Origin: a virus
Taxonomy: Duplodnaviria; Caudoviricetes
DNA: 64,000 nt
IMG/VR virus record: IMGVR_UViG_3300028888_001547
Location: 42,599 to 106,598 of that record
Reading direction: 5' to 3' (one strand)
Part shown: piece after piece, positions 1 through 64,000 of the stretch
Layout of the letters: each line of letters starts with the position of its first letter
How positions within the stretch are numbered: position 1 is the first letter of the stretch
Program-made: the position numbers and the translations under genes
The notes under the pieces: model-generated
Told to the model about the DNA's origin: nothing
Seen by the model: only the letters and a program-made list of their open reading frames with translations
Database searches by the model: none

Positions 1-767
1 TCTGCAGTAGGATTATCTATACCAGCCGCACTCAATTTATTCTTTGCCAACTATCTATAATAATCTGCATATATACTACCATTCCAGCCGGGAGTTTGTC
101 CAGAAGCAATGTCAAGAAGATCTTTTGTAGTAAATCCTAAATAGTCGTATCTTGGATCATACTGCATTCCAAACGATTCAACTCCAGCTTTATCCAACAT
201 GTGAGCTGTTCTGTTATTATACCAAGATTCTGTAAGCTCTTTAAGCGTTTTTACTTCTGCTGGAGATGTTCTATCCCATATTCCATTTCCTAGAGTACTC
301 CAATTATCCAATGATCTCCCTTGATTAGCAAAATTCTCAAAATTAGGATCCCACTTACCAGTTGCTTCAAGAATGCCTCTGTTTTTTATATATTCTTTAG
401 CGTTCTCAGCGCTTGTTCTGAGTTTAGCAACTTTACCAACATCAATACTATTGATCATCTGTGCAATAGCAGCACGGCCTTCAGCAGATCTAGTTAAATC
501 GATACCTTTAGAATACGCGTCATTAATGAAATTCCTAATTCTACCTGTAACATTGTTGTTATACCACTCTTGATCAGCAAGAATAGGAGTAATAAAATCA
601 CCGTACTCCTTCTTGAATTCCTTCATATCTTGAAGTCCTTGCTGATAATCCGCATAAACAGCATTAAAGTATTTGTCCTAAGCATCTAGGACCATTTTAG
701 CCATTGTTGGATCGAATATTTGCTGTCCTGTATATTCGATCGGCCTTTCATATCCTAAAAATGCCAT
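1..767 (-). CDS. Virion cargo/ejection protein (partial, runs off window; TAG=Gln)
   Basis: ATG at 767 (MAFLGYERPIEY...) is in frame with ORF 51..626; open to the window edge when TAG is read through; lies downstream of the muzzle and first cargo gene as in crAss-like gene order. Confidence 0.6.
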
Positions 768-769
768 AA

Positions 770-2866
770 TTATTTAAAATTTGAATTAAATGTATACGGT
801 TGATATGTATCATACCAAGGTATATAACTTGGAGTACTATAACGCATCAATGACGACGGAATATTATATTGCAAAGATGGTTGGTACAAAGAATTAGAAA
901 ACATCCGTGGAAGCGACGTATTTAATCTTGGAGCAATATATGGAGATGTTCCAATAGATGCTGTCGCTTTTGTAGATGGTGTTACAGCAGTTGGTGTATT
1001 GTTTCCGTTAAGCCAATTATTTAACCACTACTATTCAATATTTGTTTTTTTATCAATTAATTCCAACTCTTTTTCTTTAAACTTCTACGCCTACTTAAAT
1101 TGACTATAATCCATTTGATCTTTTACAAGATATGGTAAAGGTGCAAATCTATTCTTCCAATTATATGTATCTTTTAAATCCTTTGCACCAACAGCTCTTG
1201 CATATCTATTAAGCTGATCAGTAGCAGTTTGTATACGCATATCTTCCGCATGAGCGTCAGTATTAGCTAATAGTTTTCTAGCAGTTTCTCTTCTTACTCT
1301 ATTGTGTTCGTCTATATTGAGTAGCTGCTTCATTTTTTCATTCAATCCGGTACGATCTGCAGAATCCATCAAAACAGCTCTTCCGCCCATACCGATACCA
1401 GGCATACGGCTAATTGCATATTTGTTTCTAGCAACTTCGTCGTCTATCATATTCATGTAAGGTCTAGAAGGAATCATGTCGCCTAATATAGCGTATGCCT
1501 AATTTCTTGCAGAAGAATAATCCGGTGTTACGAGTGGTGCTTCTGCTGGACGATTTATATCCTTATTGTACTGTTGTGTGGCAGCTAGCATCTATGCTAT
1601 GTTTGGCATAGCCATGAATGCTCTATCCCACCAGCCATCTTTAAGTCTAGGAAGTTTTCCGCATTTATATCCTTTTCCGTTTTTATATTTCATTTGCATA
1701 TCATTCATTGCTTCAAGCGCCACGGATTCATTTCCGCCATTTTTAATATAATCTGAAATTCCGCCTTTGTTTGTCCATACAATAGATCGCGGATCACTTA
1801 TCATTTCTCCAAGTAGCGTTCCTTTTCTTGCTACGTATTCGTCCTTATTATTCTTTTTACCTGGTACTTCTACCTTAAGTCCTCCTAGCTGTACAACTTC
1901 TCCTCCAGATAATCTAGCAACGCCTTTACCGCGCGAATATCCAGGGAGTTTTCCATTAGCCGCACCAAGACTACCAGATTTAGTTCTACCATAAAAACCC
2001 TATTGTGCGTCTTTACTTTTAGCAATGGATTCTGACATACGTCCCTCCATTGTTGTAGCATCGGTAACATCTTGAGCAGCTTGCCTTGTTTCTTCTTCTG
2101 TATCTCCGAATCCAGCAAGATATGCCAATCCTCCAAGAAGTGCTCCTGCTCCTGCTCCAATGGCTGTTCCTACTACTGGAAAAGAACTTCCGGCTGCCAT
2201 TCCTGCCAATGCTCCAGCAGACATACCCGTTCCAATAGAAGACGCTGTAAAATTAAGGTTTCGGCTTGCACGCTAAGCTCTCGCATATTTGAGCTCATTT
2301 CCTAGATTTACACCACCATATTTAGTATACTGATTACCTAAGTCTGTTGTGTATATATTTTTAGTCAATGTATCGCGCATCTAACCAGCACTTCTATGGT
2401 CTTTGTTTGCAGCAAATTGCATACCCATATCAGCAAGACCATATGCTGTGCCTATACCAGCAGTAATACCTCCTAAAGAATTTAATCCAACTTTACTTGC
2501 TGCCTGTCCAACCCCTTTTTGTCCAATTGAATTTATATTTCTTATTACGTTAGAAACATCTCTTACTCCACTTGATGCCAAAGACGCTCCAAATCCAGAA
2601 GCCGCAGTATTCACAGCAGCATTTGCAGCTGGTACAAAACTCTTTAAATTTTTTAAAGTTTCTAAAGCAAACGATGAATTTATTTGAAGCTTATTTAGTG
2701 CACTAGGAATAGTATTCTATCTAGTTGTCTATATCTCAGGATACAGATTCTATCCAGGTGTACTGCTCATCTATTGTCCTCCAATCCCGTAGTTGGGTTG
2801 GTAGCCTAAACTAGTAGGCATTCTTGTTCCCAGCCAATATCTGGGCAATTTATTTTTTCTTTTCAT
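770..2866 (-). CDS. Virion cargo/ejection protein with Gly/Ala-rich transmembrane segments (~698 aa, TAG=Gln)
   Basis: ORFs 2381..2614, 2000..2224, 1592..1804 and 1091..1477 share one frame; ATG 2866, TAA 770; glycine-zipper helices (AGALAGMAAG..GAGAGALLGGLA). Confidence 0.7.
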
Positions 2867-2867
2867 A

Positions 2868-5800
2868 TCAACTATAAGATTGTCTGAATTTAGTTATTAT
2901 GTGTGATATAGTAAGGAATTCTGTTGGATTTGTACTCTTTATATTTACTCTTAGCCATTTACCGCGTATTCTGTTTCCATAACCATCTCCTGTGATATAT
3001 CTAGGTATATTATATATCACATTACCTTCCCTATCAGTATACGGTTCCATATTGCCGCTGAACTCTTTATTTATAATATCGCTTTCAAACGACATTACCG
3101 CTCCTTCTAAGAATGCACTATGATCTACTTGTGTGAAAGCATCTCGTTTAATTGGAATAAACTGCTGAGAATCAAATACTTTTGTTACAGATGCCATTGG
3201 GTTTACAATAAAACTAACAGCCAATGGATATAAATACGAAGTAGCTTGTTCTAGATAGTTATGCTTTTTTATATCAAGTTTTTGATGTTCGTTGTCTACA
3301 GTCAAACCATACAGGTGATTCTTTATATATAACATAAAATCATAACGTCTTGTATATATAGAAGTACCGATATTATACTTTATGTTTAGCACCATCTAGT
3401 CCTAACCTAAACATTTACACAACACTTCGTCGTTTTGTAAATCGTAATCTACATGCGGAACATCTGCCGTTATGTATCGATTTACTAAGTTTTGAATATT
3501 TAGTTGTTCTCCTACATTTATTGCCCTACTTTCTGCAAGTGCCGCAATAGCTTTATTATTTATATCTACCCAGAACACTCCTCCTTCAGTTGTTCTAGCG
3601 CAGAAATCATAAAGACGCATTCCATATCTCGTACTTATATAATCATAACGTGACAATATGCCTGCCTGTCCCAACATTATAGTGTTGCTGTTCTGATCAT
3701 TCACAAGAGAACGTTCATTAACGCTGAACCGTCCGCATGCGTGATCTTGCCAGTAATACAACATGTTCTTATCTGTGAGTAGGTTTGTTATTTGTCCGTA
3801 TTTACTATCTACATCAATAAAAGATGCTGCTTTGAATATAAGGAAGTTATCTATAAACTCACCATTTGTCTTCAAATCAGAGTAATAAGTACGCTACTTA
3901 AAACTATTTGTTTCGTTTTTGTCTGTGCTTATTAATGTAAACACATCATTAGAAGCGTCGTTATCAGAATATATCATGTTATACTGATGAACAGGGCGGT
4001 CTTGTGTAGTAACGCCATCTATTTGCCCAGGTTCATATAACAGATTTTCGCTTTGTGTGTTCATAAGATTCATTCCATAATCAAAATAAGTATTTACTTT
4101 TGATTCAAGAGGAATGTAATTTACAACCTACGTGGACTGGAGTGTATCCATAGAGTTAAAATCATATGCTTTATACATAGTTCCCAACTCATGCGGAGTA
4201 ATATAAACATCTCCATCAAATACAGTTAGTGTTGTATTATCTTTTGGCGTACCATTTGCATTATACGATACATTGAAATAGTTTCCAAACCCGTAATATT
4301 GAGTAAATTCATCAGATTGAACATCACTTGTCTTTGCTTCGTGAGTTATATTGCATATAGAAGTATAGAAGGCACTAGAATTCAATGGGAATAAACCGGT
4401 TTCGTTCTCAGTAGTAAGTAAGAAACAAGATGGTCCCGCACCTATATATCCTATTTTTACAGCCTGATTATCTTGTGTCATTGGATATACAGCAGCTTGC
4501 AACCAGTTTCTATATCTTTTTGTTCTACCGTGCATCTCTGCTGAATTTGGACCATCCCCGTCACTTGTAGTATAGTCCATATTAGCCTGACTTTCTTCTC
4601 CAGGCCTTAAATCATATTTTGCGAATGAGACCCAATTGTTGTACACATAGGAGTCAATATTTGTAGTAAAACTCTTATATTTCTTTATGGCTGTATATAT
4701 ATCTTCATCTTCGTTTCGTTGTACTTCACTAAATGCTGAACTCCATTCAGGTATCTTTACATCTTTTATTTGATTTACGTCCTATGTACCAAAACCAGAG
4801 AACGATCCACCATTTGTTTTATAGAAGTTAAATATCCAATGTCTTGCCTATTTTTTGTCAGACGAAAGCTTTTCTACATAAAGTCTATTTATTCCTATTG
4901 TACCTTCTTGCGAATCATAATCAACAGGAGGTATTCTAGTGTTTACTGTTAATACTGTAGGCTAATATTGAAGATCTACTTTAATTACTATAGATCTATT
5001 TAACGTTGCCGCTTCGTTTATAAAATCGGTTACATTAGAATGTGATATTATGTTGTCAGAAATGCTCATGACAGGACCAGCTACTAAACTATCTGGCTCA
5101 AGTCTCATAAATTGCACGTCTGTTACGTTTGGATCGTCTACACTAAGTAGTATACTTTGAGCAGATGTACTCAATGGGCCAACTGCGAACATGTTTCCTT
5201 TACCCTAAACAACTCCAACATTATATGTTCTTGTCGTTTCTTCTGGAGTATAATACGAAGAATTTGCACTTGCTGTCATTGAGTTTGGAAGTGCTCCGTC
5301 ATATATAGTATCTTTTGTGCTGTTTGTATATTTAGCAAAAACAGAAGATACGTACAGCATTTCTTCTATATTTGTATCAGACGTATTTACTCTGGACAGA
5401 ACATCATTTCTTCTAAAGTCTATTTCAGATGAAAAAATCTAATATAATTTGTGGTTTCGAGTTCTCGCTCTAAGATCTGCATAATATCCAAGGTCCTGGC
5501 CATTTGGTGCAGATACCGTTTTACTATAATAATACGACGGAAAAATATACAACCCGTTAACAGACATAAATCCGCTAGGATAGAAAGGAGATTTTTTTGT
5601 TACACTATCCTATGCATCAGATATTTCTTGTATATTTGTATCAAGTATTGCTTGTGATATTGGTCTAGCTAAAGCAACCTATAGTAATGTTTTTTGATAT
5701 ACTTCTGAAGAAGATCTACGAATAACCTAGCAACCTACAATACTACTTATAGCATCTGGATCACCAGTAAGCGTCGGAAGTTGTATTTTTACTCCAATAG

Positions 5801-7238
5801 GATGGGCCAATAATTTTCCATTTACACATTCAAAAGGACGTGATGTGTTATAATCAGAAATCGCTTTTTCATCTAGACTTATTACATCTGTTCGTCTTCC
5901 TTTATTGTCATAAAATACTAATGCGTATTTATACTTCTCTCCGCGTCGTAAAGATCTTAAGAGACTAGAAGTAATCATATCATTGTAGGAAGCTTTTACA
6001 ATCTAAGGATTTACTCCACGTTCTGTTAAATAACTCAATACGGAAGAACCATCGGAGAAAGTACTATATTCATCTTTATAATAGTGTTTCCCGGGATCAG
6101 GTATATCTCCATCTATTTTATCTGATAATACAACAGTTGCTGTTATTTCACTTATTGACCCAGCTGTACCAAGGCTTACGTTTTTCAGTATTGTATCGTC
6201 TGTAACATTTCCACAAAACATATATTCCTAGTTCTGTTCTATTGTTTGTGGAATAAGTATAAGACCGGACATTGCGGCAAACTCCTCCATTGAAAGTTTT
6301 TGCAGAGGGTCTATACCAATATCGTTTAATACAAAAGAATTGTTTTGGCTTTTTATATCTCCATCGTATATCAAAGATACTTCTGCATCATGTCCGGGTG
6401 TTATATAAGATAGTCTATATACTTGTATTTTTTTATATCTGCTAGAATACCCGGTCATATCTATCGACAACGATAATCCAACGGACGTTTCTGTGTTTTC
6501 AGCATTACCTGTCTCTTTTGATCTAGACGAATCAATAACCTATATCTTATTAGTTAGAGGAGCTAATTGAGTGGTATTACCATATTTATTGTAATATCTA
6601 TATGTGTACTATACCTACTATGTTGTAAGTCTTCCAGATATAATATCTGTTATAACCACCCTCTTGTCTGGTATCTCTCTATTATTTATAAGACTATCAA
6701 TAGGTACAGGAGTTCCGTTCGTTATATAAGGATGATCCTGTTCATCGTCAACTCTTAAACTTATAATAGGGTCTTTACCAGTAGCTATGTATAGTTTTAT
6801 TACGTTTTCAAGCTCTTTATATAATACAGCTGATATCTTCCCTGGAGCATTTCCTTCCCATACACCGTTTGCAAACCAAACCTACTTAAATTCACTGCAT
6901 TCATTGTTAACTTCGTCAACAGTAAATTTCCATACGTGTAAGTCGCTATCATTTGTAGTAACAACAATAGCTAACTGATCTACAGAACATACTGCAATTA
7001 TTCGTTGATTGTTTGATATAGTACCGAGAGAATCTATACTGACGCCACTGGGTACAGGAGTAACAATTCCTTCGTGCACAGAAGAATAGTCACCAGAACT
7101 ACCAAGGAGCTGATTCTTAGTAATTCTAATGTTCTGACCATATATGTATTGCGCGTTGTCTATTTGGTCAAATGCGGTGTCAGAATTCATTCCCTTCGTA
7201 AACGAGTTTATATAGGAATTGTTCTCATTAGTAACCAT
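2868..7238 (-). CDS. Tail muzzle / stabilization protein (P22 gp10-like, ~1456 aa, TAG=Gln)
   Basis: Eight ORF fragments in one frame; N-terminal NSFTKGMNSD..Y..GQNIRI, internal LRRGEKYKYALVFYD and C-terminal RIRGKWL motifs typical of the crAss stabilization protein; TGA at 2868. Confidence 0.8.
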
Positions 7239-8184
7239 AATAGTAGTCGTTATAAGTTAATTGTTCTTTTCCAATATTCTTAAAGAATGTATCATCTCCA
7301 TCCCAATCAGGGATAAGCTTATTCCAATCATTCTTTATATTCTGCATATCATCAGGCGTTGGCATCATACATTCAGCATATGCCTGATTTCTATAAAAGT
7401 TCCACTGTTGCTGTGTATAATAGTATGTCTGCTGTGCATACTTCTATGCATATTTAGAACTACTAGTAGTAAGCTTACCACTCATAAACTTAGGGAACGT
7501 AAGCTTCATTACAACATACCAGTAAACTGCTTCCTAGAATGAAGGGAGGTCTGGAATAAGAGGATAACCTCTCTCATCTACTGCTATAGCTTTATATGAA
7601 AGCCGTATGAATCCGTGTCTCTTATTTGTTACAATCCAACCAGGTTTAATGAAATACTCAGGTTTATCTAAGTGATTTGGCAACCATTTGTTTGCATACC
7701 TCATTCCATTATACATGTATAGTTGATGCTATGAAGTAGGTAACTTGTACATCATAGGCTGGTGTGGAGGTGGTGGCATTGGCATAGGATCTGGTACAAT
7801 AGCAGGTTCCTGTATTGCCAAGTTAGCCGGATCGTGCATAACAGTAGCTGTGGGATGCGGGTGTGGATGAGGATGTTGCTTAGACTTAAATATCCTTGTC
7901 ATTGTACTCATCGGCTACCAGTGCACTCCATCTTTACTATATGCTACACCATCCAGAGACACTAAATCTTCTGGGATAGGAACCTAATAGTCTTGTATCT
8001 TTAGAATAGGTAAATCATCTGTCCCAGATTCTCTTGTGATATACTACATAGGAGCACCAATCTTTTCCACGGCTTCAAAAATCCACTCTCGTATATCTGT
8101 AGTACGCTGTTTCGCTTCTGTGGAATCCAAATCAGCCATGATTTTTGCTATGACTGATTCACACTTTGTATATTTGTATATCAT
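7228..8184 (-). CDS. Tail tubular / ring protein (~318 aa, TAG=Gln) with His/Pro-rich insert
   Basis: ATG 8184 (MIYKYTKCESVIAKI..EWIFEAVEKIG) joins ORFs 7729..7911 and 7534..7716; YKAIAVDERGYPLIPD motif; TAA 7228. Confidence 0.75.
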
Positions 8185-8602
8185 TTATATCTATATAATC
8201 GTGTTTATTAAATATTAGTTGAGCTAATCTGCGTTTATTCTATCTTACTAAACATAACTGATATTTGTATCTATCAGGGAATGTTCTAGGTATCTTAGAC
8301 CAGTATAGTCTATATTTATACCCATTAGAATGTTCATTCAAATGATAGATACGTTTATCATATTCTTTACTCGCTTTATAGTCCACAGATAACGAATCTG
8401 GAGTAAGCGTCTTGGGTCTATATTTACCCACCTAAATAAAACCTAGCCCATAAGGCATTTTAAAGCCGTCTGAGCGCTCTAACACGTATTCTAGAATAAC
8501 TTTACACATCTCGTCTAAAATGCGCTTGTAGAGGCTGTAATCAACCTCTACGGGCATTGTACGATACATGTCTCTAAACGTTAGCGATTGTTTACTTCTC
8601 AT
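8159..8602 (-). CDS. HU/IHF-like DNA-binding protein (~147 aa, TAG=Gln)
   Basis: ATG 8602; FKMPYGLGFI(Q)VGK and HLNEHSNGYKYRLYWSK motifs like crAss IHF-subunit homologues; TGA 8159. Confidence 0.65.
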
Positions 8603-9335
8603 CTTCCTTTGGTCCGTCAGGCTTTATACCGTCCAGCGTAGAGTTGTTATCATCATCGCTAGGTCTATTGAGCATAAATGCAAGCTCATTGTTCATTATA
8701 AGCTTTTTGATATCGGGAACCATCCATGTAGGAATCTGTATATCATCCTCGTCTGGATCTTCCACGCTATCTTCGTCTGCGTCATCTTCCGGCTTCTCAT
8801 ATACAGCTAGAACGTAGATATAATCAAGGAGTCCTTGATCCTGTAAACCTTGTACATATACATGCTTATCGTCCATATAATAGGCGGTCAGTTCCCCAAA
8901 CGTATACTTGCGGAAGTACTGATAGTGTCTACGAATATGATTCATATACTAAATATTCTCGCCGGCCTCATCGTGCACAGCAAGAATACTAGTCCATTTG
9001 TTTCCGTATATGTTTTCTAGAGTATCTTCGGTTTTTTTGGTAAACAAGTTTCTACCTTTATCCTCAGATTCTACAGGTATAAGCTTATGCTTAGTCTCCT
9101 TCAAAAATAAGAATTCACCGTCTATTAGATCGGTAATATCCATTCCAGCCTACTCCTTAGCTTCAACCTCATCCAGGTGTTTCTTCCACAGCATCCTGCG
9201 ATAATGATCAATCCAGGCTGCTATGTGTGCTCTTGAGAAGTCCTCGCTTTCGCTTATATTACTATTTCTAGCTATGAGAAGTATATCATCAATAATCTCT
9301 CTAAGAGATGTTTTCTATGGTGAAATCTTGCTCAT
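8592..9335 (-). CDS. Neck/tail ring protein (~247 aa, TAG=Gln)
   Basis: ATG 9335 joins ORFs 8949..9143 and 8592..8945; SLREIIDDILLIARNSNISESEDFSR N-terminus; position in tail module. Confidence 0.65.
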
Positions 9336-9336
9336 T

Positions 9337-10002
9337 TTATTTTGTTGTTGATTCAACTATTCTTATGTTATTGCTCTTAAGTAGCTCATTAGTATTATAG
9401 TTAACATACTTACGTTTTTCTACTTTCTTCCAATCCCATGTGAATAGTCTCTTTATGAAGTTCTTTTTGTTCTTATACTCTTTAGTAGTATAGATATATA
9501 AATACTGCTCATTCTGTATATCTAAGCCTATATTTACAGTATCTCTACCAATAGTATAGTAGACGGTAGTAAGATCATTATACTTTAAAGAATCAGTATA
9601 AGTAGTATCTTTTAGTATAGTTACTAAGTCACCCCCTACCCCCTTACTATCATTAACGTTTAAAACCTGAGATTGCGTTGCAGCAGTTAAAATAGATTTT
9701 GATTTAAGTTTTAACTTATTTCTTATACTATCTAACTTATGTAACGTAATATCGTTTTGTCTCTCTAATTCTTTTATGTCTAGCCTTAAAACATTATTAG
9801 CCTACTAGGAGCTATCTAATAACCCCTAATAGGCTTCAATGTTGTTCTGAGCCATTTCTAGCTCCTGTGACAGCTTTATATTGCTTCTGTGGGTATTTAT
9901 ACCCCACAACAGTAAAAACGCAACAGAAGCCACGCAAATGCCCTTAACGGCCATCTTCCAGTGGTTCTTCAGCCACAGGAGTGTCGTTAGTATGTTCATC
10001 AT
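9337..10002 (-). CDS. Putative spanin/Rz-like membrane protein (~221 aa, TAG=Gln)
   Basis: Missing from ORF track because of 3 TAGs; N-terminal TM segment (GICVASVAFLLLWGI) followed by coiled coil; overlaps the holin 3' end; TAA 9337. Confidence 0.55.
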
Positions 10003-10486
10003 CAAAATTTAGTTCTATTCCTGTGTAGTCCTCACCTTTCTTCCTGAGAAATTTACCGAGTAAACGCCAAGGACCCTTTGGATCAAGTGTATTTAAATTT
10101 TCTATAATGGACCAAATTTCAGTCAATGTTATAATTACGGCCGCACCTCCGGTAAGTAAAAATACTCCAGATTCATCAAATACAGCCCATTCGAGGCCAT
10201 GCAATAAAGCTAATATTATTGCTTCATCTTTGATCTTTCTAAGCGTACCATCCCAGTTCTTACCGCTTTCAATTTTCTTTTTAAGTTTCCTAGCTACTTT
10301 CATTCCGTAGACCATATCTACGGTTGTAGTAACGAAACATATCGCCAACAGATACCATATAGGAGCAAAGTACGATACTACAGCAGAACCTATGCCAAGT
10401 AAAAACTTGCCTGTAGCACTACCGTTAACCATTGTATTTAATGTGTTAGCAATAGCCTATAGTGTATGTGATATGTGTTGTATCAT
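9944..10486 (-). CDS. Holin (phage holin family 4-like)
   Basis: Several TM segments with D...G...A and EIWSIIENL motifs; upstream in-frame ATG 10486 with one TAG (alternative start 10432). Confidence 0.75.
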
Positions 10487-10489
10487 AAA

Positions 10490-11596
10490 TTAAGTAAATC
10501 TTCTCTTTGTTCCATCAGCGGCTTCGCCCATATCAGATATATAGAACCATATATTGATAGTCTTAGCAACAACTATCTGTCCGTTATACGATCCGTATAT
10601 AGTAAAATCTAAAGAATCTTTCCAATATGCTTCGCTTCCTGACTGTACTGATATTCTCCAGTTTCCACCATCCACAGTTTCTCCTGGTGAAAGTTCATAC
10701 GGTTTAACAATAATTGTGTGATCCCACTAATTGTATCCTCCGCCCGGTTTGTGCCAATACCAGCATCCCATTTCACTTTGACCAACATCAAATGTCCATG
10801 TAAGATCGTTGTGGCTTACACTTACTCCATTTACAGTAGCAATAGGATCATTATATGATAATTCTGTGCCGTTACTTGTATACATTGGTTCAAACCAAAC
10901 ATTCAATGGAATTCTAGGACCTGCAGGTCTCATCAAATAATCAGTACTTGTTTCATAGCCATTACTAGGATCTCCATGAGGAATACCTTGGCCAGCATCT
11001 GCAGTCTTCCATCCTACATCAGCAAGCATTACTACAGGTTGAACTGGAGGAGCATCTTCTGTAAACTGAGCAGTAAACGTAGTATCTCCATTTATTTGCG
11101 TAGAAGATACACTTGGACTCCATCCGGTAAACGTATGTCCAGATTTCGTCGGTGCACTCGGTTCTGTTGCATAACCACCATGCTCGACGCTTTGCGTGTC
11201 CCAAGTAGATCCTTCGGAAATAAATGTTACTGTGTGATACACTGTATCTGGAGTATATACAGGACTATATGTAACATCTCCAGTTGCATATCCTGTGTAT
11301 CCGTTATTCCATGCACCAGTGTATCCAGCCTTAGAAGGTACACCAGGATCGTCCAGAGCTGCACCTGGTTCATAATAACCAGAAGATATTACGGTGCCGC
11401 CTTCATTTACAAATACAACATAATATTTTTTAGCTACTGCACTTACTGGAACCAATCTATTGCTTGCAAAGCTTGCCAACGGCCCTTCTTGAGCATGCCA
11501 AGTAATTGCAATACTTTTGCATATGCACCTATTATTAGGTGTCAGAGAGCAACCAAGTATCTGGTTTGCCTCTGAATAAGTCATCATTTTTTTCAT
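10490..11596 (-). CDS. Fibre/surface protein with two Listeria-Bacteroides (InlB B-repeat/Flg_new-like) repeats (TAG=Gln)
   Basis: YHTVTF..QSVEHGGYATEPSAPTKSGHTFTGW plus an upstream degenerate copy; ORFs 10727..11602 and 10490..10675 joined by one TAG. Confidence 0.65.
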
Positions 11597-11598
11597 AA

Positions 11599-12516
11599 TC
11601 ACATTGTCGAATCATAGAATCCAGCACCAGTAACAGTACTGCCAAACGTAGATGCTCCGTTAACTACAATTCCGCGGCTTGCGTTGGTAGGAGTAAGTTG
11701 TCCATTTGAAAGTTTCCACAAACCTTCTAACGCAGTTACACGAGCTTCAAGAGCATTTAAGTTTGCATTCGTGGCATAGTTATTTTTAATGTTTGTTATC
11801 TGTCCACCAAAATCTGCATCTTCTAAGGCTTTGATCCTTGCTGTATTACTAGCAATAGATGCGCCATAGTTTGCATCTTCTAGTGCTTTAATTCTAGTAG
11901 TATTGCTGTTGATTGTACTATTCATTTGCGCAGCATCTGAGCTGTGCTGAATAATCCAATCCGCAATCTCCTTTAGAGTGTCAAACGATGCATCTGCACC
12001 AGCAACCAATTCTGCAATATATGTAGCAACAATATTTCTAACACTGTTGGTAACGCTAGCACTTCCGTTAAGCGTATCAATCGCGTTCTTAATATTGAGA
12101 CCATTTACTGTAAGATCACCTCCAACAGACAGATCTCTCTCTGCAGAAACATTACTTTTAAGTGTTGTTATACCATCTACACGAAGCGTTCCTTTTACCC
12201 ACAGGTCATTTGATACATTCTCCAGTGCACCAACTCGTGACAAGAGGTTTGATAATTTACTATAAATATCAGTAACTGTTGGTCCTGTAGTATCACCAGA
12301 AATATAAAGGTCTCCTCCAATAGAAGTTGTTCCATCAGTATGAGATATCGCAACGACTCTCTTATTAATAACGTCTTGGAAGTTATTAACAAGTATAGAA
12401 TCGCCAAAGTTACCGTCATACAATTGGAATGCATTCAAAAGAATATCGTTGTGGCTATCGTCCGAACTCGCAAGGTTTGTGTATATTTTAATATTCTTAC
12501 CTTGTTTCATAATCAC
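11599..12516 (-). CDS. Tail/head fibre subunit (coiled coil)
   Basis: GADASFDTLKEIADWI fibre motif; heptad repeats; C-terminal LEGLW..GFYDS. Confidence 0.7.
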   Translation of the reverse strand: MIMKQGKNIKIYTNLASSDDSHNDILLNAFQLYDGNFGDSILVNNFQDVINKRVVAISHTDGTTSIGGDLYISGDTTGPTVTDIYSKLSNLLSRVGALENVSNDLWVKGTLRVDGITTLKSNVSAERDLSVGGDLTVNGLNIKNAIDTLNGSASVTNSVRNIVATYIAELVAGADASFDTLKEIADWIIQHSSDAAQMNSTINSNTTRIKALEDANYGASIASNTARIKALEDADFGGQITNIKNNYATNANLNALEARVTALEGLWKLSNGQLTPTNASRGIVVNGASTFGSTVTGAGFYDSTM

Positions 12517-13607
12517 GAAATAGTTGAGTCATAAAATTCTGCACCAGTGACAGATCCTCCGAACGTAGACGCATTAGATACAGATATACCACGATTAGCC
12601 TTAGCAACAAGATTTGTGCCGTTATCTGACCACAATCCCTCCAATGCTTGAATTCTAGCTGTCAATGCTGCGATAAGGTCTGAATGTTCGTTAACAATGT
12701 TTGTGATCGTATTTATATTTGCAAGTCCGGCAGGCAGAGCGCATGTTGTTGTGTGTCCATCGCCAAACGTAAGAACAAGGTGATCACCATCCAAAGCTAC
12801 ACCAATAACAGCCCTAGCTCTTGTTTCATACGTAGATGCTGCATCTGCAGATTTCAAGAACGTATTATCGGTCTATCTAGCTGTATAATAATCATCTGGA
12901 TCAAATATTTGATCTCCGTCTATTGTAGTAGGCTATTTTCCAGCTGCAGTATTCCAAGTTATAATAAGTTTACGGTTTTCCCATACAACGTTGTCAATCA
13001 TTCCATCGATAACAAAGTCGTCAGCATCAACCGTAGAAATAGTAACGCCATTCTTATTCTTGAAATATATCGTACGATCTGACTTATTATAAACAGCATC
13101 GGCAATAAGATCATTGTTCATATCATCTGCAAGCTGATCTACCTTGTCATCAACGCCATCTATTTTATTATCCAGATTATCAATATCGCCTCCAAGCTCG
13201 TTGCCAAGATTGTTGATCATGTCTTCGAGCTCATCTTCACGATCAGTGGCACGCTGTGTTTCGTTATCAATCTTGCGGTTGAGTGTTTCTATATCAACCT
13301 CTTCTTTTTCCGCAAGATCTCCTATCTGTTGTGTTAAATTTGAATTGTAGTTTACAATATCCTTTTCAAGCTTAACGATACGGCCAGACATGTCCGTGTT
13401 CTTCTTAGTTTCCTTTTGAAGCTTTTTGATTTCCTTTGTACATTTACAATTATCCCAACATGGGGTACAAGGTACAACAGGAAGAGTATCGCCACTCAAA
13501 ATATCAACTTCGCCTCCGACAACAAAAGGATTATCGCAAACCTAATCAAACGGATTGCATTCGCAGCAACAGTTCTGCATTTCATTAAAACAATTTTCCA
13601 TTTCCAT
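12513..13607 (-). CDS. Fibre subunit with Cys-rich N-terminus and coiled coil (~364 aa, TAG=Gln)
   Basis: ATG 13607 joins ORFs 12933..13499 and 12513..12857; C-terminal LEGLW..EFYDS. Confidence 0.7.
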
Positions 13608-13609
13608 AA

Positions 13610-14122
13610 TCACGAAGCCATTTCTGAATCATAAAATCCGTGTGCAACAGCAGCACGACCGTTCTTAGCCTGTACTCTGCCTTCACCGTTAATCTCCCAA
13701 AGCATACCAGCTTCAAGTGCATTCAATCTGTTTATTATATCAGATAGATCTACTGGTTTGTATACGTCACCGTCTTTATAATACAAATCACCATCGATAT
13801 AAAGATTACCTTTGATGTTTGTATTACCATCTACAACAAGCACGTACGGATTACCTTTAGATCCGTCTCTATTGCCGATTGTAGTAACTCCACCATTTGT
13901 ATCTGCATATGAAATAGCGGACAGACGCTTGTTGATCATGTCCTGGTAGTTTTCTATAGTATCCTAGTTCGGAAAAAACCTCCCATCGTACAGTTGATAC
14001 GCATATGCAAGCGCATCATTATGAAAATCATTATCAACGCCTTTTGTTCCGTTTGACTTATTGGCGTCTAGTGTATGATTTAAAAGAGTTCCGTATACTC
14101 TAATTTCTTTATTTGCTTTCAT
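13610..14122 (-). CDS. Fibre subunit, paralogue of 11599..12516 (~170 aa, TAG=Gln)
   Basis: ATG 14122 overlaps the upstream TAA; shared HND..AYQLYDG.F...NYQD.INKR motif and GFYDS C-terminus. Confidence 0.7.
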
Positions 14123-15666
14123 TATGCGAATTTAATTTTAAATTTAATATCTCCAGATAAGATGGGAGCGGCGCTACGATAGCAGAAATAACCATCTTTG
14201 ATCATATCATCAGTCATGTTTGTCATTGGAATTCTAAATCCAGATGACAGTTCTGCTACAATTTCATCGTCATCTTCTGTACCTTTGATATAATGAATCT
14301 TTCTTTGAGAAAATACCCACATATAATTGCCGCTCTTATTATTTGGAACAGAATATGTACCAGTAATTATCTTATATGTGCCTAAGAAATCATCATCAGA
14401 TGTAATGTTCTCAGGTTCAGACTCCGAACTAAATCCTATCTTAATAGTATCCATATATCTAACCGTGACCGTATACTATGCAGGCGCAACTTTTCCATCA
14501 ATGTCAGTTACTGTTATAGTAGCAGTAGCTTCAGCTCCGTCTATATCCTGTGCATACAAAGTACCATCTTTACCAACTTTTACAACGCTTTCGTCTGATG
14601 ATTCAAACTTCAATTCTGTGAAATGCCAATCCACTGGATTATAAAGAACGGTAGTACCATCTTTAAGTACTACAAAAATATTATAATCAGCTCCGAGAGA
14701 ATCGTATTCTCCAACGTGCATCACAGTATTACTAGCCATTGTATAATTTGAAGTGCCTGTATAGATGAGCGAGAACAAATCTTCTCTATCTCCAGTCGTA
14801 TCTGGATATATTGTAATAGCTCCGGACTCTCCGGTTTCATCATCTACAAGCTCAAATACATCTCCTTTATCAATAGTGTATGTGCGAAGATTGTGACGTC
14901 CCCAACCCTATTCAAATACAGTAAGAATAACTACAAGTTTATATGTACCACACAGTTTCTATTGAACTGCAGGGAAGAAACAAGTAAGCGTATTCTTCTC
15001 ATTTAATACTTGAGAGTCTGCAAGATAGTACGGAAGATACGGATCTGGATGCCTATGATCTTCGATAGTTCTTCCAAATATATCATACGGCTCTGGCTCC
15101 GGATGATGTGGTTCAGCACATGGCGGAAGTGGTGGATGATTTAAGCAATGCGGATCATGAATATGATCGTGCATAAAATGGTCATGATAAGGCCAATGTC
15201 CAAAATGGTCATGATGAAAATGATGATCGAAAGGCCACCACGGTTCAAATCCACAACATGACGGCTTTGGTCTAGGACCATGCTATATATGGCAACAATG
15301 ATCGTGAAAATGTTCTGGATGTAATCCAAATCCTCTATAACCAGGCCACCAGTGGAAATCGTGGAAATCTGGAGAGAATCTATCATAGTTACACATATTT
15401 GCAGGAAGCATGTGATAGCTTGGGAATCCCGCATTGTTGATATTGTGATGCGTCGGATGATAGAACTCCGGGAAACCTACTCTTAAGAATGGTTTGGGAT
15501 GGATTTCATCTTTTTTTGGTCTAAACCAAGATGTATTGATCAGATAACATCTAAGTTGTTTGACATTAGACTAATCAAATTCGTCGATCTTATCAAACCC
15601 TGCTTCTGTGTTGGGTTCGATTTTAAGTTTAAGTCTAATATCATTACCTATTCTAATCTTTCTCAT
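14122..15666 (-). CDS. Structural protein with His/Cys/Pro-rich region and Ig-like (Big_2-like) domain (~514 aa, TAG=Gln)
   Basis: ATG 15666 (MRKIRIGNDI) joins ORFs 14959..15174, 14476..14778 and 14122..14454; FESSDESVVKVGKDGTL..ATATITVT Ig-like motif. Confidence 0.7.
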
Positions 15667-15682
15667 ATTGCAATATGTTAAT

Positions 15683-15720
15683 AAAAAAAGGCCACAGATG
15701 GGCGTTGCCCACCCGTAGCC
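15683..15720 (-). terminator. Rho-independent terminator after the auxiliary capsid gene
   Basis: GGCTACGGGTGGGC-AAC-GCCCATCTGTGGCC hairpin followed by T7. Confidence 0.75.
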
Positions 15721-15742
15721 AGTTTTATGTGTTTTGTTTTAA

Positions 15743-16792
15743 TTAAGCAACAAAAGCGTCGAGAATATCCTTCAGGTCACCGAGCTGACCGGTGATTCCG
15801 TATACCTCGAGAGTCTGCTTTGTCTTACGCTGGATGTCATCAGCAGCGCGGTACATGTTCTCAAACTCGAGAGTAAGAGCATCGTACTGTGCACTGAGAT
15901 CGGTCTCCATAGCGGGCTTGATGATGGGCCAAGTGCCCTCGCCACGGTTCAGGATACCCAGGTAACCCATAGCCCAAGACTCGCGGTCACGAACCAGTTT
16001 AGCTGAAGCAGGATACTGCTTGCCGGGAACCTTATTGATAGTTACGCCTTTTGGGAAATGCTTGTTCAGTGACTCCCATCCGTCTGCAGCAGGATCGGTG
16101 TAATAAACATTAGCATTGAAACGAACTTTGTTAGCAGGGCTGATTGAATCTACGCTGTCGTCATCGTCATAAGGCATAGCGGTCAGAATAACCTTGTTTG
16201 CAACAGAAGTATCGGCAGATACACGAGCGCGCTTCCACTCTTTGTTAATAATGCTACCAATATTAGCAGCAATAGTAGCAGGAGTATCGCCAACTTCAGT
16301 TACATACTCGTAAGATTCTGTCCACTTGCGATAACGGTGAGGCATGTCCTTAAACGTCAGACGAACGACGATGCGCTTTCCACCATCAGCAAGCTTGTTC
16401 AGGAGCAGTACATCGAGATTAGTGAAGTCAATAGTAACCTCATCTTCAGTGTCTGCAGCATAAGTCAGAGCGTTAAAGCTCTTAATATCAGCAGCCTTAA
16501 TCTCGTTAGACCACTTAATAATCGGCTGGAAAACAGTGCTGCCGTCAGGACGATGGAGAGCCATGTTCTTCTTGGTTACGATACCAACCTTAATGGTGTT
16601 GATATTGCCTGCGTTAGCAGCAGTAACCTCGTACAGCTTGTTCTGAGCAACGTCAGGATCGCAGTTCATAATAATAAACTTGCCAGCGTCGGCAGAAGCA
16701 GTGTTCAAAGCGGCTGCGAATGCAGGAGCGGCATCAAGTACGGCACCAGTAGTAAGATTGCTAACAAGTACAGTGTTTACGTAATTTACCAT
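15743..16792 (-). CDS. Probable auxiliary capsid protein (349 aa, no TAG)
   Basis: Intact ORF with MCP-like codon usage; follows the ring genes and precedes a terminator as in crAss-like gene order. Confidence 0.6.
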   Translation of the reverse strand: MVNYVNTVLVSNLTTGAVLDAAPAFAAALNTASADAGKFIIMNCDPDVAQNKLYEVTAANAGNINTIKVGIVTKKNMALHRPDGSTVFQPIIKWSNEIKAADIKSFNALTYAADTEDEVTIDFTNLDVLLLNKLADGGKRIVVRLTFKDMPHRYRKWTESYEYVTEVGDTPATIAANIGSIINKEWKRARVSADTSVANKVILTAMPYDDDDSVDSISPANKVRFNANVYYTDPAADGWESLNKHFPKGVTINKVPGKQYPASAKLVRDRESWAMGYLGILNRGEGTWPIIKPAMETDLSAQYDALTLEFENMYRAADDIQRKTKQTLEVYGITGQLGDLKDILDAFVA

Positions 16793-16867
16793 AATTTAAA
16801 TTAATTTTTTCTACTCCCCCTATATTTCAATGTCTAGACCTAACTAGCTGGGGTTTCCACGTTAAAA

Positions 16868-17560
16868 TTATTCTTGAGTATTTACTTCATTTACAATAGT
16901 ACGGTATCTTGGGTCTGCTTGATTTTCTATATACATCTAAGCAGCCATTTTGATAATCTCGTACATCGTATGATCATCGAAATCCGTGTACTCATTTCGC
17001 GGATTATCGAGTGTTAATTCAGTAGGCTTCTTTAAGTAGCCTAAAGTATAGGATGAAATTGTATAATTCCCATCAGTAAGTAGATCACATCCACCTTCTT
17101 TTCTAATCCTAATAGGTCTTGCTTTATGATATTTGTAGTGAAAATCAGTAAGACTGTTATTTATTCTATACATGAAGCTATCCCTGGTACACTCGAATAC
17201 ACAAGTGTTCATAGGGTGTCCTCCTTCTATAGAATCAATCACCACATCCTCATTAAGAGCATAAAGAAAATCGCTAGGATAAGAAACAGAAAATCTAACG
17301 AAGCTTGGATTTTCACCCTGTTCTTGTTGTAGGTCGTTCCAAGTTTGTTCTTTGAAAAGTTTGATAAGATCTTCCCTACGTTTTTCAGTTTGTTCATAGC
17401 CTGTCTTATGTATGAAGTCGCCATTGGTTCTAAGCTTAATAAACTTAGCAATGGACTAGTTTAACCAAAACAAAGAATCTTCAGTAGCAGGCTTATTTGC
17501 AGCATCATCAAGCTTATTTATTTCACGCTCAAAGTTCGCGATTACTTCAATATTTGTCAT
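16868..17560 (-). CDS. Ring (neck) protein (~230 aa, TAG=Gln)
   Basis: ATG 17560, TAA 16868; GYEQTEKRREDL, YLKKP and EIIKMAA motifs; paralogous to its two upstream neighbours. Confidence 0.7.
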
Positions 17561-18252
17561 TCTTCAGCCTCCTATTTCTTTGGTTGTTGTTTTGGTTGTG
17601 TAGCGGTAAGGTGCCTTATATACAAATCAGTTGCACCTGCGACAAGATCATTAAAACATTCCATTGGTAATTCACACGCAGTATCAGTAAGTATACTAAA
17701 TTCCGCTGGTAGTTTTATATATGTAATATCTACATTATTTATTGTAGTATATTCATCATGGATTATTTTTATTTTACCTTGCTCAAGTACTGCAACAGGA
17801 TTTCTAAGTATCCTATGCTGATCGTACGCTTGATTAATTATGGAGTTTGCCTCAGGTTGCTTAACCAATACGTTTGACACTTTAGCGCTCAATACTGGGT
17901 TTTTATAATTACCAGTAATACTAGAGACAGAACGTACATATGCATAGTAGTTATTAGGTAGTGTAAATACTGTGTTCCTAACATCTGCTGAGCCGTCTGA
18001 CGCGCCATTTAGAAGCGTCTCGTGTGTTGTTAAGGTGCGTAAAAGATCTTCGATTAGAACGGCTGTACGTGAGCCAGAAGCCACGTTGTCATTCTATCTA
18101 TATAATTCATCTATATACTGTTTCTGAAATTGATTAAGAAACGCATATATATCTTCAGTATCAATCTTATTTTCAAGTTTAAACGTAGGCAGAATGGTTT
18201 GAAGCCTGCGCTCAACTTCTATACCAAGTTGTCTTGTTTCTTGTAATGTCAT
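17557..18252 (-). CDS. Ring (neck) protein (~231 aa, TAG=Gln)
   Basis: ATG 18252, TGA 17557 with ATGA coupling on both sides; LPNNYYAYV, YIKLP and CELP motifs. Confidence 0.7.
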
Positions 18253-18908
18253 GCTTCAAGTCCTCTTGTTTGTACCTTAGCAGTAAGTCTAGTAGACTCT
18301 ACATTTTCGAGAGCAAATATTACTGCAAGGGAGATTAATTCTTCTGCCATTGTATCATTCAACTCAAACGTACCATTAAACTCGTCTGTAAACTTAGATG
18401 GCTCTTTTACATAAGTAATCTGTAATTCCCCAGGAGTCGCATCATAATAATTATCATATAGTACAATAAGCGTATTGTTTTCTATATAACCAACAGCATC
18501 CTTTATCCAAGGACGGTTGACACGTGTTTGTTTAAACTTCTTCGCGATTTCATGGTTGACAAGATCTACTATAGCGTCTTTACCAGACAACTTTACAACA
18601 CTTGTTACATAATACAAGAAATCTGAAGGTAAGCTATATTGCATCGAATTATCAGCGAATCCTGATTGCGGGTTTGTATTCTAAGTAGATGTGACAACAA
18701 GGGGTTGTATGTCCGATATAGCTTTTGTATCTGCTTCAAACGGAGCTCTCCTCTAGTTGTTGCCAGTAACCTTCTGTGCTATCAAGGCAAGATAGGCTTT
18801 ATTAAGAATTGTAGCAATTTCGTAATTTGTAAGCGACGGATATGACGAAGTAACGTTGGCTTTGTCATATTCAATCATGAATTTTATTTTAATATCGTTG
18901 TGCGCCAT
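18249..18908 (-). CDS. Ring (neck) protein (~219 aa, TAG=Gln)
   Basis: ATG 18908 joins ORF 18249..18644; LPSDFLYYV, YVKEP and EELISLAV motifs. Confidence 0.7.
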
Positions 18909-18931
18909 ATCTCGTTGTATTGATCGTTAGA

Positions 18932-19684
18932 TCACTTATTTTCTACTTCGTTGATAATAGAAAGCCTCAAATCTTGGTTCTTCTTGTTGTCAAGATATGC
19001 GATAGCGTCAACAAGCGAATCAGCAAACATATCTGTACCATAGAAGTAATGTGTCTTATCTTTACGAATAACACCCTTTGCAATAGCATTCTCAAGAAGG
19101 AACTCTGTCTCTTTAGATTTGTTATTTACCCACTTATCAAAGAACTTCTTAGGATTCTTATCAACTTGATTAAACAGAGTAGACTCAACAAGTTCATTAG
19201 ACATACGATCTGCACTCATACCAAACAGTCTGAGACACTGACGCATCTGCTCAAGCGACAACTTATCGAATTCCTTAATAGCATCACGACGCATCTTATT
19301 CTGCTTATTCTGCTCAATTGCCTCAGCCTCACGGTTGATCAACAGATAGTCTTTACCAGCATCAAGCTTATCAAGCGACGTAGCGACACGTTTGTGACCG
19401 CTAAGGAACTTAATAATCATAGCCTGACGAGGAATAGAATCGTCGAGAATAAGTGTACGTGTACCAATCTTTACTGAGAATGTAGTCCAAAAGTCAGACG
19501 TCTTAGAGAGATGTCCATCTTCATAACCAAGAGCTTTCTCAAAATACTTCTCATCTTCTGGGGTGAGACCCGTATATATCGACCCGGAACGTGTATAATA
19601 TGGGGCAATGTAATCAAAACAATTCTTATACTTTACCAGCCCAATCCAGGGATTCTTCTTTTTAATCTTAAGTTCAACTACCAT
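18932..19684 (-). CDS. Conserved crAss-like protein following the MCP (gene 75-like)
   Basis: Intact 250-aa ORF directly after the MCP; IYTGLTPEDEKYFEKALG motif. Confidence 0.65.
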   Translation of the reverse strand: MVVELKIKKKNPWIGLVKYKNCFDYIAPYYTRSGSIYTGLTPEDEKYFEKALGYEDGHLSKTSDFWTTFSVKIGTRTLILDDSIPRQAMIIKFLSGHKRVATSLDKLDAGKDYLLINREAEAIEQNKQNKMRRDAIKEFDKLSLEQMRQCLRLFGMSADRMSNELVESTLFNQVDKNPKKFFDKWVNNKSKETEFLLENAIAKGVIRKDKTHYFYGTDMFADSLVDAIAYLDNKKNQDLRLSIINEVENK

Positions 19685-19714
19685 AATTTACATTAGTATG
19701 TTGAGTATCGAACA

Positions 19715-19732
19715 GGGGGTCTTTCGACCCCC
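19715..19732 (-). promoter_or_regulatory. GC-rich GNRA hairpin downstream of the MCP stop (mRNA stability/processing)
   Basis: GGGGGTC-GAAA-GACCCCC without a U-tract. Confidence 0.5.
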
Positions 19733-19761
19733 GTCGAATACTTATATTTTTGATATGTGCA

Positions 19762-21276
19762 TTAAATACCGCTATTAGCGATCTCAGTATCCTCTGCATC
19801 GCAGTACAGAATACCACAAGACAGCGGGTTACGTACGATGATACCAACCTCACCAAGGAAGTGAACCTGATAACCATCACGGCTATTAGAACGGAGTGTG
19901 TTAATGCTATTTGCGTAGCCATTAGGAGCTACAGAACCGCCAGTATACCACTGAACGAATTCACGACCCTTACGACAAACCTTAACGATGTTAGACTGAC
20001 CGTCGAAGTTGCTAATGTTAACAAACAGGAACGTGTAAGACATCAGAGGCTTACCAGTCAGCGGGTGAAGCTGACGGAACATTTCCATATTGTCGAACAT
20101 AGGACAACGCTTCAGAGACAGCGTAATACCATTAGTCATGTTGTAAGTAGTGAACTGACCACCGAGAGTCAGATTCTGACCACTACCAGTAACGAATACA
20201 TTATCGCACAGGTTGAAGCTAGCAACCTTCTCCTTCAGGATACGATCGAACTCACGAATACCCATCTCACCGGTCAGAGCAACGAACTTACGCTCGTTAG
20301 TACCGAGGATGTTGTAGCAGAGGTCGAACAGATAATCCTCAAACAGCTCAGCTGTCAGCTTGGTGTAGTAACGAATGTTAGCCGGGCTAATCTGCTCGAA
20401 CAGACCAGACATCGTGGGAACGGGACGACCGTTGGTACCCTTATTGATGTAAGTACCATCACTCAGACGGTTGCTCTTAGAGAAGAGCAGAGCGGTTTCC
20501 TCACGCTTCTTCCACTCACGCAGAGCCTTCCAGTACTGATAGTCAGACCACAGATAAGACTTCTTACCAGTCTCAGGATCAGTCAGAGCGATAGCAAGTA
20601 CGGTGCTGTAAGCATCACCAGTGATATCGTAGGTCAGACGGAGATTCTGCAGATGGTTGCGCATCTTAAACGGAGTCTGATAGTTGATGATATCAGCCTC
20701 GTCGCTGTACTCCTCGTAAGCAGAACCGATACGGCTTACCTGACGACCAGGAAGCAGGAGCTCACCAGGAATATAAGCGGCCTGTGAACCGTCAATTACA
20801 TAACACTCGTATACCCAGGTGCTACCATCCTGATAAGGAAGACCAGTAGTACGAACCTGGAAGTGGAAATCGTCGAAGCTAAGAACGGCACCAGGACCGA
20901 ACCAACGCTCCTCCAAACCGAGGTAGATAGGAGTGTTGCCAAGACCAGGAGTCATGGTGTTCTGGTTATAGTTAGCCAGAGATACCTCCTGACCATTCCA
21001 CTTAGCAAAACGAATATTAACAGCGTGATCGCTGTCAATCTGTACGGCCCACTCTACTTCGCGATTCTCAACAATCATGGTCTTACCCAGACCACCTGTG
21101 AGCAGATCGATAGTCGTAGAAATACCGTCATCTTTGGTACCAAATACCAGTGAAAGCAGACCAGAGATCTCATGAGGCTTGGTCAGCAATGCGTTTGAAA
21201 TCATGTTCTCATCAACCAAATCGCTGAAACGCTTTCCGCGATAAAGCTGAAGATTGTTAAGTAAAGTATTATTCAT
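19762..21276 (-). CDS. Major capsid protein (504 aa, no TAG)
   Basis: Size and motifs (GSAYEEYS, TYDITGDA, SGLFEQI, DGYQVHFLGEVGI.VRNP.SCG) of a crAss-like HK97-fold MCP; located between the scaffold-like gene and gene 75. Confidence 0.9.
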   Translation of the reverse strand: MNNTLLNNLQLYRGKRFSDLVDENMISNALLTKPHEISGLLSLVFGTKDDGISTTIDLLTGGLGKTMIVENREVEWAVQIDSDHAVNIRFAKWNGQEVSLANYNQNTMTPGLGNTPIYLGLEERWFGPGAVLSFDDFHFQVRTTGLPYQDGSTWVYECYVIDGSQAAYIPGELLLPGRQVSRIGSAYEEYSDEADIINYQTPFKMRNHLQNLRLTYDITGDAYSTVLAIALTDPETGKKSYLWSDYQYWKALREWKKREETALLFSKSNRLSDGTYINKGTNGRPVPTMSGLFEQISPANIRYYTKLTAELFEDYLFDLCYNILGTNERKFVALTGEMGIREFDRILKEKVASFNLCDNVFVTGSGQNLTLGGQFTTYNMTNGITLSLKRCPMFDNMEMFRQLHPLTGKPLMSYTFLFVNISNFDGQSNIVKVCRKGREFVQWYTGGSVAPNGYANSINTLRSNSRDGYQVHFLGEVGIIVRNPLSCGILYCDAEDTEIANSGI

Positions 21277-21297
21277 ATATATTTATAATTGTGTGCA

Positions 21298-22467
21298 TCA
21301 GAACATACCACCTATAAGGTCTGTTACTGATTTTGTTTTATCATCGGCATTATAAGTGCTATGATTCTTTGCACTATGCCTTAACATTTTCCTAAGTTTA
21401 TCAGCAGCGGATGTCTCTCCGGTATTCTTTGCACTAGAAATTAAAGAATCAGCTTTCATTGTGAAGTATGCAGATTCGATCAGATTCTTTGAAGGATTTT
21501 TATTGAAGTCTTTTGTATATTGTGACTGTCCATTCTGATCTACCTTGAAGATATAATCTAACAAAGTTTTGCGGTCTTCTTTAGGAATTGCAATACCGCG
21601 AATATTAGTAAGTTCATTAATACTCTTAGTTACTTCATTAAAGAACTGTCTTGATTGTTCTTCTTGCTGTTTTGCAAGCTCCTCTTGCTGACGCTAAGCT
21701 TCTTCTACTTCTTTTTTGCGAAGTTCTTTAAGTCTATCCAAAGCATCCTCAGATTCCTCATACAACATATCACTATCCTCGTAACGTGTTATCTTCTTGT
21801 TTATTTGTTCGTCAGTATAGCCATTGCGTTGCATGAGTTCACGTACAACTGCCTTTTGATTATTCTCATCTTCGAGATCAATGTTATCAAGAGTAATAGC
21901 CTCTTGCTGTCTACGATAGAAATCCTCAAACTTTCCTCCATTCTTTACGTACTCGTCGAGCGCCTGTATACGATCGTCCGCGTACTCAGGCTTGGAGTTC
22001 TCAGTAACAACAGCTTTCATATAATCTGTCAACTGATCTACTGTAAGAGGTCTATCTTTCTCATCGATCTCATCCATATTCCACCCAAGTGACTGTCCGA
22101 GAGCATCGAAGAAGAGGCCAACTTGTTCGGCCTCGATTACATCAGCTTCTGTAGGATCTTCATTATCTTCAGGATCCTCTACAGGAGGCTCTGCAGGAGG
22201 TGTGGGTGGTTCTTGGTTGTTGTTCACGGGAGGGACCGGAGTATCGTCCACGTGTGCATTTGGATCCTTTTCGTTTGGATCCGGTTCATTGCCGTCCTCA
22301 GGATTTTTCACTGGCGGCTCATCAAGTATCTTATCATCATCGACATCATCTGTAAACGGGTTAATATCGTCGAGGTTTGTTACGCCTCCGCCTTCTTCGG
22401 CGTTTGTATAGATATTACCAAGTAAGTTATCAAATTCTGTCGGAATTGTATTCTTTTTCTTTGCCAT
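21298..22467 (-). CDS. Acidic capsid scaffold-like protein (~389 aa, TAG=Gln)
   Basis: ORFs 21694..22467 and 21298..21564 joined by one TAG; D/E/P-rich N-terminus and coiled coil; immediately upstream of the MCP. Confidence 0.7.
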
Positions 22468-22510
22468 ATTATAATATGTAAGTTAATTTTTTACAGTTTA
22501 TTCTGTTATG

Positions 22511-23446
22511 TTAGTGTTTCCATTTACGAGCATTCAAAGCAAAGATTGCTCTCTTTCTCGTCAATGGGTTTTTGCTATGTGCTAATTCTTCTGTGGTTTT
22601 ACCAGTACGCTTCTTAGTAGCGTTAAACTTACCGCGGTTAGCAGGATTTATATGAATAGAAGATTTGCCGTCTTTATATTGTGGCATTGTTATCTACGGA
22701 ATTTGATATTCTGGCTCCCACTAAGAATCTTCTACCATCTATATTAAATCCGGAAAATTAATCCTGGGTTGTAACTTCAATATAGGTTTACCAGAGATAT
22801 ATGGGCTTACTGTAGTATCATAAGCAGGAATAGTGTGTTCAGCTGGAATAACCTGACGTACTGCTGTAGATACAGGTTGGTTTACTATTGGAGTAGGTTG
22901 TATAGTCTATACAGGTCTTAAGAACGGATCTGCTTTAAGGAGAGCTTGTTCTTCAAGTCTGCGCTTTCTTAAACCAGGATTTTTCTTATCGTGCATACCA
23001 GCATCAACTTGTCTGATAGCTTCTTCATAATTACCAGCATTCCAAGCTTTCATAAACTTAGTAGTAGGTTTAAAACCTGATGGATAATTATAGTAGTATG
23101 AACGTAATGCCGTTTTAGAACCTTCGCTAAGACTATCCCAGTTCTTCATTTTACTCAAGAACTTCTCCCTAGAAGCTACTTCTTGCTTAAGTCTACGGTC
23201 AGCTTCAGCTCTACTTATAGTACCTTTATCAACAAGAGAAGAATCAGTAAAACCATAGCCAATAGTAGGTATGCCATTACCATCCAAGTAAGTAGTATCC
23301 TTAAATCCTTCGTGCTTCTTTAAAAACTCCACGGTACTATCATACGAAGGTGTACCTTCAGCATATTTTGGAAGACCATTCTCATATGGCATCTTCCCTT
23401 CTTTGTAAAGTTTAAATCTTTGTCTAAATTCAGTTGGGTCTTGCAT
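22511..23446 (-). CDS. Lysozyme (GH24-like) domain protein with basic C-terminal module (~311 aa, TAG=Gln)
   Basis: HEGFKDTTYLDGNGIPTIGYG catalytic E-D-T motif and GLRKRR; read-through adds IHINPANRGKF..KRAIFALNARKWKH; TAA 22511. Confidence 0.8.
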
Positions 23447-23606
23447 ACGTCAGTCCTCCGTCTATTCTATTGCTAAGTAGATTAGCAACGACGTTGGTCA
23501 TGAAATCATCACCTCCGTCGTGCTAAACTAATCTTAGTATAAGTTTTAATAATTGATTGTTCTCTCTAGTAAGCTATAGAAGCTCTTGTTCTTCAGCATA
23601 CGTCAT
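23430..23606 (-). CDS. Small hypothetical protein (58 aa, TAG=Gln)
   Basis: ATG 23606 to TGA 23430 with two TAGs; fills the gap between neighbouring genes. Confidence 0.5.
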
Positions 23607-23607
23607 G

Positions 23608-24453
23608 TCACATACCTTTTTTTGGTCCGATTTTTATGGGTTTAAAATAAGTATCGAGATTGTTGTACATTGTATATATATCACGGAAAGCGTCCTCATA
23701 ATTATATGAACGCTGTATATTTTTTGGCAATTCTTGATTTGCATCATAATTATCCGTAACATATTTCCAAAAAGCAGGTTCGATTATTTTATGCGCAGTA
23801 TGTTCTAACGAGCCTGGTGTATCGTATCCGTCTTTATTGTTGATCACCATATCACCATTTGGACGGGAAAGAAACTATTTCATCCACTTCCAATTTCTTG
23901 GAGTATCTGTACCATAAACCTAATATGCATGCGATAATTCTGCGATAATATCTTCAGCAGCATACTCTGGATCTACATACATTGTATTAGTAATAGGTTT
24001 ATAATGCGCTCTGTTGTCACTATATTTTAATAAACCCGTTTTCTCTAACAAACGCAATGGTAACTAAGACATACGACTTATTGGCTTTATTGTCGGTTTG
24101 CCAGATTTATTATACAAATCCCACAACCTATTGACGTATGTACGCTAATCTAAAAGATAATCTTCAATAACATCAACATCCCCGGAATTTATACTTTCAT
24201 AAAACGCGTTACGTAATTCTTTATTGGGAATCATGTATTTTGCTTTATATACAGCATTGTCTTTTGGAGGTCTTATTACTACTTCCGGAAGAACGCCTGC
24301 ATAATAATACGAGTCATTTAAGTCACTCGCAGGACCAGATTCTGCCCACCGCATATCGTCTTCAGTAAAATTTTTTTCAGATCCCCTTAACTTTAAAAGC
24401 CTGTTATATCTATCTCCGTCATCGATGCGTTTTAATCTCTCTATCCTATTCAT
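23608..24453 (-). CDS. Hypothetical protein with degenerate zincin-like motif (~281 aa, TAG=Gln)
   Basis: ORFs 24145..24453 and 23608..23850 joined; RAHY..TNTMYV..DIIAELSHAY(Q). Confidence 0.6.
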
Positions 24454-26939
24454 TTTTCTCCTGCTACTTTATTACGAATAGCAGCACGAGCTTTTACACG
24501 TTCACGTTCAAGAGCAGCATCATCTTTCTGTTTCTGCAACTCCATCTCGTGCTTCATACGCTACTTTTCGAGATCAATCTTCTTATCTTCTATCTCCTTC
24601 TTCTGACGAGCTTCATAACGCTTAGTATACTCGTCTGATGCAATCTTACGTTGCTGTGTAGCATCCTTAGCTATCTCCATAGGATCAGGTATACCATTAT
24701 TATTAGCATCCTTCTCTTCTGTACCACGATATGCACTAATCTCAGCTACTGCAATCTTAGTCTGATTATCAGCATCAATCTTGTAACGCTCAAGCTCCAT
24801 CTTAGCTTCTTCAAGCATAAGCTCTTGCTCACGCTGTTCATTCTGCATCTGTTGCAGTTGTACAGCTTGCTGTTGTTCAGCTTCTTGCTGTTGCTGTACA
24901 GCTTGCTCTTGACGCTCCTGCATTTCCTTAAGCTTCTGCTTAATAATGTTGAAGTTATCGTTAGTAAGTACTTCAGCTGCTTCAAGTAAGCTAGCACCAT
25001 TCTGCATAGCTGGCTGAATAAGCTGCTGTAACTTCTGGATATTCTCCATATCCTTAGAAGTATCACTTACAAATACATCCATATCCTCATAATAGAACTT
25101 CTCTGTAATATCAAGATATGCACGCTCGCCATTATCGAAGATATAGCTAAGCTTCTGTTTACCAGTCTGTCTCCATGCACCTTGTGCTGTGTTAAGCAAC
25201 ATGTTTAAAGCGTGACGTTTACACTGATTGTGTGCCCAGAACAAAGGTTCTGTAATATGTGAAGACTGTACAACACTACGTTCTACATTACCTACAAGCT
25301 CACTAGAACTAATAGCACCTTCACGTTGTTCTGTAATACCAGATATAGTACCTGCCAACTGTTCGATCTTGTCCATCAACTGAATATACTCAGCGATTAC
25401 GTTCGACATAGTAAGATCGAGAGAAGTGATTTGATTAAACGTAGCAGGCTTTCCGCCTTCTCTTCCTGGTACATTCCAACCTTCTTCATAAGGATTAATA
25501 AAGTTTACACCAACACTAGACAAGTAGTGCATCCATCTGTCTGGAGTAATATTCATAGATTTAGGAATCTATGTAATATCCATATTTACTACTTTTCCTT
25601 TATCTCTTGCTATAGCTAACTCTAGTCTGTACCAAAGCACTATATACATATACTGTAAAGGCTTAAGGATGCTAACCAAGGACCTAGGGCGACTATTGGT
25701 ATTAGAATAAACGCATCCGCAATAGGGAAGCTTCTGAGAATTTGGGTTATCGAGAGATACGTGCTGATATTCAAGAGGCTGAATGCCAAAGTATAAATCA
25801 GAACCTGCACGATATCCTTCCCATACTTCTATAATCCAATCTGGTTCAACAGAGATTTCCATACCTGTTTTCTTGTAGGATTCGTCTGCTATTTCTACTT
25901 GTGCTTGACCAGCTTCATCAAAGTATGTGACATAATATATCTTTTTGAACGACTTCCAACAACAGTGCCATACATTGATAGTATATCTACCTTTCTGGTC
26001 AAATATTGGATTGTCGTATATTCTCATACGGATACCACCACCAAAGTTATCAACAATATCTTTATCTCCCATATCGTTGACAGGTCTACCAGTAAGCATT
26101 TCGTTGAGCTTATTGAGATCCTTCTCTGTAAGTTTATCGTAATACCTATCATATATTTCAGCCATTGGCAAGCGCATCTTTCTGCAGCACCAAGAACCGT
26201 CTTCAATAAACTCAAGATCAGGACTGTGATCATATCCAAAGAACATTGGATTCACCCTCTCCATATAAGGCTCATCGTTCTGCACGCCCACGTAGTATAT
26301 CTCGGTACCAGCGATAAGAGCATCTTTCCAACCTTTAATAAATTCATTGTCTAAGCTTAGTTTTTCTCTTAAGTATGTGAGAGTGTGATATGCAGTATTC
26401 TCTACAACGTCTTTATAATCTTTTGTCATATACTTAGCGATTGCTTCTGGTGGCATTACTTCACCATTCTAAAGCTGTTGCTAGAATTGTTCAGCTTCTT
26501 CTGGACTCATACGAGCTGTAATAGATGCCATTATATATTGCATAAGCATCTCTTTCTCCTTGTCCATAAGTTCCGATGCGGCTTCCTACGACGTTCTCAC
26601 TACCCTGAAGTTCATTGGCCTCTTTGTCTCTTCACCTATAAGGAGGTCTACCTTAGGCCTTATTATATTGAAATCTTGAGGAGTAGCGGGAAACCCGTCT
26701 TCTACTTTGAACGGGTTTGTGATTCGCTTGAAGTCTTTTTCATCAAATATAGAATTATAAAGGTTGTAGTAGGTCTATAATTCTCCGAAAGGTGTATCTG
26801 CTGTGACACCAGACGTAACATTTCCCTCGCCTATAATAAAGTCAACACAATCGTGCTGCCACTTTTCATCTTTTTTCTTTAACGGGAGTTTTTGCTAAGG
26901 AAATGAGATGTTGTATAAATTATCTTCTACTCTAACCAT
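24450..26939 (-). CDS. Portal protein (~829 aa, TAG=Gln)
   Basis: ATG 26939 joins ORFs 25569..26456 and 24561..25556; NIIRPKVDLLIGEETKRP, EVWEGY and GITEQREG motifs; TGA 24450; directly downstream of the terminase. Confidence 0.9.
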
Positions 26940-26941
26940 TG

Positions 26942-29002
26942 TTAAAAGCTAAATAAAGGTATATCGTCTTTCACGTCGTTATCACCAGCATCCCAATAGC
27001 GCTAACTGAATAACGGCAATTCGAAGAGTTCAACCTGTTTGTTTTGTTCCTTTGCAGCTGATACTTTAACCTAGTATAGTTCTTCTCTATATATCATAAC
27101 CATACACAAAGCTATTAGACGGTCCACGTTTCGTTCTCCGTCATTCATTATTAGCTCTTCGATTAAAGGTTCGCTGTATACTCTTTCTAGATTAGGATGA
27201 CCTTCTTCGTATTCTTCGAGAAGCCATTCTAGTATTTTTCCTTCTCCGTAGGCCCTAATCTGTTTTGTCATGTGACAGCCTTTTCGGCGCTGTACTTTAC
27301 TGTCTTTAAAGACTTCCGTAATGATTTTATCTGGTTGATCAGCTAGCAGATAGTCACAGTGTTTGTTCGTGAAGTATGGGTAGATACCCTTACGTTCATT
27401 CTCGAACAACAGCCTGGCATTATAGAACATGAGAAGCTTTCTTACGTTCTCATAATATTCTTCTGCTGTGTCAGGCCTTCCTGTGTACTCTGCTACTATC
27501 ACGTCGTTCCAGGCTTCTCCTGCTTTAACGCGTTTAAAAATAAACGTCGATCCTAAGGAGTTAGTGAACGACTCGTCATGATCATACGGGTCGCAACCGC
27601 CAATGTATAATCCGAATGGGGGATCTGGGATTGGGTATTCCCATATGACTACCGATCCGCTTGGTTTGTCATCTTTCTTTAATGGGTAAGTAGTTATATC
27701 ACCAGATTTCTTTTCATGTGCTTCAACGCCACCGTTACCATTCCATGAAAGATCCACAACGTGCTTCATATTCTAAAGCTTTTTGTTTGTCCTAATGCGG
27801 GTTAATTGATCCATCAGCATCTTACGAGGAAATATATTCTTACCAAGTTCCAGTACAGCCTCCTGTGGTTTGATAGGACGTTCAGATATAAATCTATCTA
27901 TAGACTACTGACTGGCGCCCCCATCTTTAATTTTATTACGCTGATGAATGAGTTCTTCTATAGCAAGTTCTTTTATACTGTTTCCATCGGGATCCATTAA
28001 AGGTTGTCCTTGCTCATTATGTCCTTCCATATTACTCCAAGAAGGAACAAAGAATCCGCAATTAGTTTGTTCAGCTTTATCATCCCATATGTTTGGGAAG
28101 CTAAGAACATTGTATGCGTCTGGTTTATAGAACAGTTCCTTTAGACCATCAAAGCTACCTCCTTCAGTACCGCCGGTACCAAAACCAATCATTAGACCGA
28201 AAGCTTTACCATCGTCAGTTTCTACAGCAGGCTGTTCAATACGCCACGCTGTAAGTAGATTTGGGAATTTACCACCCTCCTCCCATAGTACAAGTTTACC
28301 ACGAGTACCACGAATACGTTCAGGGTCGTTCTTCAAAGTAATACCAGCTATACGTGACATATAACCTTGTTCGGTTTCTTTACCAAACTCATCTTTTACT
28401 TTGAAACCAGATACACGCTCCATACGAGTATTAACAAGACGTTGCTTAGACCATCCTGTGTGTTTGTCTATGAAATCCATGATCTACCATGCTTTTGTAA
28501 GCAATCCGTCGCCAGTTAAATACTTCTGCTCTGAAGCTACAGCAAAGTTTTGTGAACCTTTTATAAGTTCGTAATTACGAACAAGCATCGATGCTCCTTT
28601 GAAAGAGTATCCTCTTTGACGAGCTTTAAGTACAGCCATATGCTTTCCTTCATCTTCAGCTTGTTCTATAGCGTTGAAATAATAATAATCGTAGTCCCAG
28701 AACCTCGGGAAGCCAAATATACGTTCACGACGTTTTCTTGTATTGCCGTATCTGTCAGTATATTCAACTTCGTCGAGCTTCATTATAGGACAGTAGTTTA
28801 AATAAAAATAGTGGTAGCCTGTAATAGCATCCCCATCGGGAGCGACATAACCGTTTAGACAGCGATCAGTTTCGCGATCCCAATATTGTATATAATCGGT
28901 AGTTCCACGCGGCGCCAAAGTATAACATCCATTCTACTAGAAGAAGATGGCCGCATATCTAAATTTGTCAGAGTTTAAAATTTTCTTATTAAAGTCTACC
29001 AT
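26942..29002 (-). CDS. terL: Terminase large subunit (~686 aa, at least 7 TAG=Gln)
   Basis: Walker A region LKARQRGYS, Walker B VLWEEGG, GTGG coupling motif, nuclease GCDPY..D and DRLIA; three ORF fragments in one frame separated only by TAG. Confidence 0.92.
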
Positions 29003-29013
29003 AGTTTATTGTG

Positions 29014-31122
29014 TTATCCAAGAACAATAGGGAATTCTGCGGGGAACTATGATGTTTCTGGATCTCCCCACAAGAAGTATATTGTATTATCGTCAGGTTC
29101 ATTTAAAGCAAGATATTCGCTCTACTGCATGAATGCGTGATTATATCTATTAGATGATATCGGTGCCATTACGTTACCGTATATAAACGCTGTATATGTT
29201 ACAGATGTTGGAAGAGTCGTCTATATTGGAGTACACCACACGTTTCTAAGTACAAGATCTCCGAACGTAGCTTCCTCATAATACTGCATATTGTTTCCAT
29301 AAATAACGCCAGTCTCATCGTTTTCCCATGTGAATGAGATATGAGTTACTTTCTTTGCGTTGGTTTCATCCATAGAAACGTATGCCAAATATAAAGGTTC
29401 TTCTATAGAACCAGCAGCTACTACAGTCATGTTTCCGTGTATAGAAGATACTTGTCCTTGTATTTGATCTACAATATCATCTATCTCAGATTTAGTATAT
29501 GAATCGACAGTTTCAGCGTTTCCGTTTCTTACTTGGAATTGTGCTGTTCTATCATCATCCAGGGTTACAGTAAGAACGTTTATTCCTCCATTATCAGTAG
29601 AGGTAGTAGTCTGTACTACGCTCTTTATACCAATACCGTCGTCACCTTTATCGCCCTTGTCGCCCTTATCACCTTTGTCTCCAGTATCGCCTTTGTCGCC
29701 TTTAGGGCCTTGTTCACCTTTTGGGCCCTATGCACCATCTGCACCTCTGTCGCCTTTATCACCTTTAGGTCCTTGGATACCTTGGATACCTTGAATACCT
29801 TGATCACCCTTATCACCTTTAGGTCCCTGAGCACCATCGGCACCTGTATCACCCTTATCTCCTTTATCGCCTTTATCACCTTTGATTCCTGCAGCACCGC
29901 TAAGTGTAGATATGTAATTAAAGCCACTGCTTGTCTTCATATACAATTTTCCATTATCTGTATATGAAGGATCGCTATTCGATATGATTACAAATTTATT
30001 TTCTGCAACGTTACCTGCATCGTCATTCATATCAGAAATAGACGAGTAGCTCTTATATATCGAGAATGGATCACCGGTATCTCCCTTAGGTCCTTGAGCT
30101 CCAGTAGGTCCTGCGGGACCCTATATTCCTTGTAAGCCTCGTTCACCCTAAATACCTTGTTCACCTTGAGGTCCCTACGCACCGGTAGCGCCAGTATCAC
30201 CTTTTGGACCCTGAGCACCAGTTGCTCCTTGGACACCTTGTAAACCTTGTGATCCGGTATCTCCTTTAGGTCCTTTTGCAACTACACCAGTAGATGTATA
30301 AGATGTTCCACCATTAGTAGATACTTCCCATTCAAGGGTTGTTGGGTTTATTCTAATAAGAGGTGTTGTACCATCGTTTCCACGAGCTTTAACTTGAGTA
30401 TCGGTACTTCCAACAAACCAGTTGCCGTTCATTCCGATAGTTGGAGAAACGCCATCAGTACCATTATCTCCTTTAGGACCTTTTAAGGCAGCTAGTTGCT
30501 GTGGTGTAAAATCTTCATATGTAAAATCATGACCAGATTGTCCTTCAGCACCCTATGCTCTTACTCCAGTATCTGTATCGCCTATAAACCAATGTCCGGA
30601 TTGGGAATCAATATGCGGAGTTACACCATCTTGACCATCTGCACCGTCTGTACCATCACGACCAGGAGCACCTTGTTCACCCTATTCACCAGTAAGACCG
30701 CGCTCTCCAGGTTCTCCTTTGGGACCTTTAAGCGCTTCTAACTATTCTTCTGTGAAATCTTCGTACGTAAAAGGATCTCCAGTCTCTCCCTGCTCACCTT
30801 TTTCGCCAGTTTCTCCTTTATCACCTTTATCTCCTTTGTCACCCTTTTCTCCCTTAAGGCCAGCTTCGCTAATTGCCTTAGCAATCATTGTTGCAATCTC
30901 TTCAGAATCTATATTAGAATCATCAGAGTTACAGCATCTTCCTTTGTTTTGAAGTACAAGGTTGAGCGTAGCATTAGCATCAAGTATATCGCCTTCTTTA
31001 AATGCAGGGTGACTAGGCGGATAATTACCGATGAGCACATTTGGATGCATATCTCTTCTGGCAGATGTGCCAAACTATGCAAGATCCTTAAGTGCTTGTT
31101 TTTTCTTTATACCTAATATCAT
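29014..31122 (-). CDS. Collagen-like (Gly-X-Y) fibre protein (~702 aa, TAG=Gln)
   Basis: ORFs 30742..31050, 30175..30432, 29728..30030 and 29221..29430 in one frame; GDKGDKG/GPKG repeats, GNWFVG linkers, FTYEDFT..L.ALKGPKG repeats. Confidence 0.85.
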
Positions 31123-31136
31123 ACAGCTTCAGTATT

Positions 31137-31607
31137 TTAAGATTCAGTTGGTGTTATGATTGCTTCAAGCGCTTCGATTCTAGCTATAAGGCTTGCAATA
31201 TCCGGTGTGTTGATCAAATCGGTATATGAACCCGATGTTGCTACAGTAGCGAGATCTGCACTATTTGCTTTAGCCTGGTTCAATGCTTGTTCTGCTGCTT
31301 CAGCTCTCTCCTGTTCGGCATCTACATCATCTTTACGATCCTAAATTTCGTCATCGATCTTTTTGTTTAAAGCATCTTCGGCAGCTTTAGCTCTAGCTTC
31401 TTCTCCATGAGCATACTCGTCAAGCTCACGAATATTATCGTGTTGAGCATGCGAGTTGTTTACAATAACATCAATTGTTTTATTAGCGTCCCAAAATTCA
31501 GCAACGTGTTGTTTGCCGTTGTCTGAAATTACGGCTTTTGGCATAAATTCTGTACGAATATGAGTGCCAGTACTTACAAGGTCTTTAAGTAATACTTTTC
31601 TTTCCAT
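31137..31607 (-). CDS. Short fibre-like protein (~156 aa, TAG=Gln)
   Basis: Coiled coil and LATVATSGSYTDL motif; N-terminus resembles that of the collagen protein. Confidence 0.65.
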
Positions 31608-31615
31608 ATTATATA

Positions 31616-32128
31616 TTACATTTCGTAGAGGCCTATAACACCTCCACCTTTAACTTTACCTGTCTCTAACTACTCAGCCTTAGCCTATTTCATAGCCACA
31701 TCTAGAGACTTAACTATGTTTCCGACATCCTTTAAAATACGTGTTACTTTAATAGCGGTGTCTATGTCCATATTACCCTACGAGTAGTCATTTAGGGCAG
31801 CTATCAGCCCCTCCGCTGCAGTCTATGATGCCGCAAGCAATCTTGTTCCTGGAGTTTCTTGAAACTCCGTAAAGCGCTACGCTAGCTGTTTTACCTATGC
31901 AGTGGGTTCATATTTTTCATCATGAAATACATCCTTTGCTACGATAGAAGCCCGTTCCGACATAGGGTACGCTTCATATGGTGTATTCCATTTATAAAGC
32001 CATATTACATATTCGATCTCCTTCAACGCCTAAGACTTATCCTCAGCACCATTGAAATGATCTCTAAATGGCGGTATGGCTAAGTCTTCGGTGTTGAGAG
32101 ATATTTTATTACCTTTTATATCAAACAT
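31616..32128 (-). CDS. Conserved crAss-like protein upstream of terL (candidate small terminase; 170 aa, 7 TAG)
   Basis: Absent from the ORF track; ATG 32128 (MFDIKGNKI) to TAA 31616, ending GKVKGGGVIGLYEM. Confidence 0.6.
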
Positions 32129-32516
32129 AAAAGCTCAGTATTTTTTCAAGCATCTTATACATACGTTGTACAAGATACCCAATAAGGTAGGCGGCTGTTT
32201 CAGAGTCTTCGTCTATGCTGTAATATTCACATACGTGTGACTATACATGTTTAGCTTCATGTATTGCAGTATTAACAAACTAACTAACGTTTGTAGTTTT
32301 GCCTATACACACAATGCTCATCTTATAGTCAGTATTACTAAAAGTAAATCCGGTATTCTTTCTACCGAGCGCGTTATACGCAGCAATTATATGCTTTTTT
32401 GGACAATCTAATTGCAGTAACGAATCTTCTATTTCTGCAAAGTCTTCTCGTCCTGCGTTATAGTACACTAAAACATTCCAACCTTTATTTCCTAGTTGTA
32501 TATATTGTGCTGCCAT
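32121..32516 (-). CDS. Small zincin-like (HExxH) protein (131 aa, TAG=Gln)
   Basis: Read-through gives NTAIHEAKHV..ETAAYLIGY; TGA 32121. Confidence 0.65.
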
Positions 32517-32524
32517 AACGAAGA

Positions 32525-33019
32525 TTATTGTTTATTTTTTAATAAGGATTCAAGTCTATCTAATGTATCCTGTATACTATCTACTCTCTATGAAAGATCT
32601 GTTATAGCGCTATCCCGTTCTTGCTCTTTAGCATATACTGGATTTAATGTCTTAAGGATCTTTTCATAAGCTACCATATCAGATTTACGCTTATCCATAC
32701 TATCCAATATGTCTTTATTTGATTGTAGAAGCCCGTCTACTTCCGATATCATAGCCTCTTTACTTTCACTAAGAGTATAATCACCATAAGTATGTAATGA
32801 CAGACTTGCTGGTACACAGAATTCTTTCTTCTCATCGTCTACGCGTGTCGTTATATCTACTACAGTCTACATATTAGTACCAAGACTAACTGAAGGATTG
32901 TAAGTAGGATACATTGGGCGTGGTGTAGATACATTTTCAACGTACCCGATCTTTACTTCGGGCGTACTCGTCCTATCTAGTATATAGATAGTGGAGCCAT
33001 TTCTAAGTGTAGAAAACAT
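32525..33019 (-). CDS. Hypothetical protein with C-terminal coiled coil (164 aa, TAG=Gln)
   Basis: ATG 33019 (MFSTLRNGSTIYILD) to TAA 32525 with two TAGs. Confidence 0.65.
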
Positions 33020-33037
33020 AATAATAATTATGCTGTA

Positions 33038-33055
33038 CAGGGGCCGAAGCCCCTG
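33038..33055 (-). promoter_or_regulatory. UUCG-capped GC hairpin (terminator or stability element)
   Basis: CAGGGGC-TTCG-GCCCCTG in an intergenic gap. Confidence 0.5.
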
Positions 33056-33070
33056 AGAGCATATTTTACA

Positions 33071-33376
33071 TCACGCGAAGCGACGACGCATACGGAGACC
33101 GCGGCTTCTATGACCCATACGTTTCATATAAGACTTAATCCCGCTCTCTTCGTCATCGTGGCGGTATTCTTTATCTGATTCAGTTACACCACGAAGGCTC
33201 ATCTCGCCTTCTTCAAGTGAACGTTCTTGTTCATCCATTGACGCATCGTAACAATCGTACATAGCGTTCTCTAACTCACACAAAGTAAGCTTAGTCTTTT
33301 TAGCATTCAGCTTAGCTTCGTCAAGTAGTTCAAACGCTGTCTCATACGCAGCGTCACGCATTTCAATAACTACCAT
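33071..33376 (-). CDS. Hypothetical protein (101 aa)
   Basis: Intact ORF with an Arg-rich C-terminus. Confidence 0.6.
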   Translation of the reverse strand: MVVIEMRDAAYETAFELLDEAKLNAKKTKLTLCELENAMYDCYDASMDEQERSLEEGEMSLRGVTESDKEYRHDDEESGIKSYMKRMGHRSRGLRMRRRFA

Positions 33377-33402
33377 AATTTAATAATGTTAAAATGTTAA
33401 TA

Positions 33403-33735
33403 TTAAGCTGCTACAGCAGAGGTTATCTGCAGTATGCCATTAAATCGATCGTTGAAGACCGTAATAATACCTGTGCCTGTTAAATCGGCAGCGGTTACAG
33501 GGGTTCCATTGAAGAAAGTAAGCGGTCTAGCTGTACCATTCAATGTGAGGGTTATAGGTAATGTCCCTGTAGTACCCTCAGGAATAGCATCCTAGATACG
33601 AACTGTAAAGTAACCAACAGGTTGAATACGACGGAAACCTAAAGCAAAGTCTACCGCTGTATCAGTTACAGTTACGTTAGTTGTGCTTAAGTATGGAACT
33701 CCATTTACGTTTGTAGTTACATTAAAGCACCCCAT
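33403..33735 (-). CDS. Hypothetical beta-rich protein (110 aa, TAG=Gln)
   Basis: ATG 33735 (MGCFNVTTNVNG) to TAA 33403 with one TAG. Confidence 0.65.
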
Positions 33736-33746
33736 ATCACTTACTA

Positions 33747-34637
33747 TTAAAATGAAACATTGTTGCTCCAACCATTCCAACCACCGTAGAAACCTCCCAT
33801 GTATGGAGTAGTATTAACTGCGGTCAGTTGAGGCCACTGTACAGGTACTGTATTAGGCTGTGAAGCCTTAATAGTTGCGAGCTCAGTAGCAACATTATTA
33901 AATTTCTCGTTAATAAATGCAGTCTGGCGGTCATTGTTTATATTAGAACGCAACAGAGCATTGTCAGCTGTCAAAGAGTTGATCTTATCCTGCAGCTCTC
34001 TCTTTTCGAGATCACAGAACTTGTCGTTGATCATTACACTCTGACTCTGTATTGCATCTACGATGTTGCGAGTATTACGCTCAGCCTGTGTGCTCAGCGT
34101 GTTTGTTTGCTGACATACTGCAAGCTGATCGGCTGCTTGATTTGCGGCCATCTGAGACTGCAGTGCGTTGGTCTGGTTGGCAATAGCCAAACGATTCTCA
34201 CAGCAGCACTGACAGATCTGGCTTGCTATAGATGCATTACCACTCTGGATAGCGTTCTAAATTTGCAATCCGCTCATGCCCACCTGAGTACCAACAGAAG
34301 TAATAGCGTTGTTGAGAGTAAAGATACCATTCTGTACAGTGTTTATTTCTGTGTTCAGAAGACCAGCAAGGTCACGAATAGCGTTACCATTACCCTGGAT
34401 AGCATTCATAAGCAGTTCACGACCAGAGTCGTTAGCAATCTGGTTAGAGAGGAATCCGTTATTACCGTTTCCGCCCCAGTTACCATTGCCACCCCAGCCC
34501 CAAATAAGCCAGAGGAACAGAATCCATATCCAATTGTTACCACCAAATCCACCATTATTGTTAAGAGCCATAAGCAGATTCGGATCAATACTGTTACTTC
34601 CCATCTCAGGGAACATCATAATTTTAGAACTTTCCAT
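33747..34637 (-). CDS. Gly/Asn/Trp-rich membrane protein with coiled coil (296 aa, TAG=Gln)
   Basis: ORFs 34257..34637 and 33747..34190 joined; WIWILFLWLIWGWGGNG TM segment and CQCCCENRLAI. Confidence 0.7.
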
Positions 34638-34708
34638 AGTTTTATTTATCGTTGATAATTAATAGTTTGTTGTTGATAATCCGCATTGTACAGCGCGGAA
34701 ACTGTTTG

Positions 34709-34811
34709 CGCGTGGTGACGGAATCGAACCGCCAACAGGTGCCTCCTTCACTTGCCGCCACAACGCGTTTGCAAGCACTTGTCTCCCGCTTTACCATTAA
34801 GCTAACCACGC
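34709..34811 (-). ncRNA. tRNA-like RNA with enlarged, non-canonical anticodon arm
   Basis: Acceptor GCGTGGT/ACCACGC, D arm AGCTTAATGGTAAAGC, T arm GGCGG-TTCGATT-CCGTC; central region of ~50 nt. Confidence 0.6.
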
Positions 34812-34845
34812 AATCCCTATTTTAGACAGTTAGGGTTCTGTTATA

Positions 34846-36744
34846 TTATGAAGATAGTTCAGACATTGCTGACGCTTTACTACTCCAGTATTGAGCTGAT
34901 TGATATGCCGATAACGTACCAGCAGGAACTTTAATATATGTCATACCTCCCAAAGCATTCTAGTTAGCCAAAGTTGGAGGTGTGGTAGCCAGTACAGTTA
35001 ATTTAACACCTTTTGTTCCGTATAGGAAATTTTCACCTATTTCAGTAACGCCAGCGGGTATTGTTAACTCTAAGTTACTACTACCACAATAAGAAAACAT
35101 GCCTGATGGCAATTTTGTTATATTCGGGTTTAATGTTGCTGACGACAGCGCCGTACAGGATGCAAATTGACTACCTGTCCCGTATCCTGCATTATAAAAC
35201 AAAGACTGTTCTGATATATTAGACAAATCTACACTTTGCAAACTTGTACATTCTTGAAAACAATTTGCACCAAGAGCGATATCCGCATTAAATACAATAG
35301 ACTGTAACGATTTAGCCTTCTAAATACCTTTGTGGCCTATAGTACCACCACCTAAAAATTCTATAGACTATACGTTTGAATTTTCAAAACTTTGCATACC
35401 TATAGATACTCCATCTTTAAACTAAACGCTTGTTGGAATATTAGTACCACTAAAGGCCGTCATACCAAAATTAGAAACTTTATCCAAGTTTGTAAACGTA
35501 CAATTTTTACAATTTCTAAACGCACTATTTTGTATAGTTGTAGTATTTGCAAAATCAAACGTGCTTGCTAAATTAGTACACCCTTCGAATGCGCTTGCAC
35601 CAATAGACGTTATTCCGCTAACACCTGTAAGAGTAGTAAGATTTGAACAATCTCTAAAAGCTTCTTTATTGATCTGGGTAACTCCTGTTATATCAAGTTG
35701 ACGTAAACTTGTACAAGATTTAAAACATGAGTTAGGTATTGTGTGTCCAACAATATTAGACCAATCTATATCAACTGCTGTTAGAGATGTACAGCCGTTA
35801 AAACAATCATTACTAATTGTTGTTACATTTGATAAACCAGTAAGCGTAGTTAACGATGAACAGTTCTTAAATGCTTCACCATTCATGGTAGTAACACCAG
35901 ATAATCCGGTTATACTAGACAAATTTGTACAATTTATAAAACAGGTCGCTGGAATTTTATGCGTGTTTGAAGATACATTTATTGACGTAATAAGAGTACA
36001 TCCACTGAAATCACTGCCTTCATTATTACTTGTGCCTAACAAAAACTATACATTAGTAAAATTATTACTTGTCAGTTTACTACAATTTTCAAATGATCTC
36101 TACGCTAATGTTATCTCTCCTGAAAGTCCAGATATAGTCTCTAGATTACTACAACCTCTAAACGCAGACGCTCCTATTTTTTCAAGGCTGCTACTTGCAA
36201 TAACCGTTTTTAACGCAGTACATCCCCAAAATGTTGGATCATTCACATATGTATGTTCATGTCCAATCATCGTAAGATTACTAATATCTATCTCTTCAAG
36301 AGCCGTCCAATCTTTAAAACTATAATAACTAGTTCCTTGTCCGTTCCAACCTCCACTAGAAGATGCTGTTATATTAGTAAAATATCTAAACTCATTAAAC
36401 TTAGTAACAGTTGTATTAGCAGTACTTGAATATATGCTAGTAGCGGCTGCAGCCTATGATTCAGTAACCATACCATTGCTACCTACACCTATAGAGTTCA
36501 AATAAGTAACTATGTTAGGATCTTCAAACTCCATGGCATAATCATCTGCATTGATGTATAGACTAGGATATGTAGATGTCAACCATTGGATTTGGCTTCG
36601 TATTCCTACAGCACTATGTAATCTACCCTACAAATTACTAGACACATCAAGTCCAGCATGAGCAATCTCATATAGTTTAGTAATCATAGAAGAACTTACT
36701 TCTTCAATTACTCCATTATTTTGTTCTATTCTTAAATGTGTCAT
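34846..36744 (-). CDS. BspA-like leucine-rich repeat (LRR_5) protein (~632 aa, TAG=Gln)
   Basis: Repeats of the form I...AF.GCTSLT; KFNEFRYFT motif; C-terminal ATTPPTL..IKVPAGTLSAYQSA.YW; fragments in one frame. Confidence 0.8.
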
Positions 36745-36746
36745 AG

Positions 36747-39700
36747 TTAATTCTCAGTTATTTTATCAAATGTACTAAACGACTTATTATTTGGAATATT
36801 TACAAGATCCAAAGAATCAAGATTTGCGTAACTATCTACAACAACTCCAGCAGGAGTAAGTACAGTAGGATTAATCAAACTAATACTAGTAGGAGTACCA
36901 ACTTCATATTTAGTAACCTTAGTTCCAGTAGGTACTAATACATTAACTGTAGTACCACTAGCGTCTACCTAAGTCAATTCAGAACATGCAGTAAGATCAA
37001 TATTACCAGTCAGGCCTGTACAGTTCTAAATAGACAACGTCTGTAAACTTGCCATATTAGAGAAGTTTACTTGAGTCTTATCATTATCTTGTATACTATT
37101 AGAAGTATTGGTGAGACTAGCAAATCCGTCAAGAATAATACCAGTTACATTTGGTAAATACTTAAACAAATATGAACCATTTGCAGTAACCAAATTAGGT
37201 AACGTACTTACATAGTTAGTAAAGTCTATAGTTCCATTCAACGCATACAAATCCATCTTATAAATATAGTTACGTCCAATAGAAGAACCAAACTGTGTAG
37301 TATAAGCATCGTTTATAGGATTATACAGCACCTGGTTACTTTGTACAATAGAAAGTACATCGTCAGATACAACAAGAGTAGCAGTTGCTGTTATTTCCTT
37401 ACCAGATACAAATCTGGTAACAGCGCTTACTGTATAGAACTCCATAGCATCGTTAGCTGGCATTGCTGCGTCGCAAGAGATGCGTACACCGTGTTTGTTA
37501 GTATAAGAAGAAGCTGTAATATAATCATCATACAGTTCAGCAAGACCGGCTCCATTACCACCATCAACATAACTTACAGTAGTATTATCCGAGTTACGTT
37601 TAACGTAATATGTTATTTTATTTACTGTACCTGTGTATGTATCATTTGTATCTACAAAAAACCTAGCACGTTGTCCAGATTGATAGAACTCTATATAATT
37701 ACTTACAGACCTAGGAGCAGCCTATCCTTCATTCTCAATATTAATAAACTGTGATGTAGGATATGTGGCAGCTTGTATGTGGATTACTGTAGAATAATTT
37801 ACACCTTCGACAGAGCATGTTACCTACACATCGTAATTTGCACCTTCATTAGATTCAGTAGATGTAATATATGCGATTCCATCAACACTCTAATCTTGCT
37901 AAATTACAGTAAGACCTTTATATCTTCCATAAGACTCGGCGCTCCCTACGGGTCCAATAGCCCATGCGTATTGAGTAGTGTCATCTTCAGCAAGTGAGAA
38001 TCTAGTAGCATTAAGTGATGCAGAATTACCTTCCGTAAGAGTAACACCACCTTGTTGATCGATAATAACATTACCACCGATATTAATCTGTACATAATTC
38101 CTCTTATGGTCTACAACAAGACCTGAAGAATTCTTGGTGAATACCGTATCGCCAAACCAACTCTTAATGTTGTTCAATTGTTGAGATGTAAGTTCTGCTC
38201 CTGTGTCTTTGAGTACAACGTAACCTTTTAAGTTTCTTGCATTATTAAGCTGTGCTATAAGAGCAAGTTCATCATATGTAAGAAGATTAATTGCACCAAC
38301 GGTATCGTCTCTCCAGTCAATCTTATCCATCTCCAGAGTATACTGGCTAAGATCGGCGTTAGCATCAACAAGATTGTTCAACCAACTACGAACCATCTCC
38401 ACCGACTCAGGAGTTTTACCTGTTGTACCAAGAAGAGATATTTCGTGTACTGTAGTAGGAACTCCACTGCATTTAGTAAATGTAGCTGCGTTATTGCTTC
38501 CCACTTCAGAATGCCAGAACTCAAGAGTCTGCCAAGACGAGTTGTTTACATAGAATCTATATACCGTATCAGGAATCTCAATCTTAGAGAATGTATTACC
38601 TGATTCTGAACTATAGAAGTTAGTAAGACCTGAACCTAATGCAAGTACTTGTGAAAGCTCTGTCAAGTTGTTATTATAGATAAGAGCATTGGTATCTGTC
38701 TGATTACGCTGTCCTCTAATGTTCAAAGACTGCAGGTTAGCAAGAGTATTGGCGTTTGCTTGGATCTGACAACCAAGTACAGCAACAGTACCTGTGAGAG
38801 TATCACCACTTCCGCTTGTTGTTATACCTACATTTATTCGTTTGATCGGAGAACCAAGTACTTCAGAGTATGCACCGTCAAGCGTTACACCATCGAGACC
38901 AAGTGCTATTTCACTAAGGTCTATCTCTTCCATAAAGTTAGCGCCGTATACAGTAACAGGGTTCTTTGTGTTAGATCCACCAGCAAGATCTCCATATCCT
39001 GTACCCATGTTATGGGTAAAGATATTACTTTTAGATACATTGAGTGTCGGTCCCCAAGGAGCACCTTCTTTATATATACTCATGTATGTATCCTTTGTTG
39101 GAGTAATTCTGATGGTCTGATTAGATCCCTCCGTTACGTTAGCACGAATATAGATGTAGTGGCTCTTATATTCACCACAGAACCATTTGGCATCGTAGTA
39201 GTCCATAGAGTTGCTCAACCACCAGTGACGGTGAGTCATACGAGAACCCTACAACCAACTCAACCAAGTTGGGTCTCCATTACCAGATTCGATATATTTA
39301 AAGAATCCAGACTTGTTATACATTAACTCGCACCATGCGGCAGCATAATCCTGATCAAACAGTGTTGAAATATTATCATATGTAAGACCTGCATTATACA
39401 AGGCATCTGCTACTTTAGGTACAACTGTATTTGCCCAATATGGCCAAGCCTCAAGAGCATCGAATAGCCAGTTTGATGTTACAACATTTCCGTTATTATC
39501 TGCACTTCTACCAGAGAATGCATACGTAGTAACAGATCCTGGAAGTTTTGTATTACGATCAATAGGAGGCTCGTAAGCAATACCACCATCGTTCTTATTA
39601 CCGAGGGCAATATCCATATCCCAAGGCTCATAGTGGAAGTGAACGCCATCGTATGTCTTGATCTGAGCGTTACGTTCCAAAGAGTCGACGAGACCGAATC

Positions 39701-42700
39701 TCATACAGAATATGTAGTAGGCAGCCATCTTATACAAGTCAAGATGTTGCGCAGCTTCTTGCTGGAACTTCTATTGATTGTTATATGTACTTACTACCCA
39801 AGCATGGAAGTCTACAAACGGTTTTGTTTTGATGTAGAAGTTGGAATCAGTACTAAACTTGTCCTGCGTGATCTTATTGCCCTGCTCATCTTTTACTTCA
39901 AGGATATCATCTTCATCTGGGAATATAAGTTCAAATGCTTGTTCCCATCCCCACATGCGTTCATACTCACCAGTACCATTACCTTGGCTATCAAGTTTTT
40001 CAATATTTAATACTTGCTCAAATCTATTATCGTGCGTCATGTATGACGAATATTGTGTGTTAGAGCTAAGTACTTCAATACGAAGAACATTGCTGTTATC
40101 CCATCTACGATTCTGTTTAGTATCCTAATTCTTATATGTATTTGTTAAACAGAAAGGATCTTTGGGGACTGCGTATATACTTCTTTCGCCGTATGTAAAG
40201 TCAGACTTCTTATCATCCATAAATACATATTGGCCAAGGAATATACGTCTTTGAGCACCTTGTTCATCAAAGTAGAATACTGCACAAGGGAATGAATCTG
40301 GAGCAATTCTAATATTGTATGGGAAACTATTTTCTGTCACGTCACTCCACTATACGTCTTGAGACTGTATAATGTTGCCATTCGTATCGTATCTGTTTCT
40401 CTTACCATAGCCTTCTGTCCAAGCGTTATCCCCAGTTTCATTAAGATTTGCATCATTGTGATGAACAAGCTGGTTAGTTGCAAACAGCTGAGGTTCAGTT
40501 CTAAGCTTATACTCGCCATCGATATTTGCACCAAACCAGGTCTTCTGTATGATACGCTGGAGGGATCCATTATGAACACCAGATGAGTCAGCATAGTTGG
40601 CTTGCAATACGAACTTATTGGCTGGAATAGATGCCTTGCCCTGATCGTCAGAAGACTTCATCACGTATCTGTTCTTATTCAACAGAAGGTCCTCTTGCTG
40701 TGTGAGTTCCCATGTAGGAACGGCACCGTTCTTAGACTTGTTCAGCCAGAACTTCATTGACGTGATCGGGTAGTTAAGAGTAGACTGACCGTGTTTTCTA
40801 ATCTGTGCACCTACGATCTTAAAGTTTTTCGTAGAATCTGACGGACAGAATCTTTCAATAGTTACATCAGTGGTAGAGTCTTTTTTATCTGTTTGTCCAC
40901 TAAGAATGTTAGAAAGGTTACCTGTTATAAGAATAGTATCAATCTTATTCTTACACAGATCAAAGTCAATCTCGCCACCAGCGTTCAGAATGTCGTTTCT
41001 GCTAGCGATTACAGCCTTTTCTGGGCTATCAAATACAAAGTTATTATACGCGTCAGTATATGTAATAGAATAATCGTATATTCTTATAGTATATACTCTT
41101 ACACCTGAATCAGATCCACCTATTACTATATTACCATGTGTAGTAAATGCCTAACCTGAAGCAATAGCAGCTCTCTCAAGTATACCGTTATTGACGATAT
41201 ATGCGAGACCTGACTCTACTGTACGGTCTTGACTGTTCTCAGGAACGGCATTAATAATAAACGACAACTTGATACGTTCATTTGCTTTATAATTGGTATG
41301 TACTACTTCAGTGTTAGAGTTTCCATAAAGAGTAGCAGTATCAGGTGTAATCTCAATACGCGCACCCTAAGGATTACCTATTACAACAAGTTTGTCATTG
41401 TCGTTTGCTACTTTCTCAGATTCGAACTCAATCTCGATAGTTTTACCTTTTACAAAGTCAAAGTTAGAGAACGGCTGTGCATTAATAGTTGCATATTCAT
41501 TTTGCCCAACAGTACGGAAGCTGTTTTCATACCAACCAGAGTTAGTATTCCAAGCAATATTAGTAAACGTTGTAGAAACCTGACCAGATTCATCTGTCCA
41601 AACATCTTTGGTAGAACTACTGTTAGTTCTTCCATAGCCAGACATTTTAGTCTCGTAGAAGCCAGTTTCATTGATCTTAATCTTGGTATTCCTTACTATA
41701 TAGATAGGAATAGCATTCAAAAGAGTGTTTCTAAAATATGCAGCTACGTATGTATTTACGCCATCTTCTGTATAGATAGTAGGTACAAATGTAAGCGTAG
41801 CGGCACGTTCTTGGTTGTTTGCTGTGATATCTCCCAAATTAATTGGGTTCGCATCATCCAATCCTCGTAGCAACTTCCATGTAACAGGAATAGATGTATT
41901 TGTCTAAAGACTATCTGTATAGTAGCCCCAATCAATGATCGCAGACTCATACTGAGTAGCATACAACATCAGATTGCTTAAAGGATAATCACCTGTATTA
42001 AATGAACTAGCAGTATTAATAAACTTATTAGTACTACCAACTACGCTAGATGCTACAGTAAATGTATAGTATAAAAGATTACTATTTACAGTTGTCTAAC
42101 CGTCGTTATACTTTGTCTCTGCCCATATCTACAGTGAATGCTGTCCTTCGCTAAGCGTAGGCTGCAATCTCTGAGTCTCCACAACTCTTGTAGGCCCATC
42201 TTGTACAACATCTCTAGTTGCCTCAAGACCAGAGCCACCGTTATCAATTCTAAAGTATATTTAGCTGTACCAGAAGTATTGTTACGCTCAAATACATAAG
42301 GAATCTAAATGGCTTGCTGTGGTGTAAACTTCTCATAGAATCTAAATGTACTTGATACGGTTACATCTAGAAGCACGATAGTAAACGTACGGTTATTACG
42401 AGCACCAGTAGTAGAACCCTTCGCCTCTATACTTACTACGTTTTCTCCTGTTTGCAAGTATTCGTATATACTAAAATTAGGATCCACATCTGATCTATTA
42501 TACCAGCGAGTAAAACTATTAGTAAGTCCAGAAGAGGTATTTGTTATTGTATATTTTACAGAAAGGCTGTCCGAAGATTCTCCTTCGTCATTATATATAC
42601 TCCAATGGAAAGCTATTCTAGAACCGTTACTGTTTGTATCTCCTTGGCGGATAAACTTGTTGTTGAAGCCATCACTATCTGTAGCTGTCAAATCAAGTTT

Positions 42701-42979
42701 ATAATCGCTAGGACGTGCAAAGCTAAACAACTCTAAATCCTGATTATCAGTAGGATTTTCAAGCCACATAGCATATGCTTCTTCACTAGAGAACATCCTA
42801 TATTTATTATTAGTAGGATCTTCTTTCATGACAAATGGTTCCTTAAGCCTACTTTGAAGAAGCTCTCTAATAGCACCACCGGATACCTGCTTGCCTTCTG
42901 TTTCATTTTGTCCTGTGAATGAGTTTACACCAGTAATCCAGTCTGTAAACTCACTTATTTTACCATTATATGTCTACAT
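36747..42979 (-). CDS. Giant virion-associated protein with CotH-kinase-like domain (~2070 aa, TAG=Gln; frameshift at ~42260)
   Basis: Starts ATG-TAG at 42979; seven downstream ORF fragments share one frame; GLVDSLERN..YEPWDMDIALG kinase-like motif; LRR-like C-terminal part; the N-terminal ~240 codons are in a different frame. Confidence 0.7.
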
Positions 42980-42990
42980 GTGTTATGTGT

Positions 42991-43176
42991 TTAATCTTTC
43001 CAAGGCGTATCTTCAGTCCAAGCATATTGGTCTTGCCAATAACCGCTTGCGTAACATGAAGGAATTGCTTCTATAATGCCAGGCCACACCTTGTGTTCAC
43101 CTACGTATACAGCGAATATTTCTTCACCGTTGTACCTAATGTACATTACCGGCTTTCCATTTTTATATATACCCAT
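42991..43176 (-). CDS. Small hypothetical structural protein (61 aa)
   Basis: Intact ORF; I.AVYVG..KVW and W.D.Y.W.ED..WKD motifs. Confidence 0.6.
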   Translation of the reverse strand: MGIYKNGKPVMYIRYNGEEIFAVYVGEHKVWPGIIEAIPSCYASGYWQDQYAWTEDTPWKD

Positions 43177-43192
43177 GGCATTATAATATTAA

Positions 43193-44134
43193 TTAAACGG
43201 CCCAAGGACCTTGATTATTTGCTTTAGCCCAAGCAATATACTTTACAATGTCCTCCCAAGTACAGGTAGGATCGTTTGCATCGATATTATCATAGAAGTC
43301 GTCAGCTGCCTTTACGTACTTATACGCAGTAGTTGGATCGTTTGCATCAGCTTTGTCAGATGCTTCTGTAGTACGTGTAGCAAGTCTAATAACGCCAGCC
43401 TTATTAAAACGATAATCACCAGTGAACAGCGAAGTATGCTCTGTGTTAAATGTACCAAACTCAAGACCGTCGCCACCACCATGTTCGAACTTAATCTTAT
43501 TCATGTGGCCCTGACCATCGCTACCTTTCGGCTGAAGAGCAATACCACCGTGGTCTTCACAACGAAGGTCAATGGCCTGTGCACGAACCTTCAAATAACC
43601 CTTAGTGTTTTTACCGCTGTTTACATTAATATCAAATACATTTGCATCAGCGCCAGCCTTATCTTTGGTAGTAAGCGTCATTGATGCAGCATTAACCTGA
43701 AGTTTTACAGGATTATCTTCACCGTCAATAATTTTAATTGACACTTCGTCCTGATTTTCTGCAAGTCTGTGATGTGAGCAGAACTCAATATCATCGCCAG
43801 GCTTAAATGAAATATTACCACCTTTTGTGGTATCAACACTTTCACGAGGCTCAATGTTGATATTGTTCTCAGAAGTAAGCGTAGTATTTACACCTTTCTT
43901 CTTTTTTGTAAGCTACATTACAACAGGAGAGCCTACCGTACTAACACCTGATGCAACTGCTACATTTACTGTAGCGTCGCCACCACTCTGTGTTACATCA
44001 GTAGCTGAAACCGTATTAGAACCACCTTCGTTTATGGCATCTACAGCTTCATTTACATAACCAGTAAGCCCATTCCACTCCTGTGCACTGAGTATGTCTC
44101 CAGTCTGTTTTTGTGTAAATGTTTGTTTTGTCAT
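43193..44134 (-). CDS. Hypothetical structural/fibre protein (313 aa, TAG=Gln)
   Basis: ORFs 43913..44134 and 43193..43744 in one frame; N-terminal KQTGDILSAQEWN. Confidence 0.65.
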
Positions 44135-44167
44135 AATATATAAATAACGTTATTTGTATATACGCCA

Positions 44168-44192
44168 ATAGGGGGCCTTGAGGGTCCCCTAT
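44168..44192 (-). terminator. GC-rich hairpin between dUTPase and structural genes (putative terminator/processing site)
   Basis: ATAGGGGGCC-TTGAG-GGTCCCCTAT inverted repeat. Confidence 0.45.
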
Positions 44193-44294
44193 CAACTGAT
44201 TTACTAAATTTTAGAAATATGAAGTTATTTAAAACTTCGTTTGTGAGGTTTTGCCATCTGATGTACGCCACCCCATGAAGCTTTTATTACGTAA

Positions 44295-44852
44295 TTATTG
44301 TGCTTCTTCAGAATCGTTTATCGATTCCACCGCTGCCTCGTTTGCGGGCTCAGAGTTTGTAGTCTCGACTTCTGTTTCCGGAAGACTCTGAGTAGCCGTA
44401 GGTGCGCTTTCGTTTATATTGTCAGTAGACCCATAACCGCCTTCTCCACGGTCAGTCTCACTGAGTGTATCACTCTCCTCAAACTGTACATCAGGTACTG
44501 GGAGTATAAGGAGTTGACAAAATCTTTCACCTTCTTTATATATAGCAGGTACAACATCTGTTGTAGCTCGCATCTTGGCCATTACTTCACCACGATAATC
44601 AGAATCAATTACACCAATACAATTAGTAAGTATAAGAGATTTCTTTGAGATAGATGAACGAGGAACAAGAGCTCCAAAATAACCTTGAGGAATCTCTACT
44701 GCAATATCAGTATGATATACAAGGACAAGCTGTCCACACTCGTTAATCTCTGTTGTGATTCGTGTACATGTCAAATCGAATCCAGCATCTGTGGCATGTG
44801 CCTTTACAGGTGCGATTGCATTTTCTGAAAGTCTTTTAAATTTAATTACCAT
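44295..44852 (-). CDS. dut: dUTPase (trimeric)
   Basis: AGFDL, PRSS, GVIDSDYRGE, Q and RGEGGYGST motifs; likely start ATG 44852. Confidence 0.93.
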   Translation of the reverse strand: MVIKFKRLSENAIAPVKAHATDAGFDLTCTRITTEINECGQLVLVYHTDIAVEIPQGYFGALVPRSSISKKSLILTNCIGVIDSDYRGEVMAKMRATTDVVPAIYKEGERFCQLLILPVPDVQFEESDTLSETDRGEGGYGSTDNINESAPTATQSLPETEVETTNSEPANEAAVESINDSEEAQ

Positions 44853-44876
44853 CTTTATATATAATTTTAGTAATAA

Positions 44877-44953
44877 TGGTTGCCCAGTCCGGTTCATCTC
44901 CAGATCTTCCGGGGTTAGAGCCCGACGTGCTAGGAATCATACACCACTAAGCA
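44877..44953 (-). tRNA. Amber suppressor tRNA (anticodon CTA, probably Gln-charged) with non-canonical D/T loops
   Basis: TGCTTAG/CTGGGCA acceptor (U1:A72), GTGT/GCAC D stem, TCGGG-CT-CTA-AC-CCCGG anticodon arm, TCTGG-AGATGAA-CCGGA T arm, encoded ACCA end. Confidence 0.85.
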
Positions 44954-45084
44954 GTACCTACCGGGGGTAACGCTCCCCCGCATTGGGTCTAACCGTAGGT
45001 TGCCAATCAACATTTTAACTATGAATATACAGGGTTCCGGATGGCCATCCGAATCTCAGCCTCCCCTGTATCGGCTGTGTTATG

Positions 45085-45145
45085 CGGCTCTGGGAAGATT
45101 CGAACTTCCTGCACGCCCGCCGGACAACCGACATATCGCAGCGCC
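45085..45145 (-). ncRNA. Truncated tRNA-like element (acceptor + one hairpin + T arm)
   Basis: GGCGCTG/CAGAGCC stem, GGAAG-TTCGAAT-CTTCC T arm, only ~29 nt between them. Confidence 0.5.
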
Positions 45146-45174
45146 TTCCAGTATAACGTAACGGTTATACTCGT

Positions 45175-45516
45175 TTACTTGTTCTTCTTGAAAGGATGTT
45201 TGATCCAACCCCAGAAGCGCTTGTACCAAGGCTTCTTCTTTTTGCCTGTAGCTTCCTTAAGAATATTCTCAAGCTTATTGAACAACTTATCATCCTGAAT
45301 ACGAACAATATTCTTCTCGCACTCTTCATCAATCTCATTGAGAATATCACCTGTAATTTTAACTCCAAGCATCACAAGCCAGGTAATATCATCTTCTGTA
45401 ATTGCCACGCCTTGTGTAGCCTTTGCTCTAATAAACTCGAACTTTATGTCGTCACAATTTCCAACATTAGTAAGATCTACAATAAAAGCGGGCTTTGTTT
45501 TAATATTCTTCTTCAT
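45175..45516 (-). CDS. Hypothetical protein (113 aa)
   Basis: Intact ORF with basic amphipathic C-terminus KKPWYKRFWGWIK. Confidence 0.65.
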   Translation of the reverse strand: MKKNIKTKPAFIVDLTNVGNCDDIKFEFIRAKATQGVAITEDDITWLVMLGVKITGDILNEIDEECEKNIVRIQDDKLFNKLENILKEATGKKKKPWYKRFWGWIKHPFKKNK

Positions 45517-45532
45517 AATTCTATATATCTGA

Positions 45533-46009
45533 TTATGCTTTCTTAACTTTCTTAACAGCTTTCTTGGCCTTAGTCAAGACCTTGGAAATCTTTTCACAAA
45601 CAGTCTCCTTTGGAGGTTCTGGATCGCACACGTTTGGACACGCATCGCACGAACGTTCGCAATCGCAACATTTACACTCGTTTTCTGCTTGTTTAGCAGC
45701 CCACTCTTCCTTTTCCTTCTGCTCAATAGCTCTACGGTTCTTAATGTTAGCAGTCCACTGCTTTGTTCTAACTGTATCGAGATGATACTTATTAAATCGA
45801 TTTGAGTAGAACAGAAGAAGGATGTCGCCCTTCTTAGCGTCGATCTCTTCCTTGCACTCACCGCAATTGTATACAATGTGCATAGGCTCTTCTATGTAGT
45901 ATATCGAACGAATATCGTAACGGTCCTCCTGTGGGAGTGTGCATACGAAATCAGTATCTGGATCTACAACAATGTTTGCTGAGCTGTCTGTTAAATATAA
46001 AGTCTTCAT
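45533..46009 (-). CDS. Hypothetical protein with Cys cluster (158 aa)
   Basis: Intact ORF; CKCCDCERSCDACPNVC. Confidence 0.65.
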   Translation of the reverse strand: MKTLYLTDSSANIVVDPDTDFVCTLPQEDRYDIRSIYYIEEPMHIVYNCGECKEEIDAKKGDILLLFYSNRFNKYHLDTVRTKQWTANIKNRRAIEQKEKEEWAAKQAENECKCCDCERSCDACPNVCDPEPPKETVCEKISKVLTKAKKAVKKVKKA

Positions 46010-46221
46010 TTTGAACTGTATTGTTTTGTTTTGTCTTGTTTGTATCTACGTTTCAGTTTAAACTTAAATGCTTGATTGAATAGTATATCTCTAGTATCTT
46101 CACCATCTTTCATCGTATCAACGACTGTTTGGAATGCATGTTTACAAACCGCACTGACAGTATCACGATCTACATCTAAGTTCTTAGAAACGTCTTTTAT
46201 TACTCTCTCGATATCAATCAC
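46006..46221 (-). CDS. HU/IHF-like small DNA-binding protein
   Basis: VIKDVSKNLDV..V..V...F..V.D.M..DILFNQAFKFKLK resembles the HU fold. Confidence 0.6.
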   Translation of the reverse strand: MIDIERVIKDVSKNLDVDRDTVSAVCKHAFQTVVDTMKDGEDTRDILFNQAFKFKLKRRYKQDKTKQYSSK

Positions 46222-46631
46222 TTTTCAATGCCTAAAATATCATACTGCCTCAAAAGGCGACTGTCTTTAAGTAGATCAAAGCGAAGTCCAGCAGCATCTC
46301 TGAATATAACAATATCACCGACATTTATGTTAGTATAGACGTTGTCATTCTTTTCAGAATCAATATAATACAAAGGACGTTTCAAAACAACACCTCTGCG
46401 ATAATCAGAATCAACTTCTTTAACCTCTGTCTCAACGCGATCGAAGTCTTGTGCTTCAATTCCATTTTCATCTTTTGCGGGTGTACCAGTTGGGACAGGT
46501 TTACTAAACTCTTTCTTTACTTTGACCGGATCCAGGGGCTTTACGAGGAAGAAGTCCAGGAACTGATATTTTATCTGACTGGCTACATCTTCGGCAAGCA
46601 CCGATTGATCAATTAACTTCTCGTCTTCCAT
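46218..46631 (-). CDS. GroES-like co-chaperonin
   Basis: FLVKPLD..GVVLK..INVGDIVIF..LLRQYDILG pattern of cpn10; likely start ATG 46631. Confidence 0.6.
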   Translation of the reverse strand: MEDEKLIDQSVLAEDVASQIKYQFLDFFLVKPLDPVKVKKEFSKPVPTGTPAKDENGIEAQDFDRVETEVKEVDSDYRRGVVLKRPLYYIDSEKNDNVYTNINVGDIVIFRDAAGLRFDLLKDSRLLRQYDILGIEK

Positions 46632-46635
46632 TTTA

Positions 46636-47049
46636 TCACTTTTTAAGTCCTGCAAGATGATCAAGGAGTGAGAGCATATTGTTGAGCACTGTAGTGCGCT
46701 CCACCTTCATGCACTCAGGCATGTTTGCCATATCTTCATTAAGATTCTTGAGTTCGTCCTCGTACTTGTTTGTAAGACGACTAATCTCATCAAATACGTT
46801 CATGAAGACCTTCTTGTTCTCTGCACCAACTACTTCAAGATATCCATCTGCGATCAGCTCTTTTGCATAATCAGCAGAGATTGCAAAATTAGATTGGTAG
46901 GTTGAGCGAACTTCAGAATCACTATCGTCCGACTTATGGAACTGTTCTGAGTGTTCGGCTACGTACATCTTGGTATTATCATCCCAAGTGAACGTATCAC
47001 CAACCTCCATAACAAAGAATGATTCAATTACACGTAATGTTTTTTCCAT
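46636..47049 (-). CDS. Hypothetical protein (137 aa), first gene of the leftward late operon
   Basis: Intact ORF starting just downstream of the promoter-like motif. Confidence 0.7.
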   Translation of the reverse strand: MEKTLRVIESFFVMEVGDTFTWDDNTKMYVAEHSEQFHKSDDSDSEVRSTYQSNFAISADYAKELIADGYLEVVGAENKKVFMNVFDEISRLTNKYEDELKNLNEDMANMPECMKVERTTVLNNMLSLLDHLAGLKK

Positions 47050-47074
47050 TGTTTCAAATTTATTTTATGCCCAC

Positions 47075-47157
47075 ATAACGTAAAAAAATTATGCTTTGGT
47101 TGCAATTTAATAAAAAAATTTGCGAAAATGCAACTTTTTTGATGATTTTTACGTTAT
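47075..47157. promoter_or_regulatory. Back-to-back divergent promoter-like motifs TGCAAC-N16/17-ACGTTAT
   Basis: Minus-strand copy 47104..47075 and plus-strand copy 47129..47157, exactly at the strand switch. Confidence 0.65.
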
Positions 47158-47299
47158 TTGAGTGTACCTATGGGGAAGAAGGGGGACTATAGGGGGTTAT
47201 TAGGGCCCTATAATGTTCTATCTTATTTTATCTAAATATAATATATATACTGGCCCTTTCTCTTTGGTTACTTTCTCTTTCCCCAGTAAAAGTAGAGAC

Positions 47300-47722
47300 A
47301 TGAAACAAAAAAGTAAAGTTCATATAGATACATACGAATCGATATATCCTACTCAATTAGTAGTTGCTAACAACGCCGCTACTACTAAACAGATAGCTAA
47401 AGATTATTGCTGGTTCGATGGTGTAGAATTAGAAGATTCTGATTTTGCAAACTGCCTTGGATGTGTTATACGAGCAAAAAGAAAGTCTGACGGACGTAAG
47501 GTTACACTTGTAAAGATTAATTTTGATCTTTCTAAACCTAGTAAACCGGAGGCCTTTTTAGATGATATTGCATCGCTTGTACACGAAGCAGGACACGTTG
47601 TTCTTGATACGTATAGTTACGTAGAAGACAGAATCTGTACCGAAGTATGTAAGCAAGAACCTTTTTGCTATTATTTAGAATGGGTGTTCAAGTGTATCTA
47701 TAAAACTATTATAAAGAAATGA
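47300..47722 (+). CDS. Small zincin-like (HExxH) protein
   Basis: LVHEAGHV..EPFCYYLEW; likely start ATG 47300; resembles 32121..32516. Confidence 0.65.
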   Translation: MKQKSKVHIDTYESIYPTQLVVANNAATTKQIAKDYCWFDGVELEDSDFANCLGCVIRAKRKSDGRKVTLVKINFDLSKPSKPEAFLDDIASLVHEAGHVVLDTYSYVEDRICTEVCKQEPFCYYLEWVFKCIYKTIIKK

Positions 47723-48231
47723 CCCATTTAGAACTAAATGCCATACTGTATTATGCTGATTTTCTAAGTCTGAAAGAATAGAGCATCCCTGTTACAGACA
47801 ACTGTAAGTATTTCTTTATACACGGATACCCTATAAATAGCGCTTTTATAGTAGATTTAGAGCCTGAATATGACCCAGAGAATTAGTATATAATGCAAGC
47901 GGTTTAGGAATTCCAAGCAATCCGGGATAAGTATGACGAAGATGCGGCTATGAGTTTTATAGACGATATTTGCAGTATAAAAGCCTGTGGAAGCGTGAGT
48001 GCAGAATAGATGTTAAAGTGCATTCATAGATATAGTACAAAGCAAGAGCGAAAAACAGCTCTAAATGCGTTAAAAAATTGGCAAAAAGAACAAATTTATA
48101 CTCACATAACGTTCAACGAAAATGGAGACCCCCAAGAAACAGAATGTACGAAATACGTCAAGCACGCTGAAACGCTTCTCGCTAAACGAGGCTTACTTAA
48201 AAGCCCAAGATATAATGATCAGAGCTTATAA
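47719..48231 (+). CDS. Hypothetical protein (170 aa, 4 TAG=Gln)
   Basis: ATG 47719 (ATGA overlap with upstream stop) joins ORF 48010..48231. Confidence 0.65.
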
Positions 48232-48349
48232 AAACGCAATCAAAAATGGACTTTATCCAAATGACGACGAATAATTTAAACGAAATCGAGCCGTACGACG
48301 ATGATGATAGAAGGCCAAATCGCGACGACGACTATAATATTGATTAAAT

Positions 48350-48775
48350 ATGAGCAAATTTAGTAATTTATACGACATTGACGGCAATATAATCAACAAA
48401 TCTCCTCAGCATACATATACACTTGAGGAGTGTGAGAAGTTAGTTGATGATTTGACCAAAAAAGTCGAAGAAAACCCTGATAATGAAGTATACAGAGTAT
48501 ACTTAAATAACGCCCAAAAGTGGCTTATGCACATGTATGATGGGATGAGTAGGCAAGATTTGATGAAACGTATGTCATTCTTGACTGATAGCATCCAAAA
48601 TGCTAAAGATACTGCTAATGAAGCCGAACAAAAGCAGCTTGACGAGATAAATAAAGTCATGGAAGAGTTCAAAAAGCAGTATGACAATGATACTATAATG
48701 GATGAATATGTCGAACCAATAGAGGAAGTAAAAGAAGATGGAGACGATAAGAGCAATGTTGAATCTGCAGCGTGA
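48350..48775 (+). CDS. Hypothetical protein (141 aa)
   Basis: Intact helical/acidic ORF. Confidence 0.65.
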   Translation: MSKFSNLYDIDGNIINKSPQHTYTLEECEKLVDDLTKKVEENPDNEVYRVYLNNAQKWLMHMYDGMSRQDLMKRMSFLTDSIQNAKDTANEAEQKQLDEINKVMEEFKKQYDNDTIMDEYVEPIEEVKEDGDDKSNVESAA

Positions 48776-49073
48776 TTGTGTAGAGCCATATGAAGGAGGA
48801 TACAAGCAACAGCGCCTTTCATATGATCTGACGAGGCAAACGCAAAGTAGTATAGCGGAAATGAATAGTGTACTTAAGTATTTTGCTGCAAGATCTAAAG
48901 GAGAATTTAAGTATTGGTTTACAGGAGACGTGACCTTTAGTTCTGATGACCCCGAATGTCAAGAACTTATAAAGGAATACGAAGAAATGTTTAAAAATGA
49001 GACAAATAAAGAGGATATTCGTCCATTGCACAGCGGGGAACCAGAAGCAGACGAAACAGGATCTACTGAATGA
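48738..49073 (+). CDS. Hypothetical protein (111 aa)
   Basis: Intact ORF overlapping both neighbours. Confidence 0.5.
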   Translation: METIRAMLNLQRDCVEPYEGGYKQQRLSYDLTRQTQSSIAEMNSVLKYFAARSKGEFKYWFTGDVTFSSDDPECQELIKEYEEMFKNETNKEDIRPLHSGEPEADETGSTE

Positions 49074-49446
49074 GTTCAAGCGTAAAGGATGGAAAAACCC
49101 AGGATATCATTATGTTGTATTCCCTGACGGGAAGATAGAAAATCTATTAGATATAGCCAAAGTAAGCAATGGAGTACAAGGATACAACAGCACAAGCATC
49201 AACATCGCCTATGTTGGAGGGATTGATAACAAAGGAAGAGCTATAGATAACCGCACACAAGCGCAAAAAGACTCGCTCTTTAACATATTATCCTATCTAA
49301 TACAACAATTCCCTAGTGCCCACATAATGGGGCACAGGGATATCTGGGGAAAGGATAGTAGAAAATGGAAGAAAATGTGTCCCTGCTTCGACGCAGAGAA
49401 AGAATATGAATCATTAAACAATAAGACATGGAAGGAGAAGAACTAA
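48997..49446 (+). CDS. N-acetylmuramoyl-L-alanine amidase (T7 lysozyme-like endolysin)
   Basis: VHCTA, GYHYVV, SINIAYVGG, GHRD and CPCFD zinc-amidase motifs. Confidence 0.9.
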   Translation: MRQIKRIFVHCTAGNQKQTKQDLLNEFKRKGWKNPGYHYVVFPDGKIENLLDIAKVSNGVQGYNSTSINIAYVGGIDNKGRAIDNRTQAQKDSLFNILSYLIQQFPSAHIMGHRDIWGKDSRKWKKMCPCFDAEKEYESLNNKTWKEKN

Positions 49447-49622
49447 GATCATACTTACTCGCAAGTATAATATCTGCAGAAAACGATCATTATACAGAAG
49501 ACGTAAAACAAGAAGTAATACGCAGATATGATATAGAGAGGAATAACGACCATAAAGATTGGCAGTTTATCCTTGAACCTATCGGAGCAGATAACAGGTT
49601 ATTAGAATTATTTGAAGATTAA
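49428..49622 (+). CDS. Hypothetical protein (64 aa)
   Basis: Intact ORF within the operon. Confidence 0.5.
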   Translation: MEGEELRSYLLASIISAENDHYTEDVKQEVIRRYDIERNNDHKDWQFILEPIGADNRLLELFED

Positions 49623-49623
49623 T

Positions 49624-49842
49624 ATGGTACTGGGAGTAGATTATATAGGAAAGTATTCTTTACTAGAGTCTAAAGTACTCAAAAGTGGTAAACAGATATA
49701 GGTGCCTACACTGCATACTGATAATTATAGAGAAGTAGTATGGTATGCTAATATGGATCCTGAACACAGTACTCCTGTAAATGTGTGTGGAGAACGAGAC
49801 TTCTATAAAGTAGGCGGTAAATGGCACAGTTTTGAATTATAA
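49624..49842 (+). CDS. Hypothetical protein (72 aa, TAG=Gln)
   Basis: ATG 49624 to TAA 49842 with one TAG. Confidence 0.5.
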
Positions 49843-49924
49843 GAATTATGAATATAGTAATAGGATTGGCTATAGTAATGGGAATATTATCAATGTTTAC
49901 TAAGCCGTGGAGAGAAGAAGAATA

Positions 49925-50143
49925 ATGGAAGAACCTAAATATCGAAAAGGATAGGTTGTTAAATTTCACACAACACTTCGTAGTGGTACGAAAGAACAAA
50001 TATTCTGTAAAATAGCAGATGTTTACTATAATGACGAATTAAATTAGATACGATACCTCATGGAAGAATATCCACAAAAAAGTGATATTACATGGGATGC
50101 TCCAGAAGATAAATTAAATAGCGTTTCATCAATGGAAATATAA
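49925..50143 (+). CDS. Hypothetical protein (72 aa, TAG=Gln)
   Basis: MEEPKYRKG(Q)VVKF, two TAGs, TAA 50143; last clearly recoded gene. Confidence 0.55.
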
Positions 50144-50391
50144 ACATAAGATGAATAAGGTTACAGAAAGGGCCATAGAATACATGATAAGGCCTATTAA
50201 ATCATACACAGGAAACGGTCTTTTAGAACAAACAAGGAGGGTTGATGAATTTCAGCTCTCCTTATTTTTTTAAATTTTTTTATTTTGCGAGTGTGGAAAC
50301 GGGAAGGAGCAACTTTCACACCCCAGTACATACTAATGGGGTTAAGTATCCCCCTATACAACATTTACAAACAACAAAAAAACAAAGCATT

Positions 50392-51024
50392 ATGAAAAAA
50401 ACAAACATTTTTCCCGTGTCAGTCGTGGAAACAAATGACACAATTAAGGAAGTTTCACGGGAACGTGAAACATTGTACTTTCGTTTAGCTATTTCCCCAA
50501 GTGGCGATGAAAATGCACTAAGTGAGGAACAAAAAACATTATTAGCTAAACTAAGCCCTAAGGCAAAAGAAATTACGCTAAAAGGTATGCTAAAAAGAGA
50601 AATTAGTAACGTTTTTCCCGCTACAATTCTAAGTGATTACATTGACGGCTTAGATAGTATCACGGCTGAAGATTTAACCGATGAAATGCAAGACGAGATT
50701 GTTTCTCAAATTAGCGACATTTTGAAAGCTGAAAAAGACGGATTTTTGTTTACCTATTATGTCTTTTCAATTAACGAGTTGTTAAAAGGTACGGAATATA
50801 GTGATATAGACCGACTTTTTACGGAAAACGGCTCAATAGTAAGACAACGAAATAACCTTTATTTTGGCTTTTTCGATGATGAAGATGAGGCATTTTCGTT
50901 TATGCGGTCCCGTTTGATTGATGATATAGAAAATGAAAAACTCTATACTGAAAACCCGACCGAAACAGCACCCGCTGAAAAAGCACCCGCCGAAAAGCCA
51001 AAATTTCAGCTAAAGCGCAAGTAA
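50392..51024 (+). CDS. Acidic early hypothetical protein (~210 aa)
   Basis: Likely ATG 50392 after an A-rich leader; followed by a direct repeat and a hairpin. Confidence 0.7.
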   Translation: MKKTNIFPVSVVETNDTIKEVSRERETLYFRLAISPSGDENALSEEQKTLLAKLSPKAKEITLKGMLKREISNVFPATILSDYIDGLDSITAEDLTDEMQDEIVSQISDILKAEKDGFLFTYYVFSINELLKGTEYSDIDRLFTENGSIVRQRNNLYFGFFDDEDEAFSFMRSRLIDDIENEKLYTENPTETAPAEKAPAEKPKFQLKRK

Positions 51025-51055
51025 ACCAAGAATTCAGCTAAAGCGCAAGTAACCC

Positions 51056-51092
51056 AAAGGACACACGCACGATATTCGTGCGTGTACCCTTT
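51056..51092 (+). terminator. Putative terminator
   Basis: CACGCACGA-TAT-TCGTGCGTG hairpin followed by T residues. Confidence 0.5.
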
Positions 51093-51176
51093 AACCCGAT
51101 TCGTCAATCCTCATTTTTATAGGGATATTTAATATATAGCTTTTGACATTAATATTCAATCAAATATACAAAGCGT

Positions 51177-51467
51177 ATGAAGACAAATGTCATTACCCGA
51201 GAAGCTATCGTCGGCAAGCATGTAGAGTTCAACTCACGTGAATTGGAACAGATGGCAGAGATGTGTGACAAGATCGCAACAGTTCTCGACAATCATGAGA
51301 AGAAGGATGAGAAGAAAGTCTATCTTAGTGATGACGATCTTTACCGTCTTGAATCTATCTTCATGTGTATTCTTGAGACAGAGGCAGACTTCGCACGCAC
51401 AGTGTTTGACAGCTATGAGTTGACTCTTCGCAACAACAGACGTGAAAGAATTGAAGCAAAGCCTTAA
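51177..51467 (+). CDS. Early hypothetical protein (96 aa)
   Basis: Intact ORF. Confidence 0.7.
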   Translation: MKTNVITREAIVGKHVEFNSRELEQMAEMCDKIATVLDNHEKKDEKKVYLSDDDLYRLESIFMCILETEADFARTVFDSYELTLRNNRRERIEAKP

Positions 51468-51510
51468 ACACTGCTCCTGAGCATGAGTATAAACTGCTCA
51501 TATTCTATTT

Positions 51511-51569
51511 ATACTGTCCCAGTGTAGACGCTGGCTGATGAGTCTTGGAAGATTAAGACGAAACAGTAT
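51511..51569 (+). ncRNA. Hammerhead ribozyme (type III)
   Basis: ATACTG-TC^-CCAGTG-TAGA-CGCTGG-CTGATGA-GTCTT-GGAAGATT-AAGAC-GAAA-CAGTAT: full core and three stems; cleavage predicted after C51518. Confidence 0.9.
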
Positions 51570-52033
51570 TGTTTAACCCTTTAAACTTAGACCTATCATT
51601 ATGGGCAGCCAATTGTCCGTACTGAATTGGCATCAAACATCATCAATTTATTATTTATGTAAAGTTGAGGGTGTATGATTTGACCATTGTACACTCTGGT
51701 TAAACAACAAAACAAATTGCACACACTTATCACCGCTTCACGGTGATGTAGGCTAAACACATCTTGGTCAACACTGAAAGACCAGTGTAGATGTGTGACA
51801 GCAAACGTAAACGTTTGTATGCCTGTGTGTGCTAGTCTCGCTTGCATGACAATAAAATGAACTTGGTTAGTCATTAGGAGCAAGCTAAATGCAAATGGGA
51901 GAGCGATGCTGGTCTGTACTCAGCAACTCTCCCGCTTTTTATACCACTCTGGAATTCGAGCTAACTTGATCTCGTAATAACTTAAGAGTCCGTAAGGTGA
52001 GTGGTATTTAAGTGAAATCAATCACAACAAGAT

Positions 52034-52198
52034 ATGAGTACATTAGATGAACTCAATGCACTCTTGGACGAGATATTGCCCGAGTTTGCAGGTTGCTCAG
52101 CTGACCAAATAGCTGAAGTCTCTCGCGTTGCTAATGAAGATGAGCGTCGTCAACGCTTATCTGGTTATGACCCAATCTCTAAAATACCAGTGGCATGA
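52034..52198 (+). CDS. Small early protein (54 aa)
   Basis: ATG after a GAAATCAATC leader; TGA overlaps the next ATG. Confidence 0.55.
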   Translation: MSTLDELNALLDEILPEFAGCSADQIAEVSRVANEDERRQRLSGYDPISKIPVA

Positions 52199-52419
52199 AA
52201 GCAGTATTTATAATTACTGCTCCATACGCAGTAAAAGAGACAGCAAAGATTTTGATGCCTTTTAATAAAACAAAAAGAAAAGGCATTGAGATTTTATATG
52301 ATGATTTTGGTGTAATTATCAAAATGTCATTGCACTATGGTTGCGTATGTAATGTATTACGCAACTATAAACAATTTGTCAAAGCCTCACCAGTACACTG
52401 GCGTTGGCTTGGCGAATAA
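52195..52419 (+). CDS. Small early protein (74 aa)
   Basis: ATGA-coupled ORF. Confidence 0.55.
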   Translation: MKAVFIITAPYAVKETAKILMPFNKTKRKGIEILYDDFGVIIKMSLHYGCVCNVLRNYKQFVKASPVHWRWLGE

Positions 52420-52429
52420 ACCTTTAAAC

Positions 52430-53650
52430 CTACACCCGACATGTCCAAAGTAGTCGGCACGGATAATTACGTGAATGGTGATGGAAGGCAGGCTTCTTGT
52501 CTTTAGAATAAAGCAGCAATGCTATAAAGTGCACTCCTTTAGAAAGAGTGTGCGCAGATATGTGCTTTAGCACAGACTCTGTTCATAAGAAAGCTATACT
52601 ATATAAGTATATCTTGGGATACTCGGGCAGAGTTGAAGAGGTATACGGTGGCTCTTGCTAAGCTACCTTGGGTGGTAACACCGACAATATATAGTATAAT
52701 CATACTCCAGAGGATTGCCAGTCCAATAGAGTGTGTAATCTATTAGTAATATCCTATTCATCAACCAATGGTGAACTCCAGCTGGTTACTTGAGTCAGAA
52801 ATGGTAGGATAAATAAAACTATTAGAAATGAGTAGTCTTGGCAGACGAAAATAGGAAGGTGTTGCACCTGGGCTGGTCAAAAGCCAGTATGGTGACAAGC
52901 ATGGCCACATCTTCCAAGCAGAGCTCTAGTTATCTATTTTTAGGCGAAAGCCCCACAAAAAGTATTTAACAAAAAGCAAAAGTGCTATGCACTCTCGTAT
53001 GAAAATACGGTTGTTCTGCTGTAATACACAGATTGTGTGAGTACCGCAAGGAAAGCACAAAGGTGAAATCAAACTTATCTGGTTTCAGGATGGTATCCTG
53101 TTAAGCTACCAAAGCGCCATGAGTGAGAAATTAATCTACATAATGCGAGAGTAGTTCTTGCGACTTCTTTCTAGAAGCCGTCCGTATGCTATCTACCTGA
53201 TAAAAACAGGTGTGTGGATACTCTAAAAGGAGTGGAAAAGATAGTACAAAAGGTCAACACTCAGCCTTTTATTTAACGAAATAATTGATTTACACCCCAA
53301 TATAGCCTAATTGTAGTAGTAGGGAAGAGCCGTGAGATTAACCTTCCAAGACTACAAACCTTCAGACAGCACGTGATGCTGTTATTTCATAGCTTCCGAG
53401 ATAAGCACGGAACATATGATAAAAGACAGGTGGCAAGAAATGCACGGATTAGCTTGAGAGTGTAGCGAGGCATTAAGGGTACAGCCAAACTCTCCGTCAA
53501 AGTGATGCACGCCACTGCATCCACGTTCTTGGGAAGGCAAACGCACAGGTATAACATGTAGATATCGAAAAGGATTGCTCGCCACCAATAGGTGATAGAG
53601 CGCGAAGAGAGTCCTTGCGATTCGAATTGTATGCCTGTGCATTTTTATTT
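52430..53650 (+). ncRNA. Candidate large structured ncRNA(s)
   Basis: ~1.2 kb without a credible ORF; many stems and GNRA-type tetraloops on the plus strand. Confidence 0.5.
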
Positions 53651-53677
53651 GAATCAATCACCAAAATAACTAAATAT

Positions 53678-53872
53678 ATGAGGAGAAGATTCAATCCAAA
53701 CGCAGTTGCCTCATCAACAGGTGACTACACTCGTGTATCACACGACCGTAAGGCTGGTACAACTGGCCGTAGAGTTAAGAATGTGTTCGCAAAATGCGGG
53801 CTAATAAAAATAGCTGTCACGCCACGACAAGCTATGATGCTCGCATCTTATCAGCGCATCGAAAGACTCTAA
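53678..53872 (+). CDS. Small basic early protein (64 aa)
   Basis: Likely ATG 53678 (MRRRFNPN). Confidence 0.55.
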   Translation: MRRRFNPNAVASSTGDYTRVSHDRKAGTTGRRVKNVFAKCGLIKIAVTPRQAMMLASYQRIERL

Positions 53873-53941
53873 ACTATACAGTATCGCTGGATGTCAGTAT
53901 ACTGTGTTTAATTGAAATCAATTCATCAAAACAACATATTT

Positions 53942-54214
53942 ATGGCAAAGGTATTTGTATTTCAGACATGTGACAAAGATTATACTAACAGATTGGTAGA
54001 TAGATTAGTCACAAACGTAAAAGACGGTTATGAATGGATTCGCAAAACAGCTTATCCGTATTATAACTGGAGTTTCCAAACAACATGTGGAGAAAATGTG
54101 GAAGAACCGTCTCAAGAAATGGCGGAATACTATCACATCCTCAAAATGATTGGAAAAGATAAAAAAGGCAATGAATGCTGTCATGTATTGATAGAGCATC
54201 GCAACATTTACTAA
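53942..54214 (+). CDS. Early hypothetical protein (90 aa)
   Basis: ATG 53942 after a repeated leader. Confidence 0.6.
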   Translation: MAKVFVFQTCDKDYTNRLVDRLVTNVKDGYEWIRKTAYPYYNWSFQTTCGENVEEPSQEMAEYYHILKMIGKDKKGNECCHVLIEHRNIY

Positions 54215-54268
54215 AATGTAAAGTCCCACCGCGTTAAAGAGTGGGACGGAGTGATGCCTAGACTCCAC

Positions 54269-54296
54269 GGCCCGCAATTCCAAGGCGGGCCTTTTT
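54269..54296 (+). terminator. Rho-independent terminator
   Basis: GGCCCGC-N9-GCGGGCC-TTTTT. Confidence 0.7.
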
Positions 54297-54318
54297 ATTG
54301 GAATCAATTCTTACAATT

Positions 54319-54771
54319 ATGTGTTTATATACAAAACAAATATGCCCTATAAAGGCACGAAAAACAATTGTATGTTACAAGGTCGTAAAACGACGCAAAC
54401 ATGCAACAGGAGAAAAGAAGTATAGGACACCATGCATGAAAAAACCACTAAAACTTCATGGACTAATATATCCATCACCTATTACTTCATGGGATAAAAT
54501 CCATGAAAAAGATATATACATAGGAGAAGGTAAATGGATTAATGTTCGTGAAGTAAATGGAGGATGGATTCATGCATGTAATACACTCGATGATGCTAAG
54601 TTGTGGTTAAAAAAGAATTATCATCTGTTTAATCATAATAAAAAGCAACCATTTCATTGGGCTATAATCGAGTGTGTCGTATATAAAGGTGTTCTATATT
54701 ATCGTTCGTTTGACAAGCATACTCTGTGTGCTAAAGAACTCTTCACAAGAAAAATAGTGTTACAAGGTTAA
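54319..54771 (+). CDS. Early hypothetical protein (150 aa)
   Basis: MCLY..A...IVCYKV..GGWIHA..IIECV..KG.LYY pattern. Confidence 0.65.
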   Translation: MCLYTKQICPIKARKTIVCYKVVKRRKHATGEKKYRTPCMKKPLKLHGLIYPSPITSWDKIHEKDIYIGEGKWINVREVNGGWIHACNTLDDAKLWLKKNYHLFNHNKKQPFHWAIIECVVYKGVLYYRSFDKHTLCAKELFTRKIVLQG

Positions 54772-54808
54772 CACTATAACTTGAAATCAATTCTAAAACA
54801 ACATATTT

Positions 54809-54985
54809 ATGGCAAAAGGTATTAAAGGTGAGGATATACTACCTCATACGTATGTAAAACAGTTCAAACAGAAATTACAGCTGTTTGTGGACATGTGTAA
54901 TGTCGCACTATCGTGCGATGAAGACTCTGAAAGGGCCAATGGCTTCATCAAGAAAATAATGGAAGATCATAATTTCAAACCATGA
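54809..54985 (+). CDS. Small early protein (58 aa)
   Basis: ATG 54809 after a leader nearly identical to that of 53942. Confidence 0.55.
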   Translation: MAKGIKGEDILPHTYVKQFKQKLQLFVDMCNVALSCDEDSERANGFIKKIMEDHNFKP

Positions 54986-55320
54986 AGAAGTCAATTATCT
55001 CTCTCATTCCAACAGCAGCAGGTCTGTTATTAGGATGCTATGTTATGTATGTTTTAAGTGCTTTAATTCAATAGAATATGACGTATAAGAAACAAACAAT
55101 CAATGTAGCAGGAACAGAGTATGTCAGCGAGGTAACTCGTTGGCCAGGTCACAAATATATCAATAACATTCCAGTATGGAAAGGATAATGGTAGATGTTG
55201 TGGCAAATGGCATAGCATGTGTAATCATGCTAGTCGTAATAATAGTCATATGGACAGCATGCCATGTAGACGATTCTTCTAACACCTAAGCAAGTGTCTA
55301 AACTGCTACACTAGAGTAGC

Positions 55321-55527
55321 ACTACGTGTAAATGTAGCCTGATTAACGAATAATTTGTACGTACTTCGTATAATCAGTTGGTTCCAAGCCCATACTAATC
55401 AATGACAAGGTGTGTGAAACAGAATAAATATTTAAACAACACAAATATCAGTTCTAAACTGTGTAGAATTAATACGCGCAAAGTTTGTGTATGGCACCTC
55501 GAGAAGAATACAGTAGGAACACGTGGT
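55321..55527 (+). ncRNA. Twister-like ribozyme with large insertion
   Basis: P1 ACTACGTG/CACGTGGT, P2 TGTA/TACA, P3 CTGATTA/TAATCAG, P4 TGG/CCA, T1 TTCC/GGAA, T2 GC/GC; one extra nt on each side of L1. Confidence 0.6.
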
Positions 55528-55572
55528 AAAGGGGAGGAGGGACTTCACAGTCTGCCTCCCCAATTATAATTA

Positions 55573-55639
55573 AACACATTTAATGCGACCAATAATGACG
55601 GTGACAAGTCCGAAGAGAGAACGCAGAGTCAAATGTGTT
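55573..55639 (+). ncRNA. Twister ribozyme (type P1)
   Basis: P1 AACACATT/AATGTGTT, UAA, P2 TGCG/CGCA, P4 CGG/CCG, T1 TGAC/GTCA, T2 AC/GT, conserved GA. Confidence 0.8.
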
Positions 55640-56163
55640 AGCTATGCAGGTATACTCAACAGCATAGCGCTAAACGAACATTGAGTTACACATATTTATG
55701 TACGCTTACATTTATGTGGCAAATCAGAAGCCCGCGGTAATGGGCGTGAAATTCTGACATGTGAATAGACGAACTAGATTCACAAAATGACTTTAAACAG
55801 TGGAATAGTAACTGTTGCTCCGTAGTGAGGTAAGCCCCAAGAGGTGTAACTACCAAAGTGGATGGAAGTCGGTCACAGTCCACCAGATACGCAGAAGCCT
55901 AGGCGTATCAATCGGCAGCTTGAGTTGTACATAGAGCTGCACACGCGTGTGGAGGGCATAATCTAATCAATGGATATGCTCTCCCTTTTATTGAATCATT
56001 TAGTTGTTTTTAGGTGAATAGATTGTTTGTCAGGAACAATCACAACGGTGAGAGAGTATATCAGTACGCAATTTTACTCATATTCAAAGAACTCATGATG
56101 ATTATGCTACAGCGGTAGCACTCTCACCGTTTTTAATAGAAATCAATTCTAAAATTATATAAT

Positions 56164-56538
56164 ATGAAAAAGAAGTACTTAATTCCAAAAAGACTAGAAG
56201 CTATTATAATAGCTCTAGCTATTACCTTGGTCGCCCTTACTGCAATTGCAATAGGGCAGTGTGCTAAGTTTTCTCAATTAGAGAAAATAAACTCTAACGC
56301 TCTCGAGACTCAATTAGAAAACAAAAACAACATAATCTATGCATACAATGCACTGTTGCATCGGATTTGGGTGGATAATCCAAATTATGTTGAAGATGTC
56401 TTAGTTGAGTGTGATGAGTGGGTCTCATTAGACCAGCTTGTCGATGGAGACTTCTATGGAGCTTTTGAATATTGGTCTAAAGAAGATAGTATTTCGTATT
56501 CTTTAAACTCAGGCATATGTGGAAGCCAGGACAATTAG
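56164..56538 (+). CDS. Early membrane-anchored protein (124 aa; TAG stop)
   Basis: N-terminal TM segment; ends in TAG overlapped by the next gene. Confidence 0.65.
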   Translation: MKKKYLIPKRLEAIIIALAITLVALTAIAIGQCAKFSQLEKINSNALETQLENKNNIIYAYNALLHRIWVDNPNYVEDVLVECDEWVSLDQLVDGDFYGAFEYWSKEDSISYSLNSGICGSQDN

Positions 56539-56759
56539 TTACGATTGCTCATAAGGTGTATCGTATTACCAAATGTGATATAGCACCGATAACAGACAAA
56601 CCACCATATATGTGGAATAACATATGTACAACATGTAGAACATGTAGAAAACAAAGAAATTCTTATCTTTGTTTACTTATCGGTGAAGTAAAGTGTCTTA
56701 AACTAATGGGACCAGATTGTTATCCAAAACCTCTAGAACCTAAATCCAGCATAGGTTAA
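56517..56759 (+). CDS. Small Cys-rich early protein
   Basis: KPGQLVTI..YRITKC..CxxCxxC pattern, shared with ORFs at 58093 and 58396. Confidence 0.55.
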   Translation: MWKPGQLVTIAHKVYRITKCDIAPITDKPPYMWNNICTTCRTCRKQRNSYLCLLIGEVKCLKLMGPDCYPKPLEPKSSIG

Positions 56760-56800
56760 GTTGCTGGAAAATATAAAACAACTAAATAAATATCAAATTT

Positions 56801-57304
56801 ATGGAACAAAAATTTAGTCTGGTAGAAATTGAAAATGGCGTAAAAGCTATCAAGTGTTCAATCGTAACTGTGCTGACAGACAGCGAAACTAAAAGATTCG
56901 CATCTAAAAAGTTACGTAACCGTATTGTTGCTTTGGCAAAAGATTGCCACTTAGAGTGGTCTGTTGAGTGCGACAATACGACAGTATTATTGACCTCAAG
57001 AACCAACATGGTATTCGATCACCAAGACATCCATGACCTTGAGATGGCAACACAAACATTTCTTGATGCCATCAACAAGATGGAGCTTGAAGACGAGAAG
57101 GTTCAAGATGAAGAGAGGGAGAGAAATAAAGACGTAGAATTCGTTAAAGAAGTCCTTCAAGAACTCGAAGACGGAGACTGCGTGGCACTGGCATTGTTAT
57201 CCGAAATCGAGCTTGGTGATAACAGCATTGTACTTCCGTATGGTCACCTCTCCAAGAAATTGGCCATAGAACTGTGTAAGTGTTTCATAGAACATAACAA
57301 ATAA
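56801..57304 (+). CDS. Early hypothetical protein (167 aa)
   Basis: Intact ORF. Confidence 0.7.
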   Translation: MEQKFSLVEIENGVKAIKCSIVTVLTDSETKRFASKKLRNRIVALAKDCHLEWSVECDNTTVLLTSRTNMVFDHQDIHDLEMATQTFLDAINKMELEDEKVQDEERERNKDVEFVKEVLQELEDGDCVALALLSEIELGDNSIVLPYGHLSKKLAIELCKCFIEHNK

Positions 57305-57307
57305 AAT

Positions 57308-57730
57308 ATGGACAAGCTTTATATTCGTAAAGGCCGCAGGTTTGTGGCTATACCGAACGTAATTGGCATGTTCTACGATGGAGCTGAATTCACTAAAGAA
57401 AAAACCCCATCGTCATTTGCTTTCTGTTATGATCAGAATGGCAATACTGCAATGCTGACGTTATTGAACGTGGAACGTGGAACATTTACCTGGTATAAGG
57501 CGCAAGAAGACCGCATCAAACCGTATCATTTGCCCAGTAGAGAACAAATATTATTAGCTAGAAAAAGATACAAATCTTTCCCTATCAATATTATAATATG
57601 GACTTGTGACATGTATAAGCATTTCTCCAGCTATGCTTTCGACTCAACTGAGAGTTGTGGGCGCATCTTTAGTTGCCCTAACCACTACTACGCAAAGGTT
57701 CTGGTTTTTTTCGAAACAGAAATAGTATGA
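57308..57730 (+). CDS. Early hypothetical protein (140 aa)
   Basis: Intact ORF; TW..A..YHLPSREQI..IWT pattern. Confidence 0.65.
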   Translation: MDKLYIRKGRRFVAIPNVIGMFYDGAEFTKEKTPSSFAFCYDQNGNTAMLTLLNVERGTFTWYKAQEDRIKPYHLPSREQILLARKRYKSFPINIIIWTCDMYKHFSSYAFDSTESCGRIFSCPNHYYAKVLVFFETEIV

Positions 57731-57954
57731 ACAATGAACATCAAAATCAAATACATCCACCGCTTCCTAAAAAGAAGCGTGTGGATGATAAGGGCAATTC
57801 TTATGTAAGAGTAATTGCCAAAGATGGTGGTGCTAGTATGATTATTGCTGAACACTTAACAGAAAATGCTGCTGGAGTGTTCATCAACAAAATCTCTGAA
57901 GTAATAGGTAAATTGGGAGGTAAACAAAAAACTACATTTAAAATAATAAGATGA
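57727..57954 (+). CDS. Small early protein (75 aa)
   Basis: ATGA-coupled ORF. Confidence 0.55.
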   Translation: MNNEHQNQIHPPLPKKKRVDDKGNSYVRVIAKDGGASMIIAEHLTENAAGVFINKISEVIGKLGGKQKTTFKIIR

Positions 57955-58092
57955 TTGTATTAAAAGTAATCTTTGCAGTATGCTTATTAGTAGTGATGTT
58001 CATAATAGGCTACTTAAACGGTAGACGTGATGGTTGGTCAAACGGTTATAACGCCGGTTGGCAAGATAGATTAGAACAAAAATCATTTAACA

Positions 58093-58305
58093 ATGATTAG
58101 TGTAGGATCTATCGTTGCGATAGGTGATGAAAAATATGTAGTCACCTCAACAGAACCACATCAGTGTGCATGTACAGTATGTGAAATCAAAAACTGTGCA
58201 TATAACAAAGCACTACAGGAGTTCAAAAAGTCTCATAATGTAACAACATGTGAGAAAATTATTGGTGTTAATAAGTATTTTAAGAAATATGAGCAGCATC
58301 AGTAA
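58093..58305 (+). CDS. Small Cys-rich early protein (70 aa)
   Basis: VGSIVAIG..YVV..CxCxxC pattern. Confidence 0.55.
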   Translation: MISVGSIVAIGDEKYVVTSTEPHQCACTVCEIKNCAYNKALQEFKKSHNVTTCEKIIGVNKYFKKYEQHQ

Positions 58306-58395
58306 GAACTCAGAATCTTTACCGCCTGGCTTTTGGCTAGGTGTACTTCTCATTGTAATTATACTGATTATGAGGTTTTATATAAAAATGAGAAT

Positions 58396-58590
58396 ATGAA
58401 AAAGATTAAACCAGGACAATTCTGGTCCTGTAACGGGTGTATTGTAAGAGCCCGTAAGCGTACATCAGGATGTACTGGTTGTCTGTACGAGGACAGTATA
58501 ATGCTATGTCCTGACGTAAGAACTAAAAATGGCGATAATAGCAATAAGCCAAATTGCTTAATCAATAATATTATATTCACGAAGCCATAG
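58396..58590 (+). CDS. Small Cys-rich early protein (TAG stop)
   Basis: MKKIKPGQFWSCNG..CTGC; start approximate. Confidence 0.5.
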   Translation: MKKIKPGQFWSCNGCIVRARKRTSGCTGCLYEDSIMLCPDVRTKNGDNSNKPNCLINNIIFTKP

Positions 58591-58647
58591 ATGAATTTAC
58601 TAATGTTTAGAGTCTCCCTGTTGTGAAACACGGAGGCTCATTTATAT

Positions 58648-58796
58648 GACGTTTAGAAATCAGCTAAAGCGGAAACCTCAAGCCCGCAAGTTAATTGGCA
58701 AGAAGACTGTAACCCAGTAAAGGTAGAAGATGTAGCTTTTTGTAGCCGCTACACGTCTTGCGCTACAACAATTGACGAATGATGAGAGGGAATGTC
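58648..58796 (+). ncRNA. Twister-like ribozyme variant with large insertion
   Basis: P1 GACGTTT/GAATGTC, P2 ATCA/TGAT, P4 GCGG/CCGC, T1 CCTC/GAGG, T2 GC/GC, GA before T1'. Confidence 0.55.
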
Positions 58797-59146
58797 TTTT
58801 GACGGTGCAAATCTAGAAAATGTGCAATATACTAGTGTTGCACAGCACCAACCGCAACACCACCAAGAATGACAGTGAAAGTCTGAAGAGAGAAGAAATG
58901 TGTTGCAAAAGTAATTGAATGGCCTACTACTCCATTTAGCAACAGTACGAGACGGAACGAAAGTATACCTCGGTTGTAAGTAGTGAATATGTCGTGGTCA
59001 GAGGAGACTTAAAAAGAAGCTGACACTGGAGAGTATATACTCAACACAAGGGGAGACGGCGGAGATAGCCGACCTTGTTGCCTGAAAAAATGGCTAGTTG
59101 CCACAGGAACTGGGAAGCCTGTGTGCGAGAACAGAAAAGAACCCAG

Positions 59147-59219
59147 TGGGGAATAGTTCAGTTGGTAGAACGCTAGCCTCTGGATCTAGATGTCGGTGGT
59201 TCGAGTCCGCCTTCCCCAG
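59147..59219 (+). tRNA. tRNA-Gln (CTG)
   Basis: TGGGGAA/TTCCCCA acceptor (U1:A72), loop CT-CTG-GA, GGTTCGAGT T arm. Confidence 0.8.
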
Positions 59220-59483
59220 CAACAATGGCATACTACTTTATAATGTTAAACCGATTGTTCATTCTTAATGGTTTTGGTTTTCCAAAAAATGGACACAGAC
59301 TCATAGCATACGTACATCTGTATCTATGCAGTCGAGCATTATTTGTTGAGAAACAAAGAAGTGTTGCCAGTGTGGGGTATTGTGAAATACTCCACAACCC
59401 ATAGGTTTAGTACTGTACCTGAAGATCCGACGTTTCACGGTAGTATCGTCTGACCTCGTCAAGTCGGTGAAAACAGTACACAT

Positions 59484-59555
59484 GGTCTATTCGTCTATCG
59501 GTTAGGACGAGAGATTTTCATTCTCTAAAGAGCAGTTCGACTCTGCTATAGACTA
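59484..59555 (+). tRNA. tRNA-Glu (TTC)
   Basis: GGTCTAT/ATAGACT acceptor, AGAGA-TT-TTC-AT-TCTCT anticodon arm, AGCAG-TTCGACT-CTGCT T arm. Confidence 0.9.
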
Positions 59556-59573
59556 CTATAAATACATACAAAT

Positions 59574-59843
59574 ATGACACTACTTGAAATCGTTGTAATT
59601 GTATCGCAGCCATGCATTCCACAAGGCCTGCAAGAGGATATTCTATTCGAAGAAGCTCTTGCACAGTATGATGCGTACATTAGCGAAGCGGCATACCTAA
59701 TCCCGCAGATTGATGTTGACACACTGATGTCTGTCACATTAATTAGGTATGCACCTAGGACATCAGAAATAGTACGTACTGCCTGTAACGACAGTACACA
59801 GAATGAAATAGACTTTAAATCTATAATTCATTTTCTTTTCTAA
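59574..59843 (+). CDS. Hypothetical protein (89 aa)
   Basis: ORF with an A-rich leader. Confidence 0.45.
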   Translation: MTLLEIVVIVSQPCIPQGLQEDILFEEALAQYDAYISEAAYLIPQIDVDTLMSVTLIRYAPRTSEIVRTACNDSTQNEIDFKSIIHFLF

Positions 59844-60040
59844 TTTCTGAATGTTATAGGACAGGACATGCGGGTGTTCTGTCCTTTTGTATGTATTCTT
59901 ATAATGTCCGAGGTTAAGGGGCGTGCTTCGCGCACGTGAGGTTGGGAGATGTAATGTCAAACATCTGGTAGGACATTTTAAATTGAATCTTTTTGGGTTT
60001 AATTAACATAATTTATTAACAATTTAATCATTTATCAAAA

Positions 60041-60604
60041 ATGAACAAAATTCTTACAGTGGGTCTAACGATCCTTGCATCAGTAATCATTACGATTGCC
60101 GTGCTCGCAGGAGTAAACTCTTGCACAGAGAATGGACTTGGTGCTTACATCAAAGGTCCTATTGAGCCTACAGACATTGAAACGTCTGTAGAGAATGCTA
60201 TCAACCCTCAGATGATTTCATCAGACGAGGTAGTTGCTTTCCAGATAGCTATGGCTACCAAGAACAACGTGGATTCTATCTTCTTATCCATGTCTGAAGA
60301 GGCTATTCGTGCAGTGTCTACGGTGTTATTGAGAACATCGACTAGTGTAACAGTGCAGGAAATAGTCAACGAGTATACGCATCCTACGATTTTGAACTAT
60401 AACAATCTACCAACTTCAAAGGATACGAGTACTAAATCCGACAGTTCTACCAACAAACCGATTGCATCCGTAGAATTAGTCAAAGAAGAGAAAACGACGG
60501 TGACGGAGGCACCGCCAACCAGGGTAGATAAGACTACCACCACCAGTAAAGATACTGTTGTGGATGGTAAGAAAGTAACAATAACAACAACCGTCCACGA
60601 GTAG
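60041..60604 (+). CDS. Membrane-anchored/lipoprotein-like protein with Thr-rich tail (TAG stop)
   Basis: Hydrophobic N-terminus ending LAGVNSC; Thr/Ser-rich C-terminus. Confidence 0.7.
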   Translation: MNKILTVGLTILASVIITIAVLAGVNSCTENGLGAYIKGPIEPTDIETSVENAINPQMISSDEVVAFQIAMATKNNVDSIFLSMSEEAIRAVSTVLLRTSTSVTVQEIVNEYTHPTILNYNNLPTSKDTSTKSDSSTNKPIASVELVKEEKTTVTEAPPTRVDKTTTTSKDTVVDGKKVTITTTVHE

Positions 60605-60607
60605 ATT

Positions 60608-61099
60608 ATGGGTAGAAAAGTAGCACTTGTAATAACCTATGATGGTGCAGAACCAGATGATATGACAAAGTCACACATCTGTGATACCTTGGCACAGTCA
60701 GGATGCTGTAATTGTCAAAAAGAAATATGTATCTATTTCGTAAGCGAGAAAGAGTTGGTACAAGCAATTGCAGCAAAACCTGTGCCTACTGTTATCAACC
60801 AGCACTTTTACAAAAGTGAGGAACATCTGACTGAGCAAGAACTTGCTGTTACGTACATTGCAGGTATCTGCAAAGATAGTATCAACAAGTCTGTTAGTCA
60901 CTTTGCTGCAGATTTTGCAGTAAAGTTCTGCGACTCCGTCCGAAAAGGAAACGATCCGCAACTCTTAGAGGCTGTAAAAATCCTTAAAAGAGACTACGCA
61001 ATGTCTCGTGTTGGCGACAAAGTACGTCGCGAGACAGGGTTTAACGATGAGATTTATAACATCGTATTGAACATAAGTAGCGATATGTGGAATGTCTAG
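60608..61099 (+). CDS. Hypothetical protein (163 aa; TAG stop)
   Basis: Intact ORF in frame with the preceding gene. Confidence 0.7.
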   Translation: MGRKVALVITYDGAEPDDMTKSHICDTLAQSGCCNCQKEICIYFVSEKELVQAIAAKPVPTVINQHFYKSEEHLTEQELAVTYIAGICKDSINKSVSHFAADFAVKFCDSVRKGNDPQLLEAVKILKRDYAMSRVGDKVRRETGFNDEIYNIVLNISSDMWNV

Positions 61100-61269
61100 A
61101 ACCTATCGAAAGGTGTTTGTTGGTAAAAAAGGCCAACGCCATCAAAATGCAATTCCCTATAAGCGTCAACGCACAGAGATTGAGATAGAAATCGAAATCT
61201 CAAGGGAACCAAGAAGATTTAAGTAACGGGGAAACCCACAGTAATAACAACTAAAATTTATCAAAAATT

Positions 61270-61770
61270 ATGGCATCAAAAGACAACAAAGAAAAGACAA
61301 TCGGTATTGCCGATGTCACAGTAGAGAACGTGAGCGATCAGCTTGAAAACGCTGGTAAGTTTGGAAAAGACATCATTGAGATGGCTAAGAAGAACCGCAA
61401 GGAGAAGGATGAGAAGAAGCTGGCAGAGGAGTTTGACGAACTCTCTCAGAAGTCATCATACTTCAATTTGCGCCTGGCCCTGCTTGCCAAGATGTACAAG
61501 AATGCATCAAAAGCCGCAGCTGAAGCTCGCGATAAGAGCCTCGAACTGTTTAAGAAGGTCGAGAGTGGTGAGCTGGACGCCGTTGGATTTGACAACGAGC
61601 AGAAGAAGCTTGCCAAGGAGCTTACAAAGAACATCGATGCTACACGCGAATCGCAGCGTACAGATGCTGAGCGTCTGCGCAAGCAGTTCCCGAACGGAAA
61701 TTGGTGGACTTGGGATAACGAGTTCTTTAACGGCATAACTGCCGCTATCCGTCGTTTGACCGAGAAGTAA
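61270..61770 (+). CDS. Helical hypothetical protein (166 aa)
   Basis: Intact ORF with MCP-like (high-expression) codon usage. Confidence 0.75.
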   Translation: MASKDNKEKTIGIADVTVENVSDQLENAGKFGKDIIEMAKKNRKEKDEKKLAEEFDELSQKSSYFNLRLALLAKMYKNASKAAAEARDKSLELFKKVESGELDAVGFDNEQKKLAKELTKNIDATRESQRTDAERLRKQFPNGNWWTWDNEFFNGITAAIRRLTEK

Positions 61771-61774
61771 AAAA

Positions 61775-62275
61775 TCCTGCGACAACCCCGAGCCTTTGAG
61801 CCAGTGGTTGCTCATGTGGTGAATAGAGAGGAGCTATATGAGGGACAGCCTACCACATTTAAAGGATGAAATGACATTCTGGACAAGAGTCAGAGTATGA
61901 GAAAGGATTATACTACTAGTGGAAATATTTTGTATAAGAATTCAAAATGGTTATTTAACCTGATAGACACACCAAACAAGTCGGTTTACCGGAGTGAGGT
62001 GTATTGACAGCGTTATAATTACATATAATTCTAATGTACATAATACAGAAACTAGTAGTTCCTTTCTATGTTACGCGAACCACGTCCGCAGGTAAGCAGT
62101 GAGCCAACGCTGTTAAAATATATTGGACCATTTGATCAAATCACTGTTGTGTCTGAGCCATTGAGCCGGTGCACCTTGTCCTCGAGGGGACTATATAAAG
62201 ACACTGCACAACATATCAAGAATGTGAACTATATACTATGTGCGAGCCTTCGAGCCAGAGCATGGTCAATGTAGA
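61775..62275 (+). ncRNA. Candidate structured ncRNA with repeated GAGCC-N3-GAGCC loops
   Basis: Motif at 61790, 62155 and 62244, each closed by a different stem; long-range complementarity. Confidence 0.5.
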
Positions 62276-62475
62276 ACATTTAAGGTGATGTTATAAGCGA
62301 TTTGAAGCGTCGTATATCCTTGAGTGGGCCAGCTACCCACAAGAGGCTAGAAAACGCGTCAGAGAGCCTGTAAATAGCCTTAAATTGGATTTTCCAACTG
62401 ATCATTGGGAGATTCAGCTGGGTTGCAGAGTAGTATTAACCATATACTCAATTTGACAAACTGCAACTAAAGAAA

Positions 62476-62750
62476 TCTTAGCGGTCTGAGGTATTTCGTT
62501 CGGACGAGGGTTCGAATCCCTCCGGGTCCACGGCAAGTCCCGAGTTCTATCTGTCACATAGAGCGAATAAGGGGTGACTATCTACGCAGCCCACTCGTAG
62601 GCCTCATGTGGGCATTCCGGGCTCGACAGGATTTTGACGGGCGGAGGAAGTAAAGACGTTAACGCTTTGATATAAAATTAAACGGCGATATGAACATCGT
62701 TGACTATACGGGCCTCAAGGAGGCAGCGTAAAGTCGGTGAAGGCTACCTA
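62476..62750 (+). ncRNA. ssrA: Two-piece (circularly permuted) tmRNA
   Basis: 3' tRNA-like half (GGACGAGGG-TTCGAAT-CCCTC-CGGGTCC-A, ends 62530) precedes the 5' half (GGGCTCGACAGGATTTTGACGG from 62619); G3.U70 pair; tag ORF 62684..62731 GDMNIVDYTGLKEAA-TAA; outer boundaries approximate. Confidence 0.85.
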
Positions 62751-62759
62751 AGTGCCTGA

Positions 62760-62817
62760 GAGTGAAAAGGAGACACTGGATTAACTCCAGGGTGGGTTCG
62801 ACTCCCACCATCACTCC
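62760..62817 (+). ncRNA. Truncated tRNA-like element
   Basis: GAGTGA/TCACTC stem, CTGGA-TTAAC-TCCAG hairpin, GGTGGG-TTCGACT-CCCACC T arm; no D arm. Confidence 0.5.
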
Positions 62818-62932
62818 TATGTGATAAAACGTGGACTGGCCAGAAAGAGGGAAAATGACACTTCCAACCTTCATTATCACAGAACATCCTCAGAGACCTC
62901 CAGGCCAGGAGAACATGTGAATCTGAGGATAA

Positions 62933-63012
62933 GGGCCTATAGCTCAATTGGCAGAGCTTGTACTAGTGAAGACTTAAGTGTCTGACGTTGGGTTCGAATC
63001 CCACTAGGCCCA
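62933..63012 (+). tRNA. tRNA-like RNA with irregular anticodon arm (isotype unassignable)
   Basis: GGGCCTA/TAGGCCC acceptor, canonical D arm and T loop, but no 5-bp/7-nt anticodon arm. Confidence 0.55.
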
Positions 63013-63147
63013 CTAACGTGGTAGCGAGTTTGAAGTAACATACGACGACTGAGTGAAAAGTGCGCACGAGTAACTGAACTAAGTGTATGTGAGATAAAGA
63101 AAAGCTTTAAAGTGTATCCGGCTGATTCCGCCACGTATTTTAACATT

Positions 63148-63221
63148 GGACTTTTAGCTCAGTTGGTTAGAGCAACAGACTCATAATCTGGAGGTCGCAG
63201 GTTCAAGCCCTGCATGGTCCA
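63148..63221 (+). tRNA. tRNA with CAT anticodon (Ile2-like or Met)
   Basis: GGACTTT/ATGGTCC acceptor, ACAGA-CT-CAT-AA-TCTGG arm, GCAGG-TTCAAGC-CCTGC; body resembles bacterial tRNA-Ile2. Confidence 0.85.
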
Positions 63222-63239
63222 CAAAATATATTATTAACA

Positions 63240-63734
63240 ATGATAACAAAAACAGGATACCGACAAATGCTTCGTGATAGGACTCCGAAGGTTGTCATCT
63301 TTGCACTAAAATGGTGTAAAGTAACAGATGCATGGCTTGACCATGTGTACAATAACTGGATTTGGATTTATAAAAGTAATGAAGAGCGGCTTAAAGCAAC
63401 TCGATCATTACTTGGATTAGATTCTAAAGAAGGTTTTAAATTTGAGGATACTATTCTGTGGGATAATTTCACAGAAGATGAAACGAAGCGTTGGAAAGCA
63501 ATAGTTACATGGGTATCCTGGTTTAGTAAAAATCATGCGTATATACAAAATACGTATGATATCTCTAAGAAATGTGGGAAAAACATTACTGAAATCAAGC
63601 TCAAAATTATATCTGAGCATCTAAAAGATTTTTGTCCCACAAATAAGGATAATCAAAAAGAACGTGAGCGTAAAAACATTTATGTAAACAAGCTTTGTGA
63701 TTTCCTTATCAACAGCTTTGAAAATCTTATATAA
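63240..63734 (+). CDS. Hypothetical protein (164 aa)
   Basis: Intact Trp-rich ORF. Confidence 0.7.
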   Translation: MITKTGYRQMLRDRTPKVVIFALKWCKVTDAWLDHVYNNWIWIYKSNEERLKATRSLLGLDSKEGFKFEDTILWDNFTEDETKRWKAIVTWVSWFSKNHAYIQNTYDISKKCGKNITEIKLKIISEHLKDFCPTNKDNQKERERKNIYVNKLCDFLINSFENLI

Positions 63735-63738
63735 AGAT

Positions 63739-64000
63739 ATGATAAGCGTATTTACCAATTATTTGAGTCCCTATTACGAGATGGGACTATTGCCCGAAGT
63801 AGAGAAGCCAAGTGATATCTATGATCAGCTGCGTATCGCATACAATCAAGGCGCACCGGTGATTAATACCACTAGAATGGTAACTCTATTTAATGATGAC
63901 GAAGATTCTTATGATATAATAGAAGCAATATGGTCTGAACCAAAATTAGTATACTGGCTAAGATGGGTCAACAGGAAAATAACATTAGAGATAGGAATAC
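63739..64000 (+). CDS. Hypothetical protein (partial, runs off window)
   Basis: ATG 63739 (MISVFTNYLSPYYE), open to the window end. Confidence 0.5.
   Translation, partial: MISVFTNYLSPYYEMGLLPEVEKPSDIYDQLRIAYNQGAPVINTTRMVTLFNDDEDSYDIIEAIWSEPKLVYWLRWVNRKITLEIGI

Follow-up and report, generated by a model that had tools for sequence, protein, structure and literature searches.

Gut phages that have reassigned the TAG stop codon (genetic code 15), crAss-like phages among them, encode a suppressor tRNA(CUA) (Yutin et al. 2021, PMC7886860; Borges et al., 10.1101/2021.08.26.457843; Kienbeck et al. 2024, PMC10879173). Amber suppressors were detected in only 40% of TAG-recoded phage genomes, and the remainder were guessed to have noncanonical tRNAs missed by current methods (Borges et al., 10.1101/2021.08.26.457843). 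In the survey of Kienbeck et al. (PMC10879173), suppressors were identified with tRNAscan-SE only and were mostly of Gln isotypes; about 30% of those near theta ribozymes were predicted to be of non-Gln isotypes, and CCA was encoded in only 4.5% of the theta-ribozyme-linked tRNAs.

Here, we analyze a 64-kb stretch of phage DNA (the window), which makes up the final 64 kb of a 106.6-kb virus record rated complete by CheckV; the record has no terminal repeats, and a small missing piece is formally possible. An amber decoder built by placing a CUA anticodon on a tRNA-Gln body is the principle of Escherichia coli supE, and tRNA-Pyl is a natural amber decoder with a CUA anticodon and without G18G19 or the T-Psi-C motif. 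The window contains a tRNA (Table 1) that is almost certainly functional and that, from its sequence and that of its homologs, appears to be a real, glutamine-inserting amber suppressor with a new elbow structure. We found no description of suppressor tRNAs with an altered elbow in the searchable literature, a scope outside which most subscription journals lie.

Like the code 15 phage suppressors, this tRNA is phage-encoded, carries CUA, is Gln-like and lies ahead of TAG-containing late genes, and canonical members occur at the same locus in relatives; as in supE-type suppressors, CUA sits on a Gln body. In contrast with the tRNAs of the surveys of Borges et al. and Kienbeck et al., which were found by standard finders, it is missed by ARAGORN and Rfam, and unlike the theta-ribozyme-linked tRNAs it carries an encoded CCA and is not followed by a ribozyme. 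It is similar to Bacteroidales tRNA-Gln in U1:A72, A73, G10 and the D stem GUGU/GCAC, with the D loop, the variable loop and the entire T arm having been replaced (the host loops being AAUGGUA and UUCGAAU). With metazoan mitochondrial-type tRNAs it shares a normal cloverleaf without the conserved elbow nucleotides and detection by the mitochondrial modes of ARAGORN only. The stems, however, are GC-rich and of full length, strict conservation instead of variability marks the loops, and this tRNA would have to serve a bacterial ribosome, EF-Tu, RNase P and GlnRS rather than a co-evolved organelle. Both this tRNA and tRNA-Pyl have CUA and lack G18G19 and T-Psi-C. A tRNA-Pyl identity was nevertheless rejected on all four structural features compared: the anticodon stem (6 bp in tRNA-Pyl, 5 bp here), the variable loop (3 and 4 nt), the bases between acceptor and D stems (1 and 2) and the D loop (5 and 10 nt). 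Furthermore, TAG aligns here with Gln and not with Lys.

Table 1. Coordinates of the tRNA locus and of the late gene block, numbered on the window
Feature	Position	Strand	Remarks
Late/structural gene block with many in-frame TAGs	3..44134	-	ORF lists with and without TAG = Q
dUTPase	44295..44852	-	start 24 nt downstream of the tRNA; Pfam dUTPase E = 3e-24, PHROG 135
Predicted amber suppressor tRNA(CUA), Gln type, class A elbow	44877..44953	-	77 nt including encoded CCA; 21/21 cloverleaf, homolog covariation
Discriminator A73 and encoded CCA	44877..44880	-	CCA = 44879-44877
Acceptor stem UGCUUAG/CUGGGCA	44953-44947 and 44887-44881	-	U1:A72
T loop AGAUGAA	44893..44899	-	without U54-U55-C56; G replaces A at 58
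Anticodon loop CUCUAAC	44914..44920	-	CUA at 44918-44916; U33, A37
D loop AUGAUUCCUA, 10 nt	44931..44940	-	without G18G19; A14 and A21 retained
Noncoding stretch, tRNA-like mini-elements and hairpins	44954..45174	-	conserved in L003, L004, L006, L012

Results

TAG recoding in the phage genome

The major capsid protein (19762-21276) matches the Crassvirus capsid family (E = 1e-204), and the genome is that of a gut or rumen crAss-like phage that is heavily TAG-recoded. Readthrough of TAG lengthens the longest frame from 506 to 1837 aa and joins the minus-strand genes of the late block into long ORFs, each containing as many as 19 in-frame TAGs; these late and structural genes are the likely clients of the tRNA. 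The meaning of TAG was assessed by comparing all ORFs among four genomes, i.e., that of the window and three complete relatives. At 891 aligned TAG positions, the residue opposite was Gln in 234 cases, TAG in 151, Lys in 73 and Glu in 56, and TAG is taken to stand for Gln because this is the commonest residue opposite it. The window genome contains 375 in-frame TAGs, a count similar to that of the relatives G002 (395) and G005 (444), which indicates that recoding is fully in use; the suppressors of these two relatives are canonical or near-canonical and are called by ARAGORN. The original prediction of an amber suppressor accompanying TAG-to-Gln recoding in a crAss-like phage thus agrees with both the TAG count and the Gln tally.

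A single CUA cloverleaf is present in each of the four genomes, in every case upstream of the dUTPase gene, and the third complete relative (G001) likewise has only a noncanonical suppressor. No other cloverleaf with a stop anticodon and at least 20 pairs is present in the whole 106.6-kb genome. Two Rfam tRNA matches in the window (34709-34811 and 62933-63012) were considered as alternative suppressors and rejected, neither having a CUA anticodon arm. The former (minus strand, 43.8 bits) has canonical acceptor, D and T arms with 47 nt in place of the anticodon arm and sits between two TAG-containing late genes. The latter (plus strand, 40.2 bits) has an oversized anticodon region, which ARAGORN reads as a 4-base anticodon at a lowered threshold and as a tRNA-Leu with a 9-nt intron when introns are allowed.

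A complete cloverleaf without the universal elbow

The tRNA follows type I architecture, with stems of 7, 4, 5 and 5 bp and 7-nt anticodon and T loops, and all 21 stem positions are paired, five of them as G-U. U8 and G9 lie between the acceptor stem and the D stem (GUGU/GCAC), followed by the anticodon stem UCGGG/CCCGG, the variable loop AAGA and the T stem UCUGG/CCGGA. The core residues U8, A14, A21, U33 and a purine at 37 are all in place and invariant in the homolog alignment, and the anticodon loop is also that of the canonical orthologs L015, L012 and L004. The elbow, in contrast, has none of its usual nucleotides (G18 G19; T54 Psi55 C56, A58), the D loop AUGAUUCCUA lacking GG and the T loop carrying A54 G55 A56 and G58. 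Cloverleaf, CTA anticodon, U1:A72 pair, encoded CCA and both loops had been noted beforehand, and all proved correct in position and on the minus strand.

A cloverleaf scanner that scored stem pairing only and left loop sequence free detected two 21/21 cloverleaves when both strands of the window were scanned, namely the suppressor and a canonical tRNA-Glu, and zero in 40 dinucleotide-preserving shuffles; such a cloverleaf is well beyond what chance would give. In folding energy the single sequence is unexceptional (z = -0.22), and support therefore comes from the cloverleaf count and the comparative data rather than from thermodynamics. A minimum-free-energy fold that pairs D-loop UUCC with T-arm GGAG was ruled out by compensatory changes in the T stem; the same fold also pairs position 9, yet G is replaced by U there in three homologs.

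ARAGORN did not call the site in its standard modes, with introns allowed or at the loosest threshold (ps80) included, and the 34 calls made at that threshold were mostly spurious. The Rfam tRNA model (RF00005, gathering threshold 29 bits) gave no match to the suppressor and only noise even at E<=10 in the surrounding 800 nt. The expectation that standard finders may miss this tRNA thus holds for both tools. The metazoan-mitochondrial modes of ARAGORN, which do not require canonical loops, report exactly these 77 nt as a CUA tRNA.

The dUTPase anchor and orthologous suppressors

The dUTPase gene is a conserved anchor of the locus, with 20-25 nt separating it from the tRNA in relatives. Genes from 47049 down to the dUTPase tile gap-free under the standard code, and the tRNA is located within this TAG-free stretch, just before the TAG-containing genes. 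A 200-aa ORF (44295-44897) that would overlap the tRNA was rejected as a spurious dUTPase extension starting from an ATG in the T loop, since homologs align from the downstream ATG. ORF finders add these 15 codons (44853-44897, minus strand) to the dUTPase, and the 3' part of the tRNA is thereby covered by a protein call.

A megablast search of 4 kb against deposited phage genomes gave no match, and 14 related loci were fetched via the dUTPase protein (59-99% identity). In most of them, a CUA tRNA occupies the corresponding position and has the D stem of the window tRNA, a CUCUAAC loop (UUCUAGC in L003) and an ACCA end. Two are fully canonical, with a GG D loop and a UUCGAnU T loop (L015 and L012, Rfam 53 and 49 bits), L004, L006 and L007 combine canonical loops with three T-stem mismatches (30-34 bits), and L003, L014 and the window have noncanonical loops and are unseen by Rfam and ARAGORN. 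The window tRNA is orthologous to canonical CUA suppressors. The three T-stem mismatches (CCGGG versus CGAUG) are conserved, alongside canonical D and T loops, in L004, L005, L006 and L007 (approximately 2401-2478), and L008 and L009 have just the 3' half of such a tRNA upstream of the dUTPase.

A search for the D arm of the canonical orthologs (UG-GUGU-AAUGGUA-GCAC), covering a single genome for each prokaryote species, yielded 113 cellular tRNAs, 111 of which are tRNA-Gln. They stem mainly from Bacteroidales and Verrucomicrobiota; most begin with U1, and the examples displayed have A73. The window tRNA shares the D stem, U1, G10 and A73 of Bacteroidales tRNA-Gln, U1 being invariant among its homologs. 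The Gln-like character originally proposed is thus upheld, and such a body agrees with the TAG-to-Gln tally.

Constraint on the alternative elbow

Homologs with the elbow of the window tRNA (class A) were sought in viral and metagenome sequences using a pattern whose only fixed parts were the D stem, CTCTAA, AAGA and ACCA; the invariance of these parts among homologs is therefore by construction. The 10-nt D loop and 24 nt of T arm and 3' acceptor could take any sequence, and the 5' acceptor was not part of the pattern. The two scans gave 16 matches representing 10 distinct sequences, all with D loop AUGAUUCCUA and T loop AGAUGAA. With earlier, looser DNA patterns the matches listed were mostly due to chance, and the cloverleaf scanner was used as a filter; the T-arm 17-mer alone was abandoned as a query, as it matched mainly coding sequences.

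In the alignment of the 10 class A homologs, 99% of the stem cells are paired and 12 of the 21 pairs have changed on both sides, values that none of 500 shuffles reach, and slid controls pair at 32-48%. Among the free columns, 23 of the 24 in the acceptor and anticodon stems vary, as opposed to none of the 17 in the D and T loops (Fisher p = 1e-10). The 1:72 pair is U-A, U-G or unpaired (one U/U). The dUTPases beside class A tRNAs are only 53-67% identical to that of the window, hence the loop invariance does not reflect recent common descent. In the larger class A loci, the longest frame, whose change was the only measure used, grows with TAG readthrough and not with TGA readthrough. The overall pattern looks like that of a working tRNA with a constrained alternative elbow, i.e., the opposite of a pseudogene, and neutral drift is an unlikely cause of the elbow because the loops are invariant. 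The noncanonical D and T loops of the original prediction are thus real and under strong selection. The contact it proposed between D-loop CT and T-loop GA is without statistical support: the longest complementary run between the two loops is 3 bp (UUC/GAA), which is at chance level (p = 0.73), and the 10 homologs show no covariation between the loops, both being invariant.

Further elbow classes and exchange between phages

At least two noncanonical elbow forms besides that of the window are present at the same locus. Class B (L003, L011, L222 and L299) has D loop AAAUACCUUAA, T loops UAGGUGG or CAGGUGA and covarying T stems, while L014 and L023 (tRNA on a 414-kb phage contig) have UGCU or UGCC in the D loop and GGCA in the T loop; no further members of this last form were found in the viral scan. 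Watson-Crick runs of 4 bp between D and T loops (ACCU/AGGU in class B, UGCC/GGCA in L023, CUUA/UAAG in L014; p = 0.05-0.14 per class) are no more than suggestive of pairing between the two loops in these tRNAs. Across all classes, D-loop type and T-loop type are perfectly associated, with zero chimeras, which is class-level evidence for co-adaptation, from few independent origins.

The dUTPase tree shows full intermixing of the tRNA classes, with class A requiring four or more changes on well-supported branches and clustering no more than shuffled labels do. L252 (class A) and L222 (class B) have near-identical dUTPases and match in the upstream flank, 5' acceptor, D stem, 3' acceptor and ACCA, whereas the segment running from D loop to T arm differs along its whole length; the tRNA core has therefore been exchanged as a unit on one background. 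The elbow forms behave as interchangeable alleles, and their mixing among close relatives is compatible with an arms race and does not show one.

Discussion

Function and rival explanations

We consider it highly probable that the locus encodes a functional phage UAG-to-Gln suppressor tRNA with a fixed alternative elbow module. Such a tRNA would descend from a Bacteroidales-type tRNA-Gln, would probably lie in a TAG-free leftward gene unit starting near 47049, just before the TAG-containing late genes, and would probably be cut out of the leftward transcript. It would probably be charged by the host glutaminyl-tRNA synthetase and, once charged, would read the approximately 375 in-frame UAG codons. 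G18G19 and T54-Psi55-C56-A58 are replaced by a module consisting of D loop AUGAUUCCUA, AAGA and the T arm UCUGG-AGAUGAA-CCGGA, and this new elbow would presumably hold the L shape.

Alternatively, the locus could be a decaying pseudogene of a once-canonical suppressor, TAG then being read by other means, such as near-cognate pairing of tRNA-Gln(CUG) or a host factor. Rfam scores do drop stepwise from canonical to undetectable among the orthologs, L008 and L009 keep just a 3' half, and the phage of the window encodes a canonical tRNA-Gln(CUG). However, decay would be expected to hit the stems and the anticodon loop, yet compensatory changes have preserved all 21 pairs, and the odd loops stay identical in 10 sequences despite the divergence of the neighboring dUTPases; moreover, G001, which has another noncanonical form, has no tRNA-Gln(CUG), and we regard decay as very improbable. 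Somewhat less improbable, though still unlikely, is a tRNA-like RNA unused by the ribosome, such as a processing signal, a decoy for tRNA-targeting defense or a regulator. The absence of the elbow residues contacted by RNase P and the ribosome and the presence of several truncated tRNA-like elements next to the gene would fit such a role. Against it stand the retention of CUCUAAC with U33 and A37, of the 7-bp acceptor stem, of A73 and of CCA, the canonical CUA tRNAs at the same site in relatives, and the need of the genome for a UAG decoder for which no other candidate is present.

The tRNA could also be a working suppressor that inserts another amino acid, for example through a changed synthetase identity. 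The identity elements of GlnRS are known mainly from E. coli, and the 1:72 pair varies among homologs. A non-Gln isotype would have parallels among the suppressors adjacent to theta ribozymes (about 30% predicted non-Gln; PMC10879173). Gln is, however, by far the commonest residue opposite TAG, and the D stem, U1 and A73 match host-type tRNA-Gln; we give insertion of another residue as little credence as decay. For the glutamine-inserting suppressor we favor, the locus is a concrete, comparatively validated example of a suppressor that escapes finders, and its signature can be converted into a search model. In annotation, the dUTPase ORF is extended over the tRNA and such genomes are scored as suppressor-less. 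If true, a tRNA working in bacteria without G18G19 and T-Psi-C would show the extent to which the elbow can be rebuilt, and it could offer compact, perhaps orthogonal amber-suppressor scaffolds.

Why the elbow differs

The other tRNAs of the phage have canonical elbows, so the change is specific to the suppressor. All 14 non-suppressor tRNAs in the four phage genomes (G000, G001, G002 and G005) end with the discriminator and a single C, without encoded CCA, whereas every suppressor at the dUTPase locus, canonical or not, encodes ACCA. tRNAs without CCA require RNase Z and the CCA-adding enzyme, both of which bind the T arm and the elbow; the elbow is likewise touched by RNase P, by the ribosome and by T-loop modification enzymes. 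We infer that encoded CCA, by removing the dependence on RNase Z and the CCA-adding enzyme, relaxed one constraint and may have allowed the elbow to be rebuilt. Evasion of host elbow-recognizing factors (nucleases and modification enzymes), a speculation, would fit the observation that several forms are fixed and pass between phages. The altered elbow may instead tune decoding against release factor 1, by analogy with D-arm mutations that raise stop-codon reading, or it may be recognized by a phage factor.

A broader generalization seems to us evenly balanced: that in a clade of gut and rumen crAss-like phages suppressors work in ordinary bacterial translation without the universal elbow, that at least three fixed elbow modules are exchanged as cassettes, in a manner that fits diversifying selection, e.g., against host elbow-recognizing factors, and that hidden tRNAs explain part of the ~60% of TAG-recoded phages without a detected suppressor.

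Neighboring tRNA-like elements

The noncoding stretch upstream of the tRNA is probably co-transcribed and processed with it, and it has no Rfam family. Its first element (44955-45000, minus strand) combines an acceptor-like stem (ACCUAC/GUAGGU) with a T-like arm (GGGGG-AGCGUUA-CCCCC), ends 1-2 nt before the first base of the suppressor and may be a processing signal for the suppressor 5' end. It is also present in L004 and L006, and in L003 with compensatory changes (UCCUAUG/CAUAGGA); in other relatives this place is taken either by a tRNA-like fragment carrying a canonical UUCGAUU arm or by a hairpin GGCUC-AGUCGUUAAAA-GAGCC. Further upstream, a short tRNA-like element (45027-45154, minus strand), common to L012, has a perfect canonical T arm (GGAAG-UUCGAAU-CUUCC) and an acceptor stem paired at 6 of 7 positions, and is too short to hold a D arm and an anticodon arm. 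Next to it comes a conserved stretch rich in hairpins, and the motif CCAAUACAG recurs in the corresponding gaps of relatives. Elsewhere in the window, ARAGORN calls a permuted tmRNA (62441-62822, plus strand) with the tag GDMNIVDYTGLKEAA, and calls with similar tags in G002 and G005 suggest that a tmRNA-like gene is conserved in this phage clade.

Follow-up and report, generated by a model that had tools for sequence, protein, structure and literature searches.

A compact pseudoknot of 28 nt that occurs twice in the window (the whole stretch of 64,000 nt of phage DNA analyzed here) is, judging from the covariation of its fold, a real and very widespread RNA element of phages. We favor, at a probability of roughly 45%, the reading that this knot is a portable 3'-end module that would cap RNA ends produced by a ribozyme, by RNase P, at a U-tract or by a host nuclease. 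The features of the window that are discussed below are the following:

51177-51467, + strand: ORF of 96 aa without family match, ending with TAA at 51465-51467, 5 nt ahead of knot copy 1
51473-51500, + strand: pseudoknot copy 1 (46 bits with model R1)
51511-51569, + strand: type III hammerhead ribozyme (RF00008; Rfam 43.4 bits, E 3e-7)
55176-55289, + strand: small hydrophobic, membrane-type ORF of 37 aa; its stop UAA (55287-55289) lies within the loop of copy 2
55282-55309, + strand: pseudoknot copy 2 (40.7 bits with model R1)
55326-55415, + strand: twister candidate of the earlier note (RF03160; 14.9 bits, E 0.76, cut-off 67.2)
55577-55635, + strand: twister-like variant (type P1; RF03160; 29.6 bits, E 1.7e-4, cut-off 67.2)

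Fold, conservation and spread of the knot

Both copies were found where the earlier note had placed them; they align without gaps, and their stems covary as it had claimed (CUC/GAG versus CAC/GUG). The consensus of the family, ACNC-CU-RAGCA-N-GN'GU-NNAAAC-UGCUY(A), corresponds to a compact H-type pseudoknot with a first stem (S1) of 4 bp, a second stem (S2) of 5-6 bp and a loop, NNAAAC, that we infer to dock along S1. Copy 1 comprises S1 GCUC/GAGU, L1 CU, S2 GAGCA/UGCUC (plus U78-A00) and L3 AUAAAC. Copy 2 has S1 ACAC/GUGU and S2 AAGCA/UGCU, with an unpaired A-A at the outer position and an alternative partner for the 3' strand of S2 at 55316-55321.

Across the family, two-sided changes occur at eight of the ten pairs of the two stems, a result matched by none of 500 shuffles. 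The pairing proposed between the loop AGCA and the downstream UGCU is borne out by compensated variants (GGGUA/UACCC, GAAUA/UAUUC and GGACA/UGUCC), and a base left free in the search pattern matches its pairing partner in all of 120 copies. Of 150 copies, 146 close the loop of S1 with C-G; the inner pairs covary, all four Watson-Crick pairs being found at the second one. The loop reads C-U-R-A-G-C-A-N, with C at position 1 and U at position 2. The unpaired bases C8 and AAAC are invariant; AAACU is present in all 150 copies and is followed by a G that is paired in S2. This second stem is modest, since only two or three of its pairs are G-C. Knots can occur as tandem copies. A protein-binding site on dsDNA or a promoter was ruled out because both helices covary and the element tracks the strand of the genes.

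A search with a pattern of 19 specified bases found the knot in at least 120 IMG/VR contigs; this is the firm lower bound, the number of ~1,100 copies being a rough estimate. A positioned descriptor retrieved 161 unique copies and none in reversed or complemented controls. These results exclude chance. The carrier contigs are unrelated, and part of them stem from proteobacterial bins. The knot was also found in named phages of Roseobacter relatives, Clostridium and Bacteroides, its named carriers including Lentibacter phage ICBM2, roseophage SIO1, Celeribacter phage P12053L and the prophage phiCT19406B of C. tetani. The family extends beyond Crassvirales, the group in which the earlier note had proposed a motif search.

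As that note had expected to be worth checking, Rfam was scanned, and no family of Rfam 15 matches the knot. At the gathering cut-off, nothing was reported on the window, on 17 knot loci or on three named phages, and an 81-nt slice gave zero matches at E up to 10. In the genome of the window, neither the pattern with 3 mismatches nor model R1 found any copy beyond the two; the word TAAACTGCT also stands exactly at 3158 and at 7523, but by chance and not as a copy of the knot. Four genome matches were rejected as false positives, being coding sequence of a Bacteroidales gene (reading TPEQVYKLL) that we take to encode a peptidase. A blastn search of the 5-kb region against named phages gave no match, and no relatives of the two local ORFs were usable for comparing the module.

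Ribozymes adjacent to the knot

The hammerhead reported after copy 1 begins 10 nt past the knot. It scores under the Rfam curated cut-off of 48.5 bits, and its homologues score 42.4 and 37.1 bits. The whole model aligns, with the core CUGAUGA ... GAAA, a GUC cleavage triplet and an open stem III. Furthermore, the minimum-energy fold yields all three stems, and stem I covaries with the homologues in contigs L170, L176 and L180. We infer from this that the hammerhead holds, its cleavage activity being predicted. The cut predicted after C51518 places the knot, with a tail of 18 nt, on the upstream RNA.

Units of knot and hammerhead are found in five contigs, namely that of the window plus L170/L178, L176 and L180; in one of the four others, the knot has exactly the sequence of copy 2. 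The distance from the end of the knot to the predicted cut is 7-21 nt across these units. In L176, stem III of the hammerhead begins directly after the knot and, in L180, the hammerhead overlaps its final 2 nt. The unit is thus supported as a recurrent, conserved arrangement, and the recurrent module described earlier stands as far as hammerheads are concerned. It is unsupported for twisters: no unit of knot and twister was found elsewhere, and the 23 matches of that search are coding sequences (reading MKQEFKLL) without CCU, in contigs of 4-40 kb. Moreover, adjacency to a hammerhead is rare across the family (~0.4% of the estimated ~1,100 copies); therefore, the knot is not a ribozyme-specific part.

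Since cleavage by the hammerhead would sever the knot from all downstream RNA, the knot would serve only upstream RNA at these loci. Hence, the units hint at the direction of its action, the knot being located on the 5' cleavage product. Where a hammerhead follows, the knot probably caps the 3' end of the upstream message.

A stop codon had been claimed right before each copy. This is the case for copy 1. However, the TAA before copy 2 (55280-55282) ends merely a 21-aa ORF, and the 37-aa ORF, which is the more plausible of the two, stops inside the loop. The same layout is found in L176, where an 85-aa ORF has its stop codon inside the knot. Ribosomes would have to melt a knot that contains the stop codon, which counts against a 3'-end module.

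The twister proposed ~13 nt after copy 2 was not upheld. Its folding (z 0.12) is no better than that of shuffles and its whole-model alignment is very weak: GC, a long P3 and the loop GUUCCAAGCC can be recognized, whereas P1 (mostly G-U), P2 and T1 are poor, and AAA stands at the cleavage step. In L176, a hammerhead occupies the equivalent position. The twister-like variant at 55577-55635, ~270 nt downstream of copy 2, scores higher. Its minimum-energy fold reproduces P1, P2 and P4, and both tertiary pairings are kept by two-sided changes (GAC/GUC for CCC/GGG; AC/GU for GC/GC).

Genomic setting of the knot

Most copies are simply located between two protein genes. The usual locations are past a stop codon, with a peak in the distance at 5-6 nt, and/or ~20 nt ahead of the next start. 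A start codon lies within 40 nt downstream in 64 of 108 copies; 28 of the 108 are near such a start but have no stop codon within the 60 nt upstream. Four cases are located at convergent gene boundaries and three at divergent ones, numbers too small to indicate a direction of action. Built-in stop codons (URA in the loop and UAA in L3, in the same frame) were ruled out as a working feature: an open frame of at least 40 codons runs into the loop stop in only 9 of 151 copies, and ten loops have the non-stop codons UGG or UUA at this place.

According to the 3'-end reading, the knot would be transcribed just beyond a gene and an RNA end would then be made a few nt past it. This end would be produced by a self-cleaving ribozyme in the phage of the window and, elsewhere, by termination at a U-tract or by RNase P at a tRNA; at other loci, a host endonuclease might cut the G-poor, A/U-rich tail. 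The compact knot would be left as the last structure on the upstream RNA, where it would halt 3'-to-5' exonucleases. The enrichment of U-runs and terminator-like hairpins downstream over upstream is a point for this reading. In 40 of 158 copies (25%), the 14 nt directly downstream of the knot include a run of at least four U; such a run directly precedes the knot in 6 of 158 (4%) and lies in the next 14 nt downstream in 10 of 158. Terminator-like hairpins are located downstream in 11 of 152 copies and upstream in 4 of 152 (3.2% in background windows). In L015 and L065, the 5' end of a tRNA lies 5 nt past the knot, and in L022 and L026 the knot is located between a gene and its terminator. Promoter-like boxes, read by eye, follow it in L027, L051, L118 and L127.

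In the window, no + strand intrinsic terminator follows either local ORF, and neither copy has a run of at least four U in its tail, hence no intrinsic-terminator layout. The terminator-independent 3'-end system proposed in the earlier note is consistent with this and with a knot left on the upstream product, but the knot is not specific to ribozymes. Against a 3'-end module are the many copies close to a downstream start and the small fractions of copies that have a U-run or a hammerhead.

The U-run exactly behind S2 in a quarter of the copies could also be part of an RNA polymerase signal, in which the nascent knot and a weak U/A-rich hybrid would pause or terminate transcription as a pseudoknot version of the intrinsic terminator. 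G is depleted over the ~10 nt that follow the knot, each position having it in 2-8 of 136 copies, in an A/U-rich tail, and bacterial RNA polymerase is common to the hosts of all phyla, both of which fit such a signal. However, 75% of the copies, including the two of the window, have no U-run, and termination would silence the next gene at many operon-internal copies. Furthermore, the likeness to an element of eukaryotic RNA viruses favors an intrinsic mechanical property over a contact with the polymerase. We therefore consider such a signal improbable.

Many copies lie inside operons, 4-20 nt ahead of a ribosome-binding site that is never included in the fold and whose spacing is fixed in many loci. 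The genes that follow are diverse (PhoH, SNase, glutaredoxin, zinc ribbon, kinase, luciferase-like monooxygenase and deoxyribosyltransferase), which rules out a metabolite riboswitch. It is very improbable that the knot is a 5'-UTR regulator, such as a miniature riboswitch of the preQ1-I kind or an operator, that would bind a small ligand or protein and control translation of the next gene. The fixed spacing, the invariant unpaired bases and an architecture like that of preQ1-I, small, H-type and A-rich in the 3' loop, would suit this role. On the other hand, the downstream genes have no common theme, tRNAs and ribozymes follow the knot too, the ribosome-binding site is outside the fold and the knots of L022 and L026 precede terminators. 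The preQ1-I aptamer (RF00522) shares with the knot a very small H-type fold and a 3' A-rich tail. However, the knot has neither a match to its model at E up to 10, in the 81-nt search, nor a queuosine gene context, and it has one variable nucleotide in place of the ligand-pairing C.

The -1 frameshift pseudoknots of luteoviruses (BWYV, PLRV) are also similar in size (~28 nt), in their short L1 and in the A-rich loop 3' of S1. By contrast, the knot follows stops or lies in untranslated spacers, and neither copy of the window has an overlapping -1 ORF. A -1 frameshift signal was ruled out since no slippery heptamer (X XXY YYZ) precedes either copy; moreover, no ORF runs on past copy 1 or copy 2.

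Comparison with coremin and MALAT1

Coremin, found in beny-, cucumo- and other eukaryotic RNA viruses, reads GUC-CGAA-GAC-G-UUAAAC-UAC (PMC10520033), which the phage sequence CNC-CURAGCAN-GN'G-U-NUAAAC-UGCU resembles; the variant L014 contains GACGUUAAACUAC exactly. Both have a hairpin of 3-4 bp with a Y-R closing pair, C as first loop base and NUAAACU one base after the hairpin, and both can occur in tandem. Conservation of the phage knot agrees, position by position, with the mutational tolerances of coremin. In coremin, the first hairpin has 3-5 bp, only Y-R is accepted as its loop-closing pair whereas the second pair can vary freely, U13U14 is tolerant and A15-U19 is essential (PMC6546385); in phages, the counterparts of U13U14 vary and that of A15-U19, AAACU, is invariant. 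The two elements differ in the loop, YGAD or YGNNAD in coremin (PMC10520033) and 8 nt (CURAGCAN) in phages, and in S2, which consists of three odd pairs in coremin and 5-6 canonical pairs in phages. Of the essential spacer A15-A20 (AAACUA) of coremin, phages have AAACU, followed by a G paired in S2 rather than by A. Watson-Crick variants of coremin form the same H-type knot, a true pseudoknot that stalls ribosomes (PMC10321173). We found no publication tying the knot to phages, the one paper that mentions both coremin and phage being unrelated.

Plant-virus coremin (xrRNA-C) stops Xrn1 and ribosomes, its resistance to Xrn1 requiring a second hairpin (PMC10321173). By analogy, the phage knot could be a roadblock for 5'-to-3' machines (RNase J-type exonucleases, scanning RNase E or ribosomes), shielding or insulating the cistron behind it. 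The location of most knots 13-25 nt ahead of a start codon fits this role, and the design of S1 with an A-rich loop, like the closeness to coremin, suits resistance to 5'-side enzymes better than a 3'-end module. Furthermore, a stable hairpin of any kind is enough to stop PNPase and RNase II; hence, a 3' cap alone fails to explain a sequence that is near-invariant in phages of different host phyla. Nevertheless, we consider a roadblock, the main rival of the 3'-end module, rather unlikely. At loci where a ribozyme or RNase P would cut 5-21 nt past the knot, shielding of downstream RNA would be pointless, and U-runs and terminators past the knot would end the very RNA to be protected. The second hairpin, located directly after the spacer in coremin, has no conserved equivalent in the G-poor tail of these dsDNA phage knots, many copies having a ribosome-binding site 4-12 nt past the knot in its place. 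The window argues against a block in the direction of coremin.

RNase J is absent from many proteobacteria, and some carrier contigs come from proteobacterial bins, which would also be unfavorable to a roadblock.

The 3'-end module that we favor has a parallel in MALAT1 and MEN-beta RNAs, in which a triple helix reportedly lies just upstream of a tRNA-like piece that is removed by RNase P. In both cases, a compact triplex-type structure precedes an endonucleolytic site and would be left as a 3' cap without terminator or poly(A) signal. In phages, this layout is found in the knot-plus-tRNA loci (L015 and L065) and in the knot-plus-hammerhead units. However, MALAT1 is a eukaryotic nuclear RNA unrelated in sequence and fold, and its helix clamps an A-rich tail, which the knot does not.

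A fold of 28 nt is thus found near letter-for-letter in about a thousand phage contigs (a rough estimate), the hosts ranging from Clostridium to Roseobacter relatives to Bacteroides, and is missing from Rfam. Given how closely it resembles coremin position by position, a single minimal mechanical design of RNA may be common to eukaryotic RNA viruses and dsDNA phages. It is a rather doubtful, tentative proposal that phages of many host phyla share a portable, nuclease-proof knot, a structural twin of coremin, with which the 3' ends of mRNAs would be formed and capped in the absence of a classical terminator. If the knot resists nucleases, it would provide a very small stabilizer part for engineered bacterial transcripts. 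Moreover, the long-unexplained hammerheads of phages gain a testable role, the making of capped 3' ends. If the proposal is true, the knot combined with a hammerhead, RNase P or a U-tract would be the bacterial-virus counterpart of MALAT1-type 3'-end formation.

A pseudoknot family with covarying stems

The knot, a 28-nt H-type pseudoknot, was found only twice in the 106.6-kb virus record by a pattern search allowing three mismatches. The two copies align without gaps and the next match of the covariance model of the knot (R1) in the record reaches 10 bits. The copies and the ribozyme candidates behind them are:
51473-51500, + strand: knot copy 1 (R1, 46 bits)
51511-51569, + strand: type III hammerhead ribozyme, whole model aligned (43.4 bits, E 3e-7, slightly below the curated cut-off)
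55282-55309, + strand: knot copy 2 (R1, 40.7 bits)
55326-55415, + strand: stretch read as a twister ribozyme in the earlier note (whole twister model, only 14.9 bits, E 0.76)
55577-55635, + strand: twister-like element (29.6 bits)

Stem S1 pairs ACNC with GN'GU, loop L1 is CU, the 5' strand of stem S2 is RAGCA followed by one free base, loop L3 is NNAAAC and the 3' strand of S2 is UGCUY, often followed by an A able to pair with the U of L1. A pattern of 19 fixed bases matched at least 120 IMG/VR contigs; it left two positions free, which both turn out to be paired. Among the 120 matches listed, the base just 5' of the pattern is complementary to the free base of the 3' stem in every copy, this middle S1 pair showing all four Watson-Crick combinations; in 109 copies, the purine of the loop has the pyrimidine that follows UGCU as its partner. 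Since a rare CCC/GGG stem variant is carried by 37 contigs overall versus 4 among the first 120 matches listed, the total would be, very roughly, 1,100 contigs.

A positioned descriptor recovered 161 unique copies from about 1.2 Mb of loci and none from reversed or complemented control sequence. Some of these copies have S2 altered on both strands (GGGUA/UACCC, GAAUA/UAUUC, GGACA/UGUCC, GGCCA/UGGCC). In an alignment of 150 sequences, 94.9% of cells are paired and 8 of the 10 pairs show changes on both sides, a count that is unbiased only for the outer S1 pair and the R:Y pair because the descriptor imposed the inner ones; the unbiased support for the middle S1 pair comes from the 120-copy count. 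None of 500 shuffles, nor any slid register, came close to this covariation, which bears out the covarying pseudoknot that the earlier note had proposed. No Rfam 15 model matched the knot at any usable threshold, and a full-text search for 'coremin' with 'phage' returned one paper, on an unrelated topic. Judged from sequence, the knot makes up a new RNA family, one whose type of structure is already known.

Both copies could also fold otherwise. In copy 2, the 3' strand of S2 (UGCUAC) has an alternative partner at 55316-55321 (GUAGCA); the resulting 6-bp hairpin (55304-55321, + strand) excludes S2 (nested minimum-energy fold, -9.6 kcal/mol) and may represent a switch or chance. At copy 1, a nested hairpin AUGAGUA/UGCUCAU (51483-51501, + strand; -7.7 kcal/mol) would compete with the knot and, by base complementarity, such competition looks possible in other CUC/GAG stem variants.

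Carriers and associated ribozymes

Named carriers include Lentibacter phages ICBM1-3, Celeribacter phage P12053L, roseophage SIO1, the C. tetani prophage phiCT19406B and the crAss-like phages cr7_1 and cr124_1, with diverged copies in E. coli and Erwinia Chaseviridae. The knot lies 3' of the ribonucleotide reductase gene in ICBM2 and SIO1 and is followed by a glutaredoxin gene in ICBM2. Only 18 matches were obtained in 185,579 species genomes, four of them being coding sequence matched by chance. The window phage is itself crAss-like (Suoliviridae; portal protein 81% identical to that of cr130_1), and the knot is patchy among five close relatives: two carry three strong copies each and three no convincing copy.

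In crAss-like phages and in locus L072, the knot occurs in gene-poor stretches with tRNA-like pieces and a pistol ribozyme. Phage cr7_1 (L160:1500-1535 and L143:2457-2532) has one knot (S2 AGGCA/UGCCU) inside a tmRNA-annotated stretch just past a tRNA-like 3' end, and two tandem knots in a 630-nt gap before a primase gene. The gene-poor stretch L072:440-1100 (+ strand) holds three or four copies, one with a 1-nt insertion and one with S2 GAAUA/UAUUC, and a pistol ribozyme at 662-732, whose 58.7 bits exceed the cut-off.

The earlier note described a recurrent module of stop codon, knot and ribozyme, with a hammerhead behind copy 1 and a twister behind copy 2. The hammerhead is upheld by its match to the full type III model and its three-stem fold, and is predicted to cut after C51518. 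The twister is not: 55326-55415 folds no better than its shuffles. The element at 55577-55635 has P1, P2 and P4 in its minimum-energy fold, and the alignment reads as preserving both tertiary pairings by two-sided changes.

Searching for a knot followed by CUGANGA within 10-40 nt yielded four further contigs, and four such units were aligned with each other. L170 and L178 carry homologues of the copy 1 unit with a 13-nt spacer (hammerhead stem I CCAC/GUGG, versus CCAG/CUGG in the window). In L176, the knot is identical to copy 2, an 85-aa ORF likewise ends at the loop UAA, and the hammerhead starts 1-2 nt past the knot, where the window has the weak twister-like stretch. In L180, the last 2 nt of the knot belong to hammerhead stem III. 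The L170 and L176 hammerheads score 42.4 and 37.1 bits with Rfam, and R1 detects the knots adjoining them. Because L176 has a hammerhead at the homologous position, 55326-55415 is somewhat likelier to be a ribozyme of degenerate or unusual form, a reading with about even odds. The module thus recurs with hammerheads, and no knot-plus-twister unit was found outside the window. The knot-plus-hammerhead unit is, again judged from sequence, a new arrangement.

Other features of the window phage

770-44149, - strand: late region with long ORFs only if TAG is sense
34709-34811, - strand: tRNA-like gene whose anticodon region carries a 47-nt insert (Rfam, 43.8 bits)
52854-53267, + strand: GOLLD-like RNA, whole 416-position Rfam model (85.4 bits, E 8.8e-22, below the 150-bit cut-off)
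54255-54290, + strand: G+C-rich hairpin, then UUUUUAUU (weak suhB-like Rfam match)
59147-63222, + strand: RNA gene cluster (tRNA-Gln, tRNA-Glu, tRNA-Met, a further tRNA, tmRNA call)
62441-62822, + strand: permuted tmRNA (ARAGORN call), part of the cluster
62933-63012, + strand: tRNA with insert, part of the cluster

In the minus-strand late genes, TAG serves as a sense codon: open frames of at least 200 aa at 770-44149 sum to 15,589 aa with TAG as sense versus 7,284 aa with table 11, and include the portal protein, a tail fibre protein and a 1,837-aa ORF. This is a TAG-recoded region like those of some crAss-like phages. The tRNA-like gene, which received no ARAGORN call, may be the suppressor tRNA for this recoding. 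The GOLLD-like RNA lies between the two knot-ribozyme units. The hairpin at 54255-54290 has the look of a classical intrinsic terminator, and the phage therefore does use terminators at other sites of this region.

Position and possible functions of the knot

The knot is on the strand of the adjoining genes, with distances peaking at 5-6 nt from the upstream stop and about 20 nt to the next start; 16 copies are near an upstream stop only, 28 near a downstream start only and 26 near both. Genes 3' of the knot share no common theme. The 10 nt following it are A/U-rich and G-poor, and a run of at least four U occurs within 14 nt directly 3' in 40 of 158 copies, versus 6 directly 5' and 10 in the second 14 nt downstream. 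Terminator-like hairpins within 110 nt are found downstream in 11 of 152 copies versus 4 upstream (background 3.2%), promoter-like boxes are found downstream, and neither of the two local ORFs in the window is followed by a terminator. A conserved stretch (GGAGUCGCAGAC...GGGUCGCUACCCG...GGAUACA) lies about 40 nt 5' of the knot ahead of zinc-ribbon genes, conserved stretches at this distance being present in L029, L035, L044, L117 and other loci, and a similar one, GGCACGGGCUAAUAGUUACGCC, 5' of the knot in others; either a further structured RNA or a gene end might account for them.

A cut 5-21 nt past the knot, made by a ribozyme or by RNase P, would part it from downstream RNA; therefore, in those loci, the knot would serve the upstream RNA only or work before cleavage. 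Because of these cuts, the U-runs exactly 3', the downstream terminators and promoter-like boxes, and the absence of terminators behind the two ORFs in the window, we tentatively favor a 3'-end module (probability about 0.45). The mRNA 3'-end system of the earlier note would accordingly survive as a general device, not one bound to ribozymes. The evidence against it is substantial: the fold is of a type that resists force from the 5' side, a plain 3' cap has no need of so strict a sequence, and many copies lie directly before a ribosome-binding site.

The fold and this position would rather suit a roadblock to 5'-to-3' machinery, like coremin, which stalls Xrn1 and ribosomes (PMC6546385, PMC10520033, PMC10321173) and which the knot resembles position by position, down to the bases at which change is tolerated. 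However, the cuts behind the knot detach the downstream RNA in those loci, and we consider such a roadblock rather unlikely. That the knot is a polymerase signal seems quite improbable, and a ligand or protein switch a little more so. The knot could also do more than one of these things: end the upstream RNA, block machinery, signal to the polymerase or act as a switch.

Follow-up and report, generated by a model that had tools for sequence, protein, structure and literature searches.

Window positions 52420–53270 (plus strand), in DNA of a phage from sheep rumen, very probably hold the gene for a GOLLD-family RNA, placed in the early-gene region of a crAss-like phage. The window that we analyzed is a 64-kb stretch of DNA, the right-hand part of a 106,598-bp IMG/VR record that CheckV rates as complete, and its source virus is a crAss-like phage with a major head protein 82–83% identical to those of cr272_1, cr124_1, and cr7_1 (Crassvirales, Suoliviridae, Oafivirinae). 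The DNA and RNA runs that contain the 52430–53650 stretch originate from sheep and bovine gut samples. An initial annotation had described this stretch as ORF-free and densely structured and had proposed either a single large RNA, related to GOLLD or ROOL or of a new class, or several RNAs in tandem. We found that the core is a divergent GOLLD member, as indicated by an Rfam match and by covariation, and that it is neither ROOL nor a new class, its structure matching GOLLD. The single 1.2-kb RNA gives way to three parts, namely GOLLD, a small element, and a terminal hairpin (Table 1), and the tandem option is borne out: homology in relatives stops at about 53275, and the last 375 nt contain an independent small element and a terminator-like hairpin.

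Table 1. Window positions of the RNA gene, its parts, and neighboring features
Feature	Position	Strand	Remarks
Hammerhead ribozyme	51511–51569		Rfam match
Upstream 74-aa ORF	52195–52419	+	Stop codon lies immediately before the conserved RNA block
GOLLD-family RNA	52420–53270	+	Conserved unit of ~850 nt; blastn blocks, covariation, Rfam match
5′ domain	52420–52853	+	Helices 1–19; 434 nt; most helices with compensatory changes
3′ domain	52854–53267	+	Full Rfam GOLLD model, positions 1–416; helices 20–36
Variable linker	52916–52972	+	Between the first 3′-domain hairpin and the AAAGCAAAAGU motif
A/U-rich spacer	53271–53306	+	Separates GOLLD from the small element
Small structured RNA element	53307–53501	+	~140-nt core, five helices; own covariance model
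Long irregular hairpin and AUUUUUAUUU	53543–53650	+	Hairpin 53543–53640, −40.9 kcal/mol, followed by a U-run
Downstream 64-aa ORF	53678–53872	+	G002 homologue (L131)
Twister-like match	55577–55635		Rfam match
tRNA genes	59147, 59484, 62933, 63148	Same as GOLLD RNA	5.9–10 kb downstream, not adjacent

GOLLD match, relatives, and unit boundaries

The description of the stretch as ORF-free stood up to inspection: within 52430–53650 the sole plus-strand ORF of at least 40 aa is 43 aa long (52838–52969), and under code 11 the span 52420–53381 (962 nt) is the longest in the whole 106.6-kb genome without an ORF of at least 60 aa, counting both strands. With TAG read as Gln, only short overlapping frames appear in the ORF list, and four frames tested in the tail region (code 11 and TAG=Gln) yielded no significant PHROG or Pfam family. 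MFE z-scores were −3.9 for 52420–53275 and about −3 for the tail, the latter on both strands. The neighboring genes are short plus-strand ORFs with unassigned functions. The upstream 74-aa ORF has no PHROG or Pfam family and is matched, at 73% DNA identity, in the relative G002 only, and is therefore not a conserved partner gene of GOLLD. Downstream, an 85-aa TTG frame from 53615 represents the next gene, whose likely start is the ATG at 53678; a PHROG/Pfam search with the resulting 64-aa ORF gave no function, and 29 nt upstream of it lies TTGAATCAATCA, a motif found repeatedly in front of early genes. A promoter scan found sites no more commonly than in shuffled sequence.

An Rfam search, which the initial annotation had suggested as a check, matched the GOLLD model (RF02032) to the 3′ half of the unit at 85.4 bits, with an E-value of 3.5e-22. 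The window RNA falls below the curated gathering score of 150 bits for RF02032, and at Rfam gathering thresholds the window shows tRNAs only, the GOLLD match appearing with E-value thresholds; the 150-bit cut-off is a curation threshold, and the E-value together with the full-length alignment still indicates homology. Relatives of the window RNA scored 82–118 bits against the same model, and control GOLLD loci taken from the published alignment and searched identically scored 216 (mycobacteriophage PegLeg), 190 (Vibrio phage PG07), and 165 bits (Caulobacter phage phiCbK). At 85 bits against 165–216 for the controls, the window RNA is therefore a clear but distant GOLLD relative. The ROOL model had no match in 52000–54000 at E up to 10. 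The GOLLDs of named phages escape detection by sequence HMMs built from this branch, for the 5′ and the 3′ domain alike, so the covariance model alone links the two, and a blastn search of 52400–53700 against 50,697 phage records returned no match. The Rfam GOLLD search likewise found no match in the five named phages closest by capsid protein (cr272_1, Dulem virus 42, cr124_1, cr7_1, and a Bohxovirus). None of the names in the published GOLLD alignment, which lists eight partial Bacteroides matches, is that of a crAss-like phage, and our literature search found no paper pairing GOLLD with crAss-like phages. The core is a divergent addition to the known GOLLD family, from a phage group without a published GOLLD in the literature searched.

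Using IMG/VR pattern scans, with motifs common to the first relatives found, together with nhmmer, we identified about 25 distinct contigs that carry an RNA of the same GOLLD branch; a first general viral pattern scan had given mostly chance matches, about 7 of its 112 loci being related. The closest relatives belong to same-lineage phages, G001 and G002 (head proteins 88% and 92%), and a further one, G003, to a 178-kb phage from which the crAss-type head protein is entirely absent; more distant copies occur in phages with crAss-type head proteins 26–33% identical. Similarity by blastn extended over 52421–53272 in G001 (91%), over 52421–52460 and 52471–53286 in G002 (85%), and over 52419–53276 in G003 (78%). 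It thus starts at 52419–52421 and ends at 53272–53286 despite differing flanks, which sets the unit at about 52420–53270, or 850 nt. The A/U-rich spacer that follows has no homologue in the relatives.

These boundaries weigh heavily on the reading that all of 52430–53650 is one giant RNA of a new class, which we regard as highly improbable. The ORF-free stretch is uninterrupted and has one terminator-like hairpin at its end, and an RNA contig of run X2 (53029–53352) crosses the GOLLD 3′ end and the spacer, so that some read-through may occur. However, homology in G001, G002, and G003 stops at the GOLLD end with the next gene directly after it, the core matches a known family, and the tail element, found 1.2 kb upstream of GOLLD in contig L168, is hence independent of it.

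Secondary structure and comparison with env-38 GOLLD

We examined covariation in an alignment of 14 non-identical sequences with 44–92% identity. De novo, RNAalifold predicted 142 pairs, of which 103 are compensatory, and recovered the Rfam helices; with RIBOSUM scoring it predicted 187 pairs in 36 helices, 129 of them compensatory. In the latter structure 91.3% of cells are paired, against 35–47% when the 3′ partners were slid by 1–3 columns, and the 129 compensatory pairs compare with 47–56 in the slid controls. A match to a decayed intron or gene was among the refuting outcomes named by the initial annotation. The reading of the region as a decayed intron or pseudogene, with stems that arose by chance in A/T-rich DNA, has in its favor the MFE z-scores of −3 to −4, which are just moderate. 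We nevertheless give this explanation next to no credence: none of 500 shuffles matched the observed values on any measure, the four tail frames tested lack a protein-family match, and neither an intron nor any other additional family was detected in the stretch by Rfam, even with E-values of up to 10 admitted.

The 17 helices of the 3′ domain match the Rfam GOLLD consensus nearly one-to-one, and compensatory changes occur in most of them. A long first hairpin with a UCAAAAG loop is followed by a 10-bp core-closing helix, the UUCUGCUGUAAUA hairpin, a CGCAA-loop hairpin, and a three-way sub-domain, and the domain closes with a two-hairpin sub-domain and then a terminal hairpin ending CUCAGCC. 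Helix 32, a hairpin that follows the core-closing helix, was obtained with RIBOSUM scoring only and is the least well paired, at 74.5% of cells. The UCAAAAG loop, AAAGCAAAAGU, the CGCAA loop, and the terminal CUCAGCC hairpin are invariant or nearly so among the 14 sequences, and the UCAAAAG, AAAGCAAAAGU, and CUCAGCC motifs align to the same GOLLD model positions in the window match. The linker differs in sequence and length in each of the four closest relatives; in the window phage it holds a small hairpin and no tRNA.

The 5′ domain covaries independently of the 3′ domain. It comprises a leader hairpin (CCGAC...GTCGG, 52436–52457), a hairpin with an invariant GCCUUC loop, a GGAUAAA/UAUAAAGUG motif, an invariant AGAAAU loop, and a GUAA/GAAA hairpin at 52671–82, as well as a long-range helix that the automatic fold missed because of the alignment register. 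This helix, TATACTATATA/TATATAGTATA (52595–52605 with 52688–52698), spans 9–11 bp and forms in all 14 relatives with differing sequences.

The long-range helix was among the stems and loops listed by the initial annotation, all of which are present and most of which proved to be conserved helices. The stem GCACTC/GAGTGT (52531/52546) is a covarying helix (helices 4–5 of the RNAalifold consensus with RIBOSUM scoring), GGAAGGTGT/ACATCTTCC (52854/52907) is the helix with which the Rfam GOLLD model begins, and GCACAGGTATA/TATGCCTGTGC (53543/53630) forms the base of the long hairpin at the end of the stretch. The GTAA loop in the hairpin at 52671–82 is replaced by GAAA in some relatives, and the loop CC-GCAA-GG (53034–41) is the conserved CGCAA loop of GOLLD. 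The motif that had been called rRNA-like is indeed present, its identity being that of this same GOLLD CGCAA-loop hairpin, and GGC-GAAA-GCC (52943–52952) is present too, as part of the variable linker, but the closest relative lacks it.

The two-domain organization could also be explained if only the 3′ half were GOLLD-like and the 5′ 430 nt were a separate RNA or structured leader that is adjacent by chance. Some accepted GOLLDs seem short of room for a 5′ domain, as in PegLeg, where the 3′ domain is immediately preceded by a CDS and tRNAs, and the 5′ domain of the window RNA has no sequence similarity to the regions upstream of canonical GOLLDs. We nonetheless consider this very unlikely: every full-length locus of the subgroup, that of the unrelated 178-kb phage included, has the two domains side by side in one fixed order, an RNA contig of run X13 (52503–53232) spans both, and the published description of the family is of a conserved 3′ region with a less conserved 5′ region. 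An HMM of the 5′ domain detected about 20 loci, every one adjoining a 3′ domain.

The cryo-EM structure of env-38 GOLLD is a protein-free homo-14-mer cage with D7 symmetry (Kretsch et al., Nature 2025, PMC12286853). The env-38 RNA is 833 nt long, with a 5′ domain at nt 1–420, a 3′ domain at nt 421–833, and a disordered linker at nt 497–538; its UCAAAAG loop makes the A-minor bridge B6, and A34/A35 of a GAAA loop make the sole inter-chain contact between 5′ and 3′ regions, B1 (PMC12286853). The window RNA resembles GOLLD in its length of about 850 nt, in its division into a 5′ domain and a conserved 3′ domain with a variable linker after the first 3′-domain hairpin, the linker corresponding to the disordered linker of env-38, in being phage-encoded with a tRNA cluster downstream on the same strand, and in keeping the UCAAAAG, AAAGCAAAAGU, CGCAA, and terminal-hairpin motifs. 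GOLLD genes belong to phages or prophages, often close to tRNA islands. The window RNA differs in several respects. Primary-sequence similarity to canonical members is not detectable; no tRNA lies inside or adjoins the RNA, whereas the linker of phiCbK GOLLD contains a tRNA-Gly; and self-cleaving ribozymes occur nearby, some relatives having a pistol ribozyme directly at the 3′ end. In addition, the 5′ domain is lineage-specific, with the invariant GCCUUC loop in place of the GAAA loop that makes the B1 contact in env-38, so some of the cage contacts may have been lost. When we mapped the inter-chain contact residues of env-38 onto the window RNA, the L14 A-rich loop could be placed, B1 tentatively, and B7–B10 not reliably.

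By eye, the window RNA, env-38, and the region upstream of the PG07 3′ domain have in common a small hairpin, GGAUAAA(A)GU, and a further hairpin; other such landmarks are a GAAA-loop hairpin near the end of the 5′ domain and CUUGG before the 3′ domain. These few landmarks, which include GGAUAAAGUG followed by a hairpin, the GAAA-loop hairpin, and CUUGG, are no more than possible signs of homology between the 5′ domains of the window RNA and env-38. ROOL is likewise a large, ornate RNA of rumen phages that lies near tRNAs, and cage formation is a feature of ROOL; the window RNA, however, lacks a ROOL model match, and its structure fits GOLLD.

The small element and the terminal hairpin

The small element is the sole part of the region without precedent. 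Rfam contains no family that matches the window element (E up to 10) or its compact copies (E up to 1). The window copy carries an insertion of ~60–80 nt in a variable hairpin (53357–53437); elsewhere the element has a different upstream flank, and 53357–53437 is replaced by 4 or 18 nt. A word from this alternative flank led to three metagenome contigs (L168, L169, and L170), in which the compact copy is 141–142 nt long. In L168 the copy shares its strand with a GOLLD of this branch (117 bits) and precedes it by ~1.2 kb; RAGATH-1 hammerheads, a RAGATH-12-like match, and a tRNA cluster surround the two. The element is therefore a stand-alone module within RNA islands of this kind.

From two compact copies we built a five-helix covariance model, R1, which scores the window element at 93.7 bits (E 2e-19) and assigns a 62-nt insertion to its variable hairpin; R1 matches in L138 and L139 (15 bits) and in L232 (18 bits) were discarded as chance. 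In the small element, 91 of 91 cells are paired and 6 of 24 pairs are compensatory, against 0–1 in slid controls; two further compensatory pairs, both in the first helix, come from L228, a rumen MAG contig with a truncated copy. When the window, L168, L169, and L228 are compared, four of the five helices show compensatory changes. The 15-nt loop of the element is invariant, and its CCGUG is a candidate to form a pseudoknot with an invariant CACGG after the variable hairpin.

Homologues of the tail were found neither in the genomes G001–G005 nor in any fetched GOLLD locus. Exact-word scans of viral sequences gave 0 matches in one case and 2 chance matches in coding DNA in another, the first metagenome word gave 0, and a word scan of genome contigs gave 69, of which L228 alone was real. 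With only five sequences, all from rumen material, we class the element as a candidate for a new motif, not as an established motif. These findings also feed the alternative that 53276–53650 is functionless DNA, an insertion remnant or a decayed small gene, and not an RNA gene. The closest relatives lack the tail, just five homologous sequences turned up for 53307–53501, X2 has no RNA cover at 53414–53564, and a 91-aa minus-strand frame exists at 53382–53657. We consider this alternative unlikely, though worth weighing: the five helices are kept in all four copies compared, the 15-nt loop is invariant and so is the segment with which it may form a pseudoknot, the middle hairpin shows the length variation typical of optional stems, the frames have no protein-family match, and related copies occur in RNA contigs of two bovine studies at depths of 52–81.

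Read as an RNA, the small element shares with pistol, hammerhead, twister, and RAGATH RNAs the genomic setting of phage RNA islands, although it has no recognizable hammerhead, twister, or pistol core. In relatives L080 and L132 a pistol ribozyme begins 5 nt after GOLLD, and in L056 and L125 one begins 280 nt after. The element occupies the downstream spot where these two groups have pistol and thus might be a new self-cleaving or 3′-end-processing RNA; that it acts as a 3′-end processor in the window phage is speculation. A more far-reaching proposal, which we put forward as a long shot, is that the element is a new functional RNA class tied to the GOLLD islands of rumen phages, one that might cleave itself or process 3′ ends and so define the end of the GOLLD transcript, and, separately, that the crAss-type GOLLD cage might differ in stoichiometry from that of env-38.

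Beyond the small element, the terminal hairpin is 98 nt long (MFE z-score −4.3), well above the usual size of a terminator, and a terminator consensus scan passed over it because its loop is larger than that scan allows. It has no homologue among the relatives' loci. It looks like an intrinsic terminator and is probably the end of the non-coding transcript. As a separate observation, the small-element copy in L168 likewise precedes a short hairpin and U-run.

RNA libraries, proposed mechanism, and significance

GOLLD transcripts are characteristically abundant in lytic growth. Whether the RNA is transcribed had been raised by the initial annotation, and we found the GOLLD part at high depth in RNA libraries. 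In two runs from one sheep-gut metatranscriptome sample, 0.56–0.57 of the sampled query words were present, which is the GOLLD share of the query. In run X2, three contigs identical to the window tile 52486–53352 at k-mer depths of 381, 465, and 187, compared with 3.4, 4.3, and 9.3 for X2 contigs on the flanking ORFs and a flat 13–14 in the probable source DNA run; these are assembled contigs that carry no strand, end, or time-course information, so the levels are rough, and related phages may add to the depth. RNA contigs with GOLLD relatives ~93% identical are present in two bovine studies. X2 has no RNA-contig cover for 53414–53715, and the flanks are uncovered in X13 and X21. We rejected the contig ends at 52486, 52503, and 53352 and the gaps in cover as transcript ends, since the DNA run has the same breaks; the breaks at 52486 and 53352 occur there too, with loose ends that show variant flanks, and are therefore branch points of the assembly graph. 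Together these libraries give good support to the conclusion that the GOLLD RNA is made and accumulates.

We propose that the GOLLD RNA would be transcribed with or among the early genes and would accumulate to high levels in infected cells of its Bacteroidota host, its transcript ending near 53270 or at the hairpin at 53640. The pistol ribozymes that lie 3′ of GOLLD in the two groups of relatives suggest that 3′ ends are often set by processing. By analogy with env-38, the RNA may then self-assemble into a homo-oligomeric shell in which the 5′ domains would serve as caps and the 3′ domains as rings, with the linker facing inward; that the window RNA forms some defined homo-oligomer strikes us as probable, though by no means assured. 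Our best guess for its role during infection would be one related to translation or tRNAs, because GOLLD RNAs are encoded in islands of RNA genes, among tRNAs and ribozymes.

GOLLD RNAs are among the largest bacterial and phage RNAs of unknown function. In 2025, GOLLD was shown to build RNA-only cages (PMC12286853). The known range of this family is widened by the branch described here, which is well populated, covaries strongly, and occurs in crAss-like phages as well as in other large phages of gut and rumen; all members of the branch score below the Rfam cut-off and so go unannotated. The branch provides natural variation for structure-function work, including differing 5′-cap loops, linker inserts, and, in some members, 3′-end ribozymes, and the small element adjoining GOLLD offers a candidate new RNA motif. 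The high depth in rumen metatranscriptome assemblies suggests that the RNA is made in natural communities, and the branch links GOLLD to one of the most abundant groups of animal-gut phages.

Ribozyme matches and RNA-rich stretches flanking GOLLD

A Type III hammerhead match lies upstream of the window's GOLLD, its score slightly below the gathering score of 48.5 bits (Table), and similar hammerheads follow GOLLD at a distance of 0.9-1.9 kb in G001, a phage of the same lineage, and in G003, a 178-kb phage. Immediately 3' of the window's hammerhead, positions 51570-52033 (+) contain no plus-strand ORF of 40 aa. In the assembled contigs of a sheep-gut metatranscriptome (X2), which give rough depth without strand, RNA-contig depth was 985 at 51602-51752 and 396 at 51753-51903, with neighbouring genes far lower, and this stretch may be another stable non-coding RNA. 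When the ORF-free stretches of the genome were ranked under code 11, window 54772-55685 came second in length; it contains a weak twister-P1 match, and RNA-contig depth was raised over 55347-55800. A twister match was also found 1.7 kb past the GOLLD of G002, another phage of the lineage.

Features detected in the window and in related or control loci
Feature	Location	Strand	Evidence
Type III hammerhead ribozyme match	window 51511-51569	+	Rfam, 43.4 bits, E 5e-7
Weak twister-P1 match	window 55577-55635	+	29.6 bits, E 0.003
TGAAATCAATYA or near match	window 52013, 53649, 53913, 54299, 54782, 56138	+	sequence scan
tRNA, 103 nt	window 34709-34811	-	Rfam; absent from ARAGORN list
Candidate permuted tmRNA-like gene, tag peptide GDMNIVDYTGLKEAA	window 62441-62822	+	ARAGORN only
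tRNA	window 62933-63012	+	Rfam; absent from ARAGORN list
Pistol ribozyme	L080 3451-3512	-	Rfam, 55-56 bits (both pistol loci), above gathering score
Pistol ribozyme	L056 4605-4666	+	as above
GOLLD, 78% identical to window's	L164 2902-3761, G003 (178,291-bp virus record)	-	sequence comparison
RNA-gene island, all on one strand	L168 (Ga0247609_10000389) 670-9769	-	Rfam and small-element copy
Control locus: GOLLD with tRNA-Gly, permuted tmRNA	L171 (phiCbK) 989-1475, 1984-2302	-, +	

An early-gene motif and tRNA-type genes

Successive early genes carry exact or near copies of TGAAATCAATYA ~20-30 nt 5' of their start codons, and the window's GOLLD has no such copy in front of it. Although the window-wide count is not above chance, the copies cluster at the early genes (52013-56138), where the motif may serve as an early promoter or translation signal. 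Rfam at gathering thresholds called no tmRNA at the position of the ARAGORN tmRNA-like candidate. Given its length, the minus-strand tRNA may carry an insertion or intron.

RNA neighbours of GOLLD in other phages

In the GOLLD relatives L080/L132, a pistol ribozyme starts 5 nt past the GOLLD 3' end, and in L056/L125 the gap is 280 nt; to our knowledge, this association has not been reported before. On metagenome contig L168, the island starts with a RAGATH-1 hammerhead, which is followed in turn by the small element, GOLLD, another RAGATH-1 hammerhead, a match resembling RAGATH-12 and, last, four tRNAs. The canonical GOLLD of Caulobacter phage phiCbK, our control, holds a tRNA-Gly within the linker; ~500 nt away there is a permuted tmRNA. 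Finally, G003 is a complete phage that lacks a crAss-type major head protein, and its possession of a GOLLD so similar to the window's therefore suggests that the GOLLD gene moves horizontally between unrelated phages.

What the first reader, a model, noticed from the sequence alone, without database searches (positions are those of the whole stretch)
55321..55639. Tandem twister ribozymes, the first carrying a ~115-nt insert
Seen: a canonical twister at 55573-55639, preceded by a second twister fold (55321-55527) with all stems and both pseudoknots but a large structured insertion (55393-55508) and an extra nucleotide on each L1 strand. Inference: two cleavages would excise a ~250-nt RNA with 5'-OH and cyclic-phosphate ends, which RtcB-type ligases could circularise. 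Alternatively the insert may be an allosteric domain.
Basis: partly seen in the sequence, partly recalled or inferred. Interest (0 to 1): 0.72.

Follow-up and report, generated by a model that had tools for sequence, protein, structure and literature searches.

The report
Two tandem twister ribozymes, crAss-like phage
A gene-free stretch of a rumen crAss-like phage carries two self-cutting twister RNAs 251 bases apart: the second is well supported and heads a ~410-base non-coding RNA, while the first is a one-off variant with a 116-base extra arm that sits where a sister phage has a different self-cutting RNA, so both most likely trim a long transcript into separate pieces.

Summary
Observation confirmed; interpretation only partly supported.

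- **Downstream twister (twD, 55573-55639).** It is a real but divergent P3-less type-P1 twister. It scores 29.6 bits in Rfam, below the gathering score. Intact homologues in relatives show compensated P1, P2, T1 and T2.
- **Upstream twister (twU, 55321-55527).** It has every twister helix and both pseudoknots, with perfect pairing. A descriptor that allows its oddities found nothing in 7.7 Mb of shuffles, and only one true twister in 2.6 Mb of other phage DNA.
- **The insert (55393-55508).** It lies at the optional P5 site and closes with a 6-bp helix. It folds no better than shuffles, matches no RNA family and has no homologue anywhere searched.
- **The "extra" nucleotides.** The extra 5' L1 nucleotide is a known active variant (A*AA), so the cut falls at A55330/A55331. 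Only U55514 is unprecedented, so twU activity is uncertain.
- **Context.** twU directly follows a conserved 3' pseudoknot. A sister phage (flanking protein 94% identical) has a hammerhead in that position. twD is the 5' domain of a ~410-nt terminator-ended RNA.
- **Reading.** This is a transcript-processing cassette, and the 251-nt piece is probably a by-product.
- **Unsupported ideas.** Neither circularisation nor allostery has any support.

Other notes of this scan described the knot-ribozyme module and neighbouring RNAs in this genome. None described these twisters.

The parts
55282..55307 (+). Conserved H-type pseudoknot that overlaps the stop codon (55287-55289) of the upstream 37-codon ORF. 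It is the presumed 3' cap of the upstream message.
Evidence: Alignment with the window's other copy (~51476) and with L003 shows compensated stems. The pattern occurs in more than 120 viral contigs.
55321..55527 (+). Upstream twister (twU), type P1. Its parts are P1 55321-29/55519-27, N-1 A55330, AA 55331-32, P2 55333-36/55509-12, T2 55337-38 with 55388-89, P3 55339-77, P4 55379-81/55390-92, L4 55382-89, and T1 55383-85 with 55516-18. The predicted cut is A55330/A55331.
   Evidence: Parts table, strict descriptor test and constrained fold. Rfam gives only 14.9 bits and aligns it to a poor nearby 3' half.
55393..55508 (+). 116-nt insert at the optional P5 site. It comprises a 15-nt J4/5, a 6-bp closing helix (55408-13/55494-99), a branched AU-rich interior (GC 0.33) and a 9-nt J5/2.
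   Evidence: One search gives the P5 helix a probability of about 0.86 when the twister helices are enforced. One search gives z -0.07 for the insert alone. It has no second copy in the genome and no homologue elsewhere.
55514..55514 (+). Extra U between the presumed catalytic G55513 and A55515 in the 3' L1 strand (G-U-A where the consensus has G-A). This is the one deviation at a highly conserved site.
   Evidence: compared with the consensus lines and the table in PMC8501958.
55531..55561 (+). GC-rich hairpin between the two ribozymes (-20.6 kcal/mol). No U-tract follows it.
   Evidence: It was not called as a terminator.
55573..55639 (+). Downstream twister (twD), type P1 without P3. Its parts are P1 55573-80/55632-39, N-1 U55581, P2 UGCG/CGCA, L4 UGACAAGU, T1 GAC:GUC and T2 GU:AC. 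The cut is U55581/A55582.
   Evidence: Rfam 29.6 bits. Intact homologues are L206 (41.5 bits) and L229 (33.1 bits), with compensated P1, P2 and T2.
55582..55995 (+). The ~410-nt non-coding RNA that begins with twD and ends at a terminator-like hairpin (about 55951-55985) followed by UUUUAUUG.
   Evidence: Fold. The first ~120 nt are homologous to L212. The region has no convincing ORF.

Best explanation
This is a transcript-processing cassette in the small-gene region of a TAG-recoded, crAss-like rumen phage.

Proposed mechanism:
1. One + strand transcript runs from the small genes (54241-55289) through the gene-free stretch.
2. twU cuts at A55330/A55331, 23 nt after a conserved pseudoknot. 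The upstream message is therefore released with the knot at its 3' end.
3. twD cuts at U55581/A55582. Almost all of twD stays on the 3' product, so it becomes the compact 5'-OH head of a ~410-nt non-coding RNA that ends at a terminator-like hairpin.
4. The 251-nt piece between the cuts is most likely a by-product. It contains the twU body with its 116-nt P5 arm and a GC hairpin.

What is shown: the two folds, their positions, covariation among clade twisters, the hammerhead at the same site in a sister phage, and homology of the RNA that starts with twD.

What is inferred: cleavage activity (especially for twU), co-transcription of the whole stretch, and the protective roles of the knot and of the 5'-OH twister head.
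For: - **Fold statistics and parts.**
- **Clade twisters covary.** T1 is GAC:GUC, UCC:GGA, CCU:AGG or CAC:GUG; T2 is GC:GC or GU:AC; P4 is CGG/CCG, UGG/CCA or GAG/CUC.
- **Ribozyme swap at one site.** In L003, whose flanking protein is 94% identical, the same knot is followed by a hammerhead (37.1 bits) exactly where twU sits. Homology resumes only at window 55921. The window's other knot copy is also followed by a hammerhead (43.4 bits).
- **twD-type elements head gene-free RNAs in relatives.** These are L206, L229 and L212.
- **Other tandem pairs in the clade.** L208 has a RAGATH-1 hammerhead (75.4 bits) followed by a twister. L212 has a hammerhead (45.5 bits) followed by a decayed twister.
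- **Known twister variation.** N*AA sites with any N are active and leave a 5'-AA end (PMC8501958). P5 is an optional stem (PMC5408937).
- **Known clustering.** Self-cleaving ribozymes are known to cluster in bacteria and phages (PMC6765202).
Against: - No RNA data are available, so neither cleavage nor co-transcription is shown.
- twU is a singleton with no homologue, so it has no covariation of its own.
- U55514 interrupts the conserved G-A of the active-site strand.
- Both elements score below Rfam's gathering score.
- Of 125 knot copies examined in other contigs, only L003's is followed by a ribozyme, so the knot-ribozyme link is not general.
- Two ribozymes are more than a simple cut requires.
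Confidence: 0.6

Rival explanations
1. Only twD is active. twU is a recently disabled twister, broken by the 116-nt insertion and/or the extra U55514. It persists as a folded but non-catalytic element, like the decayed twisters seen in relatives.
For: Decay of twisters into non-catalytic folds is common in this clade: L212, L219, the second L206 copy, and window 58856-58904. U55514 lies in a strand that is more than 97% conserved. twU has no homologue and scores 14.9 bits in Rfam.
Against: The clade's relics have lost the UAA site, the AAG of L4 and T1. twU keeps all of these, with perfect P1, P2, P4, T1 and T2. It also occupies the position where relatives have an intact hammerhead.
Confidence: 0.3
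2. Both twisters cut in order to make the 251-nt RNA (55331-55581) as a functional product. This would be a small RNA built on the twister scaffold with the P5 arm as its payload, possibly circularised by a host RtcB ligase.
For: The end chemistry follows from twister cleavage. The piece is compactly folded and ends in a -20.6 kcal/mol hairpin. Tandem ribozyme pairs make circular RNAs in retrozymes and are proposed to do so in totiviruses (PMC13725137). A Bacteroides control genome has RtcB.
Against: The insert is not conserved anywhere and is no more stable than shuffles. The two ribozymes are not repeats, and no ribozyme helix juxtaposes the ends. The phage has no ligase gene. In the relatives L208 and L212, the inter-ribozyme pieces are unrelated in sequence.
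Confidence: 0.12
3. The insert is a sensor (allosteric) domain that switches twU on or off, by ligand or protein binding or by competing with the nearby pseudo-3' half at 55404-55415.
For: The P5 closing helix (55408-13) overlaps an alternative, poor 3' half that Rfam's model prefers. Two mutually exclusive folds are therefore conceivable.
Against: No aptamer or riboswitch family matches the insert. It shows no conservation and no excess stability. The nearby half has an all-wobble P1, a mismatch in P2 and no catalytic G, which is the quality expected by chance.
Confidence: 0.05
4. twU is a chance resemblance, and the stretch 55321-55527 is spacer or encodes the 55-codon ORF 55402-55569.
For: Rfam gives only 14.9 bits (E 0.17 per genome). 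An ORF of 55 codons exists there.
Against: The strict descriptor found 0 hits in 7.68 Mb of shuffles. twU lies on the same strand and within 250 nt of twD. The ORF has no family match, and ORFs of that size are common in this non-coding region.
Confidence: 0.03

Closest known systems
Type-P1 twister ribozyme (Rfam RF03160; Roth et al. 2014, as summarised in PMC5408937)
   Same: Both elements have P1-L1-P2, a P4 with the L4 loop U-NNN-AAG-N, both pseudoknots, an N*AA cut site, and the optional stems P3 and P5.
   Different: Both score below the gathering score. twD lacks P3, has long linkers (CAAUAAUGA and AAGAGAGAA) and has non-consensus but compensated T1 and T2. twU has a 116-nt P5 domain and an extra U in the 3' L1 strand.
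T-variant twisters at the 5' end of Perere-3 retrotransposons (PMC8501958)
   Same: They use an A*AA cut site that leaves a 5'-AA end. The ribozyme stays on the downstream RNA and defines its 5' end.
   Different: They are eukaryotic retrotransposons rather than phage elements, and they have no P5 expansion and no tandem partner.
Clustering of self-cleaving ribozymes in bacterial and phage DNA (reviewed in PMC6765202)
   Same: Different or identical ribozyme classes lie close together near phage genes, and twister and hammerhead share genomic contexts.
   Different: Here the context is resolved: the ribozymes follow a 3' knot or leader hairpin and head a non-coding RNA, and the ribozyme class differs at one orthologous site in sister phages.
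HDV-like theta ribozymes next to tRNAs in recoded gut phages (PMC10879173; title and abstract only)
   Same: These are small ribozymes used for RNA processing in TAG-recoded gut phages.
   Different: They belong to a different ribozyme class and their partner is a tRNA rather than a long non-coding RNA.
Tandem ribozyme pairs that release circular RNAs (retrozymes, PMC4918200; totiviruses, PMC13725137)
   Same: Two ribozymes lie 186-399 nt apart and bracket a small RNA.
   Different: In those cases the pair are repeats or the ends are brought together, and circles are documented or modelled. Here the two twisters differ in sequence, and nothing indicates a circle.

Membership tests
Twister ribozyme (twD, 55573-55639) | P1, P2 and P4 helices with an N*AA site one nucleotide 3' of P1 | tested here: met
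   P1 is 8 bp, the site is U*AA, P2 is UGCG/CGCA and P4 is CGG/CCG. See also the Rfam alignment.
Twister ribozyme (twD, 55573-55639) | Pseudoknots T1 (3 bp) and T2 (2 bp) between L4 and L1/J2-3, supported by covariation | tested here: met
   T1 is GAC:GUC and T2 is GU:AC. The homologues L206 and L229 have T2 GC:GC, and other clade twisters have CCU:AGG and CAC:GUG.
Twister ribozyme (twD, 55573-55639) | Score at or above Rfam's gathering score (67.2 bits) | tested here: not met
   29.6 bits. All clade twisters fall below it, at 28-50 bits.
Twister ribozyme (twD, 55573-55639) | Self-cleavage at the predicted site | not testable with these tools
   Needs in vitro transcription or RNA end mapping.
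Twister ribozyme (twU, 55321-55527) | P1, P2 and P4 helices, an N*AA site, and the L4 loop U-NNN-AAG-N | tested here: met
   P1 is 9 bp, the site is A*AA, P2 is UGUA/UACA, P4 is UGG/CCA and L4 is UUCCAAGC.
Twister ribozyme (twU, 55321-55527) | Pseudoknots T1 and T2 | tested here: met
   T1 is UCC:GGA, compensated relative to the consensus CCC:GGG, and T2 is GC:GC. twU has no homologues, so this rests on complementarity, not on covariation of this element itself.
Twister ribozyme (twU, 55321-55527) | Conserved G-A in the 3' L1 strand next to T1 (the active-site guanine) | tested here: inconclusive
   The sequence is G55513-U55514-A55515. Both conserved bases are present but are separated by an extra U. 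No precedent was found in the sequences seen here.
Twister ribozyme (twU, 55321-55527) | Score at or above Rfam's gathering score | tested here: not met
   14.9 bits, with the 3' half misaligned because of the insert.
Ribozyme-bracketed circular RNA (retrozyme or viroid-like) | The flanking ribozymes are repeats of one unit, so that the ends meet in a ribozyme helix | tested here: not met
   twU and twD differ in P1, P2, P4 and T1. No direct repeat flanks the piece.
Ribozyme-bracketed circular RNA (retrozyme or viroid-like) | A circular RNA species is detected | not testable with these tools
   No transcriptome data are available here.
Allosteric ribozyme (aptamer-ribozyme fusion) | A recognisable or conserved ligand-binding domain | tested here: not met
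   There is no riboswitch or aptamer match in 55312-55535, even at E up to 10. The insert is neither conserved nor unusually stable.

The most novel reading that the evidence does not exclude
The two twisters act together as a cutter pair that releases a discrete 251-nt small RNA (55331-55581). Its body would be the folded twister scaffold displaying a 116-nt P5 arm. With 5'-OH and cyclic-phosphate ends it would be a substrate for host RtcB, so it could be a phage-made circular or end-protected small RNA. Ribozyme-made circular RNAs are so far known from eukaryotic elements and RNA viruses.
Probability: 0.12. Interest if true: 0.8.

Novelty: new variant of a known kind. Interest (0 to 1): 0.5.

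Why it matters
What self-cleaving ribozymes do in bacteria and phages is still largely unknown (PMC6765202). This locus gives a concrete, testable picture.

- **Defined position.** The ribozymes sit between a message with a structured 3' end and a long non-coding RNA.
- **Class swap.** Two sister phages use different ribozyme classes (twister and hammerhead) at the same site. That argues that the cut itself is the selected function.
- **Decay after replacement.** In relatives that have an upstream hammerhead, the downstream twister has decayed into a non-catalytic fold. This suggests how ribozymes turn over during evolution.
- **A natural test of the fold's tolerance.** twU combines a 116-nt P5 arm with an extra active-site-strand nucleotide, so it tests how much the twister fold can tolerate.

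Tried and rejected
- **Searches for twU homologues.** A core pattern gave 0 hits in viral contigs. A looser pattern gave 8 chance hits in metagenome contigs, none of them related. BLAST of the whole gene-free stretch against 30 related records found no match to twU or the insert except a 27-nt chance hit in L215. A distant search of the phage collection found nothing.
- **Knot survey.** Of 125 knot copies in other contigs, only L003's is followed by a ribozyme signature. The knot does not predict a ribozyme.
- **Clade-specific covariance model, intended as an independent test of twU.** MAFFT misaligned the variable P3 and J4/2 regions. A single-sequence model (R1) was too narrow: it missed the true twisters L205 and L207. 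Its failure to find twU therefore carries no weight.
- **Insert as coding sequence.** The 55-codon ORF matches no PHROG or Pfam family.
- **Insert as a repeat or mobile element.** It is single-copy in the genome.
- **A phage-encoded ligase for the circle idea.** No RtcB or RNA_ligase domain was found.
- **Inter-twister hairpin as a terminator.** No U-tract follows it, and the scan did not call it.

Full report
**Setting.** The window is the last 64 kb of a 106.6-kb IMG/VR virus record. It encodes a crAss-type major head protein and portal. Many ORFs need TAG read as a sense codon, which agrees with earlier notes that this is a TAG-recoded rumen crAss-like phage. The finding lies in a gene-free stretch, 55290-56163, between small + strand genes of unknown function. 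The neighbourhood is rich in non-coding RNA: a hammerhead at 51511, a divergent GOLLD RNA at about 52854, tRNAs and a tmRNA-like gene.

**Downstream twister (twD, 55573-55639).**
- Rfam's twister-P1 model matches at 29.6 bits against a gathering score of 67.2. The E-value is 4e-4 in a 1-kb search and 0.026 in the whole window.
- The parts are: P1 8 bp, site U*AA, P2 UGCG/CGCA, no P3, P4 CGG/CCG, L4 UGACAAGU, T1 GAC:GUC and T2 GU:AC.
- Four of 18 complete relatives carry twister-P1 matches of 28-50 bits.
- L206 (41.5 bits) and L229 (33.1 bits) are close homologues of twD. They share its T1 but have T2 GC:GC. L229 also has a fully compensated P1.
- Other clade twisters have T1 CCU:AGG (L205) or CAC:GUG (L207).
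- This covariation makes twD a genuine twister, although it is too divergent for routine annotation.

**Upstream twister (twU, 55321-55527).**
- Every helix pairs perfectly: P1 9 bp, P2 UGUA/UACA, a 38-nt P3 hairpin and P4 UGG/CCA.
- L4 is UUCCAAGC. T1 is UCC:GGA, compensated relative to the consensus CCC:GGG, and T2 is GC:GC.
- Rfam gives only 14.9 bits because it cannot bridge the insert. It aligns a poor nearby 3' half instead (55404-55415: all-wobble P1, a P2 mismatch, no catalytic G).
- I tested chance with a descriptor that includes all the relaxations twU needs: 0 or 1 extra nucleotide in each L1 strand and up to 140 nt at the P5 site. It hit only twU and twD in the window. It hit one site in 2.64 Mb of other phage loci, the true twister L205. 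It hit nothing in 7.68 Mb of shuffled sequence. The descriptor was written after seeing the candidate, but the background was searched with the same freedom.

**The two "extra" nucleotides.**
- Published work shows that natural twisters with N*AA sites cleave whatever N is. The "3A" variants cut so as to leave a 5'-AA end (PMC8501958).
- In twU, U55329 pairs with A55519 as the last P1 pair. The 5' strand is therefore a normal A*AA site, with the cut at A55330/A55331.
- The real anomaly is U55514, between the presumed catalytic G55513 and A55515. This strand is among the most conserved in the class (PMC5408937).
- I found no precedent for it, so twU's activity cannot be decided here. I put it at a little over one half.

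**The insert (55393-55508).**
- It lies between P4 and the 3' strand of P2. By my recollection of the published consensus, that is the site of the optional stem P5. The review confirms that P5 is optional and that a type-P5 permutation exists.
- With the twister helices enforced, the fold is only 2.2 kcal/mol above the free MFE, before counting the pseudoknots. A 6-bp closing helix (55408-13/55494-99) forms with a probability of about 0.86.
- Beyond that, nothing marks the insert as functional:
  - it is AU-rich (GC 0.33);
  - it folds no better than shuffles (z -0.07);
  - it matches no Rfam family;
  - it is single-copy in the genome;
  - it has no homologue in 30 related records, in viral contigs or in metagenome contigs;
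  - the 55-codon ORF inside it has no family match.

**Context that explains the pair.**
- *A knot followed by a ribozyme.* Just upstream (55282-55307) is a small pseudoknot that overlaps the stop codon of the preceding ORF. The window has a second copy at about 51476, followed by a hammerhead. The stems of the copies are compensated.
- *A different ribozyme in the same position.* In the sister phage L003, whose flanking protein is 94% identical, the same knot is followed by a hammerhead (37.1 bits) exactly where twU sits. The next 500-600 nt are unrelated, and homology resumes at window 55921. Two ribozyme classes at one orthologous site argue that the cut is the selected function.
- *twD as the head of a longer RNA.* The sequence from 55582 to a terminator-like hairpin plus U-run at about 55951-55992 is about 410 nt. 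Its first ~120 nt are homologous to L212. In L206, L229 and L212 the same element follows a gene and a leader hairpin, and heads 140-680 nt of gene-free sequence.
- *Other tandem pairs in the clade.* L208 has a RAGATH-1 hammerhead (75.4 bits, above its gathering score) 70 nt before a weak twister. L212 has a hammerhead (45.5 bits) directly before a twister-derived element. That element keeps P2, P4, T2 and the linker, but has lost the UAA site, the AAG of L4 and T1.

**Mechanism proposed.**
1. A + strand transcript is cut twice.
2. twU frees the upstream message 23 nt after its knot.
3. twD creates the 5'-OH end of the non-coding RNA and stays on it as a compact 5' domain.
4. The 251-nt middle piece is probably a by-product.

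The cleavage itself, the continuity of the transcript, and the protective roles of the knot and the twister head are inferences.

- *Excision* of about 250 nt follows if both ribozymes cut.
- *Circularisation* has no support. The two twisters are not repeats, no ribozyme helix brings the ends together, and the phage has no RtcB or Rnl gene. A Bacteroides control genome does have RtcB. Circles from tandem ribozymes are known elsewhere.
- *Allostery* has no support either.

**Novelty.** Twisters, the optional P5 stem, A*AA sites and the clustering of ribozymes near phage genes are all known. What is new:
- a twister with a 116-nt P5 domain and an extra L1 nucleotide;
- a twister-twister pair in a crAss-like phage;
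- a resolved context, with a hammerhead and a twister occupying the same site in sister phages.

I searched the held literature for ribozymes in crAss-like phages and found no paper on this.

Noticed in passing
L212 1488-1545; L219 (- strand) 1483-1547; L206 1945-2000: These are twister-derived elements that keep P2, P4 (covarying), T2 and the AAGAGAGAA linker. They have lost the UAA site, the AAG of L4 and T1, so they are probably non-catalytic folds kept as the 5' domain of a non-coding RNA. In L212 the element directly follows an intact hammerhead.
   Followed up: partly
window 58856-58904 (and L003 6328-6376): This is a further copy of the ACCAA.AAUGAC-hairpin-GAAGAGAGAA motif, found with the single-sequence model (30.6 and 28.0 bits). 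It lacks P2 and the cut site. It lies in a gene-free stretch about 250 nt before tRNA-Gln.
   Followed up: no
L206 1462-1490; L212 1400-1428; L208 1466-1498; L229 672-703: A leader hairpin with the conserved loop GGUUCGUGA(G/A)AAUA lies just upstream of the ribozyme in four relatives. It is a second kind of pre-ribozyme element alongside the knot. The coordinates are approximate and were read by eye.
   Followed up: no
L208 1350-1430 and 1501-1552: A RAGATH-1 hammerhead (75.4 bits, above its gathering score) lies 70 nt before a weak twister (28.1 bits) whose T1 is imperfect. This is a mixed-class tandem pair.
   Followed up: partly
L003 ~3370-3400; L206 ~1715-1748; L212 ~1650-1683: A hairpin is shared by the ribozyme-led RNAs of three relatives. 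The stem covaries (UUGUGCG/CGCUCAA against UUGUGGG/CCCUCAA) and the loop UAAGAUAAACU is conserved. It is absent from the window.
   Followed up: partly
window 55404-55415: This is a poor alternative 3' half for twU (GACA-AGG-UGUGU) that Rfam's model prefers. It overlaps the 5' strand of the P5 closing helix, so two exclusive folds are conceivable. Its quality is what chance would give.
   Followed up: partly
L229 ~458-650 and window 53615-53872: By eye, the gene before L229's twister looks homologous to the window ORF next to the GOLLD RNA (shared motifs such as RRRF.PNAVASS and TPRQAMMLA). This would link these small genes with ribozyme or non-coding RNA cassettes.
   Followed up: no

Follow-up and report, generated by a model that had tools for sequence, protein, structure and literature searches.

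What is the role of a long non-coding stretch in a gut phage in which one short tandem motif recurs, and what might read that motif? The question is raised by the final 64 kb of a virus record of 106,598 bp, complete according to CheckV. These 64,000 nucleotides, the whole stretch of DNA that was analysed, are called the window here. The nearest named relatives of the phage are crAss-like cr273_1 and cr272_1 (Crassvirales, Suoliviridae), and public runs give sheep and bovine gut as its source. In the mammalian gut, crAss-like phages are more abundant than any other viruses, and almost nothing is known of their gene regulation.

Near the end of the window, a gap at 61771-62440 contains no long open reading frame (the longest encodes 68 amino acids). 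An earlier sequence-only reading had placed a candidate non-coding RNA at 61775-62275 and noted copies of GAGCC-N3-GAGCC in it. That extent is too small, since the RNA spans 61771 to about 62440.

A conserved structured RNA between a protein gene and a tmRNA

The gap encodes a member of a conserved, structured and previously undescribed RNA family. The RNA, its parts and the neighbouring genes are as follows.

61270..61770, + strand: open reading frame of 166 codons, directly 5' of the RNA; its product is K/E-rich and all-helical
61771..62440, + strand: structured non-coding RNA in its window-clade form, with a large inserted arm (nhmmer homology, minimum free energy, no long ORF)
61783..61810, + strand: H1 hairpin, stem CAACC/GGTTG, loop cc-GAGCCTTTGAGCC-agt
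61863..61880, + strand: Pa hairpin, AGGAUG/CAUUCU, hexaloop AAAUGA
61881..62087, + strand: H2 three-way junction, closing helix GGAC 61881-84 / GTCC 62084-87
62094..62113, + strand: Pb hairpin, AGCAGUG/CGCUGUU; its loop in the window clade is a single GAGCC (62100)
62133..62138, + strand: single-stranded UGAUCA, conserved in most members; may pair with the 3' hairpin loop
62146..62212, + strand: H3 domain, helices GUUGUG/CACAAC and GGUG/CACU with a variable hairpin inside (from the alignment)
62213..62221, + strand: linker AUAUCAAGA, conserved in the alignment
62235..62266, + strand: H4 hairpin, ACUAUGU/GCAUGGU, loop gc-GAGCCUUCGAGCC-aga
62283..62420, + strand: 3' module, a long-range helix and two hairpins (RNAalifold)
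62441..62822, + strand: permuted (two-piece) tmRNA gene (ARAGORN), directly 3' of the RNA and separate from it
62933-63012, + strand: tRNA with an insert (Rfam tRNA, 40.2 bits)
63148-63222, + strand: tRNA-Met, 3' of the tmRNA

The 61771-62440 RNA has a minimum free energy z-score of -3.7. Over the window, Rfam at gathering score places nothing in the gap, and cmscan at E<=10 over 61200-63300 gives the gap no match to any family. No description of this RNA family was found in the searchable literature. The tmRNA segment scores 39.3 bits against RF04321, which is under the gathering score. The possibility that the RNA is itself part of the two-piece tmRNA was rejected, since the tmRNA elements begin at 62441 and the RNA also occurs in two relatives, L006 and L008, that lack a tmRNA. 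The tRNA-like gene at 62933-63012 has an insertion of about 25 nt in the anticodon region and is not called by ARAGORN. This tRNA may contain an intron or be unusual in some other way.

Related loci were gathered through DNA-pattern scans of IMG/VR, nhmmer, and contigs encoding homologues of the upstream protein. The resulting family has 24 loci in crAss-like (Suoliviridae-type) phages, with RNAs of about 450-700 nt. By nhmmer, the window RNA is homologous to 20+ loci, and identity to it ranges from 90% (L040) down to detection by profile alone. Phages with GenBank records among the members are cr273_1 and Bohxovirus PV686213; when the gap was compared by blastn with 50,697 phage records, the only matches were fragments of the latter. 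Two pattern scans were set aside. A scan for two motifs returned mostly 8-mer tandem repeats unrelated to the window RNA, and the matches to TGGATTAGCTACCNA were for the most part due to chance.

The surroundings of the RNA are conserved as well. A homologous gene for a protein of about 150-220 residues lies directly upstream in all 23 members whose locus reaches that far, and the RNA starts between a few and about 20 nt past the stop codon of this gene in 23 of the 24 loci. A permuted tmRNA follows 20-60 nt downstream in 22 of 24 members. In the remaining two, L006 and L008, a tRNA-Arg takes its place.

Parts of the RNA and its motif also occur in other settings. gcgtcagagagcctgtaaatagccttaaat, a part of the 3' module, is found in solo copies apart from the full RNA in PV686213 (L159, about 1250-1320) and in L094 (about 9990-10090); one solo copy of the module in relatives has a 33-nt stretch that is 100% identical to the window. 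Other gut viral contigs of 30-60 kb (L056, L058, L059, L064 and about 20 further loci) contain TAACA...TAGAGCCTAAGAGCCATACCCGG, in which the same tandem pentamer has a different conserved context. Abundant, unexplained long non-coding RNAs are described for phi14:2, another crAss-like phage (10.1101/2020.03.07.982082). In the long intergenic RNAs of phi14:2 there are no comparable tandem repeats, and the motif is absent.

Evidence for transcription is provided by sheep-gut metatranscriptome contigs from three studies. They cover the open reading frame together with the RNA (60022-62258, with 2 differences, and 61246-62242) and bridge the RNA into the tmRNA (62213-62554); as these are contigs assembled from RNA libraries, carry-over of DNA is possible and transcript ends cannot be read from them. 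Contigs from three runs of two studies share a start at 61246, which lies 24 nt 5' of the start codon (ATG) of the 166-aa gene. Just upstream of this point no Bacteroidetes-type promoter is evident, and a search of 60950-61330 at E<=10 gave no Rfam ribozyme. Either processing of the transcript or a break in the assemblies could account for the shared start.

The fold is easiest to describe from its compact form. This form is about 450 nt long and consists, from 5' to 3', of H1, a variable linker, Pa, H2, Pb, H3, AUAUCAAGA, H4, and the 3' module. The tandem motif occupies the loops of H1, H2, and H4 and forms a 5' bulge in H3. Pb is followed by AAACUAUAU and then by UGAUCA. The hexaloop of Pa is AAUUAA in most relatives and AAAUGA in the window.

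The window RNA differs from the compact form mainly at H2. Compact relatives have a plain hairpin at this position with the tandem motif in its loop. In the window phage, L040, L048, L262, L264, and L266, the two pentamers are separated by a variable arm of about 175 nt. Thus, the window has GAGTC (61887) on the 5' side of the junction and GAACC (62077) on the 3' side, with the inserted arm at 61897-62070. The split copy of the motif that had been proposed at 62077-62105 does exist, but its position was wrong, for its halves face each other across this junction.

The other hairpins agree with the initial proposals to differing degrees. The first motif does have its CAACC/GGTTG stem, the counterparts of which covary in relatives. 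The stem assigned to the third motif, CTATGT/GCATGG, was essentially right and extends to ACTATGT/GCATGGT with G.U pairs. The second motif had been assigned to the loop of a GTGT/GCAC hairpin; instead it forms a 5' bulge (62155-62167) between two stacked helices, GTTGTG 62146-51 / CACAAC 62207-12 and GGTG 62168-71 / CACT 62202-05. The same nested arrangement is repeated in the L097 type (ACAGUA/UACUGU, GGUG/CACU). A long-range pair GGACAAG/CTTGTCC, also proposed from the window, is not conserved by relatives. Another candidate, a closing helix between a 5' AUCCUGC and the 3' end, was dropped; it is present in the window and L040 only.

Covariation provides the main evidence for this fold. The segment from Pa through H2 to Pb has a covariation score of 0.496, compared with 0.174 in shuffles, and the real value was reached in 0 of 500. 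When the partners are slid against each other, the score falls to 0.02-0.10. In Pa, 95.7% of alignment cells are paired and five of the six pairs changed on both sides (alignment A4). Likewise, the inner helix of Pb is paired in 94% and has compensatory changes in relatives, and the H2 closing helix covaries within the window clade (GGAC/GTCC, CCAA/TTGG, AGAC/GTCT, CCGA/TCGG). Of the 22 pairs that RNAalifold gives for the 3' module (19 sequences), 18 show compensatory changes. The module contains the hairpins 62324-62340 (GUGGG/CCCAC, loop CCAGCUA) and 62388-62416 (11 bp, loop CUGAUCA, or yUGAUCAy in the compact form).

The short stems that bear the motif have a different sequence in nearly every lineage and are still complementary. 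For instance, the H1 stems of 16 representatives differ in sequence and keep their complementarity; the mean stem is 5.1 bp, compared with 3.1 bp when flanks are cross-paired. Permuted flanks reached the real mean in 0 of 2000 cases for H1, 4 of 2000 for H2, and 8 of 2000 for H4. Because many pairs are G.U when read on the + strand, the structure can be assigned to the transcript of that strand. The suggestion that the motif acts as a recognition element at the RNA level is borne out to this extent, because the motifs sit on covarying stems whose G.U pairs fit the + strand only.

Concerted change of the motif in the RNA and at gene starts

In the window, GAGCC-N3-GAGCC occurs exactly as first reported: GAGCCTTTGAGCC at 61790, GAGCCATTGAGCC at 62155, and GAGCCTTCGAGCC at 62244. 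Exact matches to GAGCCNNNGAGCC are confined to these three positions, both in the window and in the full genome of 106,598 bp. By chance, 0.03 matches are expected, and three were reached in 0 of 100 shuffles. When two mismatches are allowed, nothing rises above chance. The window RNA thus has three full copies (in H1, H3, and H4), all perfect and uniform, one copy split at H2, and additional single pentamers.

The tandem sites number four in each family RNA; in most, GAGCC, GAGUC, and GAACC are mixed (together GARYC), with a 3-nt spacer. Some members depart from this pattern at all of their sites at once. All four sites of L199 are GTATC-N3-GTATC, all four of L223 are GAGCC-N2-GAGCC, and in L011 and L013 the spacer is UAA (TAA) at every RNA site. 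That four sites change together points to a single reader of all four. The repeated loops are therefore best described as putative recognition sites for a co-evolving factor.

Pairing with another RNA would be one conceivable way of reading the pentamer. A complementary partner, GGCTC-N3-GGCTC, is absent from either strand. The acceptor strand of the tmRNA contains the complement of GAGCC (GGGCUCG), and was rejected as a partner since the tmRNAs of other members and the GUAUC of L199 misfit. Pairing with the universal T-loop GGUUC was rejected as well, for it would account for the degeneracy of GARYC and not for GUAUC.

The sequence-only reading had called for a search of the motif in host or phage mRNA leaders, and in the phages the outcome is positive in relatives. 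The motif was searched in the complete genomes behind the RNA loci. In the genome of L199, there is a single other exact GTATCTTTGTATC, which the DNA-polymerase ATG follows after 2 nt. In that of L223, the sole other GAGCCTTGAGCC lies in the leader of a conserved gene for a protein of about 205 residues, 113 nt before the gene. In seven further genomes, 27 extra GARYC-N3-GARYC sites lie on the strand of the RNA and 4 on the opposite strand; a reversed control pattern gave few matches.

Many of these extra sites are placed at gene starts. At eight of them, an ATG follows 0-2 nt past the second pentamer. Five phages have it at the DNA polymerase gene (phrog_1252); the remaining sites belong to a Sak4-like annealing protein (phrog_124) and to two genes with no name. 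One DNA-polymerase operator of this type reads GAGTCTTTGAACC-ATG. Some further sites overlap a gene start by up to 26 nt, and five are located within a hairpin in the leader of the ~205-aa gene. The motif also lies within a sigma-factor gene, where conservation of the peptide RITE, and not regulation, may account for it.

Since the RNA and the gene starts have matching variants of the motif within one genome, a shared trans-acting reader that acts at the RNA level is suggested. From the sequences compared here, the tracking would be hard to explain except by such a reader.

Two further features of these genomes were seen. The DNA-polymerase operator lies 18-25 nt past the 3' end of a tRNA in L301 (G004:49700), L330 (G010:52694), and L268 (G001:59081). 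At such a distance, processing of the tRNA would leave an mRNA whose short leader is little more than the motif. The ~205-aa gene is preceded by some 2.1 kb devoid of ORFs in L008 (5270-7490) and L013 (8373-10466, oriented). These stretches end in the motif-bearing leader hairpin and probably contain further non-coding RNAs.

The phage of the window and its closest relatives do not follow the pattern in full. No full tandem site occurs outside the RNA in the window genome (G000) or in its two closest relatives (G008, G009), and the motif is absent at the DNA-polymerase start of the window genome (G000:9876). The orthologous leader hairpin, GTCC-GAGCCGAGA-GGAC, has a half-site only and lies 69 nt before the gene of the corresponding 202-aa protein. 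The ATG of this gene is at G000:5929, about 7.6 kb downstream of the RNA if the genome is circularly permuted. A scan of the window genome for single GAGYC in hairpins gave no trustworthy enrichment near starts. In this clade, the mRNA sites are gone or reduced to a half-site, and the RNA may serve mainly as a carrier or store of the putative factor.

Candidate readers and competing explanations

The reading favoured here, somewhat better than evenly, is that the RNA is a multi-site decoy or scaffold for a putative sequence-specific RNA-binding factor. In this model, a large multi-domain RNA would be transcribed rightward with the 166-aa gene or just after it, ahead of the tmRNA. The tandem pentamers on their variable stems would be binding sites of one factor for single-stranded RNA. 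Each site is a direct repeat with a period of 8 nt, so the factor would most likely be a phage-encoded protein that is dimeric or has two domains. In most family members, the RNA would then compete for the factor with the motif-bearing mRNAs of replication and recombination genes, whether the factor represses or activates them. Through such competition, translation of the replication module would depend on how much of the RNA is present.

A broader form of the model can be held only tentatively. It would make the pentamer the address in a re-codable RNA system of Crassvirales: its letters and its spacing drift from lineage to lineage, all copies (four on the RNA, the others at replication-gene starts) stay in step, and the RNA is a tunable decoy that times the translation of replication genes, with the decoy alone kept in the window clade.

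Two proteins are candidate partners, and neither is preferred. One is the 166-aa protein encoded directly upstream. The codon bias reported for its gene (61270-61770) is confirmed by a GC3 of 0.59, compared with 0.23-0.46 in neighbours, and by AAG making up 83% of lysine codons. The protein has no Pfam or PHROG family. Its AF2 model (pLDDT 80.6) is a long helical hairpin with helices at 33-98, 104-138, and 144-164, and a fold search with this model gave nothing informative and no recognisable RNA-binding fold. The window phage and L040 have the same motif in RNAs that are 90% identical, but share only about 24% identity in this protein. A sharp mosaic boundary falls at the stop codon when window 61270-61770 is compared with L040:11052-11543(-).

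The other candidate is the 202-aa protein, which is 100% identical in the genomes of the window phage and L040. Its gene has a motif-bearing leader in many genomes, an arrangement that would suit autoregulation. The protein is predicted to form a small beta-barrel with a 50-residue helix. A fold search with the model stayed at noise level (the best match was a chromo-barrel, Z 4.6) and found no recognisable RNA-binding fold. A search of the ESM Atlas gave no usable match. No protein resembling CsrA was noted in the vicinity of the locus.

Three other explanations can be weighed against a decoy or scaffold. The pentamers and the palindromic loops might be tertiary and quaternary contacts of an ornate RNA that assembles with itself, the likeness to mRNAs being secondary. 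Large multi-domain phage RNAs beside tRNA-like genes are indeed represented by GOLLD and ROOL (PMC12286853). In most members of the present family, the loops of the hairpins 62324-62340 and 62388-62416 are palindromic (UAGCUA-type and UGAUCA), and where UAGCUA has become UAAUUA in L011, self-complementarity is kept, which hints at possible loop-loop dimerisation. L086 offers one compensatory case for pairing of the internal UGAUCA with the 3' loop (GGGUCA with UGACCC), a pairing that several members misfit. However, palindromic loops are missing in L006, L026, L086, and L199. The pentamers themselves are not self-complementary, and neither GGCUC nor, for L199, GAUAC is found as a recurrent partner in the RNAs or the genomes. 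Nor can RNA folding account for a tandem motif that abuts the start codons of unrelated genes. An architecture of RNA alone is thus unlikely.

The same start-codon sites bear on the idea that the RNA is a cis-acting leader of the tmRNA/tRNA transcript, a platform for processing or stabilisation whose loops recruit a host maturation enzyme for the two-piece tmRNA. They are unrelated to tmRNA maturation, and a host enzyme would need no phage-specific recoding of the pentamer such as GTATC or N2 spacing. The persistence of the RNA beside tRNA-Arg in L006 and L008 also counts against this role. The short distance to the tmRNA in 22 of 24 members speaks for it, as do contigs that span both RNAs and the conservation of the 3' hairpin immediately before the acceptor piece; it is judged quite improbable. 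For repeats that act as DNA, as iterons or operators of a replication, packaging, or transcription protein with the hairpins incidental, the concerted change of copies is a genuine parallel, being typical of iterons too. Yet the stems covary with G.U pairs, which are A.C on the opposite strand, and the extra sites are biased 27 to 4 towards one strand. An ATG fixed 0-2 nt past the motif suits translation and not DNA binding, and a repeat spacing of 8 nt within a loop is ill-suited to a dimer that binds duplex DNA. This explanation can be given very little weight.

Known systems and the place of this RNA among them

The locus defines a class of large structured RNA that is absent from Rfam and tied to replication genes marked by its motif. 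Its natural variants (GAGCC, GARYC mixtures, GTATC, and N2 spacing) are built-in specificity swaps, which make the system directly testable, and correlated change across genomes is a route to identifying the binding factor. If the decoy model is true, we know of no earlier case in which a phage encodes a sponge RNA to control its own replication module, and the RNA would account for one long non-coding stretch of crAss-like genomes.

TwoAYGGAY-like RNAs, known from gut-derived sequences, also repeat a short conserved motif in the terminal loops of hairpins. Their motif, size, context, and taxon all differ from those of the present family, and there is no Rfam match.

GOLLD and ROOL are closer in architecture. 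They too extend over several hundred nucleotides, have many covarying helices, are encoded by phages, and adjoin tRNA-like genes; the window RNA lies directly upstream of a tmRNA and two tRNAs, and its relatives are placed likewise. The palindromic loops of the family could mediate self-association. Covariance models of GOLLD, ROOL, OLE, HEARO, and raiA gave no match at E<=10 over 61200-63300 and none at gathering score over the window. We know of no counterpart in GOLLD or ROOL to repeated tandem pentamers that are shared with mRNAs.

Another comparison is provided by the translational repressors of phage T4, which include RegA with its regulon and the autoregulated gp43 and gp32. As with these, the sites in the relatives overlap or abut the starts of the DNA polymerase and of other replication and recombination genes, and the sites in the leader of one conserved gene could mean autoregulation. 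Unlike the T4 operators, the mRNA sites are absent in the window phage, except for the half-site in one leader. To our knowledge, RegA, gp43, and gp32 have no decoy RNA.

A decoy is the element that CsrB and RsmZ supply for CsrA and RsmA. Covariance models of sponges of this type gave no match in cmscan over 61200-63300 at E<=10. The motif is also a different one, a tandem GARYC-N3-GARYC (GUAUC in L199) instead of GGA; it is recoded between phages, and the family RNA has large conserved domains outside the repeats. In both cases, many copies of a short motif are displayed in the loops of variable stems, the same motif is found at the translation-initiation regions of target mRNAs, and the implied binder is dimeric, so that the logic of the present family would be that of a decoy.

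Follow-up and report, generated by a model that had tools for sequence, protein, structure and literature searches.

The DNA analysed here (the window, 64,000 nucleotides, which form the final part of a 106,598-bp virus record rated complete by CheckV) comes from a crAss-like phage of the sheep gut that carries a permuted tmRNA gene. tmRNA is the chief ribosome-rescue system of bacteria, and to our knowledge its phage copies are rare and unstudied. From the sequence and its comparison with relatives, we consider it very probable that the locus is an ssrA gene which is circularly permuted and functional, in a crAss-like phage of the Suoliviridae type. The anatomy, the purifying selection on structure and tag, the distribution in relatives and the presence in RNA libraries support this reading directly, and from these we infer processing, charging, use of SmpB and tagging. 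The gene is not new but belongs to an annotated, undescribed family: a tmRNA label is already present in the RefSeq records cr272_1, cr273_1, cr7_1, cr124_1, cr130_1 and cr131_1, and in the literature searched we found neither a paper describing the crAss two-piece tmRNA nor an experiment on any member of the family. The new points are a covarying pseudoknot downstream of the tag, a tRNA-like minihelix, a paired insertion in helix P2d at the strain level, a division among phage families between one-piece and two-piece forms, and a weakened link to stop-codon recoding.

The sequence-only reading had placed the tmRNA 3' module upstream of the 5' module on one strand, the two joined by a seven-pair acceptor stem with the alanine identity pair, and all of this is seen in the sequence and in a permuted call by ARAGORN (Table 1). 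The tRNA-like domain is present as a 7-bp acceptor stem on a T arm with a GGTTCGAAT-type loop, and the acceptor pairs include G62621.T62527 (G3.U70) and T62623.G62525. Helix 2 had also been drawn essentially correctly, with GGGCGGAG pairing to TTTCGTTC as P2a in eight pairs, four of them G.U. P2b is AGAC/GTCT in the window and ATAC/GTAT in relatives, and P2d has the form GCRY/RYGC, preceded in the family by a conserved ATTAA bulge. The acceptor piece is tabulated at its minimum extent, and its 5' end possibly lies farther upstream than 62480. CCA is un-encoded at the locus, where ACGG follows the stem; it would need to be attached once the RNA has been cleaved, in the same way as for the tRNA genes of the phage. 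The segment between the modules varies from 17 to 103 nt in relatives of the window's clade, where its sequence is common to the closest relatives only, and the spacer reaches up to 192 nt in Bearivirinae-like copies.

Table 1. Features of the permuted tmRNA locus and its flanks (window positions).
Feature	Position	Strand	Basis or comment
Conserved structured non-coding region	61775-62475	+	Conservation and covarying stems in the family loci examined
Acceptor piece, minimum extent	62480-62530	+	Sequence, ARAGORN, Rfam alignment, helix covariation
P2d 3' strand	62480-62483	+	In acceptor piece
P2b 3' strand	62484-62487	+	In acceptor piece
P2a 3' strand TTTCGTTC	62494-62501	+	Followed by GGAC
T arm GAGGG, loop TTCGAAT, CCCTC	62506-62522	+	Sequence
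Acceptor 3' strand CGGGTCC	62523-62529	+	Sequence
Discriminator A	62530	+	Sequence
Intervening segment between modules, 88 nt	62531-62618	+	Presumably removed by cutting at both piece ends
Coding piece, predicted ends	62619-62759	+	3' end placed from the tRNA-like element starting at 62760
Acceptor 5' strand GGGCTCG	62619-62625	+	Sequence
D-loop analogue, ends TTTTGAC	to 62638	+	Sequence
P2a 5' strand GGGCGGAG	62639-62646	+	Followed by GGAAGTAAA
P2b 5' strand	62654-62657	+	In coding piece
GTTAA bulge	62658-62662	+	In coding piece
P2d 5' strand	62663-62666	+	In coding piece
Resume context TAAAC	62679-62683	+	Sequence
Tag frame GGC...TAA, GDMNIVDYTGLKEAA and TAA	62684-62731	+	ARAGORN; substitution pattern in relatives
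H-type pseudoknot after tag	62736-62757	+	Covariation
tRNA-like minihelix	62760-62817	+	Fold; equivalents in relatives

Pseudoknot 1 is absent from the locus, with only about 17 A/U-rich nucleotides between P2d and the resume codon, and in place of the full pseudoknot set (1 upstream, 2-4 downstream) one small downstream pseudoknot is supported. Because accepted tmRNAs with reduced pseudoknot sets exist, we do not count this shortfall as excluding the locus from the tmRNAs. The anatomy is, as far as it can be read from sequence, that of a working tmRNA that would rely on the AlaRS, SmpB, EF-Tu, RNase P, 3' nuclease and CCA-adding enzyme of the host. A one-piece reading, in which the 5' end at 62619 would pair with a T arm downstream at 62790-62817, was discarded for lack of complementarity between the strands.

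ARAGORN reported the same tag within outer coordinates 62441-62822, which are fixed flanks and not RNA ends. In a permissive Rfam scan of the window, the locus aligned end to end with RF04321 (tmRNA_permuted), the family into which RF01849-RF01851 (alpha, beta and cyano two-piece tmRNA) have been merged. The alignment is full-length but its score of 39.3 bits (E 4e-6) does not reach the gathering score of 47 bits, and at gathering thresholds the scan returns tRNAs only. Among relatives, 17 of 27 records lie above the gathering score (49-72 bits), and an RF04321 match is found in 22 of the 23 with completeness of at least 90%; the family passes the model and the window's copy falls short of it. 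The score alone is insufficient, because standard one-piece tmRNAs of Bacteroidota reach 29-41 bits on RF04321 through their 5' halves. The beta_tmRNA model gives a local match confined to the tRNA-like domain (30.5 bits against a cut-off of 84), and the alpha and cyano permuted models give no match at the locus. The family is under-called, since the window's copy lies below the Rfam cut-off and several relatives are missed by ARAGORN.

To the evidence from models we add that from covariation. Homologues were collected with IMG/VR pattern scans, ARAGORN and a script, which together revealed the same arrangement in over 20 crAss-sized contigs of 84-105 kb, and 19 related loci were aligned with MAFFT under a hand-specified structure. 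In this set the pairing cells are 87.4% paired, compared with 67.8% in shuffles, changes on both sides occur in 23 of 35 pairs, and the covariation score is 0.495, compared with 0.14 in shuffles and at most 0.14 when the partners are slid. The pairing of the locus is far beyond chance. Five nested helices covary (acceptor stem, T arm, P2a, P2b and P2d). Pairs are retained in 96% of cells in the acceptor stem and in 100% in the T arm, with both-side changes present, and P2a, P2b and P2d are 81-96% paired, with both-side changes in 13 of their 16 pairs. Relatives use seven different acceptor stems (GGGCTCG/CGGGTCC, GGGCGTG/CACGTCC, GGGCCTG/CAGGTCC, GGGCGAT/ATCGTCC, GGGGATG/CATCTCC, GGGGCTG/CAGCTCC and GGGCCAT/ATGGTCC), across which the third pair is always G.U and G3.U70 is invariant (19/19 sequences). 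A thermodynamic co-fold of the two pieces recovered the acceptor stem and the T arm and missed P2, so that the case for P2 is a comparative one. At the level of strains, those represented by the RNA runs X5 and X13 have two insertions, a T after 62483 and a G after 62662, and the strains of X2 (RNA) and X1 (a DNA run) have neither; this paired insertion is the gain or loss of one P2d base pair.

The frame that follows TAAAC on the plus strand encodes GDMNIVDYTGLKEAA and ends in TAA, as had been claimed, although the description of the tag as typical was wrong, since it ends in KEAA where hosts have ALAA. In the tag core, six codons reading N-I/V-V-D-Y-T, all six third positions vary among relatives, first- or second-position variation occurs at three sites only (the residues being I, V, F or A), and the codons for N, D, Y and T show synonymous change only. 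The stops in relatives are TAA or TGA at the same place. By this substitution pattern the frame is under coding selection, and it would be translated or is at least selected as coding. Two types of tag are found: ...N[IV][VA]DYTGL[KQ]EAA in the window, L014, L007, L017 and cr272/273, and ...N[IV][VI]DYT[HCN]VA.

These results bear on a reading in which the locus is a non-functional 3' tmRNA fragment, left from an integration site and lying by chance beside a tag-like frame. In its favour, tmRNA genes often serve as integration sites and their 3' fragments can be carried by phages (PMC9004378), and the copy in the window lies below the Rfam cut-off, but the two halves covary across at least 19 loci with G3.U70 invariant, the tag is under coding selection, and the gene is kept in all but one of the 23 complete close relatives. 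Conservation and covariation strongly disfavour such a leftover, which we regard as highly improbable next to a functional permuted gene.

The tag ends of crAss phages (KEAA, QEAA, HVA, CVA, NVA, RIAA and RVAA) all differ from those of the nine Bacteroidota host tags read by ARAGORN, every one of which ends in ALAA or AMAA. Since the tag is without the host ALAA end, degradation of the tagged peptides cannot be assumed, and an altered fate for them is a live alternative. The RNA might then mainly compete with host tmRNA, its tag replacing the ALAA degradation tag and so redirecting or blunting quality control, either because it is non-degradative or because a different protease or adaptor reads it. 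The conservation of the VDYT core at the protein level is in line with this, and a tmRNA-like RNA of phage DS6A that is without a coding frame has been reported to inhibit host tmRNA (PMC11915505). However, the non-polar ends VA and AA are possibly still read by C-terminal proteases, and the tag retains the host-like G-N/D start and, in its shorter form, a Tyr six residues from the end. We consider competition as the main role of the RNA unlikely.

Presence in RNA libraries is seen in contigs from three sheep-gut metatranscriptomes, which span 62356-62728 with the intervening segment included; the two X2 contigs listed over this interval have no mismatches. These data are assembled contigs, blind to RNA ends and open to DNA carry-over, and contigs across the spacer fit either a precursor or carried-over DNA. 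Contig breaks at 62498 and 62527 were rejected as RNA ends because the T-arm sequence there is common to many organisms. An X5 contig that ends at 62530 and continues directly into Illumina adapter was not counted, the stretch being shared and assignment to the phage impossible.

Downstream of the tag, the pseudoknot has stem S1 formed by GGTG (62736-62739) with TACC (62745-62748) and stem S2 formed by AGGC (62741-62744) with GCCT (62754-62757), with TAAGT as loop 3. Over 15 distinct sequences 94% of its cells pair, with both-side changes at all four pairs of S2. S1 occurs as GGTG/TACC, AGTG/TACT and CGTG/TACG, with A-U replacing G-C in three distinct sequences and, in L023, C-G replacing it. 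The minihelix behind it consists of an acceptor-like stem, in which GAGTGA (62760-62765) pairs with TCACTC (62811-62816), a single hairpin, and a canonical T arm whose loop is TTCGACT (62797-62803). An equivalent element of 42-81 nt stands behind the pseudoknot in nearly all relatives, with a covarying acceptor stem of 6 or 7 bp (mostly 7), and in L014, the closest relative of the window, a real tRNA-Met abuts the pseudoknot instead. On the simplest reading, the minihelix is probably an RNase P cutting mark that fixes the 3' end of the coding piece.

Upstream of the acceptor piece, the conserved region at 61775-62475 holds no convincing gene. Hairpins with loops of the form GAGCC-NNN-GAGCC lie at 61790, 62155 and 62244, and at no other place in the genome; the five-letter loop word is clade-specific, GAGCC in the window and GTATC, GAATC or ATGCT in other clades. 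The region also holds a long-range helix, an inner hairpin with loop (A)GTAGCTAA, a hairpin GTGGG/CCCAC with loop CCAGCTA at about 62325-62341, and a 13-bp hairpin at 62385-62417 whose palindromic loop CTGATCA is unique in the genome and which is conserved in most relatives. A conserved GATCA box lies near 62125, about 270 nt upstream of the CTGATCA hairpin. Pairing of the GAGCC-type words with the 5' acceptor strand was rejected as a general rule, the two being complementary in the window and two other clades and not in several others. The region may be part of the tmRNA transcript, either extending the acceptor piece at its 5' end or serving as a leader, or it may be a separate RNA linked to the gene. 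It is also a candidate for a relocated pseudoknot domain; a profile of the region against one-piece tmRNAs gave nothing better than shuffled sequences did.

On our preferred reading of a functional gene, host tRNA-processing enzymes would cut the precursor after A62530, with CCA addition to follow, before G62619 and before the element at 62760. Two pieces would result, the acceptor piece and a coding piece about 141 nt long, and pairing in the acceptor stem, P2a, P2b and P2d would join them. G3.U70 would direct charging by the host alanyl-tRNA synthetase, and SmpB and EF-Tu of the host would deliver the RNA to ribosomes stalled on broken or nonstop mRNAs. Reliance on host SmpB is expected because no SmpB gene was found in the complete 106.6-kb genome. 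Translation would resume at GGC 62684 and append (A)GDMNIVDYTGLKEAA. The likely benefit to the phage would be free ribosomes during infection, and a tag of its own that decides the fate of the rescued peptides.

The phage was correctly described as stop-codon-recoding, with TAG read as sense in its late genes. The long minus-strand frames (genome 20-85 kb) are open only with TAG as sense; one late-strand frame of 15,261 nt contains 59 TAGs, and in-frame TAGs number seven in the terminase gene and eight in the portal gene. In-frame TAG is almost absent from the plus-strand block that carries the tmRNA and several tRNA genes, and the tmRNA gene thus stands in a standard-code block, beside tRNA genes and not among the recoded genes. 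A CUA anticodon loop is seen at window 44877-44953.

Some further observations concern the ends of the record and its tRNA-like genes. The first 224 bp of the genome recur at 106375-106598 (window 63777-64000), which reflects a terminal repeat or else an overlap left when a circular map was assembled. At window 62933-63013 a tRNA-like gene scores 40 bits on the Rfam tRNA model, has 25 nt where an 18-nt anticodon arm would be expected, and is called by ARAGORN only with introns allowed (Leu, taa, 9-nt insert); in cr273_1 a normal tRNA-Leu(taa) lies downstream of the tmRNA. With introns allowed, ARAGORN also calls odd tRNA-like genes at genome 15402-15713 and 16018-16095 and at window 34709-34811 (minus strand), one of them with a 219-nt insert; that at window 34709-34811 is a tRNA by Rfam (43.8 bits) despite its length of 103 nt.

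We sampled four terminase clades of Crassvirales. Terminase genes of the window's clade contain in-frame TAGs in 78 of 80 cases (2-14 each); besides the permuted matches given above for its complete genomes, one-piece forms over the cut-off number 0/4. Bearivirinae-like phages (relatives of cr6_1) have terminase TAGs in 80/80, a strong permuted match in 12 of 26 genomes with 3 weaker ones in addition, and no one-piece form over the cut-off (0/26). Steigviridae (relatives of cr85_1) have terminase TAGs in only 3/80, no permuted form over the cut-off (0/30) and a one-piece tmRNA over the cut-off in 14/30, with 57-76 bits on RF00023 and the tags GNTSYRVAA, DNTSYRVAA and GNTSYKVAA. In Intestiviridae (relatives of cr110_1) terminase TAGs (0/27), permuted forms (0/13) and one-piece forms (0/13) are all absent from the genomes sampled. 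Within Steigviridae, the cr85_1-related L445-L451 have no terminase TAG and carry a one-piece tmRNA of about 384 nt beside tRNA-Arg and tRNA-Trp genes. L198 and L200, whose terminases are 85% identical to that of the window, are fragments with no in-frame terminase TAG and may be non-recoded close relatives. L245 (97,758 bp, rated complete) alone among the complete close relatives gives no match to the permuted model, the gene being either lost or too divergent for the model.

A role in the TAG code switch, in which the tmRNA would rescue ribosomes stalled at UAG or on ribozyme-cut mRNAs, had been suggested in the sequence-only reading; a tmRNA specific to the switch might also rescue ribosomes that run off TAG-ended mRNAs after the suppressor tRNA has been made. 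The TAG-rich late frames accord with it, as does the recoding of all 49 Suoliviridae-type genomes tested, 34-37 of which have a permuted tmRNA, and E. coli without RF1 shows tmRNA activity at unassigned UAG codons (PMC6207430). The tie is weakened, however, because non-recoded Steigviridae carry a tmRNA and about half of the recoded Bearivirinae-like genomes have no detectable one (a permuted form is detectable in only 12-15 of 26, and 11 give no match at all). Moreover, the link of the permuted form to recoding comes from a single clade, so that relatedness alone could explain it, and the gene is placed outside the recoded block. What remains is a clade-level coincidence of the permuted form with recoding, and we think it improbable that the tmRNA serves the code switch specifically.

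The functional gene that we favour has its closest known counterparts in the RefSeq crAss records, where cr272_1 and cr273_1 (Suoliviridae, Oafivirinae, Buhlduvirus), and likewise cr7_1, cr124_1, cr130_1 and cr131_1, have the same permuted family and order as the window. These copies have the same T arm, homologous tags (GNINVVDYTGLQEAA in cr273_1) in a tag region that is 83.6% identical, a tRNA-Met downstream, and the conserved upstream region in common with the window. The acceptor stem shows compensatory changes (GGGCTCG/CGGGTCC in the window, GGGCGTG/CACGTCC in the RefSeq copy). In contrast, their intervening segment is unrelated to that of the window, where there is also an additional hairpin, about 50 nt long, at 62421-62470, and the RefSeq records give a bare tmRNA label with arbitrary ends from ARAGORN.

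The two-piece tmRNA of Alphaproteobacteria (Caulobacter) goes back to Keiler, Shapiro and Williams (2000), as cited in PMC9004378 and PMC11915505. Bacterial two-piece tmRNAs, which also occur in a betaproteobacterial lineage and in cyanobacteria, share with the window's gene the permuted order, a tRNA-like domain built from two strands, G3.U70, and a tag frame after the 5' module. The window differs from them in matching the beta form only locally and below threshold (30.5 against 84 bits), and in the absence of pseudoknot 1, the un-encoded CCA, the tRNA-like element at the 3' end, a host phylum with one-piece tmRNA, and a resume context of the Bacteroidales type. Two-piece tmRNAs have also been published from marine phages, the OM43 phage Melnitz and pelagimyophages among them; they make up 53 of 133 unique phage tmRNAs, and 50 of those 53 come from marine or aquatic samples (PMC9004378). 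They are likewise phage-encoded, permuted and detected by ARAGORN, whereas they are alphaproteobacterial-like and have a glutamine riboswitch, and the window's form, which is built differently, comes from Bacteroidota phages of the gut or rumen. The 2025 tmRNA database searched RefSeq viruses and counted 79 phage sequences (PMC11915505). Among IMG/VR viral contigs we also observed permuted tmRNA genes outside this family (L002, L004 and L013, of 75-129 kb, and L005, L009, L015, L019 and L011), some of which encode CCA, with tags ending in VAVAA, ALAA or IAA; L005 and L009 have an apparent small ATG frame within the intervening segment.

The premise that tmRNAs of Bacteroidota are normally one-piece was confirmed, as none of 151 sampled genomes passes the permuted model, and the best 6 of 21 sub-threshold matches are 5' halves of standard genes. 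The host genes are one-piece tmRNAs with 134-149 bits on RF00023 and tags that include GENNNYALAA, GNNEYALAA, GETSYALAA and ANYNYALAA. A pattern scan of bacterial genomes found the tmRNA family in none of the at least 120 loci listed, which are chance matches, and is uninformative on bacterial carriers. The phage resume context, TAAAC-GGC or TAACT-GGC, matches that of Bacteroidales host tmRNAs, and TAAATTTAACT-GGCAAC in the phage nearly equals AAATTTAATT-GGCAAC in a Prevotellaceae host. The Steigviridae one-piece gene and the Bearivirinae-like two-piece gene have an identical acceptor stem (GGGGCAT/ATGCTCC), a common 14-mer across the resume point (ATAACTGGCAATAC), and the same tag start, GNTSY (GNTSYVMDYTRLAA in Bearivirinae-like phages, GNTSYRVAA in Steigviridae). 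The one-piece genes of Steigviridae phages and Bacteroidales hosts have ATAACT-GGCAAT and GNTSY as in the Bearivirinae-like two-piece form, and they differ from the two-piece genes in their standard order, length of about 384 nt and full pseudoknot region; the one-piece tags are GNTSYRVAA in the phage and GETSYALAA and GNNEYALAA in hosts. By overall identity of the 5' module, the phage, host and other permuted groups cannot be told apart (0.45-0.82 in all but one pair), and for this reason the argument on origin draws on specific shared features only.

These shared features favour a permutation inside the phage lineage, from a one-piece gene of the Bacteroidales type, and make it plausible that the gene arose independently of the alpha, beta and cyanobacterial permuted lineages. 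The suggestion of an independent permutation in a crAss-like phage is to that extent plausible, given hosts with one-piece tmRNA and Steigviridae with a one-piece form that has the same acceptor stem and a related tag. The crAss family would then be a fourth lineage of two-piece tmRNA, borne by phages. As the hosts and a sister phage family have one-piece kin of the gene, the route to permutation would be traceable by comparison, and the non-host tag and apparent dependence on host SmpB would make the system experimentally approachable in cultivable Bacteroides-crAss systems. A joint reading, which we put forward only speculatively and consider rather unlikely, is that the permutation arose inside Crassvirales from a host-derived one-piece gene and that the region of about 700 nt with GAGCC loops belongs to the same RNA or particle. 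If so, far from being minimal, the phage RNA would be a rescue system that has been rebuilt, has a tag and a partner of its own, and is adapted to a phage with TAG recoding and cleavage of its own transcripts.
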